In this document: positions 1 to 52,108 of the stretch, in pieces | Numbering within the stretch: position 1 is the first letter of the stretch | Layout of the letters: every line of letters begins with the position of its first letter | Origin: Prorocentrum cordatum | Lineage: Eukaryota | Length of the DNA stretch: 52,108 nt | Assembly (NCBI GenBank): GCA_963575745.1 | Contig: CAUYUJ010000004.1 | Coordinates: 620,001-672,108 of the forward strand | Direction of reading: 5' to 3' | The notes under the pieces: generated by a model | Told to the model about the DNA's origin: nothing | What the model saw: only the letters and a program-made list of their open reading frames with translations | Database searches by the model: none | Position numbers and translations under genes: made by a program

Positions 1-2366
1 TTAGAGCTCCACTGGAGCTCTAACATGCCATGTTAGAGCTTCCAGGAGGGAGCTCTAATATAATCTAACGTGCTATGTTAGAGCTCCGTTGGAGCTCTAA
101 CATGCAATGTTAGAGCTCCCTGGGAGGTCTAACATGCAAGGTTAGAGGTGCCAGGGAGTTCCCTGGCATCACATGGTTCAGCTCCCAGGGAGCTATATAT
201 AATAACATGACATGTTAGAGGTCCCACGGAGTTCTAACATACGATGTTAGAACTCCCAAGGAGCTCCAACATATCTAACTTGCTATGTTAACAGCATGTT
301 AGAGTTGCCTCCCATACTCGATGGGACCTCTAACATAGCATGTTAGAGCTCCCATCGAGCCGTCCCGCCCCGTCGTCGTCGTCGTCGTCGTCGTCGTCCC
401 ATTGGGCACGTCCGCATGCCGTCCCCCCGCCATCGTCGTCGTCGTCGTCGTGATGATGATGGTGGTGATGATGGTGATGATGGTGATGGATGATGGCTGT
501 ATATCTACGATCGGATATCGCCATTCGAAATTATCATTATCATCGTCATAAACATCGTCATCATGAAAAACATGACATCGCCATAATCACAATCAAAAAA
601 CCAGCAAAAAACAGGAAAGACCATAATCACATCAAAAACACATCAAAAACATCAACCTAAACCAGCCCGTATCCCAGCCAGTCGAGGGGCCGCTTCCGAC
701 GAGGAGGCCGGGAGCTCTAACATGCCATGTTAGAGCTCCCACCGAGCTCTAACATACCATGTTAGAGCTCCCAGTGAGCTCTAACATACTCTAACATGCT
801 ATGTTGGAGCTCCGTCGGAGCTCGAACAAGCCATGTTAGAGCATCCCAGGAGCTCTAACATAGCATGTTGGAGCATTTTAGAGCTCCCACGGAGCTCTAA
901 CATACCATGTGAGAGCTCCCAGGGAGCTCTAACATACTCTAACATGCTATGTTAGAGCTCCGTTGGAGCTCGGTATGTTAGAGCTCCCAGGGAGCTCTAA
1001 TATGGGAGCTCTAGCGTAGCATGTTAGAGCTCCCTGGGAGCTCTAACATGCTATGTTAGAGCTCCCTGGTCGCTCTAACCTACCCGCCGCCACCCGCCGC
1101 CGCCGTGTTCGAGCTCCCACGGAGCTCTAACATACCATGTTGGAGCTCCCAGGGAGCTCTAGCATACTCTTAACTTGCTACGTTAGAGCTCCACTGGAGC
1201 TCTAACATACGATGTTAGAGCTCCCAGGGAGCTCAAACATGCCATGTTAGAGCTCCCACGGAGCTCTAACATACCACGTTAGAGCTCCCAGGGAGCTCTA
1301 ACATACTCTAACATGCTACGTTAGAGCTCCGTTGGAGCTCGGTATGTTAGAGCTCCCAGGGAGCTCTAATATGGGAGCTCTAACCTGCCCGCCGCCACTG
1401 CCGCCGCCGTGTTAGAGCTCCCACGGAGCTCTAACATGCGATGCTAGAGCTTCCAGGGGGCTCTAGCATAATCTAACATGCTATGTTAGAGCTCCATTGG
1501 AGCTCTAATGGAGCTCTAACATACGATGTTAGAGCTCCCAGGGAGCTCTAACATACTCTAACATGCTATGTTAGAGCTCCGTTGGCGCTCTAACATGCCA
1601 TGTTAGAGCTCCCTGGGGGTGCCAACATAACATGTTAGAACTTCCTGGAGCTCTACCATGCCATGTTAGAGCTCCCTGTGAGGTCTAATATGCTAGGTTA
1701 GAGGTGCCAGGGAGTTCCCTGGGAGCTCTTACATGACATGTTTCAGCTCCCAGGGAGCTATAACATGACATGTTAGAGGTCCCACGGAGTTCTAACATAC
1801 GATGTTAGATATCCCGCGGAGCTCTAACATACGATGTTAGAGCTCTTAAGGAGCTCGCACATACGAGAACATGCTATGTTAGAGCTCCATTGGAGCTCTA
1901 ACATACTCTGACTTGCTATGTTAGAGCCCCTGGGAGCTCTAACATAGCATGTTAGAGCTCCCACGGAGCTCTAACATACGATGTTAGAGCTCCCAGGGAG
2001 CTCTGCCATAATATAACATGCTACGTTCGAGCTCCTTTGGAGCTCTAACATGCGATGTTAGAGCTCTCAGGGAGCTCGACCATGCCATGCTAGAGCTCCC
2101 ACGAAGCTCTAACATATCATGTTAGAGCTCCCAGGGCGCTCTAACATACTCTAACTTGTTCTGTTAGTGCTCCCTGGGAGCTCTAACATAATATAACATG
2201 CTATGTTAGAGCTCCAATGGAGCTCTAACATGCGATGCTAGGGCTTCCAGGGAGCTCTAACATGCCATGATAGAGCTCCCACGGAGCTCGACTACTCACT
2301 GTTAGAGCTCCAGGGGGCCCTAAACATAAGCTACCTTGCTATGTTAGAGCTCCACTGGGAGCTCTA
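1..2366. repeat. Palindromic satellite, ~32-bp unit GAGCTCTAACAT-NNN-ATGTTAGAGCTC-CCA(C/G)G, interrupted at ~360-705 by (GTC)n/(GAT)n and A-rich sequence
   Basis: Dozens of tandem copies, each a 12-bp inverted repeat around a 3-bp loop; variants carry a ~10-bp insert such as ACTCTAACAT. Confidence 0.95.
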
Positions 2367-2394
2367 CGTCTACGTCCGCCGCCGCCGCCGCCCC

Positions 2395-2475
2395 TTAACC
2401 GTTTCACGGATCGATTTGCGCAAGCGGTTAGACCCCCCACCCCCGCCCCTTCCCCCCCCCCCCCCCCCCCCCACA

Positions 2476-2506
<31 letters not shown>

Positions 2507-3100
2507 ACACAGGCACAAAAAAGGTGCCCCCACCCCCTCTCGCAGGGGAGGGTGGCTTACCGTGCCCTATCGATTTCGCAGCGGTGAGGCCTCCCCCCAT
2601 GGCGAGAGGGGGGGGGGGGCTTAACCGTTGCGCAAATCGATCGTGAAACGGTTAAGAGGCCCCACCCCCTCTTCGCCATGTGGTGGGGGGCCTCAACCGT
2701 TGGCAAACGATTGCGACCCGGTTAAGCCCCCCCCCCTCCTGGCGAAGGGGGTGGGGGTCTTAAACCGTCGCCAGATCGATTGTGAAACGGGTTAGGGGCG
2801 GGTCTCGTCCAGGGTGGGGCTTAACCGGTGCGCAATCGATTTGTGGAAACGGTTAAGAAGCCAACCCCTTCCCCCCCCCCCCCCCTCCCCCCTGGCGAGA
2901 GAGGGGGGGGGGGGGAGGCCTTGATCGTTGCGCAATAGATTGTGAACGGTTGGAAGGCCCCCCCCCCTCTCGCCAGGGGGGGGGGGCCTTATCGTTGCGC
3001 AATCGATTGTGACCACGTGTTAGCACCCCCCCCCCCCGGCCCCCCCCTGGGCGCGAGGGCGTCTTAACCGTTTCGCAATCGGCTGTTGGAACTGTTTAAG
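2395..3100. repeat. Array of ~34-bp imperfect palindromes (TTAACCGTTGCGCAATCGATTGTGAAACGGTTAA-like) separated by C-run/G-run linkers
   Basis: About 8-9 diverged copies, e.g. near 2395, 2621, 2693, 2760, 2821, 2920, 2988 and 3064; linkers are Cn-x-Gn. Confidence 0.85.
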
Positions 3101-3129
3101 GGCGGCGGCGGCGGGCGCGGCGGCGGCGG

Positions 3130-3476
3130 GTTAGAGCTCCCAGGGAGCTCTAACATAGCAAGTTCGAGTATGTTAGAGCTCCCTGGGAGCTCTAACATGG
3201 TATGTTAGAGCTCCCTGGGAGCTCTAACATGCTTTGTTCGAGCTCCCTGGGGGCTCTACCGTGGTATGTTAGAGCTCAAATGGAGCTCTAGCATCGCATG
3301 TTACATTATGTTAGAGCTCCCTGGGAGCTCTAACATCGCATGTTAGAGCTCCGTGGGAGCTCTAACATAGCATGTTCGAGTATGTTAGAGCTCCCTGGGG
3401 GCTCTAACATCGTATGTTACAGCTCCGTGGGAGCTCTAACATGGCTTGTTAGAGCTCCCTGGGAGCTATACCATGT
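3130..3476. repeat. GAGCTC palindromic satellite, opposite polarity to 710-2366
   Basis: Same unit, with linkers mostly CCTGG/CGTGG (reverse complements) and GGCGGCGGCGGG preceding it. Confidence 0.9.
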
Positions 3477-3557
3477 GAGGGAAATTGATCAACGAAGGGG
3501 GATCCCTCAAATCGCCCTGCCCCTCGGGAACCCACAAAATAGCCTCCTGGACCCCTC

Positions 3558-4400
3558 TTGGTTCCAATTATCAGATCACCCAGCTTTCCTGTAGCGCAGG
3601 CACCCCGGCTCAAGGCATTTCTTCTTGCAGCGCCTGCAGGCTGCCATGCCAGAAATGGGGGGCCAGCGCAGGGAGGCCTGGCCCATGTCCAGAAACCGTC
3701 ATCATGGACCCTGACTGGACCCATTGATGCACCATGGCTAGAAGTTCGCGAGTACGCTAAGAAGAATAGAGGGAAGTGGTTTTGTTTACCGCGCGAGAAA
3801 TGGGCAGCCCCGACGCACCAGATTTCGGCGGACCACATCAAGAATGTAAAGAATAAGCATCTCTGGTGGCATAATGCTTGTCCACAGGGTCCTGGTGAGG
3901 AGAAGGCCGCATGGTGCTCTAAGATCATGAACGCTGTGGTGCTCCACTCGAGCTGCGCCCCGAAGCGGGAAAACGATGAAGCGGATGATTGGAGGTCGCC
4001 GAGGAAGCCCAAGTGGCAATGGCAAAGTGAAGGCCATCAGCAAGAAGCTGGAGCAGCTGCAGGAGAGAACACTTGGAAAAGCTGGAACAGCTCAAGAGCT
4101 GCGTTATCAGGAGCTGCAACAGCAGGAGATGCAACAGCGGGAGCACAGCAGTGGCAGCAGAAGCTTACGCAGCAGCAGCAGCAGGACGGGCTAACCACCG
4201 TTATCACCTCGATGCTCAATTTCTTGACCAACGCTTTTCCAAACCTTATGGCACATAACAACATGGCCGAGAAGATGGATCAGATTCTGGACCTCCTGCG
4301 GGCACAGGGACAGGCGCCCCAGGACCTGCAGGAGAAAGTCGAGGAGCTCGATCAGAAAGTGGAGGAACTCAAGCAGCAGGACAAGAAGGGGGGCCAGTGA
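3558..4400 (+). CDS. Hypothetical protein with degenerate U1/matrin-like C2H2 zinc finger and C-terminal coiled coil; true start uncertain, possibly ATG ~3704 with a frameshift
   Basis: WFCLPREKWAAPTHQISADHIKN fits C-x2-(C>R)...H-x5-H. The C-terminus DLQEKVEELDQKVEELKQQ is heptad-like, and the ORF is non-repetitive sequence between satellite blocks. Confidence 0.5.
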   Translation: MVPIIRSPSFPVAQAPRLKAFLLAAPAGCHARNGGPAQGGLAHVQKPSSWTLTGPIDAPWLEVREYAKKNRGKWFCLPREKWAAPTHQISADHIKNVKNKHLWWHNACPQGPGEEKAAWCSKIMNAVVLHSSCAPKRENDEADDWRSPRKPKWQWQSEGHQQEAGAAAGENTWKSWNSSRAALSGAATAGDATAGAQQWQQKLTQQQQQDGLTTVITSMLNFLTNAFPNLMAHNNMAEKMDQILDLLRAQGQAPQDLQEKVEELDQKVEELKQQDKKGGQ

Positions 4401-4516
4401 GCTCAGCAGCAGGACAAGTGACCTCGCATGGGCGTCTGGTAGCCGATGTCGAAGGCGCGCAGCCTGGCTCGCGCGCTGGCTCCTTCGCCGCGCTCACGCG
4501 GTGCGCCCGTGCAGCG

Positions 4517-4713
4517 GGCCAACGAGTTCGAAATAATAACAGATGTATGGGTGGGGTTCTGCATCTAGTAGGACTGAAACAATGAGTGTGTTGAAGATTG
4601 GGATCTCCTCTTTGACGCCCTGAGGGGCCAGGAATTTCTGGCAATCTCTAGTGAGGCCTTGTGGGGAGATAGAATTTCTGGGATCTCCTCTTGAGGCCCT
4701 TAGGGTGGTTAGA
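4517..4713 (+). repeat. ~190-bp dispersed direct repeat, copy 1 (copy 2 at 9598-9790)
   Basis: Shared ATAACAGAT...AATGAGTG(T/C)GTTGAAGATTGGGAT...GACGCCCTGAGGGG..AGGAATTTCTGGCAATCTCT...GGGATCTCCTCTTGAGGCCCTTAGGGT(G/A)GTTAGA. Confidence 0.9.
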
Positions 4714-5269
4714 TGATGTTAGAGCTCCAGGGAGCTGTAACATGACATGTTAGAGCGCCAACGGAGCTCTGTCATAGCATGTTGTTAGATTATGTTAGAG
4801 TTCTCTGGGGGATCTAACATGTGAAAGTCGGCGGTGCGTGGAGGGCGGCGAAGCCTTCCTCCACCTCCTCCTTCTCCTCCTCCCCCCCTCCTCCTCCCCA
4901 CCTTCTAGTTCTAATTCAGAAGTCCCTGAATTCCCTCCGCCCCTGATCCCCGACCGCGCCCCAGGGAGCAAGGCCGCCCCGCGAGGGCGGGGAGGGCCGC
5001 GCCCTATTCATGTTTCGCCGTGGTCGAAGACAGGGCCCCGCCCCCATGTTTCACCGTGGTCGAAGACAGGGCCCCACCCCTGCGCCCCCGCCTTCCAAGG
5101 GGGAAGCCTTCGTTCTCGAGGTCGAGGACAGGGCAACGGTGCGCGCGAGAGGGCGGCCGTGTTCGGACATGTTACCTTACTTATGTGCGTTTAAAAAGAG
5201 GGGGGTGGGGGCCCGATGGGACGACGACGACGATGACGACGACGACGACGGCGGGGGGGGGCGGCTCGA

Positions 5270-8066
5270 TGGGAGCTCTAACATGCTATGCTAGAGCCCC
5301 CATCGGGCTCTACCATAGCATGTTAGAGTTCACAACCCTCACATCGAAATCTAACATAACACGTTAGAGCTCTCAGGGAGCTCTCACATACCATGTTAGA
5401 GCTCCCAGGGAGCTCTAACATGCCACGATAGAGCTCCAAGGGATCTCTAACAACATCCAATGTTAGAGCTCGAGGCTAACATGCCATGTTAGAACTCCCT
5501 GGGAGCTCCAACATGCCACGTTAGAGCTCCCACGGAGCTCTAACATACCATGTTAGAGCTCCCAGGGAGCTCTAACATACTCGAGCATAGAGCTCCGTTG
5601 GAGCTCTAACAAGCCATGATAGAGCTCCCACGGAGCTCTAACATACCATGTTAGAGTTCCCAGGGAGCTCCCACTGAGCTCTAACATGCTATGTTAAAGC
5701 TCCGCTGGAGCTCGGTATTTTTGAGCACACAGGGGGCTCTACCATGGGAGCTTTAAGATAGCATGCGAGATCTCCCTCGGAGCTCTAACATACTCGGACA
5801 TGCGATGTTAGGGCTCCGTTGGAGCTCTACGGACTAACAGCCATGTTAGAGCTCCCAGGGAGCTCTAACATACTGGAACATGCTATGCTAGAGCTCCGTT
5901 GGAGCTCTAACATTCCATGTTAGAGCTCCCACGGAGCTCTAACATACCATGCTAGAGCTCCCTGGGAGCTCTAACATACTCGAACATGCTATGTTCGAGC
6001 TCCGTTGGAGCTCTAACATACCATGTTAGAGCCCCCATGGGGCTCCCACTGAGCTCTAACATGCTATGTTAAAGCCCCGCTGGAGCTCGGTATTTTAGAG
6101 CCCGCAGGGAGCTCTAACATGGGAGCTCTAATAGAGCATGTTAGAGCTCCCAGGGAGCTCTAACATACTCGGACATGCTATGGTAGAGCTCCGTTGGAGC
6201 TCGAACAAGCCATGTTAGAGCTCCCACGGAGCTCTAACATACCATGTTAGAGCTCCCAGGGAGCTCTAACATACTGGAACATGCTATGTTAGAGCTCCAT
6301 TGGAGATTTAACATGCCACGATAGAGCTCCCAGGGAGCTCTAACATACTCGAACATGCTATGTTAGAGCTCCGTTGGAGCTCGAACGAGCCATATTAGAG
6401 CTCCCACGGAGCTCCAACATACCATGGTAGAGCTCCCAGGGGGCTCTAACATACTGGAACATGCTACGTTAGAGCTCCCACGGAGCTCTAACATACCATG
6501 TTAGGGCTCCCAGGGAGCTCCCACTGAGCTCTAACATTCTATGTTAACGCTCCGTTGGAGCTCGGTATTTTTTGAGCTCGCAGGGAGCTCTAACATGGGG
6601 GCTCTAATATAGCATGTTAGAGCTCCCTCGGGGCTCTAACATACTCGAACATGCTATGTTAGAGCTCCGTTGGAGCTCTAACAAGCCATGTTAGAGTTCC
6701 CACGGAGCTCTAAAATACCATGTTAGAGCTCCCAGGGGGCTCTAACATACTTGAACATGCTATGTTAGAGCTGCGTTGGGTTATAACATGCATGTAGAGC
6801 TCCCGCCGGAGAGCTCTAGCATTTTACATGTTAGCGCTCCCAGGGGAGCTCTTAACAACTCGAACATGCCATGTTAGAGCTAGTTGGAGCTCTAACATAC
6901 CATGTTAGATCTCCCAGGGAGCTCCCAATGAGCTCTAACATGCTATGTTAAAGCTCCGTTGGAGCTCAGTATTTTAGAACCCCCAGGGAGCTCTAACATG
7001 GGAGCTCTAATATAGCATCTTAGAGCTTCCAGTGAGCTCTAACATACTCGAACATGCTATGTTAGAGCTCCGTTGGAGCTCTTAACAAGCCATGTTAGAG
7101 CTCCCACGGAGCTCTAACATACCATGTGAGAACTCCCAGGGAGCTCTAACATACTGGAGCATGCTATGTTAGAACCCCGCTGGAGCTCTAACATGCCGTG
7201 TTAGAGCTCCCGCGGAGCTCTACCATACCATGTTAGAGCCCCCAGGGTGCTCTAACAGACTTGAACATGCTATGTTAGAGCTCCGTTGGAGCTCTAACAA
7301 GCCATATTAGAGCTCACATGGAGCTCTAACATACCATGTTAGAGCTCCCAGGGGGCCCTAACAGACTGGAGCATGCTATGTTAGAGCTCCGTTGGGGCTC
7401 TAACATACCACGTTAGAGCTCCCACGGAGCTCTAGCATACCATGTTGGAGCTCCCAGGGAGCTCCCCCGGAGCTCTAACATGATATGTGAATGTTCCGTT
7501 GGAACTCGGTATGTTAGAGCTCCCAGGGAGCTCTAACATGGGAGCTCTAACGTAGCACGTTAGAGCTCCCAGGGAGCTCTAACATACTCGAAAATGCTAT
7601 GTTAGAGCTCCGTTGGAGCTCTAACGCGCCATGTTAGAGCTCCCACGGAGCTCGAACATACCATGTCAGAGTTCCCAGGGAGCTCTAACATACTGGAACA
7701 TGCTATGTTAGAGCTCCGTTGGAGCTCTAACATACCATGTAAGCTCCCTGGGAGCTCTAACATACCACGTTCGAGCTCCCAGGGGTTTCCCACTGAGCTC
7801 TAACGTGCTATGTTAAAGCTCCGTTGGAGCTCTGTATTTTAGAGCTCCCAGGGAGCTCTAACATGGGAGCTTTAATATAGTATGTTAGAGCTCCCTGGGA
7901 GCTCCAACATGCTATGTTAGAGCTCTCCGGTAGCTCTAACCTACCCGCCGCCGCCGCCGCCGCCTCAGAGCTCCCACGGAGCTCGAACATACGATGTTAG
8001 AGGTCCCAGGGAGCTCTAACATAATCTAACATACGATGTTAGAGCTCGATTGGAGCTCTAACATAC
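5270..8066. repeat. Main block of GAGCTC palindromic satellite with higher-order variants
   Basis: Continuous tandem units. A marker variant (CCCACTGAGCTC...AAAGCTCCG.TGGAGCTCGGTATTTT) recurs every ~330-540 bp. Confidence 0.95.
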
Positions 8067-8377
8067 GATCGGATTCTCGGGCCCTGGCTGTCGACTCCCG
8101 CCGGGGGGGCCGAGTGGTCGAGGGGCCTCCCGACGGAGGGCCCTCGCAGATGAGTCATCGTGCGGCGCCCCCCGACGGTCCGACGGTCTCCCCCGTGGCC
8201 GGTGGCCCATGGCCCGTGACCCGTCGTCGGCGTCACCGTCCGTCGGCGTCGCTGCCTCAGCCTCAGCCGTTTGCAGTGCGAAGGTCCAGTGTTTCGGCTG
8301 TACTCCTCCTCAGCCTGAGCAGGCGACCCCCCCCCGCCTCGGACTCAGGCGTCGACGCGGCGTCGACGCTCGCCGCG

Positions 8378-9071
8378 ATGGCCGCGATGGCAGCATCTGG
8401 GCCGTCGACGACGATTCACATCCAGCTCCAGCTTCGCGTGATCATCAATGGAGATGATGGAGTCGTGGTGGGCGGTGTGACCATCAACAATGGAGATGGA
8501 GTCGTGGTGGGCGGCGGCGGCGACGACCAGCGCGCCCCGGGGGCCGCCGCCGTGTTCCAGCATGCGTTTCATGTGCCAGCTGCTGGTGGTGGTGGCGCTG
8601 CGGCCGCAGGCCCTGTGGGCGCCGCTGCAGCTCCGGGTGGCGCAGGGGCCGCGCTCCCACTCCCACCCCCAGCACTTCCTGTCGCTGCCGCTGGGCAGCC
8701 TCCTCCTGTCGCTGTGCAGCCTGGGCAGCCTGGGCTGCCTCCACCGGCACCAGCGGGGCAAGCCTTGGAGGTGCCCGAGGGGTCTGAGGCCAACGAATTC
8801 GGCTGGCCAGCCACTGCGCCGTGGATCGCACCGCACTTCCGCCGGATCTTGCCCCTCGCGGCTGGCGCGCTCGGGCAGCAGCCGCGTGATGGCCCGCTAT
8901 CGCAGCGTTGACATCTGCACCGTATGCGGCGGCTTCTCTGAGCGTGTATGTTCCAGGAAGCTCTGCGCGCCCTGTTCAGGGATCCGCAGTGATCACTATG
9001 GCAGGCGCAACCTTCTTCACATGCGCGTCGGCCACCACCCCAAAACTAACCGCGATTTTGCGGGCTGCTAG
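8378..9071 (+). CDS. Possible low-complexity Ala/Gly/Pro-rich protein, with a Cys-rich C-terminal segment in a shifted frame
   Basis: ORF 8036-8911 has ATGs at 8378/8387. The overlapping frame ending at 9071 reads ICTVCGGFSERVCSRKLCAPC (Zn-ribbon-like). GC-rich ORFs can arise by chance. Confidence 0.3.
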
Positions 9072-9597
9072 CGTGGTGAGGGCCCGCCACGCGCCGCGCG
9101 TTGGAGTAAATGGGGGGAGGATGGGGTGGGGGGAGATGGGGGCGAGGCGATATGATCAGAGATTCTGACGACCGTGATGACGACCGTGACGACGACGCGA
9201 CGACGACCCGACCCGACTCGCCCTTAACCTTTAGGCCTCATTTGCATTCTGTGCCCTGCAGGACGTCGCCCCCGCGGCTGCTTCCCACGGTCCGTCGGCC
9301 CCATGCCACGCGCGCGCTCCATGCGAGGCCGCGCGGGCTGCAGCATGCGTGCCGTCTCATCCCCCGCCCCGCAGCGCGCCCCCCCCCCCACTGGCACGAC
9401 TGGACGTTTGCGCAAGTGGCGGGCTTATGCCGATCGGATCAACGCTCCAGGGCCCCCCAGGGCTTCCCCCCCCCCCAGCGCCCCCGACTACATGAATTAT
9501 CCGACGCTGTCCGCCGCGAGGGCGGGGCGGGAGGGGGGGCGCGCTGTAGTTGTTCTCTGTTCTATCGGCTAGCGCAGTCAGTCGAAACCTTCGGCCT

Positions 9598-9790
9598 GGC
9601 AACGAATGTCGAAAGCATAACAGATTTATGGGGTTCTGGATCTACTAGGATTCAAAAAATGAGTGCGTTGAAGATTGGGATATCCTCTTGACGCCCTGAG
9701 GGGCGAGGAATTTCTGGCAATCTCTCTTGAGGCCCTTAGGGTAGTTAGAATTGCTGGGATCTCCTCTTGAGGCCCTTAGGGTAGTTAGAA
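9598..9790 (+). repeat. ~190-bp dispersed direct repeat, copy 2, with internal ~40-bp tandem subrepeat
   Basis: Matches 4517-4713; TCTTGAGGCCCTTAGGGTAGTTAGAATT occurs twice in tandem. Confidence 0.9.
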
Positions 9791-10142
9791 TTTCTTGGTG
9801 CCGCTGGGGTGTTGCAAAATCTCTGGGCCCACCCATCAAGAGCTGGTAGGCCATCTGGGGAGAACTCGACAGGCTCTTGGCGCCCTCGCTCGCTGAAAAT
9901 GCATTAATCTTCGCATTGCTTCGAGGGATGGGCGACTTCCGACATCCATGAGTTCGTCTAGAATTGGTTGCGGCTATTTTCGCTGTGCTTCCTATCCGCC
10001 CTCTGGACGTTCCATGGGCTACAACGGCCCCTGTTCTTCCATCATTGCCCAATTCCATTCCCGCCACGGCTCCAGCCCGACCTGCAACAGGCGCGAGAGG
10101 TGGAACGGCCAGCCCGCAGCTGAACCAGCCCGCCTGAGTGCG

Positions 10143-13100
10143 ATGAGCGGCTTCGCGGCGCAGCCGTTCAAGGACTTCTGGGCCGACAAGGTTTTCCCCC
10201 TCATCGAGACTGACTTCAAGCGGCTTCTCAAGACCATTCCGAAGCGCGTCGCCGAGAGGGCCGAGAAGCCGGAGAGGGAGAAGCCAGACAAGTCGCAGGA
10301 GGACCAGTCGAAGAATATCTCGAAGAAGGACAGCAAGGACAGAACTCCATTGCAGGAGAAGCTCGCCAGGATCATCGAAGAGTGCAACGAGAAGGGCGAG
10401 CGCAGGAATGCCTATCTGAACCTGGCGTATACGGCGCCCATCGACAACAGTCTCCTGGAGGAGAATATCACGGTGGGCAATGTGGAGAACGCGGCTGCGG
10501 ACGTGTTCATGTCGAACGTGCCGACGGACGACGCGGCTGAAACAGCGAACGACTCTCTTGAGGGCGCTGGCGACGTCGAGTGCACAGCCCAGGGCAACCC
10601 ACAGCGGCGCATCGTGGAGACGCTAAGCCAGGTCAAGCGTGGCAGGCCTTGGAACATCCCGAAGCAGGTTGAGAAAGGGTTCGAGATCCCCATCATGATC
10701 ACCTACGTGAACCAGACCGCTGTGCCCGAGACCGGCAAGTTCAAGCGTTTGGGCAGTGACGTCGTGGTCAACGCTGTCTGGCTGGCCTACTACTGGGCGA
10801 AAGAGGAAGGCAACAGGAAGGCCGCACAAGCGCTGGAGGACTTGATTCTGGATTGGCCCTTCGATTTCGTGCTGATCCCGGGGCGCGCGGCTGAGGATAT
10901 CGAGGAGAACAAGTTCAAGTGGTCTGTCAACCAGAGAGCCCGCCACGAGAGCCTGCGCGCCTGGCTCGGTGTCGAGAACCAGAACCTCATGCGCATCGTG
11001 GCACGTGCGGCGGAAATCTTGAAGAGCGGCGGGCCAGGTGGCGGGAACCCCTCGGCAGAGAAGGCGCAGGCGTGGTTGGAGAACAACATACAGTGGGGAC
11101 TTATGCACTGCCCCAGCCTGAGGACCGTCAAGACGCACACGATCAACTGGCCCGCTCTCGATAAGTGCCTAGGGGCATTGCTGCTTTTGGATGCCGCCGT
11201 GAACCGTTGGGGGCGAGACAATCTGCTGGACAAGCCCACGCAGCTTGGGATGATCACCGCGAAGACGGACGCTACCACGCTGGGGCACGTCTTGGAAAGC
11301 CTGTACACGCGGATGTGGCGGAAGAGCGTGAAGGACCCGTACAGCGCCTCCACCATCGGCCAGGTAGTGGCCGAGATCTTGTGGGCGAAGAAGTACGTGG
11401 CGAACTTTCTGAAACAGTACCCAGACTTGTTCAAAGGCAGCACTGGCTGCAACAGCACTGAAACACCAGACACACAGGATAACGCCGCCGAGAGAAAAAT
11501 CATGGTCATGGCGACGCAATACCTCGACTCGCCGCTCAAGTTCCTCGAGAAGACTGAGGGGCCTGACAAGGACCCGACCTGGGTGCAGTCACTGCCGACC
11601 GACGCGCTGCGCCTGGCGATGAGACACTTCCTCGAAATAGGCCAGGAATTCTACAAGCAGGAGATCTCTGGCGCCCTCACCCAGTCGTACGCCGAGCGCT
11701 ACAACATGGACAAGTTCCACAGGAGCGTGCGAGTGAACAAGAGGTTCTTCGAGAGGTTCCAGATCGCGTACGACTCCCTCGTGGGAAACCCCCAGGAACC
11801 GTCAGAGGAAAAGCCTGCAGACAGCGACACGGTCGGTGCTGCAACAGCGGGCGGTGCTGGAACAGCGGAGGCGGCTTCCGAGGACAAGAACAAGATCGAC
11901 GTCTCCCCGAGCGACGTGAATAACTTCAAGGCGCTGTGCGAGCAGCAGTGCTCTACCGTGCTGGATACGCGGGTCGTCATGATCACGGCGGAGGGCAGCG
12001 CCATGGATATCAACGCTTCGGTTACTAAGACACGCCTATACCAGAACCTCACAGAGAATGCATCAGTGATGGGCTTCTACGACGTTACGAATGCGAAGTT
12101 GCGCTGCGTCTTCGAGGGGCAATGCCTCACGCACCGTGAGCCCGCGCTGGACGAGCAGGGTTTCACACGCTACCTGAAGTCCCTGGAACCGCTGATGGTC
12201 GGTGGACGGGACGTGCTGTGGGTGTTGACGGGCCGCGCGCAGTCGAACCTCCCGAAGATCCAGAAGATCTTCGTCGCAAACAAGTTCCGCACGGTCACAT
12301 ACCACCTCGCCTACAACGCGAAGCATATGCAGCAGTACGGCCACTTTCAGAGGCAGCGAGGCTTGGCGAACTCGCGCTCGCACGAGGTCATGTTGCTCTG
12401 CTACAAGGGGAGGAAGCCGAAGCAAATGGCCAAGTCCAGGCAGTTCGTGGACGCGGGCAGCCCCCTCTTCAACGAAGTGATGAGGAACGTGCCTGTCCTG
12501 CAGCAGAAGAGCCACGCCCTCGTGCCCAAGCAGGTTTGGGAGACCAGCTTGGCCAGCATGGTCGGCCAGTGCGTCACCGAGGTGGAGGCCGAGGAGCGAG
12601 AGAAGCTGGGGTACTGCCACCCTCTTCAGGAGGACGACGAGGGCGCTGATTGTGGCGCCGAGGCGCTCGACGAAGCTGCAACAGCCGTCCGCCCCGAGAA
12701 GGCCCTCGTGACTGCGGCCGTGAAGAAGCGGAAACTCTACCGCCAGCTCACGGGAACGGAGGTGCCGTGGTTCCCGCACGACAGCGACATCGAGTTCCTC
12801 AAGGAGCTGTGCCACGAGGCGGGGAAGCCCAGGTGGGTGTACTTCGGCGCGCCTGCGGGCGGCGCAGGCATGCACGGCTGCATCGAGAGCGGGCGCAGTG
12901 TGTTGGCCTTGACTTTCGACGACCACCACGCGAAGGTGCTCAAGCCTTTTCTCGTGGAGCGTGCCGTCGAGGCCATGCTCGGGAGCAGCACCATGGTGTT
13001 CGTGAACGAGGACCTGCTTGCACGCTCTGTGGAGTTGCGCCTGACAAAGGAGGGCCCGAAGGAGGACCCGAAGGATGGGGAGAAGGAGGGCGACAACAAG

Positions 13101-13283
13101 AAGGGGGGCAAGAAGGAGGACAAGAAGAAGGTCAAGAAGGATAATAAGAAGAAGGACAAGAAGGATGACAAGAATAAGGGTAAGAAGGGTAAGAAGCGCG
13201 ACGCCGGCGCGTCCTCGACCTCAGACTCCTGGTCCTCAGACGACTCCTCGGCCTCGAAGAAGAAGAAGCCGAAGACATGCTGA
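10143..13283 (+). CDS. Intronless ~1046-aa protein: ParB/Srx-like N-terminal region, helical middle, beta-class N6A/N4C DNA methyltransferase-like domain (degenerate motifs), Lys-rich tail
   Basis: Open frame 9948-13283 with strong GC3 bias from ATG 10143. ParB-like: GFEIPIMIT...KRLG...WPFDFV...KWSVNQRARHESL. MTase-like: FTRYLKSLEPLMVGGRDVLWV, HEVMLLCYKG, FPHDSDIEFLKELCHEAGKPRWVYFGAPAGGAGMHGCIESGRSVLALTFDDHHAKV. The CDS is near certain; the domain labels are by-eye inference. Confidence 0.85.
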   Translation: MSGFAAQPFKDFWADKVFPLIETDFKRLLKTIPKRVAERAEKPEREKPDKSQEDQSKNISKKDSKDRTPLQEKLARIIEECNEKGERRNAYLNLAYTAPIDNSLLEENITVGNVENAAADVFMSNVPTDDAAETANDSLEGAGDVECTAQGNPQRRIVETLSQVKRGRPWNIPKQVEKGFEIPIMITYVNQTAVPETGKFKRLGSDVVVNAVWLAYYWAKEEGNRKAAQALEDLILDWPFDFVLIPGRAAEDIEENKFKWSVNQRARHESLRAWLGVENQNLMRIVARAAEILKSGGPGGGNPSAEKAQAWLENNIQWGLMHCPSLRTVKTHTINWPALDKCLGALLLLDAAVNRWGRDNLLDKPTQLGMITAKTDATTLGHVLESLYTRMWRKSVKDPYSASTIGQVVAEILWAKKYVANFLKQYPDLFKGSTGCNSTETPDTQDNAAERKIMVMATQYLDSPLKFLEKTEGPDKDPTWVQSLPTDALRLAMRHFLEIGQEFYKQEISGALTQSYAERYNMDKFHRSVRVNKRFFERFQIAYDSLVGNPQEPSEEKPADSDTVGAATAGGAGTAEAASEDKNKIDVSPSDVNNFKALCEQQCSTVLDTRVVMITAEGSAMDINASVTKTRLYQNLTENASVMGFYDVTNAKLRCVFEGQCLTHREPALDEQGFTRYLKSLEPLMVGGRDVLWVLTGRAQSNLPKIQKIFVANKFRTVTYHLAYNAKHMQQYGHFQRQRGLANSRSHEVMLLCYKGRKPKQMAKSRQFVDAGSPLFNEVMRNVPVLQQKSHALVPKQVWETSLASMVGQCVTEVEAEEREKLGYCHPLQEDDEGADCGAEALDEAATAVRPEKALVTAAVKKRKLYRQLTGTEVPWFPHDSDIEFLKELCHEAGKPRWVYFGAPAGGAGMHGCIESGRSVLALTFDDHHAKVLKPFLVERAVEAMLGSSTMVFVNEDLLARSVELRLTKEGPKEDPKDGEKEGDNKKGGKKEDKKKVKKDNKKKDKKDDKNKGKKGKKRDAGASSTSDSWSSDDSSASKKKKPKTC

Positions 13284-13864
13284 AACAGAGCACAGGCTTG
13301 AGCACAGGCTGCAACATAATTCGACAGCTCCGACGCAGGAGCCAGCCCGCACCCTCCTGTTCCCGTGCGTGGAGCTGTCACTTGTTTGATTTTGGATTGC
13401 AACAGTCGCGCGCTGGCGGCGGCGCCTCCGTTCTCGTAATGGGGCGCGCGCCACATTCTGGCCTATGCAGTACACGGCACCTTGCGTACATATAGGAACA
13501 TAGTCCTCCGTCATCCCTTCGTCGCCATCCGTCGCACTTGGCCCACGGCGCAGGCAAGGCGCAGAGTCAGGATGCTTACCTTTCCAAAGGGTACCCACGT
13601 TGCATCCTACGCTTTCTGTTCCGAAGCTGGGGGGCCGGATAAACAACAGATACCATGCCGCCAAGGCCCTTGCATCCTTACGGCGCTCTGTAGGGGCGGG
13701 CCAGGATGGGGATGCAGCAGGGCAGGGAAGACACGGGAAGCAACGCTCCGAGGAGCGGCCGCAGGGGGAGGATGAGGACGGAGGGGGGGCCCGCAGGCGT
13801 CTCGGTTCACTCCAACTTAGCGGGCCCGCAGGGACGACACTGCCGTCAGCGGGCCTTCGCGGCG

Positions 13865-15107
13865 ATGGCTGCCTCGGGCGGCAGCGGTCGCGACAGGAAC
13901 AAGGTTCTCTTCTATGAGTGGGGCTGTTACTTGCAGGGTGACGGGTCGAACAACGACAAGATCAACAAGAAGCTGAGGGAGACCTGCAGCAATAGCATGG
14001 CCAGGGTGGCAAAAAGGGGCCCCGACCGCAAAAGTGACGCTGGAGAAGGTAACGAAGAACAAATGTGTGTTGAGGTGGTCAAAGCCAGTTTCGTATGACA
14101 CCTGCACGCGGCTCCTCAAGATTGCGCTGGGCGCCAACTGGAAAGACTATGTGAGCAAGCCTGCGGGGGTGCCAGGGCGCCCGAAATGGGCTGGAACAGC
14201 TAACGCTGCAGAAGATGAGCCAGCTGTCGCCGAGGGCCACGGTGTCGCAGGAGAAACCCTAGAGGACGCGCTGGGGAAGGTGCTCGTTCCCGCCGCGGGC
14301 GGGGTATCGGAGCCTACGCCACCGACGGCTGCTCGTCGCGGGTCTGCTGGTCCGAGAGCGGTGTCCCACGACGAGGGTCGTGTGAATCTACTTGCACTGA
14401 AGCTCGACGCGGTCGGGCACGCGTACGAAAACAAACAGAAGGGCAAGTGCGAGGACCTGCCGCCCGAGTACGACTTGCAGTGGGAAGGAGGGGAGCTCGG
14501 TGAGGGCTCTTTCGGCAAGGTCTACTTGGGCACGCGACAGGGCGACAAGACTGGCCTTGCGATCAAGATGCTGCGGGACGACCCCAGCGATGCGCAGAAG
14601 GGGTGCCATGCGGATGCCGTCGGAGGGGCTCTGGATGAGGTCATGCGCCGCGGCGCTGTGGGCACGCGCCCGCGTCTCGTTCGCTTACTCGACGTGGGCC
14701 TTTTCAGGAGGTTGCGCCCAGGAACTGCAACAGTCCCGAAGAAAGCACACCGAGAACTGCAACAGTCAGTACCAAGGATAGATAGGAAATGGACGGAGCA
14801 CATCGGCCTCGTGCACGAGTTGTTCGAGATCGATGTCTGCCAATTCCTCAAGCAGGCCTCCTTCACGCAGACAGGGATGCGCCGCGTCCTGAACAGCGTT
14901 CTCGAAGGGCTCCAGTACATGCACGACAGGGGCCTCATTCACTGCGACATCAAGCCCGCGAACATCCTGATGCGAGGGTCGCCGCAGACGCGCGGCTGCT
15001 TCGAGAAGCAGGCGCTTGTATCACGTGAGCTTGGCGAATGGGATCCCGTCGCGCCGTGCCCAAAGAGCAAGCTGCAGTTCGACTGGCAGATCCCGAGTTC
15101 CTTCGAG
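13865..15107 (+). CDS. Ser/Thr protein kinase-dioxygenase fusion, exon 1 (N-terminal extension plus kinase subdomains I-VIb); one frameshift near 14010-14035
   Basis: GEGSFGKV Gly-loop, AIK lysine, IHCDIKPANIL catalytic loop. The upstream frame from ATG 13865 (MAASGGSG...) joins the 14034 frame across homopolymer runs. Confidence 0.8.
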
Positions 15108-15852
15108 GCGCGTCGTCGTCGTCGCCGTCGTCGTCGCCGTCGTCGTCGTCGTCCTCCTCCTCGTCCTCCTCGTCCTCGTCGTCCTCGTCGTCCTCGCCGT
15201 CCTCGTCGTCCTCGTCGTCCTCGTCGTCGTCCTCCTCGTCCTCGTCGTCGTCGTCCTCGTCGTCCTCGTCATCCTCGTCATCCTCGTCGTCCTCGTCGTC
15301 GTCCTCCTCGTCCTCGTCGTCGTCGTCCTCGTCGTCCTCGTCATCATCGTCATCCTCGTCATCCTCGTCGTCGTCGTCGTCATCCTCGTCATCATCGTCG
15401 TTCCTTCGACTAAGATCCCGAGTTGTCAGGGCTCACATGGAGCTCTAACATAGTATGTTAGAGCTCCCAGGGAGCTCTAACATGCTATGTTAGAGCTCCC
15501 ATGGAGCTCTAACATGCCATGTTAGAGCTCCATGGGAGCTCTAACCTAGCATGTCAGATCTCCCCAGGGAGCTCTAACATAGCATGTGAGAGCTCCGATG
15601 GAGCTCTAACATAGCGTGTTAGAGCTCCCATGGAGCTCTAACATAGCATGTTAGAGCTCCGACGACGCCCTCATCGAGGTCAGAGCTCAGCTTATCTCAC
15701 TAGCCTTCATGTTAGGTCTCACACCGAGTTCTAACAAGGGAGGTTCCACCCTTCCCCCGAGATGCCGTCGTCGTGCCCTCTATCCCGCCCTTCCCTCCAG
15801 GGGGAGCTCAGTCGCCGTCGCTCCCCTCTCCTCCATCCGCCCCTCTCCGCAG
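15108..15852 (+). other. Phase-0 GC-AG intron filled with (GTC/CTC) microsatellite and GAGCTC satellite
   Basis: GAG|GCGCGT donor at 15108 and pyrimidine-rich CCGCAG|GTG acceptor at 15852. Splicing gives ...QIPSSFE-VVLADLG, restoring kinase subdomain VII in frame. Confidence 0.85.
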
Positions 15853-17445
15853 GTGGTGCTCGCCGACCTCGGCTGTGTGGAGATGGCGGATCCCCACGGC
15901 AGGTTGAAGAGGAAACTGCGCTACAGCCCGACCTGCGATGACCTCGGAGTATGCACGCCCGCTTACAGAGCGGTAGACGTTTTCTTGGGGAACCAGCGCT
16001 ACTCAGAGGACCTGGACATGTGGTCCATCGGGTGCCTGATGGCGGAGTTGTACACGCGCAAGGTGTTGTTCCAACCAGAGCCTTGCGGCGCGCTCGGGCA
16101 TCCTCCAGGGGGGCACCCGAAAGACTTCGTGGTTTTCTGCAGGGAGGTCTTGGGGATCCCAGGCAAGGAGCCAGGGTCGGGAGACTTCTACAATTACGAG
16201 GGCCAGGAACCCGCCCCGTGGCTGGACAACCTGCCTTTCTTTGAGAAGTGGTTCAAGCGGTCGGGCGAGGATTGGCTAAAGGCTGAAACAGCGAAGGCAC
16301 TCGACGGCCGAGGGCGCTGGCCCGTTGACGAACTTGCAGACTGCCCCCCCAGACTTGTTGAAGGCCGCCGAGAGCTGCCTGCTTTGGCACCCTGGCGCCA
16401 GAGCGACAATCAGTCGTCTAAGGGCTTGTCGCTTCCTGCAGCCGGCTGGTGCCCAGCTCGTCGTGCGCATCTCCATGGCGCAGGGAAAAACGGCACGGGC
16501 GCGATAGCGGAGGCGGAGCTGGACCCAGACTTGCTCCGCTTCTTGCAGAGAGACCCGCACTGGCAGAACTTGGCCGAGGAGCGCCTGGACACGGGATCAA
16601 CCGTCTCCAAATGCGTCCGAGGCGACGAGGCGGCAAAGGGCTTGAAAACAGAGGTCGCAGGCATCGTGGACGACGAAAGCCCCCCGAAGTGCCGCAGTCT
16701 AAACAAGGACGGGAATTTGCAGATCACCCCCTCGCCCCACATGGCCGCCTTCGTGCGAGCGCTGCGGAAGAAGATGCGCCCGTGGCTGCAACAGCTGGGA
16801 GACAAAATGCGCGAGGCTGTCAAAGCCGACGGCATGCCACCTGCCATCGTCGAGCAGAACGGAAAGCCCATCATGACAGAGCATTTCGCCGACAACGTGT
16901 TCGCGTGCGCATCGATCCAGCTCATGCAACCAGGCGCGCGGGACGATGGTTGGCACACAGATGGTGGCTGCTCCCTGTTGCACGCGGCCGCGACGATTTT
17001 CGGGGCGCGCTCCGTGCAAGTGAGGACCCCAGGGGTCCTGGGAGCACATGATGGGGCGTCACCCTCGAGCACGGCCTCCTGCGGAAGGGTCCTCACCCTC
17101 GAGCAAAAGCCTGGGTCATTCTACATGGGCGCCCTGTCCTCCCTCGAGCACAACGTGCACCACCGCGCCTCCGCGGACTGCCAGGACTGTTTCGCGACCC
17201 ACCACGAGCTGCAACAGCGCGTAGACGACAGCAGGCTGCAGATCGCCGTCATGATCCGCTCCGACCTCTTTCGGGAGTTCAGGGCGCGCAGGATCGACGC
17301 CACGCCTGGCCCGAAGGAGTTCTTCAACGTCGTGAACCGCGTCGTGGCCGATCACCTGGCGCGGGCCCCCGTGGCGCTGCCCGACCTCACGGAGGTGCTT
17401 GACGAAATGCGGTGGCCCGCTTCCACGGAGGGGCTTTCCGATTGA
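15853..17445 (+). CDS. Kinase-dioxygenase fusion, exon 2: kinase subdomains VII-XI (CMGC-like) plus C-terminal AlkB-type 2OG-Fe(II) dioxygenase
   Basis: DLG, CTPAYRAVDV, DMWSIGCLMAEL. Subdomain XI (DLLKAAESCLLWHPGARAT) is in a shifted frame between C7 at 16344-16350 and A5 at 16486-16490. Then GWHTD (HxD), FGARSV, KPGSFYM...LEHNV (distal His), RLQIAVMIR (Arg). Confidence 0.8.
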   Translation: MVLADLGCVEMADPHGRLKRKLRYSPTCDDLGVCTPAYRAVDVFLGNQRYSEDLDMWSIGCLMAELYTRKVLFQPEPCGALGHPPGGHPKDFVVFCREVLGIPGKEPGSGDFYNYEGQEPAPWLDNLPFFEKWFKRSGEDWLKAETAKALDGRGRWPVDELADCPPRLVEGRRELPALAPWRQSDNQSSKGLSLPAAGWCPARRAHLHGAGKNGTGAIAEAELDPDLLRFLQRDPHWQNLAEERLDTGSTVSKCVRGDEAAKGLKTEVAGIVDDESPPKCRSLNKDGNLQITPSPHMAAFVRALRKKMRPWLQQLGDKMREAVKADGMPPAIVEQNGKPIMTEHFADNVFACASIQLMQPGARDDGWHTDGGCSLLHAAATIFGARSVQVRTPGVLGAHDGASPSSTASCGRVLTLEQKPGSFYMGALSSLEHNVHHRASADCQDCFATHHELQQRVDDSRLQIAVMIRSDLFREFRARRIDATPGPKEFFNVVNRVVADHLARAPVALPDLTEVLDEMRWPASTEGLSD

Positions 17446-17462
17446 TAGGCAGCACGGCCCGC

Positions 17463-17730
17463 GATCATCATCTTCATCGCCATCATCATCGCAATCATCA
17501 TCGATTTCACCATCCTCGTCATCATCATCATCAGCATCAACATGTTCACGCCGCCATCATCGTCATGCGGGTCTTGATTTAATCATCATCATCATTACAT
17601 GATGATGACGATGACGAGGAGATGATGATGGATATTATGACGATGACGATGATGAGGAGATGGTGGTGATGATGGCGATGACGCGGACGATGATGAATAT
17701 CATGACGACGATGATGACGATGATGATGAA
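17463..17730. repeat. (CAT)n followed by (GAT)n microsatellite in inverted arrangement
   Basis: Directly visible; it separates the dioxygenase stop codon from the truncated Copia end. Confidence 0.9.
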
Positions 17731-17779
17731 ACTGATGCAAAAACAGGTTGGGTCGGTTGAGTCCGAAAACTTCGCCTTA

Positions 17780-18587
17780 AACCAAGCCAGAAGAGAGGTG
17801 CACCGATAAGTCCGGGTACTGGCTTCGCACATTCAAGAACATACAAATGCGTCTGATCATCTGGAATCGCTGCAAACTCCTTGGGAAGCTTCTTCAGGTG
17901 ACGCCAAACGTTGGCCGGTGGAACAATATATACTTCACGCTCTTGTCGTACATCCAGTCCTAATTCTTTCGAACGTTCTGCGAGTTCCCTGAAACGAAGT
18001 CCCTGGAGGAAAGCTGAGGAGATGTCCCAGCTCTCCAGCCCGAAGTCGGGCTCGCACTGACAGATGGATACCATCATACGCTGCGATACACGCGCTGCCG
18101 TCGATGAGTGTCTATCCACTGCCCATTTCTGATTGTCCAGAAAACCACGACCACACAAGCGAGAGCGCATCACCCATTTTTTCTTCCACATCCAGCGTCT
18201 AGCCCACGTGGCGTCGATGAAGTTCTCATTGTTGCACTCAGATTTCAGCTTGGGTTTGAAGCACTCGTGCTTTACGTAGTTCTCGATCTCCTTGAGGTCC
18301 GCCTGCTCGATCTGCGGCCATAAGTTGCCAAACTCTGATTTCTGTATTAGCATGACTCCTTGGGAAGCATATATCTCTACCATTTCGTGCTCAAGCAAAT
18401 CCACATAGAAACATCCCGACGGTGAAGATGTGTCGTTCGTCTTGATGGTGCAGCACGACTCTGAACCCTGCCACGGTTTTGCTGCAGCATGATGGTGAGT
18501 ACTATCAATGTCTGTGATGACTGCGTCCTTGTAATCAATCCACTTGCTGTCCATGAAAAGAGAATGAAGTCCTTTAGTCGGTGTCAC
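17780..18587 (-). pseudogene. Copia-type reverse transcriptase N-terminal half (RVT_2-like)
   Basis: RSRLCGRGFLD, WDISSAFLQG, REVYIVPP, KPVPGLIGAPLFW (cf. K..YGL.DAP..W); it ends before the YxDD motif. Confidence 0.9.
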
Positions 18588-20554
18588 AATCGGTCTCTCG
18601 GAAGGCCCGTTAGAAAATGTGTGTACAACTCCTCAGCATCTGCTAGTGGCATGAGTGACTGCTGTTCTTCCGCAGCTGGTTCTTGACCATCTCCAGACGG
18701 TTCGCCATCCAGCAACTCCTCTAGGTCCTGTGTCAAGTTGTGGTCCTCATTCTCCATTGTGTTGTTCACCTCGCCATGGCTGCTATCTTGAGCCGAGATT
18801 GCTTGATCAACCTCAGGAAGAGCGATATGTTCTCCATCACCTGGTCGAGCCTGCTTCCTCTCATGTCCAAGATCAATGATGCTGTCATCCAGACAAGAGG
18901 TATCATATCTCGTCCGTTTGACAATCGAGGGAGCCATTTGCTGTTCTGGAACTGCTTCTGTACTGTCCGATGGTGCTGTAAGGTGTCTTGGTGAATGCGA
19001 TCGAGATCTGGCTGCTGAGGAAGTAGTAGGATTGCCTTCTTCCTGCGTTCTTAGAAGACTGCGTTCCAGCTCGTCCAGTAACTGATGTGCCTCAACGATA
19101 TTGCTCAACTCGCGATCAAGTCTCTTTCTCTCAAGTCTGGTTCTGCTTCTGTCATGTTCCTCGCTTGAACTGCCTGTTGCAGCCTGAGGTGGTTTAGCCG
19201 ATGGTTCCGGAAAAGGTCGTGCGGATTGATCATTATCATCATCATCTGCTTGCGGTACTGGTGTCGGTCTCGTTCTGCGCGGTGGTTTCTGAATAGCATT
19301 GATGACCCTCTTGAGGTTGTCGTGCATCTCGTCGATCAGCGGTTTTCCCACATTCTCTGAAGATGACTCTGGTGACATAGATGATGTCTCCTGTCGCACT
19401 AGCTGTCTATCTGGTGACCAAGGAAGTTGAGGTACTTGAGGTACTTGAGTAGGTGGCTGCACTGGCGAATATGTCGGAGATATCGGCGATCTCTCGAAAG
19501 TCTGTCTGTCACGTACGGGCGTCTGCGGAGTTGAAGGTTGAAATTGTTCCGATGAGATATGCGTCTCTTCCATCGCAGCTGCCCTTGAGTTTACCTGATG
19601 TGAGAGATCCATATCTTCTTCTTATTCGATCGGTGCCAGTGGTCGAAAGATATTCGGTACTTCATAGGGATCTTCGTCAATGAACGGAATGTCGCTGAGG
19701 TCTGGTAACTCACACTTCTCCGGCGGTGTGTCCAGGTACATGTTCTTGGAGAGGAAGATCATGAAGTGATATTTGCCCCACTCTGCACCCTCAGGCTGCA
19801 AGAAGTTGATTGGCATGGTCGGATCCATTTCCTGACTATAATAATGTTCGCGTAGATTCGACTTCCATGCGACAACCACAGCTTGAGAACATCCTGCCAG
19901 ACCTTTAAGATAACGAATACCTCCTCCAAAGATGAAGCCATCCATACTTGATGATCGGAATGCCGTAGTACCGATTTCCATTGTTAAGAGCCATATCGGT
20001 GGAGGATCCTGCAGTAGTCCAGGAGGTGTCACTTGCTCGTGGAAGGTGCCCATGCGGTACTGAATGCCCGGTGGTGTGCCTTCCACATACTCAAACAATG
20101 TATGCAGCTTCTGTGAAATACCATCTTGCAAGTAAGCCTCACTCGAGCACCATGATACTCCCAGGGCATAGTAACTGAGACGTCGTGCACGTAGATGTCT
20201 GACTGGGATCATATAAGGCTGGTTCAGATGAATCACAATGGCCGTCGCCTTCTGCTTGTCCAGGCTAATGAACTCTGCCGGGCCACGCCAGCCATCTGGA
20301 TCCTTGCGAGCAGGGGTCCTCCATATATCGATTGCATCATGAGGTTTGAGAGTGTCGATCCAGGAAACATCTTGCGTTCGTTGGCGTGTGTTGTTGGCCT
20401 TGGTGATTCTCTCTTCGATAATAGCCTGAAGAATATTGGATTTGGCCATCAACAGAAAACGAGGGTGTTGTTCCGTGGGATCTGCCGTCATGTCCGCTGC
20501 ACTCTGACTGGAGGTGAACGCGCCAGACTCTGGGTCGTACGCATCCTTAGGCAT
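18584..20554 (-). pseudogene. Copia pol segment between integrase and RT (post-integrase region and low-complexity linker)
   Basis: Consecutive same-strand ORFs 19622-20554 (IDIWRTPARKDPDGWRGPA) and 18584-19612 lie between integrase and RT. Confidence 0.7.
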
Positions 20555-20704
20555 GAAGCCGAAGAGACCCTGAGCAGGTACTGAGCCTCAGTAGCTTGTG
20601 AACAAGTTTGCGACCATGGCAGACTCCTCAACGATGTCCTCGTCAGTGATATCTGTCAGACCCCGTTTGATGACATCTCTCTTCGTTTTCAAAGCCGTCA
20701 ATTT

Positions 20705-21140
20705 TCATGTTTGAATGGCACGCTCAACCAAGCCTGTGGTGGTGCGACCATCAGCTCCTCCAGAGACTAATGTGATCGTGTACCTGTCTGCGAATTTTGC
20801 CCAATGCGCGATAAGAGTCCTCAAAAGATCTTGCCCAGATTTCGTAGCCAACGGAGCTGCAATCCGATAGCGTATGCATTCGTCGATCAACATCATCCAG
20901 GTTTTGTCAAAGAGGAAAAAGAGATCCAGCTGCACCCGCTCGTTGAACTTCAATGAGATCATCACCTTGAGCTGCGGCTTGTTCATTGCTCGCTGACGTT
21001 GAAGACATGTCTCACAGTGTTCTGCAAGCCGCTTACAAAGATCTCGAATAGGTGCTGGTAGTCCAAGTGCCCGAATCATTCTCTCCATCTCGTAGTCAGG
21101 TGGATGAAAAAAACTTGTAGTGCAGTCCCATGAGAAGCTT
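20705..21140 (-). pseudogene. Integrase (HHCC zinc finger plus partial DDE core, internally deleted)
   Basis: LHYKFFHPP (first His in a shifted frame)...CETC; FNERVQLDLFF (first Asp); GLVER (Glu). The segment holding the second Asp appears missing between AHW and AKFADRY. Confidence 0.85.
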
Positions 21141-21654
21141 GATGCGCTCTTCGTCACTGGTGGCCTGCAACAGCTTCTGGAAATCTTGCCCAAGTCGGCG
21201 GACGGCTTCACGATCTTGGCGCTATCCTTCTTCTGAGTAGTTGTGGCCGTGTCAGGCCTCGGAATGACTGGCGTAGGAGGAGCGGGAACAGCCTCATGAA
21301 CCGTGTCAGAAACTTCTGCTGGAGCTGCCACTGGCGCAGCTGGAGCAGGTTCCGCTGGGGCTGCCATCGGCGCAGCCGGTGCAACTTCTGCTGGAGCTGC
21401 TGCCTGTGCTGCTGGTACTATTGCTGGAGCTGGTTCACCTTGTGCTAATGGCGATGCTGATGATGTTGCCGATGCACTGCCTGCTGTTGCTGGAGCTGCT
21501 GATGATGATGCTGCTGCATCCTGTTCAGGAGGTTCAACAGGTCGGAAACGAGAACCATGTGTTCGCGTATGAGGTACTCCTGAAACTGCTCCAATTTGAC
21601 AGCGTTTGCACGCCCAGTTGATCTGAACCGAAGTGGAATGCATATAATTTACCA

Positions 21655-22290
21655 TGTCCTTGACCAAGGCTCTGCAAAGATTTGCTGGATAGACCGCTGC
21701 AAGAGCTGTCCGCTTCCTGCCTTGATCGTCTGTACCTTGGAGATTTGCATGTTGTCCTGTGCACTTGCAGGGCCTGGGCGTGCCCTTCAGCCGAGCTGTG
21801 CTCTTGAAGATTGTCCTCTTGCGGATGGGCTTACTCAGGTCGGTACTCCAGGCTCCATGTGCACATTGATCCGTGACGTTGTCATGTAGTTCATGCGATA
21901 GCTTATCCTGTAGAACTCGAAGCTTCGACAATGTCCAAATAGCCGAGCGATGCGTATTTTCCAGTACAAGAAATCCACCATTGTGATCAACAGCTGGTGC
22001 ATACACGTCAGTAGCCCAGGCGATCAGTGGTCTTTCTGCATCACGGCGTTTCTCGAGCTCTGTAGGTTCGGCATTGTTGTCTGACTGAGACCAGGGCCGA
22101 CAGTAGAACTCTAGCATTGAAAACAGAGGTTGAAATGCCTGATACAACTCCATCATGAGTCCCTGATGATCGGTCCGATGAAGGCCCCATCCATAACGAT
22201 AGCCCAGTGGAGGAAGAACAATATAATGTTGACGAAAGGTAGCACAATATACTCCAGACGTGCCTGCAAAGACTTCGAACATCAGGACCG
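21655..22290 (-). pseudogene. Cytosine-5 DNA methyltransferase-like domain inside Copia pol
   Basis: FEVFAGTSG (motif I), EFYCRPWSQ (motif IV Cys), VLENT (motif VI), DQCAHG...IRKRT, and terminal AAVYPANLCRALV, in C5-MTase order. Confidence 0.7.
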
Positions 22291-22899
22291 CCTTCGAGAG
22301 CACCGGAGACATGTGTCGAATAGAATATCGAACATGTTCGGGTCGAATCACCGACAGTCTCGAAGTGGAATCGAGCTTCTCCGTCATGATCTCATACTCC
22401 TTGGCCATCCGATGGCAATCGGTGTGCTCGAAGTTGTTCGGCCACTCGTCTTCAATGTATCGTGTGCTGCCAAAGCTTCTCCATATGTTGTAGAACTCCT
22501 TCGCGTCGTGATTGTGGAATGCCCCATAGACCTGCTTGCTTGAAATATTGTCTGCTGATGCAGGTGTCCGCGGCAGCGCCGCAGAGTTCATGGCCAGTCT
22601 CTGTAACTCACTCTGATTCTGCGCTTCGGGGTGATACTCTGAACTGGTCGTCATCAACATTCTCGGTCGTTTCGTGCGAGAGAATGTTGCATGCAGTTTC
22701 CCATTTCGCATCTCGATCAAGTTCATCATGTCCTCTGCTGTCGCTGCCGTCTGCGCCTTCACGTTGTCTGCGGGGAGCACGTAGTGACCTGAGTCCGTCA
22801 GGAGAGCCCTAGACATGGCGGGAAGCTTGTTGTCAGGGATAAAGGCCAGGATTCCATCGCCATTGGCGTACATATTCTCGAACAGAATGCACTTCTGTT

Positions 22900-23260
22900 T
22901 GAACATTGTGCTGTTCGGAAGAAGTCCAGGGCATCTCGAACCAGGTCCACCGATGATATCTGCTCGAAATGTAATGCCTCTTTCAATTTCCTTCTACCAG
23001 AATAGGTCCTAGGAAACTGCCGCGCGAGGAATCTGGTTGTCCATTGATACTTGTAAATGATTCATTTGATGGTTCCAGCTGATAAGAGAGACCACGCTTG
23101 TCGTAAATAATTCTCTTTCACTCAAGTAGTGTCTCCGTGCCAAGAAGTCTTTCTGCCGCTCCAGGATCAACGATGAGTCCATGCTGAGGACGTCCTTTGA
23201 TTGAGTGTAGTATCAGATATGGATCATTCACTGATTCGTTCTGATTGTATGTCTGTGGAT
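22900..23260 (-). pseudogene. Retroviral-type aspartic protease remnant
   Basis: HGLIVDPGAAERLLG (D-P-G variant of D[ST]G) at ~23140-23185, followed by a stop codon. Confidence 0.7.
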
Positions 23261-23773
23261 ATAAATGCATATTTCCATTTGAGCTTGCTATCCGGCAATC
23301 GGATGACAGCCATGCCGAGCGTGAGTCTGGTGAAGGCCAATCTGTGTGACTGAAAACCTCACCAGATGAACGGCTGGCCCGGTCCTGCGCGGCGACATCT
23401 GACTCATGGCGTCCATCACTCCAACCATTGAACATCACAACTAGGGCGTGCTGCTTTGCCAACTTCTGAGCCAATGTGAGCGTCGGTTGATCCACACCTC
23501 TGCTGCTTGCTGCTCCCGGTGATAGTACATCTCTCAGCGGTGTCCGCGTTCTGGCTGTCGATGCTGGCGATGAGAATAAAGGCTCAGGTCGAAGAGCGGG
23601 TCGTGCCGGAGATCCTGCCTGTGGAAGTTCTACGTCTGGTGTCTCTGGGTTGTCCATCTGATCCAATTGATAGTATTTTGTCTCTCGTGTCACTGGGATC
23701 GCACTTGCTGTAGAGCCAACTTGTTCAGGAGATTCCGGTCTCAAATCGATCCATGATCCAGGAGGTCGTGTCG

Positions 23774-25042
23774 TCATTTTTCGAGGTGCCGCTGCTGAGG
23801 CTGTCGAGAAGGCTGTGACATTTGCATAATGACGCGCCTTGCCTCCGAATCCTTTGCCTTGTCCTTTGCCTTTCTGCTGCTTACCTTGGCCGCGCTGACT
23901 GTGCTGAGGCCGCCCATGACTTTGACCTTGCGCTGGACAAGGCGATGCTGCATGCCATTTGCTTCCACAGATAGTGCAGCGTTTAGCTTTCTGACCATTC
24001 TCCCGAAACGATCGTTGGGACCGCCGCCACGACCTTTACCGTTTCCAGAACTACCTTTGCTTTTGCCCTTGCTGAACTTCCGGCGGTAGCCCTTGCCTTT
24101 GTTTTTACCTTTGCGGCGGCCTCGTCCTTTACCTTTGCCGTAGTAGGTCCCCTGTGATTCTTCGTCTCCGTCATAATACTCTGTCAGGTTGCCGTCGCCG
24201 TCGTACCTGGCCCAGACATCTTCATATTCTTGAAAGTACCATTCTCCGTCATAGGTGGCAGTCCAACCGTAGTCCTGATCATAGCCCCACCCTTACATAT
24301 CGTCGCAGTAGGCCTCATACCAGTCGTCTTCGTCATCCTCATCTTCGTCATTGCACCAGGCCCACTCGTGATGCGAGTTCACCTGGTCCTGCTTTCCGAG
24401 GCGCAGCATGAGCTGCATCAGAGTACGATATTGATTTACATCTCCTGCCACGTGAAGCTTAAGATCGTCTAACCTTTTGTCCTGCATTCCGCAGTTCTTG
24501 AGAAGAAAATGTGACTTGCCGACGTCGTTCATGACCAGGCGTCCTTCTTCGCACGCATCCTCGCAGGCCAATTCGAAAGATGCAATCCATGTTGGAATAG
24601 CAGCGTGCGCTCCACGTCGGCAATCGAAGAAACCATCCAAAACAACTCCAACTCTATCTTGATCGTGTAGTTCATAGATCGCCTTCTGCTGATTCAGAAA
24701 GATCTTGATGCCCGGCAGCTGCGCCTCGATGCCTGCTGCTGGGTCCTCTGGCACAGGAGGAAGTGCCACTGTATCATCACCTCGATAGTGAATGCCATCT
24801 CTGATGATAGTGAGCGACATTGCTGCGGCGAAGGGGGCCCCCTGCAATCTGCTGACTATGAGGGGCCCGATTCTCTCGTAGGTGTTCTCGTCAGTAATCC
24901 TCCACCGCAGCTTTAGCTTCTGCTGATATCGCCGAAATGTATATCCTCTGGTGTGGGGCCGCCATCCTGGCGGCACGTAATTCGTGAACTCTTCTAAGTT
25001 GAGGTTGCCGTGCTGGCTGCTGTTCGGCTGCTGGTGCGCCAT
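23774..25042 (-). pseudogene. Copia gag (frameshifted) with acidic stretch, GKGK-rich region and CCHC zinc knuckle
   Basis: ORF 24293-25042 (VPPGWRP...). The minus strand at 23937-23978 reads CTICGSKWHAASPC = C-x2-C-x4-H-x4-C. Confidence 0.85.
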
Positions 25043-25311
25043 GGCGGCCCTTGTAGAAAAACAGGTGGAAAAAGAAGATGAAGTTCATGAAGAACTTCCA
25101 GTGCGTGAAGATCTGCTGGCGTGATCGCTTTGATGTATTTGATGAACTCGGGGCTCCTGATGCACTCAATCTCGTGCTGAAGCCCCTCGACTGTGAAGTC
25201 GTTGTCAGTCGGCTGGAAGTAGCCGAACACGCAGTGGCCTGCGGAGGCGCGAGCGCGCCGCTGGGCGCGCGAGGGGGGCCGGGCGACCGGGGGCCCGCAG
25301 AGTGATGCATC

Positions 25312-25323
25312 GCTCCGCTACCA
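25312..25323 (-). promoter_or_regulatory. Primer-binding site TGGTAGCGGAGC (initiator tRNA-Met type)
   Basis: Begins TGG and lies ~270 bp upstream of the gag ATG. It resembles known iMet PBS sequences (TGGTATCAGAGC, TGGTAGCAGAG). Confidence 0.75.
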
Positions 25324-25500
25324 AAGCGAGCTTTTGGTAACCTTGAGCCGCAATATGTTCACGTCGATGCGGCTATAAAAAGCACGGCAGCTTGATAGAG
25401 CTTGCGCCCAGCGCGGCGACTAAACGAAGCCTCTGGAGATCTCTGAACAGACCCTGCATCCTCCCAATAATACAGCTGTACTGGGGTAATAAAGCCACTG
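25324..25500 (-). mobile_element. Candidate 5' LTR or LTR remnant
   Basis: Unique sequence between the PBS and a (GAG)n tract, containing TTTTTATA and GGCTCAAG on the minus strand. No second LTR is present to confirm the boundaries. Confidence 0.45.
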
Positions 25501-26059
25501 AGGAGGAGGAGGAGGAGGAGGAGGAGGAGGAGGAGGAGTGGGCGGGGGGGCTCGGGGCCGATCGACGATTGGCGACGGTGATCGGCGACGGTGATTGACG
25601 ATGACGACGACGGTCGTCGACGGCGACGACCGACGACGACGACGACGACGACGATGGACGACGACGACGACAGTTGACGCCGCCGATCGGCGAACGGCGA
25701 CGACGACGACGCCTTCACAGTGCCACCCCGAGGAGCCCCAAGGCGGCCCAAGAGGGACCCAATATGACCCATGATAGCTACAAGCCAGCCCAAGAGAGCC
25801 CCAGAAGGCACCCAACAGAGCCACAATGGGGGCAAGCAGAGCTGCCTATTGAGATTCTCGGGAGGCCTCTTCCGCAGCGTCCGAAATCATGTTCCCCGAA
25901 GCCTCTATCGGAACATGATTTCGGGGCCCCCAGGACGCCCAAGGGGGGCCCTAAGACGGCCCCGACAAGTCCTAAAAGGACGCTCGAAAAAAAACCCGGA
26001 GGGGCACAGTTCGTTGATTTCCGCGACATGTTGTTGGATTTCTCGCACGCGGAGGCGGT

Positions 26060-27000
26060 GGAGGAGGAGGGGGAGGAGGAAGAGGAAAGGAGGAAGAGGA
26101 GATGGGCGAGGAGGGGGAGGAGGAAGAGGATGGCGAGGGGAGGGGGAGGGGGTGGAGAGAGGGGGGACGGGGGGAGGAGGAGGGAAGAGGGATGATGATG
26201 ATGCTGATGATGATGCTGATGGTGCTGATGATGGTGATGATGATGATGATGATGATGATGATGACGGGGGGGGGGGGGGGGAGGAGGAAGGAGAGGGGAG
26301 GAGGAGGAGGCGGAGGAGGAGGAGAAGGAAGAGGGGGAGGAGGAGGAGGAGAAGGAGGAGGAGGAGGAGGAGGAGGAAATGACGAGGAGGAGGAGGAGAG
26401 GATGGGGGGGCGGAGGAGGAGGAGCAGGAGGAAAGGGGGAGGATGTGGAGGAAGAGGAGAAAAGGAGGAGGAAGAGCAAGAGGGAGGCCTCCCCCGAGTG
26501 TTCCCTTTATCCGATGTGGCCCAATGCTTGCGCGGCGTCGCGCCGTTTGGCGAGCCATGTAGTCTGAACAGGAGGAGGAGAAGGAGCAGGAGAGGAGGAG
26601 GAGACGAGGAGGAGGAGGAGGAGGAGGAGGAGGAGGAGGAGGAGGAGGAGGAGGAGGAAGGAGGAAAGGAGGAGAAGGAGGAGGAGGAACATGATGAAGA
26701 TGATGATGGTGATGGTGATGATGATGACGATGAGGAGGAGGAGGAGGAGGAGGAGGAGGAGGAGGGGGAGGAGGAGGAGGAGGAGGCGTGGAGGAGGAGG
26801 AGGAAGAGGAGGAGGGGGAGGAGGGAAAGTAGGAGGAGAAGGAGGAGGAGGCGGAGGAGGAGGAAGAGGAAAAGGATGAGGAGGAGGGGAGGAATGGGGT
26901 TGGAGGAGGAGGAAGGGGGAAAGGAGGGGACGATGGGGGGAGGAGGAAGAGTAGGAGGAGAGGAGGAAGAGCAAGGGGAAAGAGGAGGACGAGGAAGAGG
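26060..27000. repeat. Polypurine (GAG/GGA)n and (GAT)n low-complexity tracts
   Basis: Directly visible. Confidence 0.95.
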
Positions 27001-27145
27001 TGTCGTTTTCGGCCGCCTCGGGCCGCCTGGGGGTGAGGAGCGCCCAAAAGCTTTTCGAACCACGACCGCGAAACTCGTCGAATAACCGAAGTGCATTCAG
27101 CCTTCAACCTCCTCGCCCGTTGTTTGGCCGTTGCCCCAGACGAAG

Positions 27146-27184
27146 CTAGAACCTAAGCGCGCGCGTAGCGCGCGTGGTTCTAGT
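27146..27184 (+). mobile_element. Helitron-like 3' terminus 1
   Basis: Hairpin CGCGCGC-GTA-GCGCGCG (27158-27174), then CTAG (27180-27183), T, then a TA-rich microsatellite. Confidence 0.55.
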
Positions 27185-27186
27185 GT

Positions 27187-27187
<1 letters not shown>

Positions 27188-27218
<31 letters not shown>

Positions 27219-27221
27219 ATG

Positions 27222-27296
<75 letters not shown>

Positions 27297-27353
27297 GTAT
27301 GTGTGTATATATATATACATATATTATATATTATATATATATATATATATATA
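27188..27353. repeat. (TA)n/(TATATG)n microsatellite
   Basis: Directly visible. Confidence 0.97.
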
Positions 27354-27404
27354 CTGCCCCCCCCCGGCCCCGGGCCCCACACCTCCCCAAAACATCTCGG
27401 GAAC

Positions 27405-28735
27405 GTTCCCGGTACCTTTCCCCCGGCCTTTCCGGGGAGCCTCCACAGCGCTCAAGGAGGGCCCAAGACGCCGCCCAGGAGCCCCCAGAATGCGAATGGG
27501 TGTCCCCAGACGTCCCCAAGCAGCCCAAGTCAGCCTTCCGACGGCTCTCGAGGTTCCCAGGTGGCCTCCAAAAGACCCCAAGAGAGCTTGTTTGCGCTGA
27601 CGGCAATGAGAGATACGTCGCCGCTGGCCAGCTCCTCCGCCAGCTTCGAGGCTGAGAATCACCTCTCCCGGGCCTTGTGCGCCCGCGCCTTCCCAGCCGT
27701 GCAGCAAACGTGGCCTATGCCGTGGCGGTCGGGGCCGCGCGGCGCTGGCGATCGCGCGTACGTCGAGCATTGGCGAAACTTCTCCTCCTTCCTCCTCCTC
27801 CTCCCTCCTTGCAGCCAGCATGGCGCATGCGCGATTTTGCTTTGTACTGGGCGCGCAGGAGCAGCGCGATTGAGAGGAGGGGGCACAGCAGGAGGGTGGA
27901 CATCAGCGGCAGCAGGAGGGGGGTGTCAGTAGACTGCGCGGCGCGCCCTGTCCTCGTGCAAAGCCCCCGATGTGGCGGCTGCCACCTACGGCTCCTGAGG
28001 CCCACGCACTGCCGAGTTTTTCCTCCCACCTCCCTCCCCCGCCGCCCTTTGTTTTTCCCTGCTGCCCTTCCGTACTCCTCCTTAGTAATCGTCCTATTGA
28101 TCCAACCTTTTTGTCTATATCCGCCTTACCCGTCGAGCGACCTCGCGGCGATGTCGCAGCGATAATGATTTCAGCACCTTCCACCCTCCAACGGGGGGGA
28201 GGGGGGACAAAAAGCAGGCAGCAGGAGCAGGAGGCTTCCAGGGACCTCTGAGAGGCCTCCGGGACCCCCCAGAGGCCCCCGACACCCCCCATCCCTGAGA
28301 GGCCCCAAAAAACCCGACGAGGCTCCAAGAACAGCTCAAGAGAGCAAGAGAGCTGCGAGAGCCGTCCCGCGAGAGCCCAAAGAGGGTAAAATCATTGATT
28401 TCCAATGGTTTTTATATTTTTTCGCCTTCTCACGTTTTCCCTCCTCCAACCCTCGAAGATCGAGGATTTTGAAAAAAAGGGAGTTTCAAGAATCCTTTTT
28501 TTTTTTGTCAAAGTGGATTCCTACTCGGAGATCCGACACATCTCCTGACATCTGGTCGGTACCGCGCCTCCCGGCTTCCCGGGGAGCCCCCAAGACGCCC
28601 AAGGACAGCCCAAGACGAGCCCAAGGAGCCCCCAGAACGTAAAGAACGGCCCAACACGCTCCCGCGCAGCCCGAGACACCCTTCCGACGGCTCTCCAGGC
28701 CTCCAGGAGGCATCCAGAACCCCCAGGGGGTCCAG
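27405..28735 (+). repeat. Two diverged direct copies of a ~170-bp module (~27405-27580 and ~28555-28735)
   Basis: Shared CGGTACC...CCGGGGAGCC...GCCCAAGACG...GGAGCCCCCAGAA...CCTTCCGACGGCTCTC. Confidence 0.75.
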
Positions 28736-28850
28736 AAGATCCCACACCCCTGAGGGGCCGGGCTAACAAAACCAGCGAGGCACAAACAAAAAACAGCGCC
28801 GAACAGCGCCGAAGGACTGGAAAAACATGGAAATCCCACAGTTTTTTTTT

Positions 28851-28892
<42 letters not shown>

Positions 28893-29055
28893 TTGGCCCT
28901 GGGTCTACTCTTGCACGGCAGACCACAATTCAGAACCCCCTCACCTCCTAAAAAGACCCCTCACAATTCCGAGGTTTGCGCAGGGCCTTCAAGGGAGTCC
29001 CTGGACGTAAGAAGCGACCAAAATGATATTACATGAGTTAGCCGATCAAGCCTTG

Positions 29056-29097
29056 CTAGAACTTGAACGCGCGCGCGAAGCGCGCGATGATTCTAGT
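29056..29097 (+). mobile_element. Helitron-like 3' terminus 2
   Basis: Hairpin CGCGCGC-GAA-GCGCGCG (29070-29086), then CTAG (29093-29096), T, followed by (TATG)n/(TA)n to ~29240. Confidence 0.55.
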
Positions 29098-29119
29098 CTT
29101 ATGTATGTATGTATGTATG

Positions 29120-29176
<57 letters not shown>

Positions 29177-30499
29177 GGTGTATGTTCACACATACACACA
29201 TGTACGTATATAGATATACACACATATATACACATATATCAAGTATTATCCTAACAGTGCATGCATGAATGTTGCGCGCACTGTCTTCTAAGGTAGCTGG
29301 CCCCCGTGGTCGCCGGTGGTGGTCCGGCCGGCTCGTCGCCACCCGTCTCTGCCGTCGCCGCCGTCGCCGTTGGGCCCCATCGGCGGTCTGGTTGGCTCGT
29401 CGCCACCAGTTGCCGCCGTCGCCGCTGGGCCCCACTGGCGGTACGGCTGGCTCGTCGCCGCCCGTCGCCGCTTTGCTTTACAGTACTTTGCCTTGCTTTT
29501 TACCACATGGGTTGCACCACCTAGACTGCTGGATTGCACCGCGTAGATTGCAAGACAAATCACTGCTTGGGGCCCACGCTGGCCAGCATTTAGTTGTAGT
29601 TCGGCAATTCTCGACTCTTCGCGTGCCTCCACCAGCGGGTTGTGCCTGGCCGCTTGAATTCCGTGACATTTTGTCCAGTGCACGTGCCCGAGTTTGCAGT
29701 GCGCCGGTTAGTTCAGCTTCACCCGTCAGCCCGCAGCTGCTGTCTGAGTGGGCCGGCCGGCCTGCGCCTGTCTTAGCTAATTCGCCTAGCTCGCGTCCCG
29801 GACTTTGCTTTCGCCGCCTGACCGTCGTCTCGCGGCCGCGACCGAAAAAGTGCCTCCACCAGCCCATCCAGCACCGATGGCAAGGGGAGCTGCCCTTCTG
29901 GGGGGGCGGGGCATCAGATGGAGAGCTTCGGGAGCCTACGTGAGTCAGAGGCTTCTTAGATAGTTCTCGGAAACTCCTGTGATGTATCTCGGGGTCTCCT
30001 CGGGGTCTCTTGGGGCGCCTTCGGGGCCTCTTGGGGGTCGCCTTCGGGGCCTTTTGGAGGTCGCTTGGAACGTCTTGGGCGCCTTTTCTTGCTCTTGCGG
30101 CCTTTGGGGGCCGCTTGGGGGGCGCTTGGGCGCCTGCTGGTGGCCTCTTTTGGGCCTCTTGAGGCCTCGCCTCTTGGGCGCCTCATGGGGCACTCTGGGG
30201 GCTCTCTTGCGAGCGTTTCAGGCCTTCTTGGGGCCATCGTGGAAAAGGTCGATCAACGAAGGAGGGGTTCCCAGTTAGGGCCTCTCCCCACGGAAACTCG
30301 TGGACTCTCTGACACCAGTCCCTCCCCCCAACCTCTAGACCCAGGAGGAGGGGGCAGGGGGGAAGGGGTCAAGATACTCTCCTGGATGCGGTCGTCTTCG
30401 GATGGACAGCTAATGCTGGGAACCAGTGCTGACCCCAGGTGCGCGACGCTCGGGCGAGGCGTGCCACTTCGGCCCCCGCGATCCTTGTCGAAAACCCAT

Positions 30500-31600
30500 G
30501 CGCAATCGCGGTGGAATTGCCATCATGATGTCTGGTGATGGTGGGCTTGCACACAGCAGGCAATCTGCCAGCACCCCCGCCGTCCCTGTCAATGCAACGT
30601 GATCGCGGGCTGCCCGCGCAAAATCCAGATTCAACCTTGAATCAAGTTAGCATGGTCTTGTCAGGGATGGTGCCCCTGCGCACCGCAGCCATATGCTGGC
30701 ACCCCCGCCCTCCCTGTCAACAAACAATGCAAACTGCCCGCTGGCCCCCGAACATGACGAGACTTCACCGCAAAATGCACAGTGCGTTGTTGTTTTGACA
30801 GGGGTTGCGGGGGCAGGTGCCCGCATTGGCCCGTGTTTGTCGCGGGTCGGGTGGTGGAGGGAGCTTATAATAGCAAGGAGCGATCAAGTTCCCAGCGAGA
30901 GCTCCGCAGGCTGTCTCTCTCTCTCTCTCTCCCGCCCGCCCTGGCACTACTTCAGTCGCGCCCAGGTCTCAGCCTAGGCAGCCATCGACAACCATCGGGA
31001 ACCAATGCAGACGCCAGCCAGGCGCGCGAAGCCTGCGAGGTTCGCCGCGCATGCCAGGTGCGCCACGCGCACCAAGTGCGCCACATTGGGCTATATGTCG
31101 ACCCCCACCATCCTTGACAAACCAATGCAAAGGGACGGCGGGTTTACGAGCATTGTGCATTGCGTTTGGGTGTGCGCCCGCGATCTTTTGCGTTTGTTTT
31201 TGGCAGGGGTGGTTGGCCTGCACACGGCAGGCAGTAGGCCGCCCCTCTTTAGGCAAAGTGACTTTTGCAAGCTGTGTTGAAAGGGATGGTGAGCCTGCAC
31301 AATGCAGGCAACATGCTGGCCCCCCCTGCCGTCCTTGTCAAAGCGAATGCCAAGGGATCGCGGGGCGTCCGCGCAGTGTCTTGATGAAAGTGCATCGTGC
31401 GTTTTGTATATTGTACGTTGCAAGGGCTGGAAGGAGGGTGGCATTCCACACAGGAGGCAGTATGCCAGTACCCCCGCCGTCTCTGCCAAGAGCCAAGGCA
31501 AATTGATCGCGGGGCGTCCGCGCATGATCCAGATTTTGGAGCAACTTGCATTCTGTACGTTGTTGCAGGGGATGGTTGGGGGGGGTCGGCAATGGCACGG
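30500..31600. repeat. Diverged tandem repeat family (GATCGCGGGGCGTCCGCGCA and TGCACAC.GCAGGCA...CCCCCGCCGTCC motifs)
   Basis: Motifs recur at ~30540-30620, ~31290-31375 and ~31435-31525, with related segments at ~30660 and ~31200. Confidence 0.7.
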
Positions 31601-32399
31601 GTTGTCGCCGGTCGAGTGAGGTAGGGGGTGTACATGAATAGGGGCAGTGATGAGCGTCTCCCTGAAAGGGAAGAATGGGAAGCTGCAAACGCCCTAAAGC
31701 ACCTCACAGATCTCCGAAATGGCTGGTGGGATTTAGATATGCACTCAGGCACGTACCCCCCCCTCCTTTTCCCCCTCCGCCGCCTTCTCAATCAGCACGC
31801 CGAACGAACATGCGTGCAAGAAAGTTTCGACCTGCGTGAAGGCCAAATATCCTTTTTGGACTCTGGCCGCCTCCCCCCATCACATTCCACGACAAGAGAC
31901 CGTCCAGAGCTTGAAGCCAATCGGCGGCGCGCCCAGGGGGGAAGTGAGAGGGGGCAGACCTTCTCAGAAGGCGCCTCGGGTTCTTAGCTCTCCCGTGGCT
32001 TCAGGGAAGGCTGGGGAGGCTCCTCAGACGGCCAGAGCTTTCGGAGCCTCCTTAGAAGACCCGCCCCCGTTGCCGTCCCCCCTCGGACGCGCCGCTGATT
32101 CTGCCCCTCCACGGCCCTTCGATGCTCTTGTCTGTGCGACGCAAGAAAGCGGGGTCGTCTTCGCCGACGTTCACGCGTAAGCTGCCCGCGTAAGGTCGCG
32201 CGCAGGTGCCCTCGCCGTCGATGTGGCGCGCCGCGTCGGTGGCCCGCGCAAGCCGCGGCGTAAGCTCGCCACGTCATCTCGCGTCAGACCCGTTTTTGAT
32301 CGTCGTTCTTCTGTGCCTCGTGCCGGCCGGGCTGCCGGGCGACCGCGCGGGGAGGAGCTCCAGACCGCGCGGCGGAGGCCTCGGATCGCCCCCCCCCCC

Positions 32400-32666
32400 C
32401 GCCCCTTTGCACCGCGGCTTCGCCACGGACCTTGAGGTGTACGGAGGGCTCAGTGGCACTGAAGAGTTTGTTGAGCAATGGCAGGATGCAGGAGATTCGT
32501 GGTGTACTGTGTTTGTTTGAGGAAGGTTCGGGGCCAGGCCATGAGTTTCTTCGCATTGATCTGGGCATTCTCGGCGCTGCAGCATTCAGATCCAAAGCTG
32601 AGTGGGATCTTCTTTTTCCGTCTGATACTGTTTATGAGGTTGGAGGGCATGATGATTGCTGTGTCT
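32400..32666 (+). pseudogene. 5' part of a split zinc-finger coding remnant, possibly the C-terminal region of a non-LTR retrotransposon ORF
   Basis: Frameshifted coding-like text (FATDLEVYGGLSGTEEFVEQW / FLRIDLGILGAAAFRSK...DDCCV) that joins in frame to the 39108 flank once the insertion and one TCT copy are removed. Confidence 0.5.
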
Positions 32667-34774
32667 ATCTGAAAAAAGTGCTGTTCCGACTCTGGGGCGC
32701 CCCCAGACTCTGGGGGTTGGGGGTTGCTCCGACTTTGTCTCTCGTTGTCCGACTGTGTCTCCTCGCTCATACCCCCTGCCTCCTTCTCCTGGTCCTCCTC
32801 CCTGTTTCTCTTCCTACTCCCTCTTCGCCTGCTTTTCCCAGTCCTTTTCTTCCTATTCCTCCTTTTCCTCCTCCTCCTCAACCTCCTCCCCCTCCTCCTC
32901 CTCGCCCCCAGTGCGCCCAGGAGGCTTTCAAGATGGCCCCATGACGGCCCAGGAGGCCCCAAAGACGGCCCCAAAAGGCCTCTAAGACGCCCAAGATGGC
33001 CTCCAAGACGGCCCTGAAGCGCCTCAAGAGGACCCCACATCGGTTCAGAGAGGCCCCCAAGACGGCTTCCGACGGCGTCAGACCCGTCAGACGGGCTAGG
33101 AACGATTTAAGACTGCCAAGGAGAGGCCCCCAAGACGCCCCCACGGCCCCCAAGAGGCCCGTAGGCGTCTTGGATCCGCCGCCCCCTGTGCTTGCCACAG
33201 GGTTGGACGGCGTGCCAGACATTTTGCTGAGATTCTGATTTTCAAACCCTTCCCAGTGGCCTTCGGCCCAGACCGCCTGCCCCTCGGAAGGACCAGAAGG
33301 TGTGGCCCACATCGCCACCAAGACGGCCCAAACGGCCCAATATGGTCACCAAGATGCCTCCAAGGCGGCTAGGATCGCTCCAAGAGAGCCCAAGACGGCT
33401 CCAATATGTCTCCAAGACGGCCCAAGATGCACCCGAGGCGTCCAAGATGGCCCCAAGATGGCCCAGGACGGCCCCAAAGGCCCCCAAGAGGCTTTTAATG
33501 CAGTCCAAGAAGCCTCCAAAGGGATCTGCAGGAAGGCCCGAAGAGGCCAAGACAGCTGATTTCCCGTGGGCTCTTGATGGGATTTTGACGGTTTTCGGCC
33601 TGCAAGATGGCCCCAAGAGCCGCCCAGACCCCCCTCCAAGAGGCCCCATGAGAGGCCTCCAAGACAAGAGCCCCATGACGGCCTCCAGACGGTCCAAGAG
33701 GCCCCCAAGGCGCCTCCAAGACGGCCCACGAGAATTCCAAGGCGCCCACGATGGCCTTCAAGACGGCTCCAAAACGTCCAAGATGGCAACGATACGATTC
33801 GACATAGCCCCAGGATGTCCCAAGACAGCCACAGAGGGCCCCAAGGGCCCCAAGGGGATCCAAGGGGCCTCCTAGACAGTCTAGGAAGTCTTCAAGAGGA
33901 CCTCCAGGAGAGCCCGAAATGCCCAAATGGTTGTATTTATTCCCTTCAATTGTTGAATAATTTGGGCGCGTTTTCTTTTTCGGCTGTCCGACGGCCCAAG
34001 ATGTCCACAAGATGGTCCCAAGACGGCCCAAGCTGACTTCAAGATGGCCCCAAAAGGGCCCCAAAGGGCGAGGAAACAGTCCAAGAGGAAGAGCAAGAGG
34101 AAAGGACGGAATCAGAGGCCCGAAGCGGCTCCGAGAAGCCTGCAGCTCAGCGCGGGCTCGTCTGCGGACGCCCTTGCCCCCCCCAGGAAAAACATATCAC
34201 CCCGAGGCCCGGTGATGTTTTGTGGGGCCGCCATCTCAAAGCCCCACGGCCAGCTTTTGGGTCGAGGAGGAGGAGGGGCAGGAGGACGAGGAGGTGATCA
34301 ACAGGAACCAGAGGAGCAGGAGCAGCAGGAGGACGAGGAGTTTGAGCAAGGGGTCAAGGACGGAATGATAGGCCAGAAGCGGCTCCGAGACCAGACCGCG
34401 CTGAGCTGCAGGGTTTTCGGAGCCGCTTAAGGCCTCTCATTTCGTCCTTGTCCCCCTGCTCAACCTCCTCGTCCTCCTGCTCCTGATTCTCCTGGTTTTG
34501 CTCCTCTTCTTCCTCGACCCAAGAGCCGGCCGTGGGGCCTTGAAAGGGCGGGCCGAAAAAATGTCACCGGGGGCCGAGCTGCAGGCTTCTCGGAGCCGAT
34601 GCGGCCAAAAAGAGGCTGCCCTGCAGGCTGTCTCGGAGCCGCTGCGCCAAAAGAAGGACACCTTGTCGGTTTAACTACTAGGTCGCTTTGTCGGCTGATT
34701 TCGGGCGCGTCGTCATCGTGGTCGTCGTTGTCATCGTCGTCGTCGTGGTCGTCGTCGTCACCACCATCGTCGTG

Positions 34775-34814
<40 letters not shown>

Positions 34815-34849
34815 TCGTCGTCGTCGTTGTCGTTGTCGTCGCCGTCCAT

Positions 34850-35380
34850 AAGATGGCCCCGAGAGGGCCCTAAGAGGGCCCCAAGAGAGCCCCAAGAGGG
34901 CTCCGAGAGGGCCCCAAGAGGGCCCCAGGAGTTGTGCAACAACCCAGCGGCCGCTGGTACATAACTCCTGGGGCCCTCTTGGGGCCCTCTGAGGGCCCTC
35001 TTGGAGCCCTCCTGGGCCCCTGGTTGGCCCATGAGAGGGCTCCAAGAGGGCCCTAAGAGGGCCCCAAGAGGGCCCCAAAAGGGCCCCAAGAGGGCCCCAA
35101 GAGGGCGCCAAGAGGGCCCCAAGAAGGCCCCAGGAATTATGTACCAATCCAGCGGCCGCTGGAACTCCTGAACCCTCTTGGGACCCTCTGAGGGCCCTCT
35201 CGGAGCCCTCTCGGACCCCTGGTTGGCCCTGTAGGGCCCCAAGAGGGCCCCAAGAGGGCCCCAAGAGGGCCCCAAAAGGGCCCCAAGAGGGCGCCAAGAG
35301 GGCGCCAAGAGGGCTCCAAGAAGGCCCCAGGAATTATGTACCAACCCAGCGGCCGGTGGTACAGAACTCCTGGGGCCCTC
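34850..35380. repeat. (GGCCCCAAGAG)n satellite with GTACCAACCCAGCGGCCGCTGGTAC palindromic cores; second block at ~36830-37480
   Basis: 11-bp units in both orientations around NotI-centred palindromes. Confidence 0.85.
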
Positions 35381-35576
35381 CTCCTCCTCCTCGGCGACGA
35401 CGACGACGAGGAGGTGTAAACGCACCCTTACCCAGCCCCTGCAGGACCAGGCAGCGATACTTGGACCAAATTTCCTGGCCCCTGTTTCGACCCCAGAGCT
35501 CTCGACCCCGTCCAGGAGCTCCCGACCCCAACCCGGAGCTTTCGGCCCCATCCTGGAGCTCTCGACCCGCAGACGA

Positions 35577-35608
<32 letters not shown>

Positions 35609-35736
35609 CTCGACCTGGAGTGGTAAGTTTTGCTGCTGCTTTTCCCCAGGGGTTTGGAGCCCTCGGGGCCCAGGGGGGCCCCGAAACGGATCCGAAGCCT
35701 CAAATTTTTCCGGCCCGCGACCGACGACCGGCGACA

Positions 35737-35773
<37 letters not shown>

Positions 35774-36109
35774 GCATAAGTTATTTGGCGCCCCCCCTTG
35801 GGAGCATCGGGTAACTGGGGGGTGCGCTCCACACCCCCCACTTACCCGGTGTCCCCCAGGGGACATCGGGTAACTCGACCTTGCAGGGGGGGGTGTTAGG
35901 CACGGGTTACCCGGTGGCGAGGGGGGGGCATCGGGTAACTCGACTTTGCACGGGGGGGAGTCGGGCATGAGTTACCCGGTGTCCCCTGGGGGACATCGGG
36001 TAAGCGGGGGGTGCGCTCCACACCCCCCACTTACCCGGTGTCCCCCGAGGGGCGTCGAGTAAGTCGACCTTGCAAGGGGCGCATTCGGCATTATTCAGTA
36101 AACCGGTGG

Positions 36110-36797
36110 ACCCCCATGGGACATCGGAGTTACCCGGTGGTCCCCGTGGGACATCGGCCCGTGGGACATCGGAGTTACCCGGTGTCCCCCGGGGGACATC
36201 GGGTAACTCGACATTGCAAGGGGGGTCTGGGCATGGTTACCCGGTGGCCTCCCGTGGGACATCGGAGTTACCCGGTGTCCCCCGTGGGACATCGGAGTTA
36301 CCCGGTGGTCCCCGTGGGACATCGGCCCGTGGGACATCGGAGTTACCCGGTGTCCCCCGTGGGACATCGGAGTTACCCGGTGGTCCCCGTGGGACATCGG
36401 CCCGTGGGACATCGGAGTTACCCGGTGTCCCCCGTGGGACATCGGAGTTACCCGGTGGTCCCCGTGGGACATCGGCCCGTGGGACGTCGGAGTTACCCGG
36501 TGTCCCCCGGGGGACATCGGGTAACTCGACCTTGCAAGGGGGGGTCTGGGCACGAGTTACCTGGTGCCCCCCCGTGGGACATCGGAGTTACCCGGTGTCC
36601 CCGTGGGACATCGGAGTTACCCGGTGGTCCCCGTGGGACATCGGCCCGTGGGACATCGGAGTTACCCGGTGTCCCCCGTGGGACGTCGGAGTTACCCGGT
36701 GGTCCCCGTGGGACATCGGCCCGTGGGACATCGGAGTTACCCGGTATCCCCCGTGGGACATCGGAGTTACCCGGTGGTCCCCGTGGGACATCGGCCC
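36110..36797. repeat. Homogeneous minisatellite: 75-bp higher-order unit built from 15-bp modules CCCGTGGGACATCGG and AGTTACCCGGTG(TCC/GTC)
   Basis: Near-identical copies; the translation repeats every 25 codons. Looser precursor-like copies occur at 35800-36100. Confidence 0.95.
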
Positions 36798-39107
36798 ATA
36801 AGATGGCTCCAAGGGGTCCCTAAGACTGGGCTGGTACATAACTCCTAGGGCCCTGTTGGGGCCCTCTGAGTGCCCTCTTGGAGCCCTCTTGGGCCCCTGG
36901 TTGGCCCTAGGAGGGCCCCAAGAAGGCCCCAGGAATTATGTACCAATCCAGCGGCCGCTGGTACATAATTCCTGGGGCCCTCTTGGGGCCCTCTGAGGGC
37001 CCTCTTGGAACCCTCTTGGGCCCCTGGTTGGCCCTAAGAGGGCCCCAAGAAGGCCCCAGGAATTATGTACCAACCCAGCGGCCGCTGGTACATCACTCTT
37101 GGGGCCCTCTTGGGGCCCTCTGAGGGCCCTCTTGGAGCCCTCTTGGGGCCCGGGTTGGCCCTAAGAGGGCCCCAAGAGGGCCCCAAGAGGGCTCCAAGAG
37201 GGCCCCAGGAATTATGTACCAACCCAGCGGCCGCTGGTACATAACTCCTGAACCCTCTTGGGGCCCTCTTGGAGCCCTCTTGGGCCCCTTGTTGGCCCAC
37301 ATGATGGCTCCAAGAAGGCCCTAAGAGGGCCCCCAAACGGGCCCAAGAGGGGCCCAAGAGAGGCCTCAGAAACCGCTAGTAGGTGTCATCGATCAGCGCG
37401 TCTGGATGAGACCTCTCAGTGGTCTCTGGGGCGCGTCTTGGAGCCCTCTTGGGGCCCTCTGGAGCCCCCTGGGTGCTCCCAAAAAGGTTCCAAGGGACAT
37501 CCGAAGGGGTGGAGGGGGAGTTGGACGGGGAGTGGAGGGGGAGGTGGAGGGGGGGCTGAGGTGGGTGGTGGAGGGGGGGGTGGAGGGGGGGTGGGGGGGT
37601 TGGTGGAGGGGGAAGGGAGAGGGAGAGGGAGAGGGGTTTGATTAGGAAACTGGAAGAGGTTTGACGACCACGACGACGACGACGACGACGATGACGACGA
37701 CGACGATGACGGCGACAACCACGATGACGAGTGGGCGCCTTGGAGTTCTCGTGGGCCGTCTTGGAGGCGCCTTGGGGGCCTTTTGGACCGTCTGGAGGCC
37801 GTCGTGGGGCCGTCTTGGAGGCCTCTTGGGCGCTCTTGGGGCCATCTTGGGGGTCTCTTCGGCGGCACTGGGCCGTCGGCAGGCCGAAAACGTTAAAATC
37901 CATCAAGAGCCCACGGGAAATCAGCTGTCTTGGCCTCTTCGGGCCTTCCTGCAGGTCCCCTTGGAGGCTTCTTGGACTGCATTAAAAGCCTCTTGGGGGC
38001 CTTTGGGGCCGTCCTGGGCCATCTTGGGGCCATCTTGGAACGCCTCGGTTGCATCTTGGGCCGTCTTGGAAACATATTGGGGCCGTCTTGGGCTCTCTTG
38101 GAGCGATCCTAGCCGCCTTGGAGGCATCTTGGTGGCCATCTTGGGCCATTTGGGCCGTCTTAGTGGCGATGTGGCCACACCTTCTGGTCCTTCCGAGGGC
38201 AGGCGGTCTGGGCCGAAGGCCACTGGGAAGGGTTTGAAAATAAGAAGAGCAGCAAAATGTCTGGCACGCCGTCCACCCCTGTGGCAAGCACAGGGGGCGG
38301 CGGATCCAAGACGCCTACGGCGAATCACCGCCGCCCCCAGCCTTTTTGAGAAGCGCCTATGTGGCCAAACGTTGGGCCCCAGCTTGGCCAAGCTATCTGA
38401 TTATGTATTCCCCCAGCCGCTCCGGAAACTCTTCGGGGAACACTTGGGGGAGGCTGAGGGGGAGGATCAGGAGAGGGAGGAGGGAGGAGGAGGAGGAGGA
38501 GGAGGAGGAGGAGGCCTCTTGGGAGCCTCTTTGGGCACTCTTGTGGGGCCTCCTGGAGGCTTCCCGGGGGCCTCTTGGAAGCCTCTTGGGGGCCTCCTTA
38601 GGCCTCTTGGGGGCCGTGGGGGCGTCTTGGGGGCCTCTCCTTGGCCGTCTTGAAGCGTTCCTGGCCCGTCTGACGGGTCTGACGCCGTCGGAAGCCATCT
38701 TGGGGGCCTCTTTGAACCGATGTGGGGTCCTCTTGAGGCGCTTCAGGGCCGTCTTGGAGGCCATCTTGGGCGTCTTAGAGGCCTCTTGGGGAGGAGGAGG
38801 GGAGGGGAGGAGGAGGAGGAAAGGAGGAGGGGAGGAGGAGGAGGAGGAGGAGGAGGAGGAGGAGGAGGAGGAGGAGGTTGAGGAGGAGGAGGAGGAGGAG
38901 GAGGAGGAACAGGAGGAAGAGGAAGAAAAGGACTGGGAAAAGCAGGCGAAGAGGGAGTAGGAAGAGAAATAGGGAGGAGGACCAGGAGAAGGAGGCAGGG
39001 GGTAGGAGCGAGGAGACACAGTCGGACAGCGAGAGACAAAGTCGGAGCAACCCCAAACCCCCAGAGTCTGGGGGCGCCCAAGAGTCTGAGCAGCACCTTT
39101 TTCAGAT

Positions 39108-39445
39108 TCTGTGGGTGACGCATGGAGGGAGGCACTACGTGCATGTGCACGTTCGCTTCTGACACGCAGCTACTAGCACACCGTACACATGGACATAACG
39201 AACGGGTCGTATCAGCTACTATAGTCACAACCCAATGTCCTAACTGCTCCATTACGTTTACCTCGGTCGGCATTGCGCGATCTCATATTCGATGAGCGTA
39301 CAGATACGGTCGGTGCCATATTGGTTGTGCACACATTGTTCGAGAGTTGATTGCGCGTGATCCCTGAGCTTGTAATATTTGTCAGGCTCAATTTCCCGAC
39401 GGCGTCGATTTAAATGTCCATATTCGTGCAGTTCATCTACCTTAA
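39108..39445 (+). pseudogene. 3' part of split C2H2 zinc-finger remnant (three fingers, with stops and frameshifts)
   Basis: TCMCTFASDTQLLAHRTHGH; CPNC-x12-H from 39236; CNIC-x12-H-x4-H-LP* from 39371. Confidence 0.7.
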
Positions 39446-39507
39446 CCGCCCCCAGGGCTGTCATCTCATGGTACGGAGCTCACCCTGCAAATCTGTTTCA
39501 CATATGG

Positions 39508-40170
39508 CTATGCGTCTGCCCGCGGCCGCGGCTGCAGGCCCCCTTGACGAGCGCCAGAAGAGCCGACTGCTCGAGGGAACTTCCGAGAAACGATATCAGG
39601 ATCTGGCGCTGTGCAACACGAGATGCCGATGAGCCAGCGGTGCCTCGTGGTGCCGATGGCAAAACAGTTGCTCCGCGTCTCCCAACAGAACTGAGGGATC
39701 ACGGGCTGCGTGTTCGACGCCTTTTCGATCCCCGCCAGTTCTCCCATCACTCGCGGGGTCAGGAACATACGTCACAGTATCAGTATGCCGAGGCAGTGAA
39801 AGTGAAGGGTCAGGCGGACAAGTTGGGACCGCCTCGCATGTTGGCGATGGGGGGCATTTTATCGGCTCTGCATGAAAAGAAAAAAAAACATCATCGGGGC
39901 CACGACGTCCCATGGTCTAAACAGATCAATCCAGGATGTGGAGGGGTGGAACATCGACCAGGCATGCGAGTTTACATTGTTCAGAAAATCGACAAAACGT
40001 ATCAGCGAGAGACCAAGCGCCTGACAGCTTCGCTTCGGGACCCAAATTTCCGCCTCATCATCATCGGGGCTCTGAGTCAGATCTCGGGCATCCGTCGCAA
40101 TCAGGGGAAGGCGCCGCCTTTTTCCATTGAGAGGGATTCGCAAGCCTGGGTGGAGGGGCTCTTTGGATGA
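39508..40170 (+). pseudogene. Degenerate hypothetical ORF downstream of the zinc-finger remnant
   Basis: The C-terminal half looks protein-like (QYAEAVKVKGQADKLGPP...IGALSQ...QGKAPPFSIERDSQAWVEGLFG); the N-terminal frame is unclear. Confidence 0.4.
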
Positions 40171-40408
40171 AACGGAGAAGCGAGAGAAGTGAGTGAGGCC
40201 GGCGTGCTAAATATGCACCCTGCGTCCCGCAACATGTCGCCATATATCAGCGCTTTCCATTACCACTCGAGCTTTTGATGAGGCCAGACAGTGGTGCCAG
40301 TCAAAGTATAACCCCCCGCTCGTAGGATCCAGTTGTAGAGTAACCTTCTGGAGGGGCGTCGCGGGCTCCCGCGCGCCGGAAGCGACTGAAACCGGGAGGT
40401 TATCCAAG

Positions 40409-40594
40409 ACTTAATTCCGGAGTTAAGTCGGCCCGACTCCGGGGTAAAGGCCGCCCCGCGGAAAACTTCACCCCGGAGTTAAGTCTCCGCCAAGCTGGTG
40501 GACGCGCCAGCTACTACACGAATTATCTCCGGAGTTAAGTGGTTCCCACGCCGCGCGCCCCAGCCCGGCACGTACTTAACTGCGGGGTTTGAGT
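40409..40594. repeat. Regularly interspaced 20-bp palindrome array A (consensus ACTTAACTCCGGAGTTAAGT)
   Basis: Copies start at 40409, 40465, 40521 and 40574 (degenerate); spacers are 36, 36 and 33 bp. Confidence 0.8.
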
Positions 40595-41220
40595 CGCCGC
40601 GGCATTGGGTTGGGTGCCGCGACGACTGAGATGACAGGAAGTGGAAGAGGAGGAGGAGGGCGACGACGAGAAATATGAGGAGGAGTGAGGAGGACGAGGG
40701 GGAGGAGGAGGAGGAGGAGGAGGAGGAGGAGGAGGAGGAGAGAGGAGGAGGAGGAGGAGGGGGAGGAGGAGGAGGAGAGGAGGAGGACAAGCTAGGTGCG
40801 CTCGCGTCATATCTGACATCCTACCCCTCCCTCCCATCCCTTACCATGGCGTACATCCCCTCTCTACTCGCACTGTCGGATGTTGAGCAGGGCAATGATC
40901 CCGAAAGGGTACGCGATGCATTGTAGAGCACGGCATGGCATGGCGTAGACGAGCACCGCGCAGCGTAGTATGTCACAGCATGGCGCGGCGTGGCGTAGTG
41001 AAGAATTGCATCGCAAAGCTTTGCAACGCAAAGCATGGCATCGCACAGCGGCTCCGAGCATAACATTGCATAGCATGGCGTTGAAGATCTAAGCGCAGCA
41101 TGGCATAGCACGACGTGGCACTTAAGCGCTGCATCGCAGCTTAAGCTGAAGGCATGGCATCGCGCAGCGGAACGCAAGTTAGCATTGCATCGAACGCCGT
41201 GGCACGGCGCGGGAAACGAC

Positions 41221-41365
41221 GCCAGCGCTGCAGCGGGAGCACGATTCGGAACGAGCGGAAGCGCGGAAATGAGGCCAGCGTTGCAGCGGGAGCACGATTC
41301 GGAACGAGCGGAAGCACGGACATCGGGCCAGCGCTGCAGCGGGAACACGATTCGGAACGAGCGGG
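41221..41365. repeat. Three tandem 53-bp repeats (GCCAGCGCTGCAGCGGGAGCACGATTCGGAACGAGCGG)
   Basis: Copies at 41221, 41274 and 41327. Confidence 0.9.
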
Positions 41366-43634
41366 GCCCGAAAATGAAGCCGGCGCCTCAGCGAGAACAG
41401 GATTTTGAAAACAAATGCAGGCGAAAACCCCACTCCGGGGAATCCTGCGTGTAAAAAACATCACGCGGGGTGGGGTGGGGGGGGCGAACACTCCCAACCC
41501 GTCGTCGGGGGAAGGAGGAGAATCGCATTTATATGGAATAACTGTAGAGGAGGAGGGGGGGCATCAGGGCGCGGGGAGCCGAACGCCGCGGCGCCAGAAC
41601 AAATTCGGCGAATCAGAAACCCATGATGCGCCTGTTGGGCGGCGAAAAGTTGAATCGCAAGATGCGCCCCCGAAGTCCCGTCGCTGCATTCCCGCGAAGA
41701 AAGGGGGGGCGACGAGGAGGAGGAACACATGGGCCAAGTTCCTCGGGGTCAAGCGGTCGCGCGCTCAGCTCGCAGGGGGCGGGGGGGGGGGGGGGAGAGG
41801 AGGAGGAGATGGAGGCATGCATGAGGCGCATCAAAATCCCTGCGCCAGCGATGTCATCCCGCGCACCCCACGGCGCACAATATCACAGCGCAATGAATTT
41901 CAGAAGTTCCGATCAACAACCGTGTAATGTTGTCGACGAACTTCTGGCACAACGGAATGCACTGCTGCATCTTATCCCGCATGCGGACATGGCGACCTGC
42001 GCGCAACGTGGCAGCTGATGTTCGCGCGCAACTGAACAAAGGAGCATGGAGGGGACGAGGCGGAGGAGGAAAGGGAGAGGATGGGATATCAGCAGGAGGA
42101 GGAAGAGGAGGAAGGAAAGGGGGATGATGAGGGAGAGTTTGCGGTACCACTTGGCAACTTGAGCAAATTCCAATCACGTTGCATGTTCACGTTAGTGCCA
42201 TATTCACCGTCGGCCCCCGGTCGAGACGGGGGGCGGGGGGGCGCCCGCGGGGGGGCCAGGGCCTGCGCACACGCAGTAATAACGGAATGTCCGCGCAGCA
42301 AATGTGCAGCGCTGCGCGCGCGTGCACGCAGGGATGTGGATGCGCGCGCTCTCTTCCACGCTGCCCGCGCACGAACAGCTGCAAACGCAGTTCGAAGTGC
42401 GATCGCTACAGCAATCGACTAAAGCAATGCAATCGGCGGCGGCGGCGGCGCGGATGCGCGAGGGGGCGCGCGGCCGCGACGGGAGGAAGGCGACGGCGAC
42501 GACGACGACGACGACGCGGAAGATACAGGGGAAGATAATTCGCGCGAGCGTGACTGCGACTGCTACTTCTGTCCGCCACACGCCCGGGTCGCCACCGAGC
42601 TCCACCTCGCCCCCGCCCCTTTTTTCACGCGGGCGCGATGCGCAGGCTGCTTTCCGCCAATCGCAAAGCAAAGCTACGGAGTGAGCGAGGTGCACCGACA
42701 ACGACGAGGCATACGAAGAGTCTTGGACAATAATCAGAATAAGACGCGTTTCGATGCTCGCCGACCTCCGCCACCCTTGCCCCCCCCTAGCCCGACTACA
42801 AGGGCCTTGGGCGCTGGATCCGCTCTCATTTCCGGCGCCTCTTCGGGCATGGCTCGTCGCCTGGCCTTGCGTCGGGCCCGCCGGCGCCGCCGCCGTCGCC
42901 CCGGGGGGGCTTCCGGGGGGGCGACGCCGCCGTCGCTTGGGGGAGCGCCCGCCGACTCCGCGCCGTCGAACTGCAGCTGGTCGGAGCTGCAAATGCGGAC
43001 GGCGGGCCGCCACCTCGGCGCGACCAGCGGGCGCGGAGCGGGCGACGGCCGGGGCCAACTGCGACCCCCCCCTGGCAATATACGCTGGAAGTTCTAAAAC
43101 TTGTCTGCGCGCTAAACCTTCCAAAAGAAATCGCCGAGGGTCCCAATGTCTTGAGGCGCGTCGGCCAAGCCCGATTGAATTTGGCCATCGTATGCGAGGC
43201 GAACAATGGGGGACGGCGCGCTGCGCGAGGGCCCGCGGCCGCCGCGGCGACGCGCTCGGCGCGCGCGAATCCGGGGAAGCCCCCAATCCAGTTCGCGGCT
43301 GGGGGCGACGCTTTACAGGCGCAGGGGCCCGTGCGGGGGCGATGAAACTCAAACCCCGCCCGCAGGCCCCCCCCGGCCGCTCGGGCCCAGCTGGCGGATA
43401 GATGGCGGGGGCAGACGCGGGCCCCCCAAGCGGAGGGCAGTCCTTCGGCTCGCAAGCCCTCGGCGGTCAGGCCGACCTCCTCGCCGCCCTTCAGCGCGTG
43501 GAAGAGACGCGCCCCGTCGCCCGGCATTCCGACCGCCTGCAATGTCCACTCCGGGACAGCGAAGGGCGTGGAGCACCCCAGGCCGCCCCGCGGCGCCCGC
43601 CGAACCTTGGCCCCCGCCCCATGGCTCTTAACCC

Positions 43635-44760
43635 GAGCGCAGGGGTGGTCTCCGAGCGCGGCGTCTATGCGGGCCATGGCGCAGGGCGTGGCAGGTGTGG
43701 CACTGTCCTCACCCCGTAGGGGGTGCGCAGGGGGTGGCCTCCGAGCGCGGCGTCTATGCGGGCCATGGCGCAGGGCGTGACAGGCGTGGCACTTTCTCGA
43801 CCTTGTAGGGGGTGCGCAGGGGGCGGTCTCCGAGCGCGGCGTCTACGCGGGCCATGGCGCAGGGCGTGGCAGGTGTGGCGCGGGGGGTGGTCTCCGAGCG
43901 CGGCGTCTATGCGGGCCATGGCGCAGGGCGTGGCAGGTGCGGCACTTTCTCGACCTCGTAGGGGGTGCGCAGGGGGTGGCTCCGAGCGCGGCGTCTATGC
44001 GGGCCATGGCGCGGGGCGCGGCAGGCGCGGCACTTCATCGACTTCGTAGGGGGTGCGCAGGGGGCGGTCTATGCGGGCCATGGCGCGGCGTCTATGCGGG
44101 CCGGGGCGCAGGGCAGGGCAGGTGTAGCAATTTCCTTACGCCGCAGGGGGTGCGCAGGGGGTGGCCTCCGAGCGCGGCATCTATGCGGGCTGGGGCGCAG
44201 GGCGTGGCAGGTGCGGCACTGTCCCCACCCCGTAGGGGGTGCGCAGGGGGTGGTCTCCGAGCGCGGCGTCTATGCGGGCCACGGCGCAGGGCGTGGCAGG
44301 TGTGGCGCTTACTCGACCTCGTAGGTGGTGCGCAGGGAGTGGTTTTCGAGCGCGGCGTCTATGCGGGCCATGGCGCGGGGCGTGGCAGACACGGCGTATC
44401 TCGACACCGCAAGGGGTTTGCAGGGAATGGTCCCCGAGCGGGGCGTCTATGCGGGCCATGGCGCAGGGCATGGCAGGCGCGGCGCATTCTCGACGCCACA
44501 GGGGGTGCGCAGGGGGGGGGTCTCCCTATCCGTTGCGGCCTCGCAAAGTGTGGCAGGCGTGGCACTTCCTCGACGCCACAGGGGGTGCGCTGGGGGTGGT
44601 CTCCCTATCCGTTGCGGCCTCGCATAGCGTGGCAGGCGTGGCACTTCCTCGACACCACGGGGGGTGCGCTGGGGGTGGTCCCCCTATCCGCTGCGGCCCC
44701 GCAAGGCGCGGCAGGCGCGGCACTTCCTCGACGCCACATGGGGTGCGCTGGGGGTGGCAA
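43635..44760. repeat. GC-rich minisatellite, ~80-bp units (CCGAGCGCGGCGTCTATGCGGGCCATGGCGCAGGGCGTGGCAGG), grading into a variant with CCCTATCCGTTGCGGCC
   Basis: More than 10 tandem diverged copies. Confidence 0.92.
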
Positions 44761-44853
44761 CGGCCGCCAACATCATTCTCACATGCCTCACTTCAGCTAT
44801 CATCTCTCCAGCCATAATATAAGTGCGCGGGTTTCCTCGGTAGCGTAATTTTC

Positions 44854-45385
44854 TCACGCCCTCTTCTTCGCGCAATCATCGGCAGGATAAGCGTGGGCGC
44901 GGCCGCCCGTCGGGCACCCCTTCCCGCGACAATAACACAGTGGGCACGAGTCCGCAGGCACGAAGTACATGCACTTACGATGCCTTTTCCACGCGCACGG
45001 GATCTGGAGCGCCGCCATTGGCAGGCGCAGCAACGACGGCGAGGACTGCTGGCTGGGCCGCACTACCGGCGGCAGACGAATTAGAAGCACCAGGCATAAG
45101 GCCACCGGGGGCGTCGCGTAGCGACAGCGGCACAGGGCAGGCTTGCGCGCCGACGCCTGCAGAAGCAGCACGTTTAGAAGGTGATACCGAAGACGCTGAA
45201 GACGAGCTCGACGACGAAGAAGCAGAAGAAGAACTGGAAGGTAAACCCGAAGACACCTCCACTTGGAGACGTTTGCGGTACTTGGTCAAGTTTTTGTTCA
45301 CCTTGTCCATCTTCACTTGGAGCTTGGATTTCTCTGCCTCCAGCCTGCCGGTCTTTTTCTGGATACCGGGCGTGCCTTTCGGCAT
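44854..45385 (-). CDS. Possible small protein or pseudogene: basic coiled-coil N-terminus, Ser/Ala linker, C-terminal Cys/His motif in a shifted frame
   Basis: MPKGTPGIQKKTGRLEAEKSKLQVKMDKVNKNLTKYRKRL...EKAS*; the alternate frame ends CPLCYCRGKGCPTGGRAHAYPADDCAKKRA*. Confidence 0.4.
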
Positions 45386-45554
45386 TGTGCGCGAGGTGAT
45401 CGGCTGGGGCTGGCAAGTGCCACTTGTGCCAACATGCTGACGGACGATGGGGTGAGCCACGCGCCAGTATATTCAGCTACTGACGACGGCGTGAATCAAG
45501 TGCCGATGAGAAGTGATCGTACTTCCGACATGAAGCAACAGCGCCAGCATCAGT

Positions 45555-46450
45555 GCAATCGTCATTTTCAGCGTCAGCGTCGTTCGTCAACGTCATCGTC
45601 AGCGTCGTTTTCGTAATCATCATCATCACCCTCATCATCAAGATCAACCAGATCATCGTCATCAGCATCGTCATCGTCGTCATCACGATCATCATCCTCG
45701 TCGTCATCGTCATCATCATCGTCGTCGTCATGGTCATAATCGTTATCCTTCTCCTCTTCCTCCTCCTCCCCCTCATCATCATCATAAGCACCACCACCAG
45801 CACCACCATCATCGTCACCATCATCATCAGCAGCATCATCATCGTTGTCATCCTCATCCTCATCATCATCGCCACCATCATCACCATCATCCTCGTCGTC
45901 GTTTTCATCATCATCATCGCCATGGCCATTGCCATCGTAATCGTTATTATCAGCAGCATCATCGTCATCAGCATCATCATCAACGTCATCCTCAGCATCG
46001 TCGTCACCGTCACGATTGATGAACAAAGGGGCATCCTGGGCATCGTCATCCGCATAATTCTCATCACCAACGTTCCGAATAGCTGCCAGGGCATCCCATT
46101 GCGGGGATAATGTGAAATTCCACGAGCCCGCTGGGCGCAAGTACGATACGGGGTCATATATCCCCTCCTCCTCCTCTTTCCCCTTCTCCTCCTCCTCTCT
46201 CCTCCTCGTTCCCCCCTCCCCCCCTTCCTCCTCCTTGCTCCTCTTCTTTCCTCCTGTATCCTCCGCCTCCTCCTCCTCATCTCTCCTCCTCCTCTCTCCC
46301 CTCTCCTCCCCTCCTCCTCCTCCTCCTCCTCCTCTTCCTCCCCTCTCCCCCACCTCCTCTCCTCCTCCTCCTCCTCCTCCTCCTCCTCCTCATCCTCATC
46401 CTCCTCCTCCCCCTCCTCTTCCTCCTCCTTCTCATCCTTCTCCGTCTCCC
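45555..46450. repeat. Degenerate (ATC/GTC)n then (CCT)n microsatellites
   Basis: Directly visible. Confidence 0.93.
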
Positions 46451-46763
46451 CATAGACGCGATGCTTCAAACATGCGCGTATCTGTTATGCAGTGCTATGC
46501 TATGATATTCGATGCCACGCAATGCTACGCCTCAAAACCAATGCAATGCCATGCTCTGGCATGGAATGCGATGCTATGCAATGTTATGACGTGTTATGAA
46601 GTGCTCTGCTATGTATGCTGCGGTGCAGTGCTATGCAGTGCTTTGCTCTGCCATGGCTACGCAGTGCTATGCCTTAGTATTATATGCAGGGCCTTGCTAT
46701 GATACGCTATGAAGTGCGATGGAGGAGGCGGCCGGTACCTTGAGTACCATTGAGGTATGCCCA

Positions 46764-46985
46764 GGCGGAAAGGTGGCGGAAGGGTGGCGGAAGGGCTGCG
46801 GACGCGCGGCGGAAGGGCGCGGCGGAAGGGCGGCGGCAGGGCGGAAAGGGCGGCGGAACGGCGGCGGAAGGGCGGCGGAAAGGTTGCGGAAGGGCGGCGG
46901 AAGGGCGGCGGAAAGGGTGGCAGAATGGCGGCGGCAGGGCGGCGGAAGGGTGGCGGAAGGGTGGCGCAACGACGGCCGAAAGGCG
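46764..46985. repeat. (GGCGGCGGAAG)n 11-12-bp minisatellite
   Basis: Directly visible. Confidence 0.9.
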
Positions 46986-47199
46986 GAACAGGCGGCGGGG
47001 GGCGGGGGGAAAAGCATTGGAAAGACGGCGGGGTTCCCGAGCCGTCACGGAAGGATTTCCATGGAATTTTTGCAGATCCTGGAAATAGAAAAAACCAGAA
47101 CCCAGAAACTGAAGAAAAACCGAGGCGCAAGGACCCCAGGAGTCGTTGAAACTCGAAGATTTCCCGGGATCCATAGAAATCAAAGAATTTATATAAACC

Positions 47200-47530
47200 C
47201 CGAACTGTAGGAAATCAGAAATCCAGGAACGTGGCATGCGGAATCCAGGATTTTAGAAATCTCAAGAATCCAGGGAAACTTAATAGTAATATTTTCGGAA
47301 TCCTTAGGAATCTTTTCGGAATCCTAAGGTGTCCTTAGGAATCTTTTCGGAATCCTTCGGATCTCCAGGAACTCGTAGGAATCCTTCGGGAATCCCCAGG
47401 ACCCCCTGAGGAACCTTCGGAATCCTCACGGCCCCCTGAGGAACCGCTGGGAATCCTGAGGGTTCCCTTAGGAATCATCGGGGATCTTTTGGAACCCGCA
47501 GGAACCCGTCAGGAATATCTGAGAATTCTT
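47200..47530. repeat. Degenerate GGAATCCT-based short-period repeat
   Basis: GGAATC(C/T)T and GGAACC recur roughly every 10-11 bp. Confidence 0.75.
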
Positions 47531-47609
47531 GGGGGTCCGGAGAGGCGGGTGCGAAACGGTGTACATAGCATCATATTCCGATACCCTGCCCGCTCTGTCG
47601 GAGCCTCCC

Positions 47610-48556
47610 TTGTGCCCCCTTTTCCTATCCATTTTCTCTCCCTGTCCCTTCCCTTTTTCAATGTTCCATCGCTTTTCCTCCCCATGTCCTTTCATGTTCC
47701 CTCCCCTTTTTTTTTCCTTCCCCTATCCTTATCCCTCCTTTTGTCCCTCCCATTGTCCTTCCCTTCTCCCTCCCTTTTCCGTCCCTTTTCCCTTCCTTTT
47801 TCTTTATTTTTGCCATTCTTTTTCACTCCCTTTTCCCTCCCTTTTTCAATTTCTTTTCCCTCCCGTTTCCTCCCCTGTCCTTCCATTTTCTATATTTTTT
47901 CGTAATTGTTCCCTCCCGTTTCCCTTCCTTGTCCTTCCTTTCCCTACCGTTTTCCCTTCCTTGTCCTTCCTTTCCCTACCGTTTTCCCTGCCATTTTCCC
48001 TTCCTTTTCCCTTTTCCTTCGCTTTCCTATCACTTTTTCCATATCTTTTCCCTTCATTTTCCTCCCCTGTCCTTCCCGCCCTTTTTCCTGCCTTTTCCTT
48101 CCCGTTTCCCTCCCTTTCCCCCCACCCTATTTTTCCTTTTTCCTTCTCTTCCTTCCCTTTTCCTTCCCTGTTCCCTCCCTTTTTCTTTCCTTTTCCTGTC
48201 CCTCCCTGTTTCTTCTCATTCCTCCCTTTTCCCCCCTTTTCCCTCCTCTTCCCTCCCTTTTCCTCCCCATGTCCTTGCCTTTTTCCATAATTTGCTCCAT
48301 CTCTTTTTCCATCCTTTTTTCCTTTTCTTGTCCCTCCTTTTTCACTCCCTTTTCCCTCCCTTTTCCTCCCTTTTCCATCCCTTTCCCTCCCTTTTCCCAT
48401 CTCCTTTTCCTCCCTTGTTCCCTGTCTTTTCCCTCCTTTTCCCCTCCCTGTTTCCCTTTCTTTTCCCTCCCTTTTCCTTCCCGTTTACTTTCCTTTTCCC
48501 AACTTTTTGTCCTTCCCTGTCCTTCTCTTTTGCAACCCTCCCTTTTCGCTTTTTCC
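47610..48556 (+). repeat. ~950-bp polypyrimidine (TTTCC/TTCCC) tract
   Basis: Almost entirely C/T on the + strand. Confidence 0.95.
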
Positions 48557-48592
48557 CGGGCCGAATGAAGGACAGGGGCGGCCCGCGGAATC

Positions 48593-48726
48593 AATTAACT
48601 CCGGAGTTAAGTGTTTTTGCGGCTGGGTGGAAGCAGCATTCATAGAGTGACTTAATTTCGGAGGTAAGTCGTCGTGAAGGTGGTAGCAATACAAAAGGAG
48701 AGAATCACTTAACTTCGGAGTTAAGT
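48593..48726. repeat. Regularly interspaced 20-bp palindrome array B
   Basis: Copies at 48593-48612, 48650-48669 and 48707-48726, with two dissimilar 37-bp spacers (exact 57-bp period). Confidence 0.85.
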
Positions 48727-49585
48727 GATAATTACCTTCCTGGTTTCAGTGTTTTTCCCGCGTGCCTTCTGCTCTGTTCGAGTTTCGGCCGCTCTCGTGG
48801 GACATAGCACCGAGGCTAGCATAGCAATTCTGTGATATAGTGAGCGTGCGAGACCGCCGCGGGGGCAACAGGTAACCACCCCGCCGCGGGAGCAATAGGT
48901 GACCAGCGCGCTCCTGGAGGGAAGTGCAGATGATAATCCTATGGCGTTGTGAAATAGCATGCCCCCGTACCTGATCGTTTCTCACGCTCTGTGTGCATGT
49001 GTGCCGCTTTGGCTGCTAGTAAGTCAGATAATGTCCCCCGTGGAGTCCCCATTCGTCGGGGTCGCGTGGGCGAACCTGGAACCGCGATGGCTCCGCCGGC
49101 GCCGCCCCATGCCTAGCGGCCCGCCCGTTAGACAAGCACTTACCTCAGGCTCACTGTGCCGGGGGTTTTCAGATTCGGGGCAATGTTTCGAGTCCTCGAT
49201 TTGCATTTCGGGAGGAGCATCACAGCGAGATTCTGGACCGTTCAGGCGACATCGGCGCTCCAGGTGGCAGTCAGTCAGTCAATAAATCTTTCCTCCTCCT
49301 CCTTTCTCCTCTTTCCTCCTCCTGAGCGGCAGAGTGTCAGAGGAGGAAAATAGGTTCGGAGTGTGCGCGAACGCGCAATACATCTGCATTGATTCTCCCG
49401 CCCGATGCAATGGATCCGGTTCGGGCTGTTCTGAAAAATCATGTTGACATGTTGCAGATCACTTCCTGTTCTTCGTCCAGGGATCAGCATTGGTACCTCT
49501 GTTGGTGTTCGTCGTCGTCGCCCGCAGAGAGAAAACACCTTCAGACGTCGGGCCAGCGCCCGCCCGATTCACTGAGATTTCAGAC

Positions 49586-49852
49586 ATCATCGTCGTCGTC
49601 TGTCGTCGTCCGTCGTGCGTCGACGGTCGTCCCTCGACGTCGTCCGTCGTGGGTCGTCGGTCGTGGGTCGACGGTCGTCGTCGTCGCCGCCGGTCGTCGA
49701 TCGTCGATCGTCGTCGTCGTCGTCGTCGGTCATCGGTCATCGGTCGTCGGTCGTCGGTCGTCGGTCGTCGGTCGTCGGTCGTCGGTCGTCGGTCGTCGTC
49801 GTCGATCGTCGTCGATCGCCGTCGTCGTTGTCGTCGTCGTCGTCGTCCGTCG
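49586..49852. repeat. (GTC)n/(GTCGTCG)n microsatellite
   Basis: Directly visible. Confidence 0.93.
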
Positions 49853-51719
49853 CCCGCAATTGCCGCTCGCCCCTCGCTTGGGGCGCCGGCGCGCGGCCAA
49901 GGGTTCTTGTGAGCTCCAGCCAATGGTCAGAGGGGGAAGGGGTACCCAGGCTGCTGCCCTTCCCTCGTTTTCCCCTTTCTGGGCCACCCGGGAGGCGCTC
50001 GTCGCCACTGCTGAGTTCGCCTCGAAATCATGGTCAGAGCGCACCCCAGGAGAGGTCCGGGGAGTAGCGGTATCGGCTTCTCATCGGCGCCACGAAGACG
50101 AGGGAGGAGGTGGGCAAAAGTGGAGGAGAGGCACAGGGGGAAGGGGAGGGGCAGGGGCGGAGGGTGTGGCAACTGTTCCCCCGTCGGCATCGCCGGCCAG
50201 GCTCCGCACTGCTCGTGACCGCCTCCAGCTACGGACCTCGGGCCGGGCCAGAGGCGGGGAGCCTCGGGGACGGTGGTCGGGCAGGGCCATGGCGAGGGCA
50301 AATCCGTTCCAGAGCGGCTTGATTGGATCCTCGTCCTTGAGTCGAGGGAAAGACGGGAGCCATGACCAACATGTCCCCGGAGCTGGTCGATGCAGAGCTT
50401 GGTGATGGTCCGTGTCGGACCTCGTGGGTTCGCGGGGGTGCTCCACGAATTGACGCTGACCAAGGTTGACAGTGACCGAGAAGGGCACGATTTTTCCGCG
50501 TTCAGTCTCGGTCATAGTCCCCATTCTTTTTCCCTCCAGACAGGATCATGACAATGAAACTATGTTCGCAAACGCCAACGCGCACAGTACAGTGGACATG
50601 TTTCGGTGTAGGCTGACGAGCGTGAGACGCTCAACAACACATGCGCACTATGTGTCGGGGGAGTGACTGTATACCTTTGTTTATGTATGTGCGGCTCCCA
50701 GCAACGTAAGACTCGAGTTTGCCAGCATTCGGTTTTGCTACTGGCTGATGACGACCACAATATCATTTTGACGGCCCAGTGTTAGTGAGATGTTCTCATC
50801 GGGAGGTCGCGTCAAATTGCAGGCTACCGAGGAAGCGCAAACATGGATTAAGGCGCGTGTGTTAGCGACGGGTCCCGCTTCCATAAAATCTCGACCGGCT
50901 CCGTCGCCAAACCGAGCGGCACTGGTTGCATGATTCAAGGAAGAGTTTGCCCGATCCGTGGATCTGGCGTCTACGCCCCCGATCCACGGATCCCTGATCC
51001 ATGTCAGCGGGTGCCCGAGGTCAGGGCTTGTAAAGATCTGAGAAGCCCGACAGAGAGTACACTCTTTTTAAACACGAGTCGCCGATCTGCCTTGCCGATT
51101 TGCACCTCTAGCGGTGCGACAGGGAGGAGTGATTTGCCGTAGCCCCCGCATTTCGGATACGAGTGAGGGGGCAGCGGGGTACTCGGCGGTCTGCGAGGCT
51201 CTGATGAAGCCCGCCACAGGCGCTTTGTCGTTCAAAAAATAGAATTATCCTGGCGAAGGACCCAACCATATGCAGTTGTGAGTATCGCAAGTGTGAGTAT
51301 CTTCTTCGGTGGCGCTCCCTATGGGGCCACGAACCGCATGAGGGGTGTGCCGAAATGTGGCGGGGTACACAACGCAAAGGAATACGATAGATCTGATTAC
51401 GAGAGAAAGAACGCGGGCGAGTCAGAGCGCGAGGGAATCTGAGTATGAATGGGTTTGCGCGCGAGTGAATATATTTGCATGAATGCGATCATGGAACCGC
51501 CTAGTGTAAGTGTCGAGCATGCCTGTCCGAACACACGTGACACTGGGCGTGGCCGCCGCAGACAGCTTCCGCGGGAACCCCGACGGCAGCGTCCGCACGT
51601 CGCGACGCCCATGTCGGCACGCCTCTTGCGAGGATCGCGCCCGCTTTCGGCTCTTCTTTTCCTTCCTCTTTGCCCGCGCACTCCAAAATCCAAGGCTGCG
51701 GGCGCAGCGCAGCGCGGAT

Positions 51720-51956
51720 TCCCCGCGACGCGCGCTGGTCGCCCCGGGCGGGGTCCCAGCGACGCGCGCGGGTCGTCCGCTGCGCGAAGCAGAGAGAGCT
51801 GACTAGCTAACTGGCTGGCTGATAGCGGGCAATTCTCTGACCGCTGGGCAGAGCGACGACGGGCGAACGAGGCGCCGGGCCCCCCGCAGCACGGAGTTCC
51901 CGCGACGCGCGCTGGTCGCCCCGAGAGGGTCCCCGCGACGCGCGCGGGTCGTCCGC
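51720..51956. repeat. Duplicated ~60-bp doublet of CCCGCGACGCGCGC(T/G)GGTCG
   Basis: Copies at ~51720-51780 and ~51897-51956. Confidence 0.8.
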
Positions 51957-52108
51957 GGCGCGAGGCCAAACAATTAGTCGGGCAGTCGAGAGAAGGCGCG
52001 GCTCGGGGGAGACGCTCCTCAGGTCAGGCCTCGCGGATGAACTCGGTGAAGCCGGGCTCCCTGGCGAGGGCCGTCGCTTCCCTCCTGCGCCGCTTCGTGC
52101 GCGCCGCA

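Follow-up and report, generated by a model that had tools for sequence, protein, structure and literature searches.

AlkB, ALKBH2, ALKBH3, ALKBH5 and FTO oxidise methyl or alkyl groups on nucleic-acid bases, and on strand VIII AlkB proteins carry two arginines with five residues in between. Oxygenases of the PHD type, which also depend on 2OG, act as oxygen sensors, and kinases are often fused to sensor domains. The TET/JBP proteins, 2OG/Fe(II) oxygenases with HxD and H...R motifs, act on protist DNA bases. Their dinoflagellate homologs CryTJ1 and AmpTJ1 are reported to form 5hmU, and the available part of that report mentions no kinase for either protein (PMC11572971).

The window, meaning the whole 52,108-nucleotide stretch of DNA analysed, holds at 13865-17445 on the forward strand a single gene composed of a small N-terminal domain, a split CDK-like (CMGC) Ser/Thr kinase and a C-terminal domain of ~310 aa; of these, Pfam recognises the kinase alone. 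The C-terminal domain is a divergent new branch of the known 2OG/Fe(II) superfamily, and the locus belongs, as one of its copies, to a large marine-protist gene family that has not been annotated so far. A literature search, judged by titles and abstract openings, returned no paper describing such a kinase-oxygenase fusion. The main reading, to which we assign a probability of roughly 0.55, is AlkB-like base oxidation by the oxygenase of this family, tied to the signalling of the linked CDK-like kinase.

Gene structure

The gene was assembled from the following features.

13865 (+): start codon ATG (sequence)
13865..14011 (+): N-terminal domain, first part, frame 2, reading ...VLFYEWGCYLQGDG... 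(sequence)
14011..14015 (+): frame break 1, a run of five A; four A would join frame 2 to frame 0 (sequence; tblastn; contigs of other runs)
14012..15107 (+): remainder of exon 1, frame 0, with the last part of the N-terminal domain, then a linker, then the kinase from N-lobe to catalytic loop (Pfam Pkinase; tblastn)
14499-14516 (+): kinase GEGSFG
14559-14567 (+): kinase AIK
14940-14963 (+): kinase HCDIKPAN
15108..15852 (+): intron of 745 nt, GC...AG followed by G (frame arithmetic; sequence; homolog P0130)
15853..16344 (+): exon 2, first part, frame 1, with DLG, activation segment, DMWSIG and C-lobe (Pfam Pkinase; profile of relatives)
15865-15873 (+): kinase DLG
16015-16032 (+): kinase DMWSIG
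16344..16350 (+): frame break 2, a run of seven C; six C would shift frame 1 to frame 2, ..DCPPDLLKAAESCLLWHP.. (kinase subdomain XI; homologs)
16345..16485 (+): kinase end and linker, frame 2, ...ISRLRACRFLQPAGAQLVVRISMAQGK (unbroken in P0004, ..ARQCLFLQPPGEHNLRVRMSMQKGKNGTGTIAEGELD..)
16480..17442 (+): AlkB-like 2OG/Fe(II) dioxygenase domain, 321 aa as modelled (AF2 model; fold searches; conservation)
16486..16490 (+): frame break 3, a run of five A; six A would restore frame 1, ..GKNGTGAIAEAELD.. (sequence; contigs of other runs)
16948-16962 (+): oxygenase GWHTD
from 17146 (+): oxygenase EHNV
from 17233 (+): oxygenase RLQIAVMIR
17443..17445 (+): stop codon TGA (sequence)

The reading opens with a W-x-x-Y/F-L start like the N-termini of full-length homologs, for example P0132 ('..YSRWAFYLKAG..'). 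The proposed intron would join frame 0, with 15107 as the final base of its last codon, to frame 1, which resumes with a codon at 15853. The resulting junction, IPSSFE-VVLADLG (hyphen at the splice), agrees with the uninterrupted homolog P0130 (...LPVTFEVVLGDLG...), and contigs of relatives read SPQ-VV(L/V)GDLG, with CAG-G at the position matching the intron end. Within the intron we observed a 9-nt repeat (TCGTCGTCC; 15113-15399) and a 32-nt palindromic repeat (7.4 copies, 15424-15660). The RNA runs X15 and X16 covered the locus sparsely and displayed no joint across 15108-15852. The source of the gene is a GC-rich marine protist; the dinoflagellate spliced-leader motif had 0 matches within the window, and Rfam had no match there. 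The GC content, the GC-AG intron and the marine distribution would suit a dinoflagellate and a haptophyte-like alga alike.

The earlier note had proposed this splice, several frameshifts, and one protein in which a full Ser/Thr kinase is joined to an oxygenase domain carrying an intact HxD...H...R set, in an architecture that it called unusual. All of its kinase and oxygenase motifs were located in the sequence, the latter where it had placed them, and the proposed splice is supported by GC...AG ends, fitting frame arithmetic and a homolog (P0130) that reads through the junction. The frameshifts proved to be three single-base differences in homopolymer runs (A5 at 14011-15, C7 at 16344-50 and A5 at 16486-90). 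The order of kinase and oxygenase is borne out by the Pkinase matches and the conserved motifs, and the fusion recurs in relatives, as described below.

A family of kinase-oxygenase fusions

The C-terminal 321 aa alone matched the best relative at E = 1.3e-131, and the domain matched 433 cluster representatives (50% identity clusters) at E <= 0.001; as judged from these comparisons, the relationship is far beyond chance. Pkinase (PF00069, precomputed) is carried by 53 of 120 listed homologs of the domain, and all 53 of the listed homologs that are at least 460 aa long have kinase and oxygenase in one frame. A Pkinase domain was located upstream of the matched region in 20 of the 26 longer relatives scanned. 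Among 22 metagenome loci, eight have the motifs of both kinase and oxygenase within a single unbroken ORF, and in three (L013, L016 and L018) the two parts lie in different frames. A scan of viral contigs detected no relatives, and the first metagenome scan, with the window protein as sole query, had no match. In the predicted proteins, the fusion is a conserved trait of the family and a new domain architecture.

The N-terminal domain of the family protein comprises ~85 aa with the order beta-alpha-beta-beta-alpha-beta. Its model is of low confidence (pLDDT 64.7); Foldseek returned only generic ferredoxin-like matches, none of them at E <= 0.001, and a word search returned the query itself as the sole match.

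A conserved gene lies directly upstream of the fusion gene. A methyltransferase was considered for this ORF and rejected: its sole support was a weak lead in a feature search (0.83-0.84), neither Pfam nor the PDB sequences had a match, hhalign against E. coli YhdJ gave nothing, and the position expected for a DPPY-type motif reads AEG in all relatives (by eye).

The kinase

Pfam Pkinase matched exon 1 at E = 7.3e-17 (62.1 bits against a cut-off of 31.7; profile positions 5-132 of 263) and exon 2 at E = 2e-07 (31.1 bits; positions 157-198), the latter scoring just below the cut-off because only a C-lobe fragment matches. Full-domain matches were obtained in relatives, up to E = 5.7e-44. Nearly invariant in the family are the G-loop, the VAIK lysine, the alphaC glutamate, HxD-KPxN, D(L/F)G, an APE-like motif and DxWSxG, suggesting a complete, apparently active-type Ser/Thr kinase.

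Among solved structures, the kinase part is closest to cyclin-dependent kinases (CDK2, PfPK5, Pho85), with E about 1e-31 to 4e-33. The profile of the relatives, including the kinase columns, returned only CDKs from the PDB (best chains about 3e-31), and homolog P0198 had CDKs in all 60 matches listed of 994 (best E = 4e-33). The family kinase has all the catalytic motifs of CDKs but differs from them in a variable insert of 50-100 aa between the catalytic loop and D(L/F)G, in the additional N- and C-terminal domains of the protein, and in that no PSTAIRE-like helix motif was seen in its sequence. We also weighed a phage-like route, with a hydroxymethyl base made by the oxygenase and then phosphorylated by the kinase. 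We dropped this idea on the grounds that the kinase has the typical make-up of a CDK-like protein kinase.

Fold and active site of the oxygenase domain

The AF2 model of the C-terminal domain (pLDDT 90.8, pTM 0.90) displays eight core strands arranged as a double-stranded beta-helix. A PDB-wide structural aligner placed 2OG oxygenases in all 50 rows listed (Z 8.6-11.5), and Foldseek against the PDB returned 232 matches at E <= 0.001. The domain is thus predicted to fold as a double-stranded beta-helix 2OG/Fe(II) oxygenase, and we hold it very probable that this is a real fusion family with that fold. Conservation was assessed in 47 relatives, with identity down to 26%.

16954-56 (+): H159, at least 90% conserved in 47 sequences
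16960-62 (+): D161, invariant in 47 sequences
17122-24 (+): Y215, invariant in 47 sequences
17149-51 (+): H224, invariant in 47 sequences; on strand 223-228 of the model
17257-59 (+): R260, invariant in 47 and in 40 sequences; ends model strand 253-260

H159, D161 and H224 correspond to the HxD/E...H iron triad of the 2OG/Fe(II) superfamily. R260 supplies the basic residue on the last core strand and, from its position, would contact the C5 carboxylate of 2OG. G175 is also invariant in the 47 sequences. Two variable inserts were observed in the domain, between strands IV and V and between strands VII and VIII.

One alternative is that the oxygenase mainly senses O2, Fe or 2OG, has no external substrate and sets the activity of the kinase in cis, for instance through auto-hydroxylation or a change of conformation upon ligand binding. 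The short conserved linker between kinase and oxygenase (..FLQPPG...GKNG.G.I..) would suit such an arrangement, as would the frequency of kinase-sensor fusions and the oxygen-sensing role of PHD-type oxygenases. However, the whole catalytic set is invariant down to 26% identity, which would fit real turnover, and the conserved N-terminal ~140 residues, which align to substrate-side parts of ALKBH2, ALKBH3 and FTO, suggest an external substrate. We therefore regard a pure sensor as improbable.

Relationship to AlkB, prolyl hydroxylases and TET/JBP

Sequence methods give no link between the domain and AlkB. The window protein matched no 2OG family in Pfam at E <= 1, including 2OG-FeII_Oxy_2 (PF13532), Tet_JBP (PF12851) and P4H (PF13640), and at E <= 10 none of 40 family members (0/40) matched any such family. 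The family profile against PDB sequences came no closer than E = 0.76, with an unrelated protein. With hhalign, the family against E. coli AlkB gave a probability of 0.5%, a weak test with a single-sequence template that is compatible with kinship.

Structural comparison, in which Z scores within 1 unit were taken as tied, brought the domain close to the AlkB family (E. coli AlkB, human ALKBH2, ALKBH3, ALKBH5 and FTO; PF13532). On re-alignment, ALKBH2 scored Z 12.0 (rmsd 3.0, 169 aligned), ALKBH3 11.8, FTO 11.4 and ALKBH5 11.3. A double-stranded beta-helix core and an N-terminal extension are shared: model residues 1-266 align to ALKBH2 63-258 (Z 12.0) and ALKBH3 85-279 (Z 11.8). For ALKBH2, ALKBH3 and FTO the aligned stretch starts at model residues 1-5, so that the superposition takes in part of the N-terminal 140 residues, where a nucleotide-recognition lid may lie. 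Also held in common are the HxD...H triad and an arginine that is conserved on the last core strand. Unlike AlkB proteins, the family domain is fused to a protein kinase; it is only 8-13% identical to them, with no HMM or profile match, and its arginines appear to be spaced differently from the AlkB motif, with four residues between them (R260-S-D-x-F-R265). Only R260 of this pair is invariant, R265 being at least 90% conserved in 40 sequences.

HIF-type prolyl hydroxylases (Trichoplax PHD, PHD2/EGLN1, Dictyostelium PHD) have scores equal to those of the AlkB family (Z 11.5, 10.9 and 10.7) and alike triad and arginine logic, and PHD/P4H structures as a group reached Z 10.4-11.5 in the PDB-wide structural aligner. 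The domain could accordingly be a protein hydroxylase, of PHD/P4H/OGFOD1 type or a protein-directed AlkB-like enzyme, with phosphorylation gated by the supply of oxygen, iron and 2-oxoglutarate, and with both enzymes, kinase and hydroxylase, acting on shared protein substrates or on one another. A HIF-type prolyl hydroxylase, TaPHD 6f0w (Z 11.5, rmsd 3.7, 176 aligned), heads the unbiased structural search. PHD2 (10.9), Dictyostelium PHD, bacterial EF-Tu P4H and Ofd2 differ from the AlkB proteins by no more than 1 Z unit, PHD2 rises to 11.2 on re-alignment (statistically tied with AlkB-family structures), and the AlkB HMM has no match. A shared protein substrate would also be the simplest logic, given that the partner is a protein kinase with CDKs as its closest solved relatives.

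Several rankings point away from a protein hydroxylase. The combined structure and sequence ranking of Foldseek has only ALKBH5 and E. coli AlkB among the best 15 of 232 matches (E from 2.4e-6), and 25 AlkB-family rows (ALKBH2/3/5, FTO) precede the first PHD2 row in the re-aligned list; prolyl hydroxylases rank below AlkB-family proteins in both. The viral library and the feature search likewise indicate AlkB/PF13532. In the former, giant-virus AlkB proteins were on top, and RNA-virus polyproteins and replicases also scored high, some of which carry AlkB domains. In the language-model feature search, 24 of 30 matches fell in one set, whose shown cluster has PF13532 on 43% of its members. Prolyl hydroxylases, too, have no sequence or HMM match, the P4H Pfam family included. 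We consider a protein hydroxylase unlikely, though a contender to be taken seriously.

TET/JBP is the more distant clade, with NgTET1 at Z 9.7, below the AlkB and PHD rows, and no Tet_JBP match in Pfam. The earlier note had judged the domain closer to AlkB than to TET/JBP. The structural side of that judgement held (ALKBH2 Z 12.0 against NgTET1 9.7), but it gained no HMM backing and PHD is tied. Classification by HMM, which the note had suggested as a check, gave neither 2OG-FeII_Oxy_2 nor Tet_JBP, for the window protein (E <= 1) or the 40 members (E <= 10). The note had also made its proposal depend on a C-terminal double-stranded beta-helix, a fold that the AF2 model and fold searches do show. 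On balance, we lean towards an AlkB-like domain over another 2OG clade.

Frame breaks in the window copy

The window copy as written does not encode the full protein. At three homopolymer runs (14011, 16344 and 16485) it is one base longer or shorter than the family reading, and the reading from ATG 13865 terminates at 14096-14098. At the first run, tblastn with P0132, P0212 and P0130 entered frame 0 from 14016-14034, and contigs of other runs carried one base fewer (depth 113.9/113.9 in X1, 27.9/109 in X2; both are DNA-type runs). At the C7 run 16344-50, kinase subdomain XI ('DLLKAAESCLLWHPGARATISRLRACRFLQP') sits in another frame, and homologs read ..EGCPEGLLQL..C L.WHP.. at this site. Here the X2 contigs had one base fewer at depth 88.6/322 and two fewer at 38.6/322, and X1 had no cover. 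An extra A behind 16485 was observed at depth 147.6/474 in X1 and 43.3/236 in X2. Contigs of other runs include the frame-keeping length at each of the three sites, and the run length of the window has no share of the depth at 14011 in X1 and the majority at the other covered sites. Because a variable share of contig depth has the window run lengths, the three breaks may be real and the copy may be dead. With about even odds, the copy is either a very young pseudogene in a multi-copy family or an assembly consensus error.

A stricter view is that the parts at this locus do not form one product, the stop at 16505-16507 being real, with transcripts or translation terminating at it, and the downstream oxygenase frame separate or dead. 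As written, the true kinase frame (frame 2) does end at 16507 unless frame 1 resumes, the ATG reading stops early, most of the contig depth at 16485 in X1 and X2 shows the window run length, and 3 of the 22 related loci have the parts in different frames. Against this, the breaks at 16344 and 16485 offset each other (+1, -1), so that the sequence as it stands already has frame 1 open over 15655-17445; all three breaks fall in homopolymer runs; the oxygenase part retains 31 of 32 family-conserved positions; and one-frame fusions occur in 8 of the 22 related loci and all 53 listed homologs of at least 460 aa. Separate products therefore seem very unlikely.

Proposed function

Under the main reading of AlkB-like base oxidation, Fe(II) would be bound by H159, D161 and H224, and 2-oxoglutarate by R260 together with Y215. 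By analogy with AlkB, the oxygenase would then oxidise a methyl or alkyl group on a nucleic-acid base. The covalently linked kinase may either regulate the oxygenase or phosphorylate proteins at the same site, and base oxidation or demethylation would thereby be tied to cell-cycle-type signalling. The nucleic-acid substrate, taken as a separate claim, is tentative and somewhat short of an even chance.

A more specific proposal, which we consider a long shot, sees the family as enzymes devoted to erasing or oxidising a modification of nucleic-acid bases, in a protist lineage with unusual nucleic-acid chemistry. The fused kinase would make erasure cell-cycle-gated, and the upstream gene, which has the weak methyltransferase-like lead, might be the writer. 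For such an eraser, if the host is a dinoflagellate, a candidate substrate is the highly abundant m1A of mRNA; in a word search of the paper describing this modification, eraser, demethylase, ALKBH and AlkB were all absent (PMC11549093).

Significance

Pfam does not recognise the oxygenase domain, which leaves hundreds of family proteins in marine sequence data with the label 'protein kinase' alone or with none. For annotation, the lesson is that single-base homopolymer errors or young pseudogenes can conceal such fusions. An AlkB-like iron/2OG oxygenase joined to a CDK-like kinase would define a new domain architecture. Some abundant marine protist lineages have heavily modified DNA and RNA for which erasers are not known. 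The fusion family is a testable candidate for regulated nucleic-acid oxidation or demethylation, or for protein hydroxylation, in abundant marine protists.

Gene structure and frame breaks

The window looks like nuclear DNA from a GC-rich microbial eukaryote, as judged from its GC content of 50–70%, its long ORFs and its abundant satellite repeats. At 13865-17445 (+), the earlier note had described a Ser/Thr kinase fused to an AlkB-type dioxygenase, and its individual features, which are an intron at 15108-15852, frameshifts, the kinase motifs and an HxD...H...R set, were all recovered here. The reading, which was followed via homologs, requires the removal of one intron and a single-base change of frame at each of three sites:

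13865, + strand: start ATG
14011-14015, + strand: frame break 1 in a run of A5; with A4, ...MARVAK is joined to GAPTAKVTLEKV...
15108-15852, + strand: intron of 745 nt, GC...AG then G, with an exact join from frame 0 to frame 1
16344-16350, + strand: frame break 2 in a run of C7; C6 gives ...DCPPDLLKAAESCLLWHP..., kinase subdomain XI
16486-16490, + strand: frame break 3 in a run of A5; A6 gives ...MAQGKNGTGAIAEAELD...
17443-17445, + strand: stop TGA

The exon junction, ...IPSSFE/VVLADLG..., matches the homologous protein P0130, where it is uninterrupted as ...LPVTFEVVLGDLG.... Related metagenome contigs contain intron-like sequence ahead of VV(L/V)GDLG, ending in ...CAG/G at the same site. All three frame changes are located inside homopolymer runs, and relatives carry ...MQKGKNGTGTIAEGELD... 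in a single frame. The second change is cancelled by the third, which leaves frame 1 open between 15655 and 17445 in the uncorrected sequence; the first has no such counterpart, and without correction the reading from 13865 therefore stops at 14096-14098. The window copy is frame-broken as written.

The intron contains 31.9 copies of a 9-nt repeat, (TCGTCGTCC)n, at 15113-15399, and 7.4 tandem copies of a 32-nt palindromic unit (GGAGCTCTAACAT...ATGTTAGAGCTCC) at 15424-15660. The palindromic unit, also found across 14-8006, has 76 matches in the window versus 0 expected, and its summed word depth of about 40,000-50,000 in two sequencing runs identifies it as a very abundant satellite. Similar palindromes are seen at the intron-side ends of the related contigs L006 and L007. 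Directly past the stop codon, at 17450-17700, ATC/ATG-rich triplet or 9-nt repeats were observed by eye.

A CDK-like kinase

The corrected reading encodes one polypeptide, in which a small N-terminal domain is followed by a CDK-like kinase and then by an AlkB-like 2OG/Fe(II) oxygenase domain with an intact predicted cofactor site. The Pfam Pkinase profile was matched by both exons, by exon 1 over profile positions 5-132 (E = 7.3e-17) and by exon 2 over positions 157-198. All of the catalytic motifs are present (GEGSFG, AIK, HCDIKPAN, DLG, the APE-like YRAVD and DMWSIG), and the motif columns are nearly invariant across the family. The best 60 of the 994 PDB matches of a full-length relative, P0198, were all CDKs, with a top E-value of 4e-33, and the family profile likewise led to CDKs among the PDB sequences. 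For the small N-terminal domain, a model of low confidence (pLDDT 64.7) predicted the order beta-alpha-beta-beta-alpha-beta, and the structure search returned no specific match.

The C-terminal domain has a 2OG/Fe(II) oxygenase fold

Classification by HMM, proposed in the earlier note as a check, did not place the C-terminal domain: Pfam gave no family at E ≤ 1 for the window protein and no match to any 2OG family at E ≤ 10 for 40 family members. The family profile of the domain also gave no match among the PDB sequences. The AlphaFold model, built with a 47-sequence alignment as input, reached a pLDDT of 90.8 and a pTM of 0.90. Its core consists of eight strands, and two inserts (residues 184-202 and approximately 229-252) are variable or of low confidence.

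Foldseek returned 232 PDB matches with E ≤ 0.001. ALKBH5 and E. coli AlkB filled the top 15 rows, and ALKBH3, ALKBH6, ALKBH7 and the ethylene-forming enzyme came next. In an aligner independent of Foldseek, all 50 listed rows were 2OG oxygenases, with Z scores of 11.5 for TaPHD, 11.3 for ALKBH3, 11.2 for FTO, 10.9 for PHD2, 10.7 for ALKBH2, 9.7 for NgTET1 and 9.2 for E. coli AlkB. When Foldseek's top 1000 chains were re-aligned to the model, ALKBH2 was best (Z 12.0, rmsd 3.0, 169 residues), followed by ALKBH3 (11.8), FTO (11.4), ALKBH5 (11.3) and PHD2 (11.2). In a viral structure library, a giant-virus AlkB protein ranked first and RNA-virus polyproteins and replicases also ranked high; some of these carry AlkB domains. 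A protein-language-model search placed 24 of 30 matches in one set, whose shown cluster has PF13532 on 43% of its members.

Thus, with a confident model and the fold-search results in agreement, we consider the double-stranded beta-helix fold of a 2OG/Fe(II) oxygenase to be settled at the level of the model. By four partly independent routes the nearest known family of the modelled domain appears to be AlkB. The AlkB-type reading therefore stands as regards the fold and the greater proximity to AlkB than to TET/JBP, but AlkB membership lacks HMM support. The margin over prolyl hydroxylases is less than one Z unit. The leading alternative reading is a PHD/P4H-type protein hydroxylase, and a purely sensory role is a weaker one.

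D161, G175, Y215, H224 and R260 of the modelled domain are invariant in the 47-sequence alignment, at identities down to 26%, and conservation is at least 90% for H159 and for a number of glycines and prolines. In the model, H224 is located on strand 223-228 and R260 at the end of strand 253-260. H159-x-D161, H224 and R260 are predicted to make up the canonical set of iron- and 2OG-binding residues.

Recurrence of the fusion across the family

The unusual architecture recurs in relatives. A search of a 90%-identity collection with the C-terminal domain gave 183 relatives at E ≤ 0.01, 120 of them listed; among these, 53 have a precomputed PF00069, essentially all proteins of at least 430 aa except P0066 and P0080, and none has a 2OG family annotation. 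An exhaustive search of 50%-identity clusters gave 433 matches at E ≤ 0.001, 189 at E ≤ 1e-10 and 31 at E ≤ 1e-30, and Pkinase was found in 20 of 26 scanned representatives that were longer or more distant. The full-length forms (727-841 aa) comprise an N-terminal region, then a complete kinase, then the oxygenase domain. Many begin with MPTR and have a conserved Trp about 9 residues further on (P0144, P0163, P0185, P0198, P0212 and P0236; internal in P0231 and P0256). The window copy starts differently, with MAASGG... ahead of the Trp.

In eight of 22 related metagenome loci (L002-L009), a single ORF contains both the HxD motif and the motifs of the kinase C-lobe, and in three (L013, L016 and L018) these lie in different frames of one contig; the remaining 11 are too short or cover the oxygenase part only. 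The three split loci belong to a more distant clade (37-46% identity), and could have an extra intron or be further broken copies. The source contig of P0132 (2,835 nt, with an 839-aa ORF) spans the site of the window's intron and fits a spliced transcript, short of proof. Based on these sequence comparisons, we conclude that the fusion of kinase and oxygenase is a trait of the family.

Intactness of the window copy

Frame-keeping run lengths were present at all three sites in the contigs of the DNA-type runs X1 and X2 combined. Expressed as word depth summed over all contigs compared, they accounted at 14011 for 113.9 of 113.9 in X1 and 27.9 of 109 in X2, and at 16485 for 147.6 of 474 and 43.3 of 236, respectively. 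At 16344, uncovered in X1, the frame-keeping depth in X2 was 88.6 of 322, and another 38.6 had two bases missing. The rest of the contig depth at the three homopolymers showed the window's lengths. With sequencing runs of just 0.5-1.6 billion letters, summed depths of around 100-700 hint at many copies or at an organism of very high abundance.

The corrected reading has no stop codons, and its oxygenase domain retains 31 of 32 family-conserved positions. Three changes that are all confined to homopolymers would be typical of consensus errors from long reads, but the window's lengths also occur in the X1 and X2 contigs. The odds between a young pseudogene and an assembly error are about even.

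Neighbouring features

Upstream of the kinase gene and on its strand, an intron-less ORF of 1,128 codons occupies 9897-13283 (+), ending 580 nt before the gene. Neither this ORF nor any of its 16 relatives had a Pfam match; the relatives, most of which are about 1,030 aa long, share strongly conserved blocks, e.g. ..EVPWFPHD..LCHEAG.PRWVYFG.PAGGAG.HGC... A feature search gave a weak lead (0.83-0.84) to N6_N4 DNA methylases, and hhalign against E. coli YhdJ gave no match. Directly downstream of the kinase gene, 17700-25084 (-) contains consecutive long ORFs in shifting frames (310, 345, 321, 762, 305 and 263 aa), with no Pfam match at E ≤ 0.001, which may represent an unknown gene or the degraded remains of a mobile element. 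One 1-kb bin, 26001-27000, showed extreme strand asymmetry (GC skew 0.80, AT skew 0.54).

Possible function

Dinoflagellate 5hmU is attributed to TET/JBP homologs (PMC11572971); HMM searches do not assign the present domain to this family, and NgTET1 is a lower-scoring structural match for it. Abundant m1A is described in dinoflagellate mRNA (PMC11549093), and a word search of that paper found none of eraser, demethylase, ALKBH or AlkB. In PMC11312118, "kinase" occurs solely as a reference gene. Among the top matches of a literature search, judged by title and the start of the abstract, there was no kinase-AlkB or kinase-oxygenase fusion.

Any tie of the fusion family to dinoflagellate biology is conditional on the host lineage. 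Like its nearest structural relatives, the oxygenase may oxidize methyl or alkyl groups of nucleic-acid bases, and the fused kinase would regulate the oxygenase or act on proteins at the same place.
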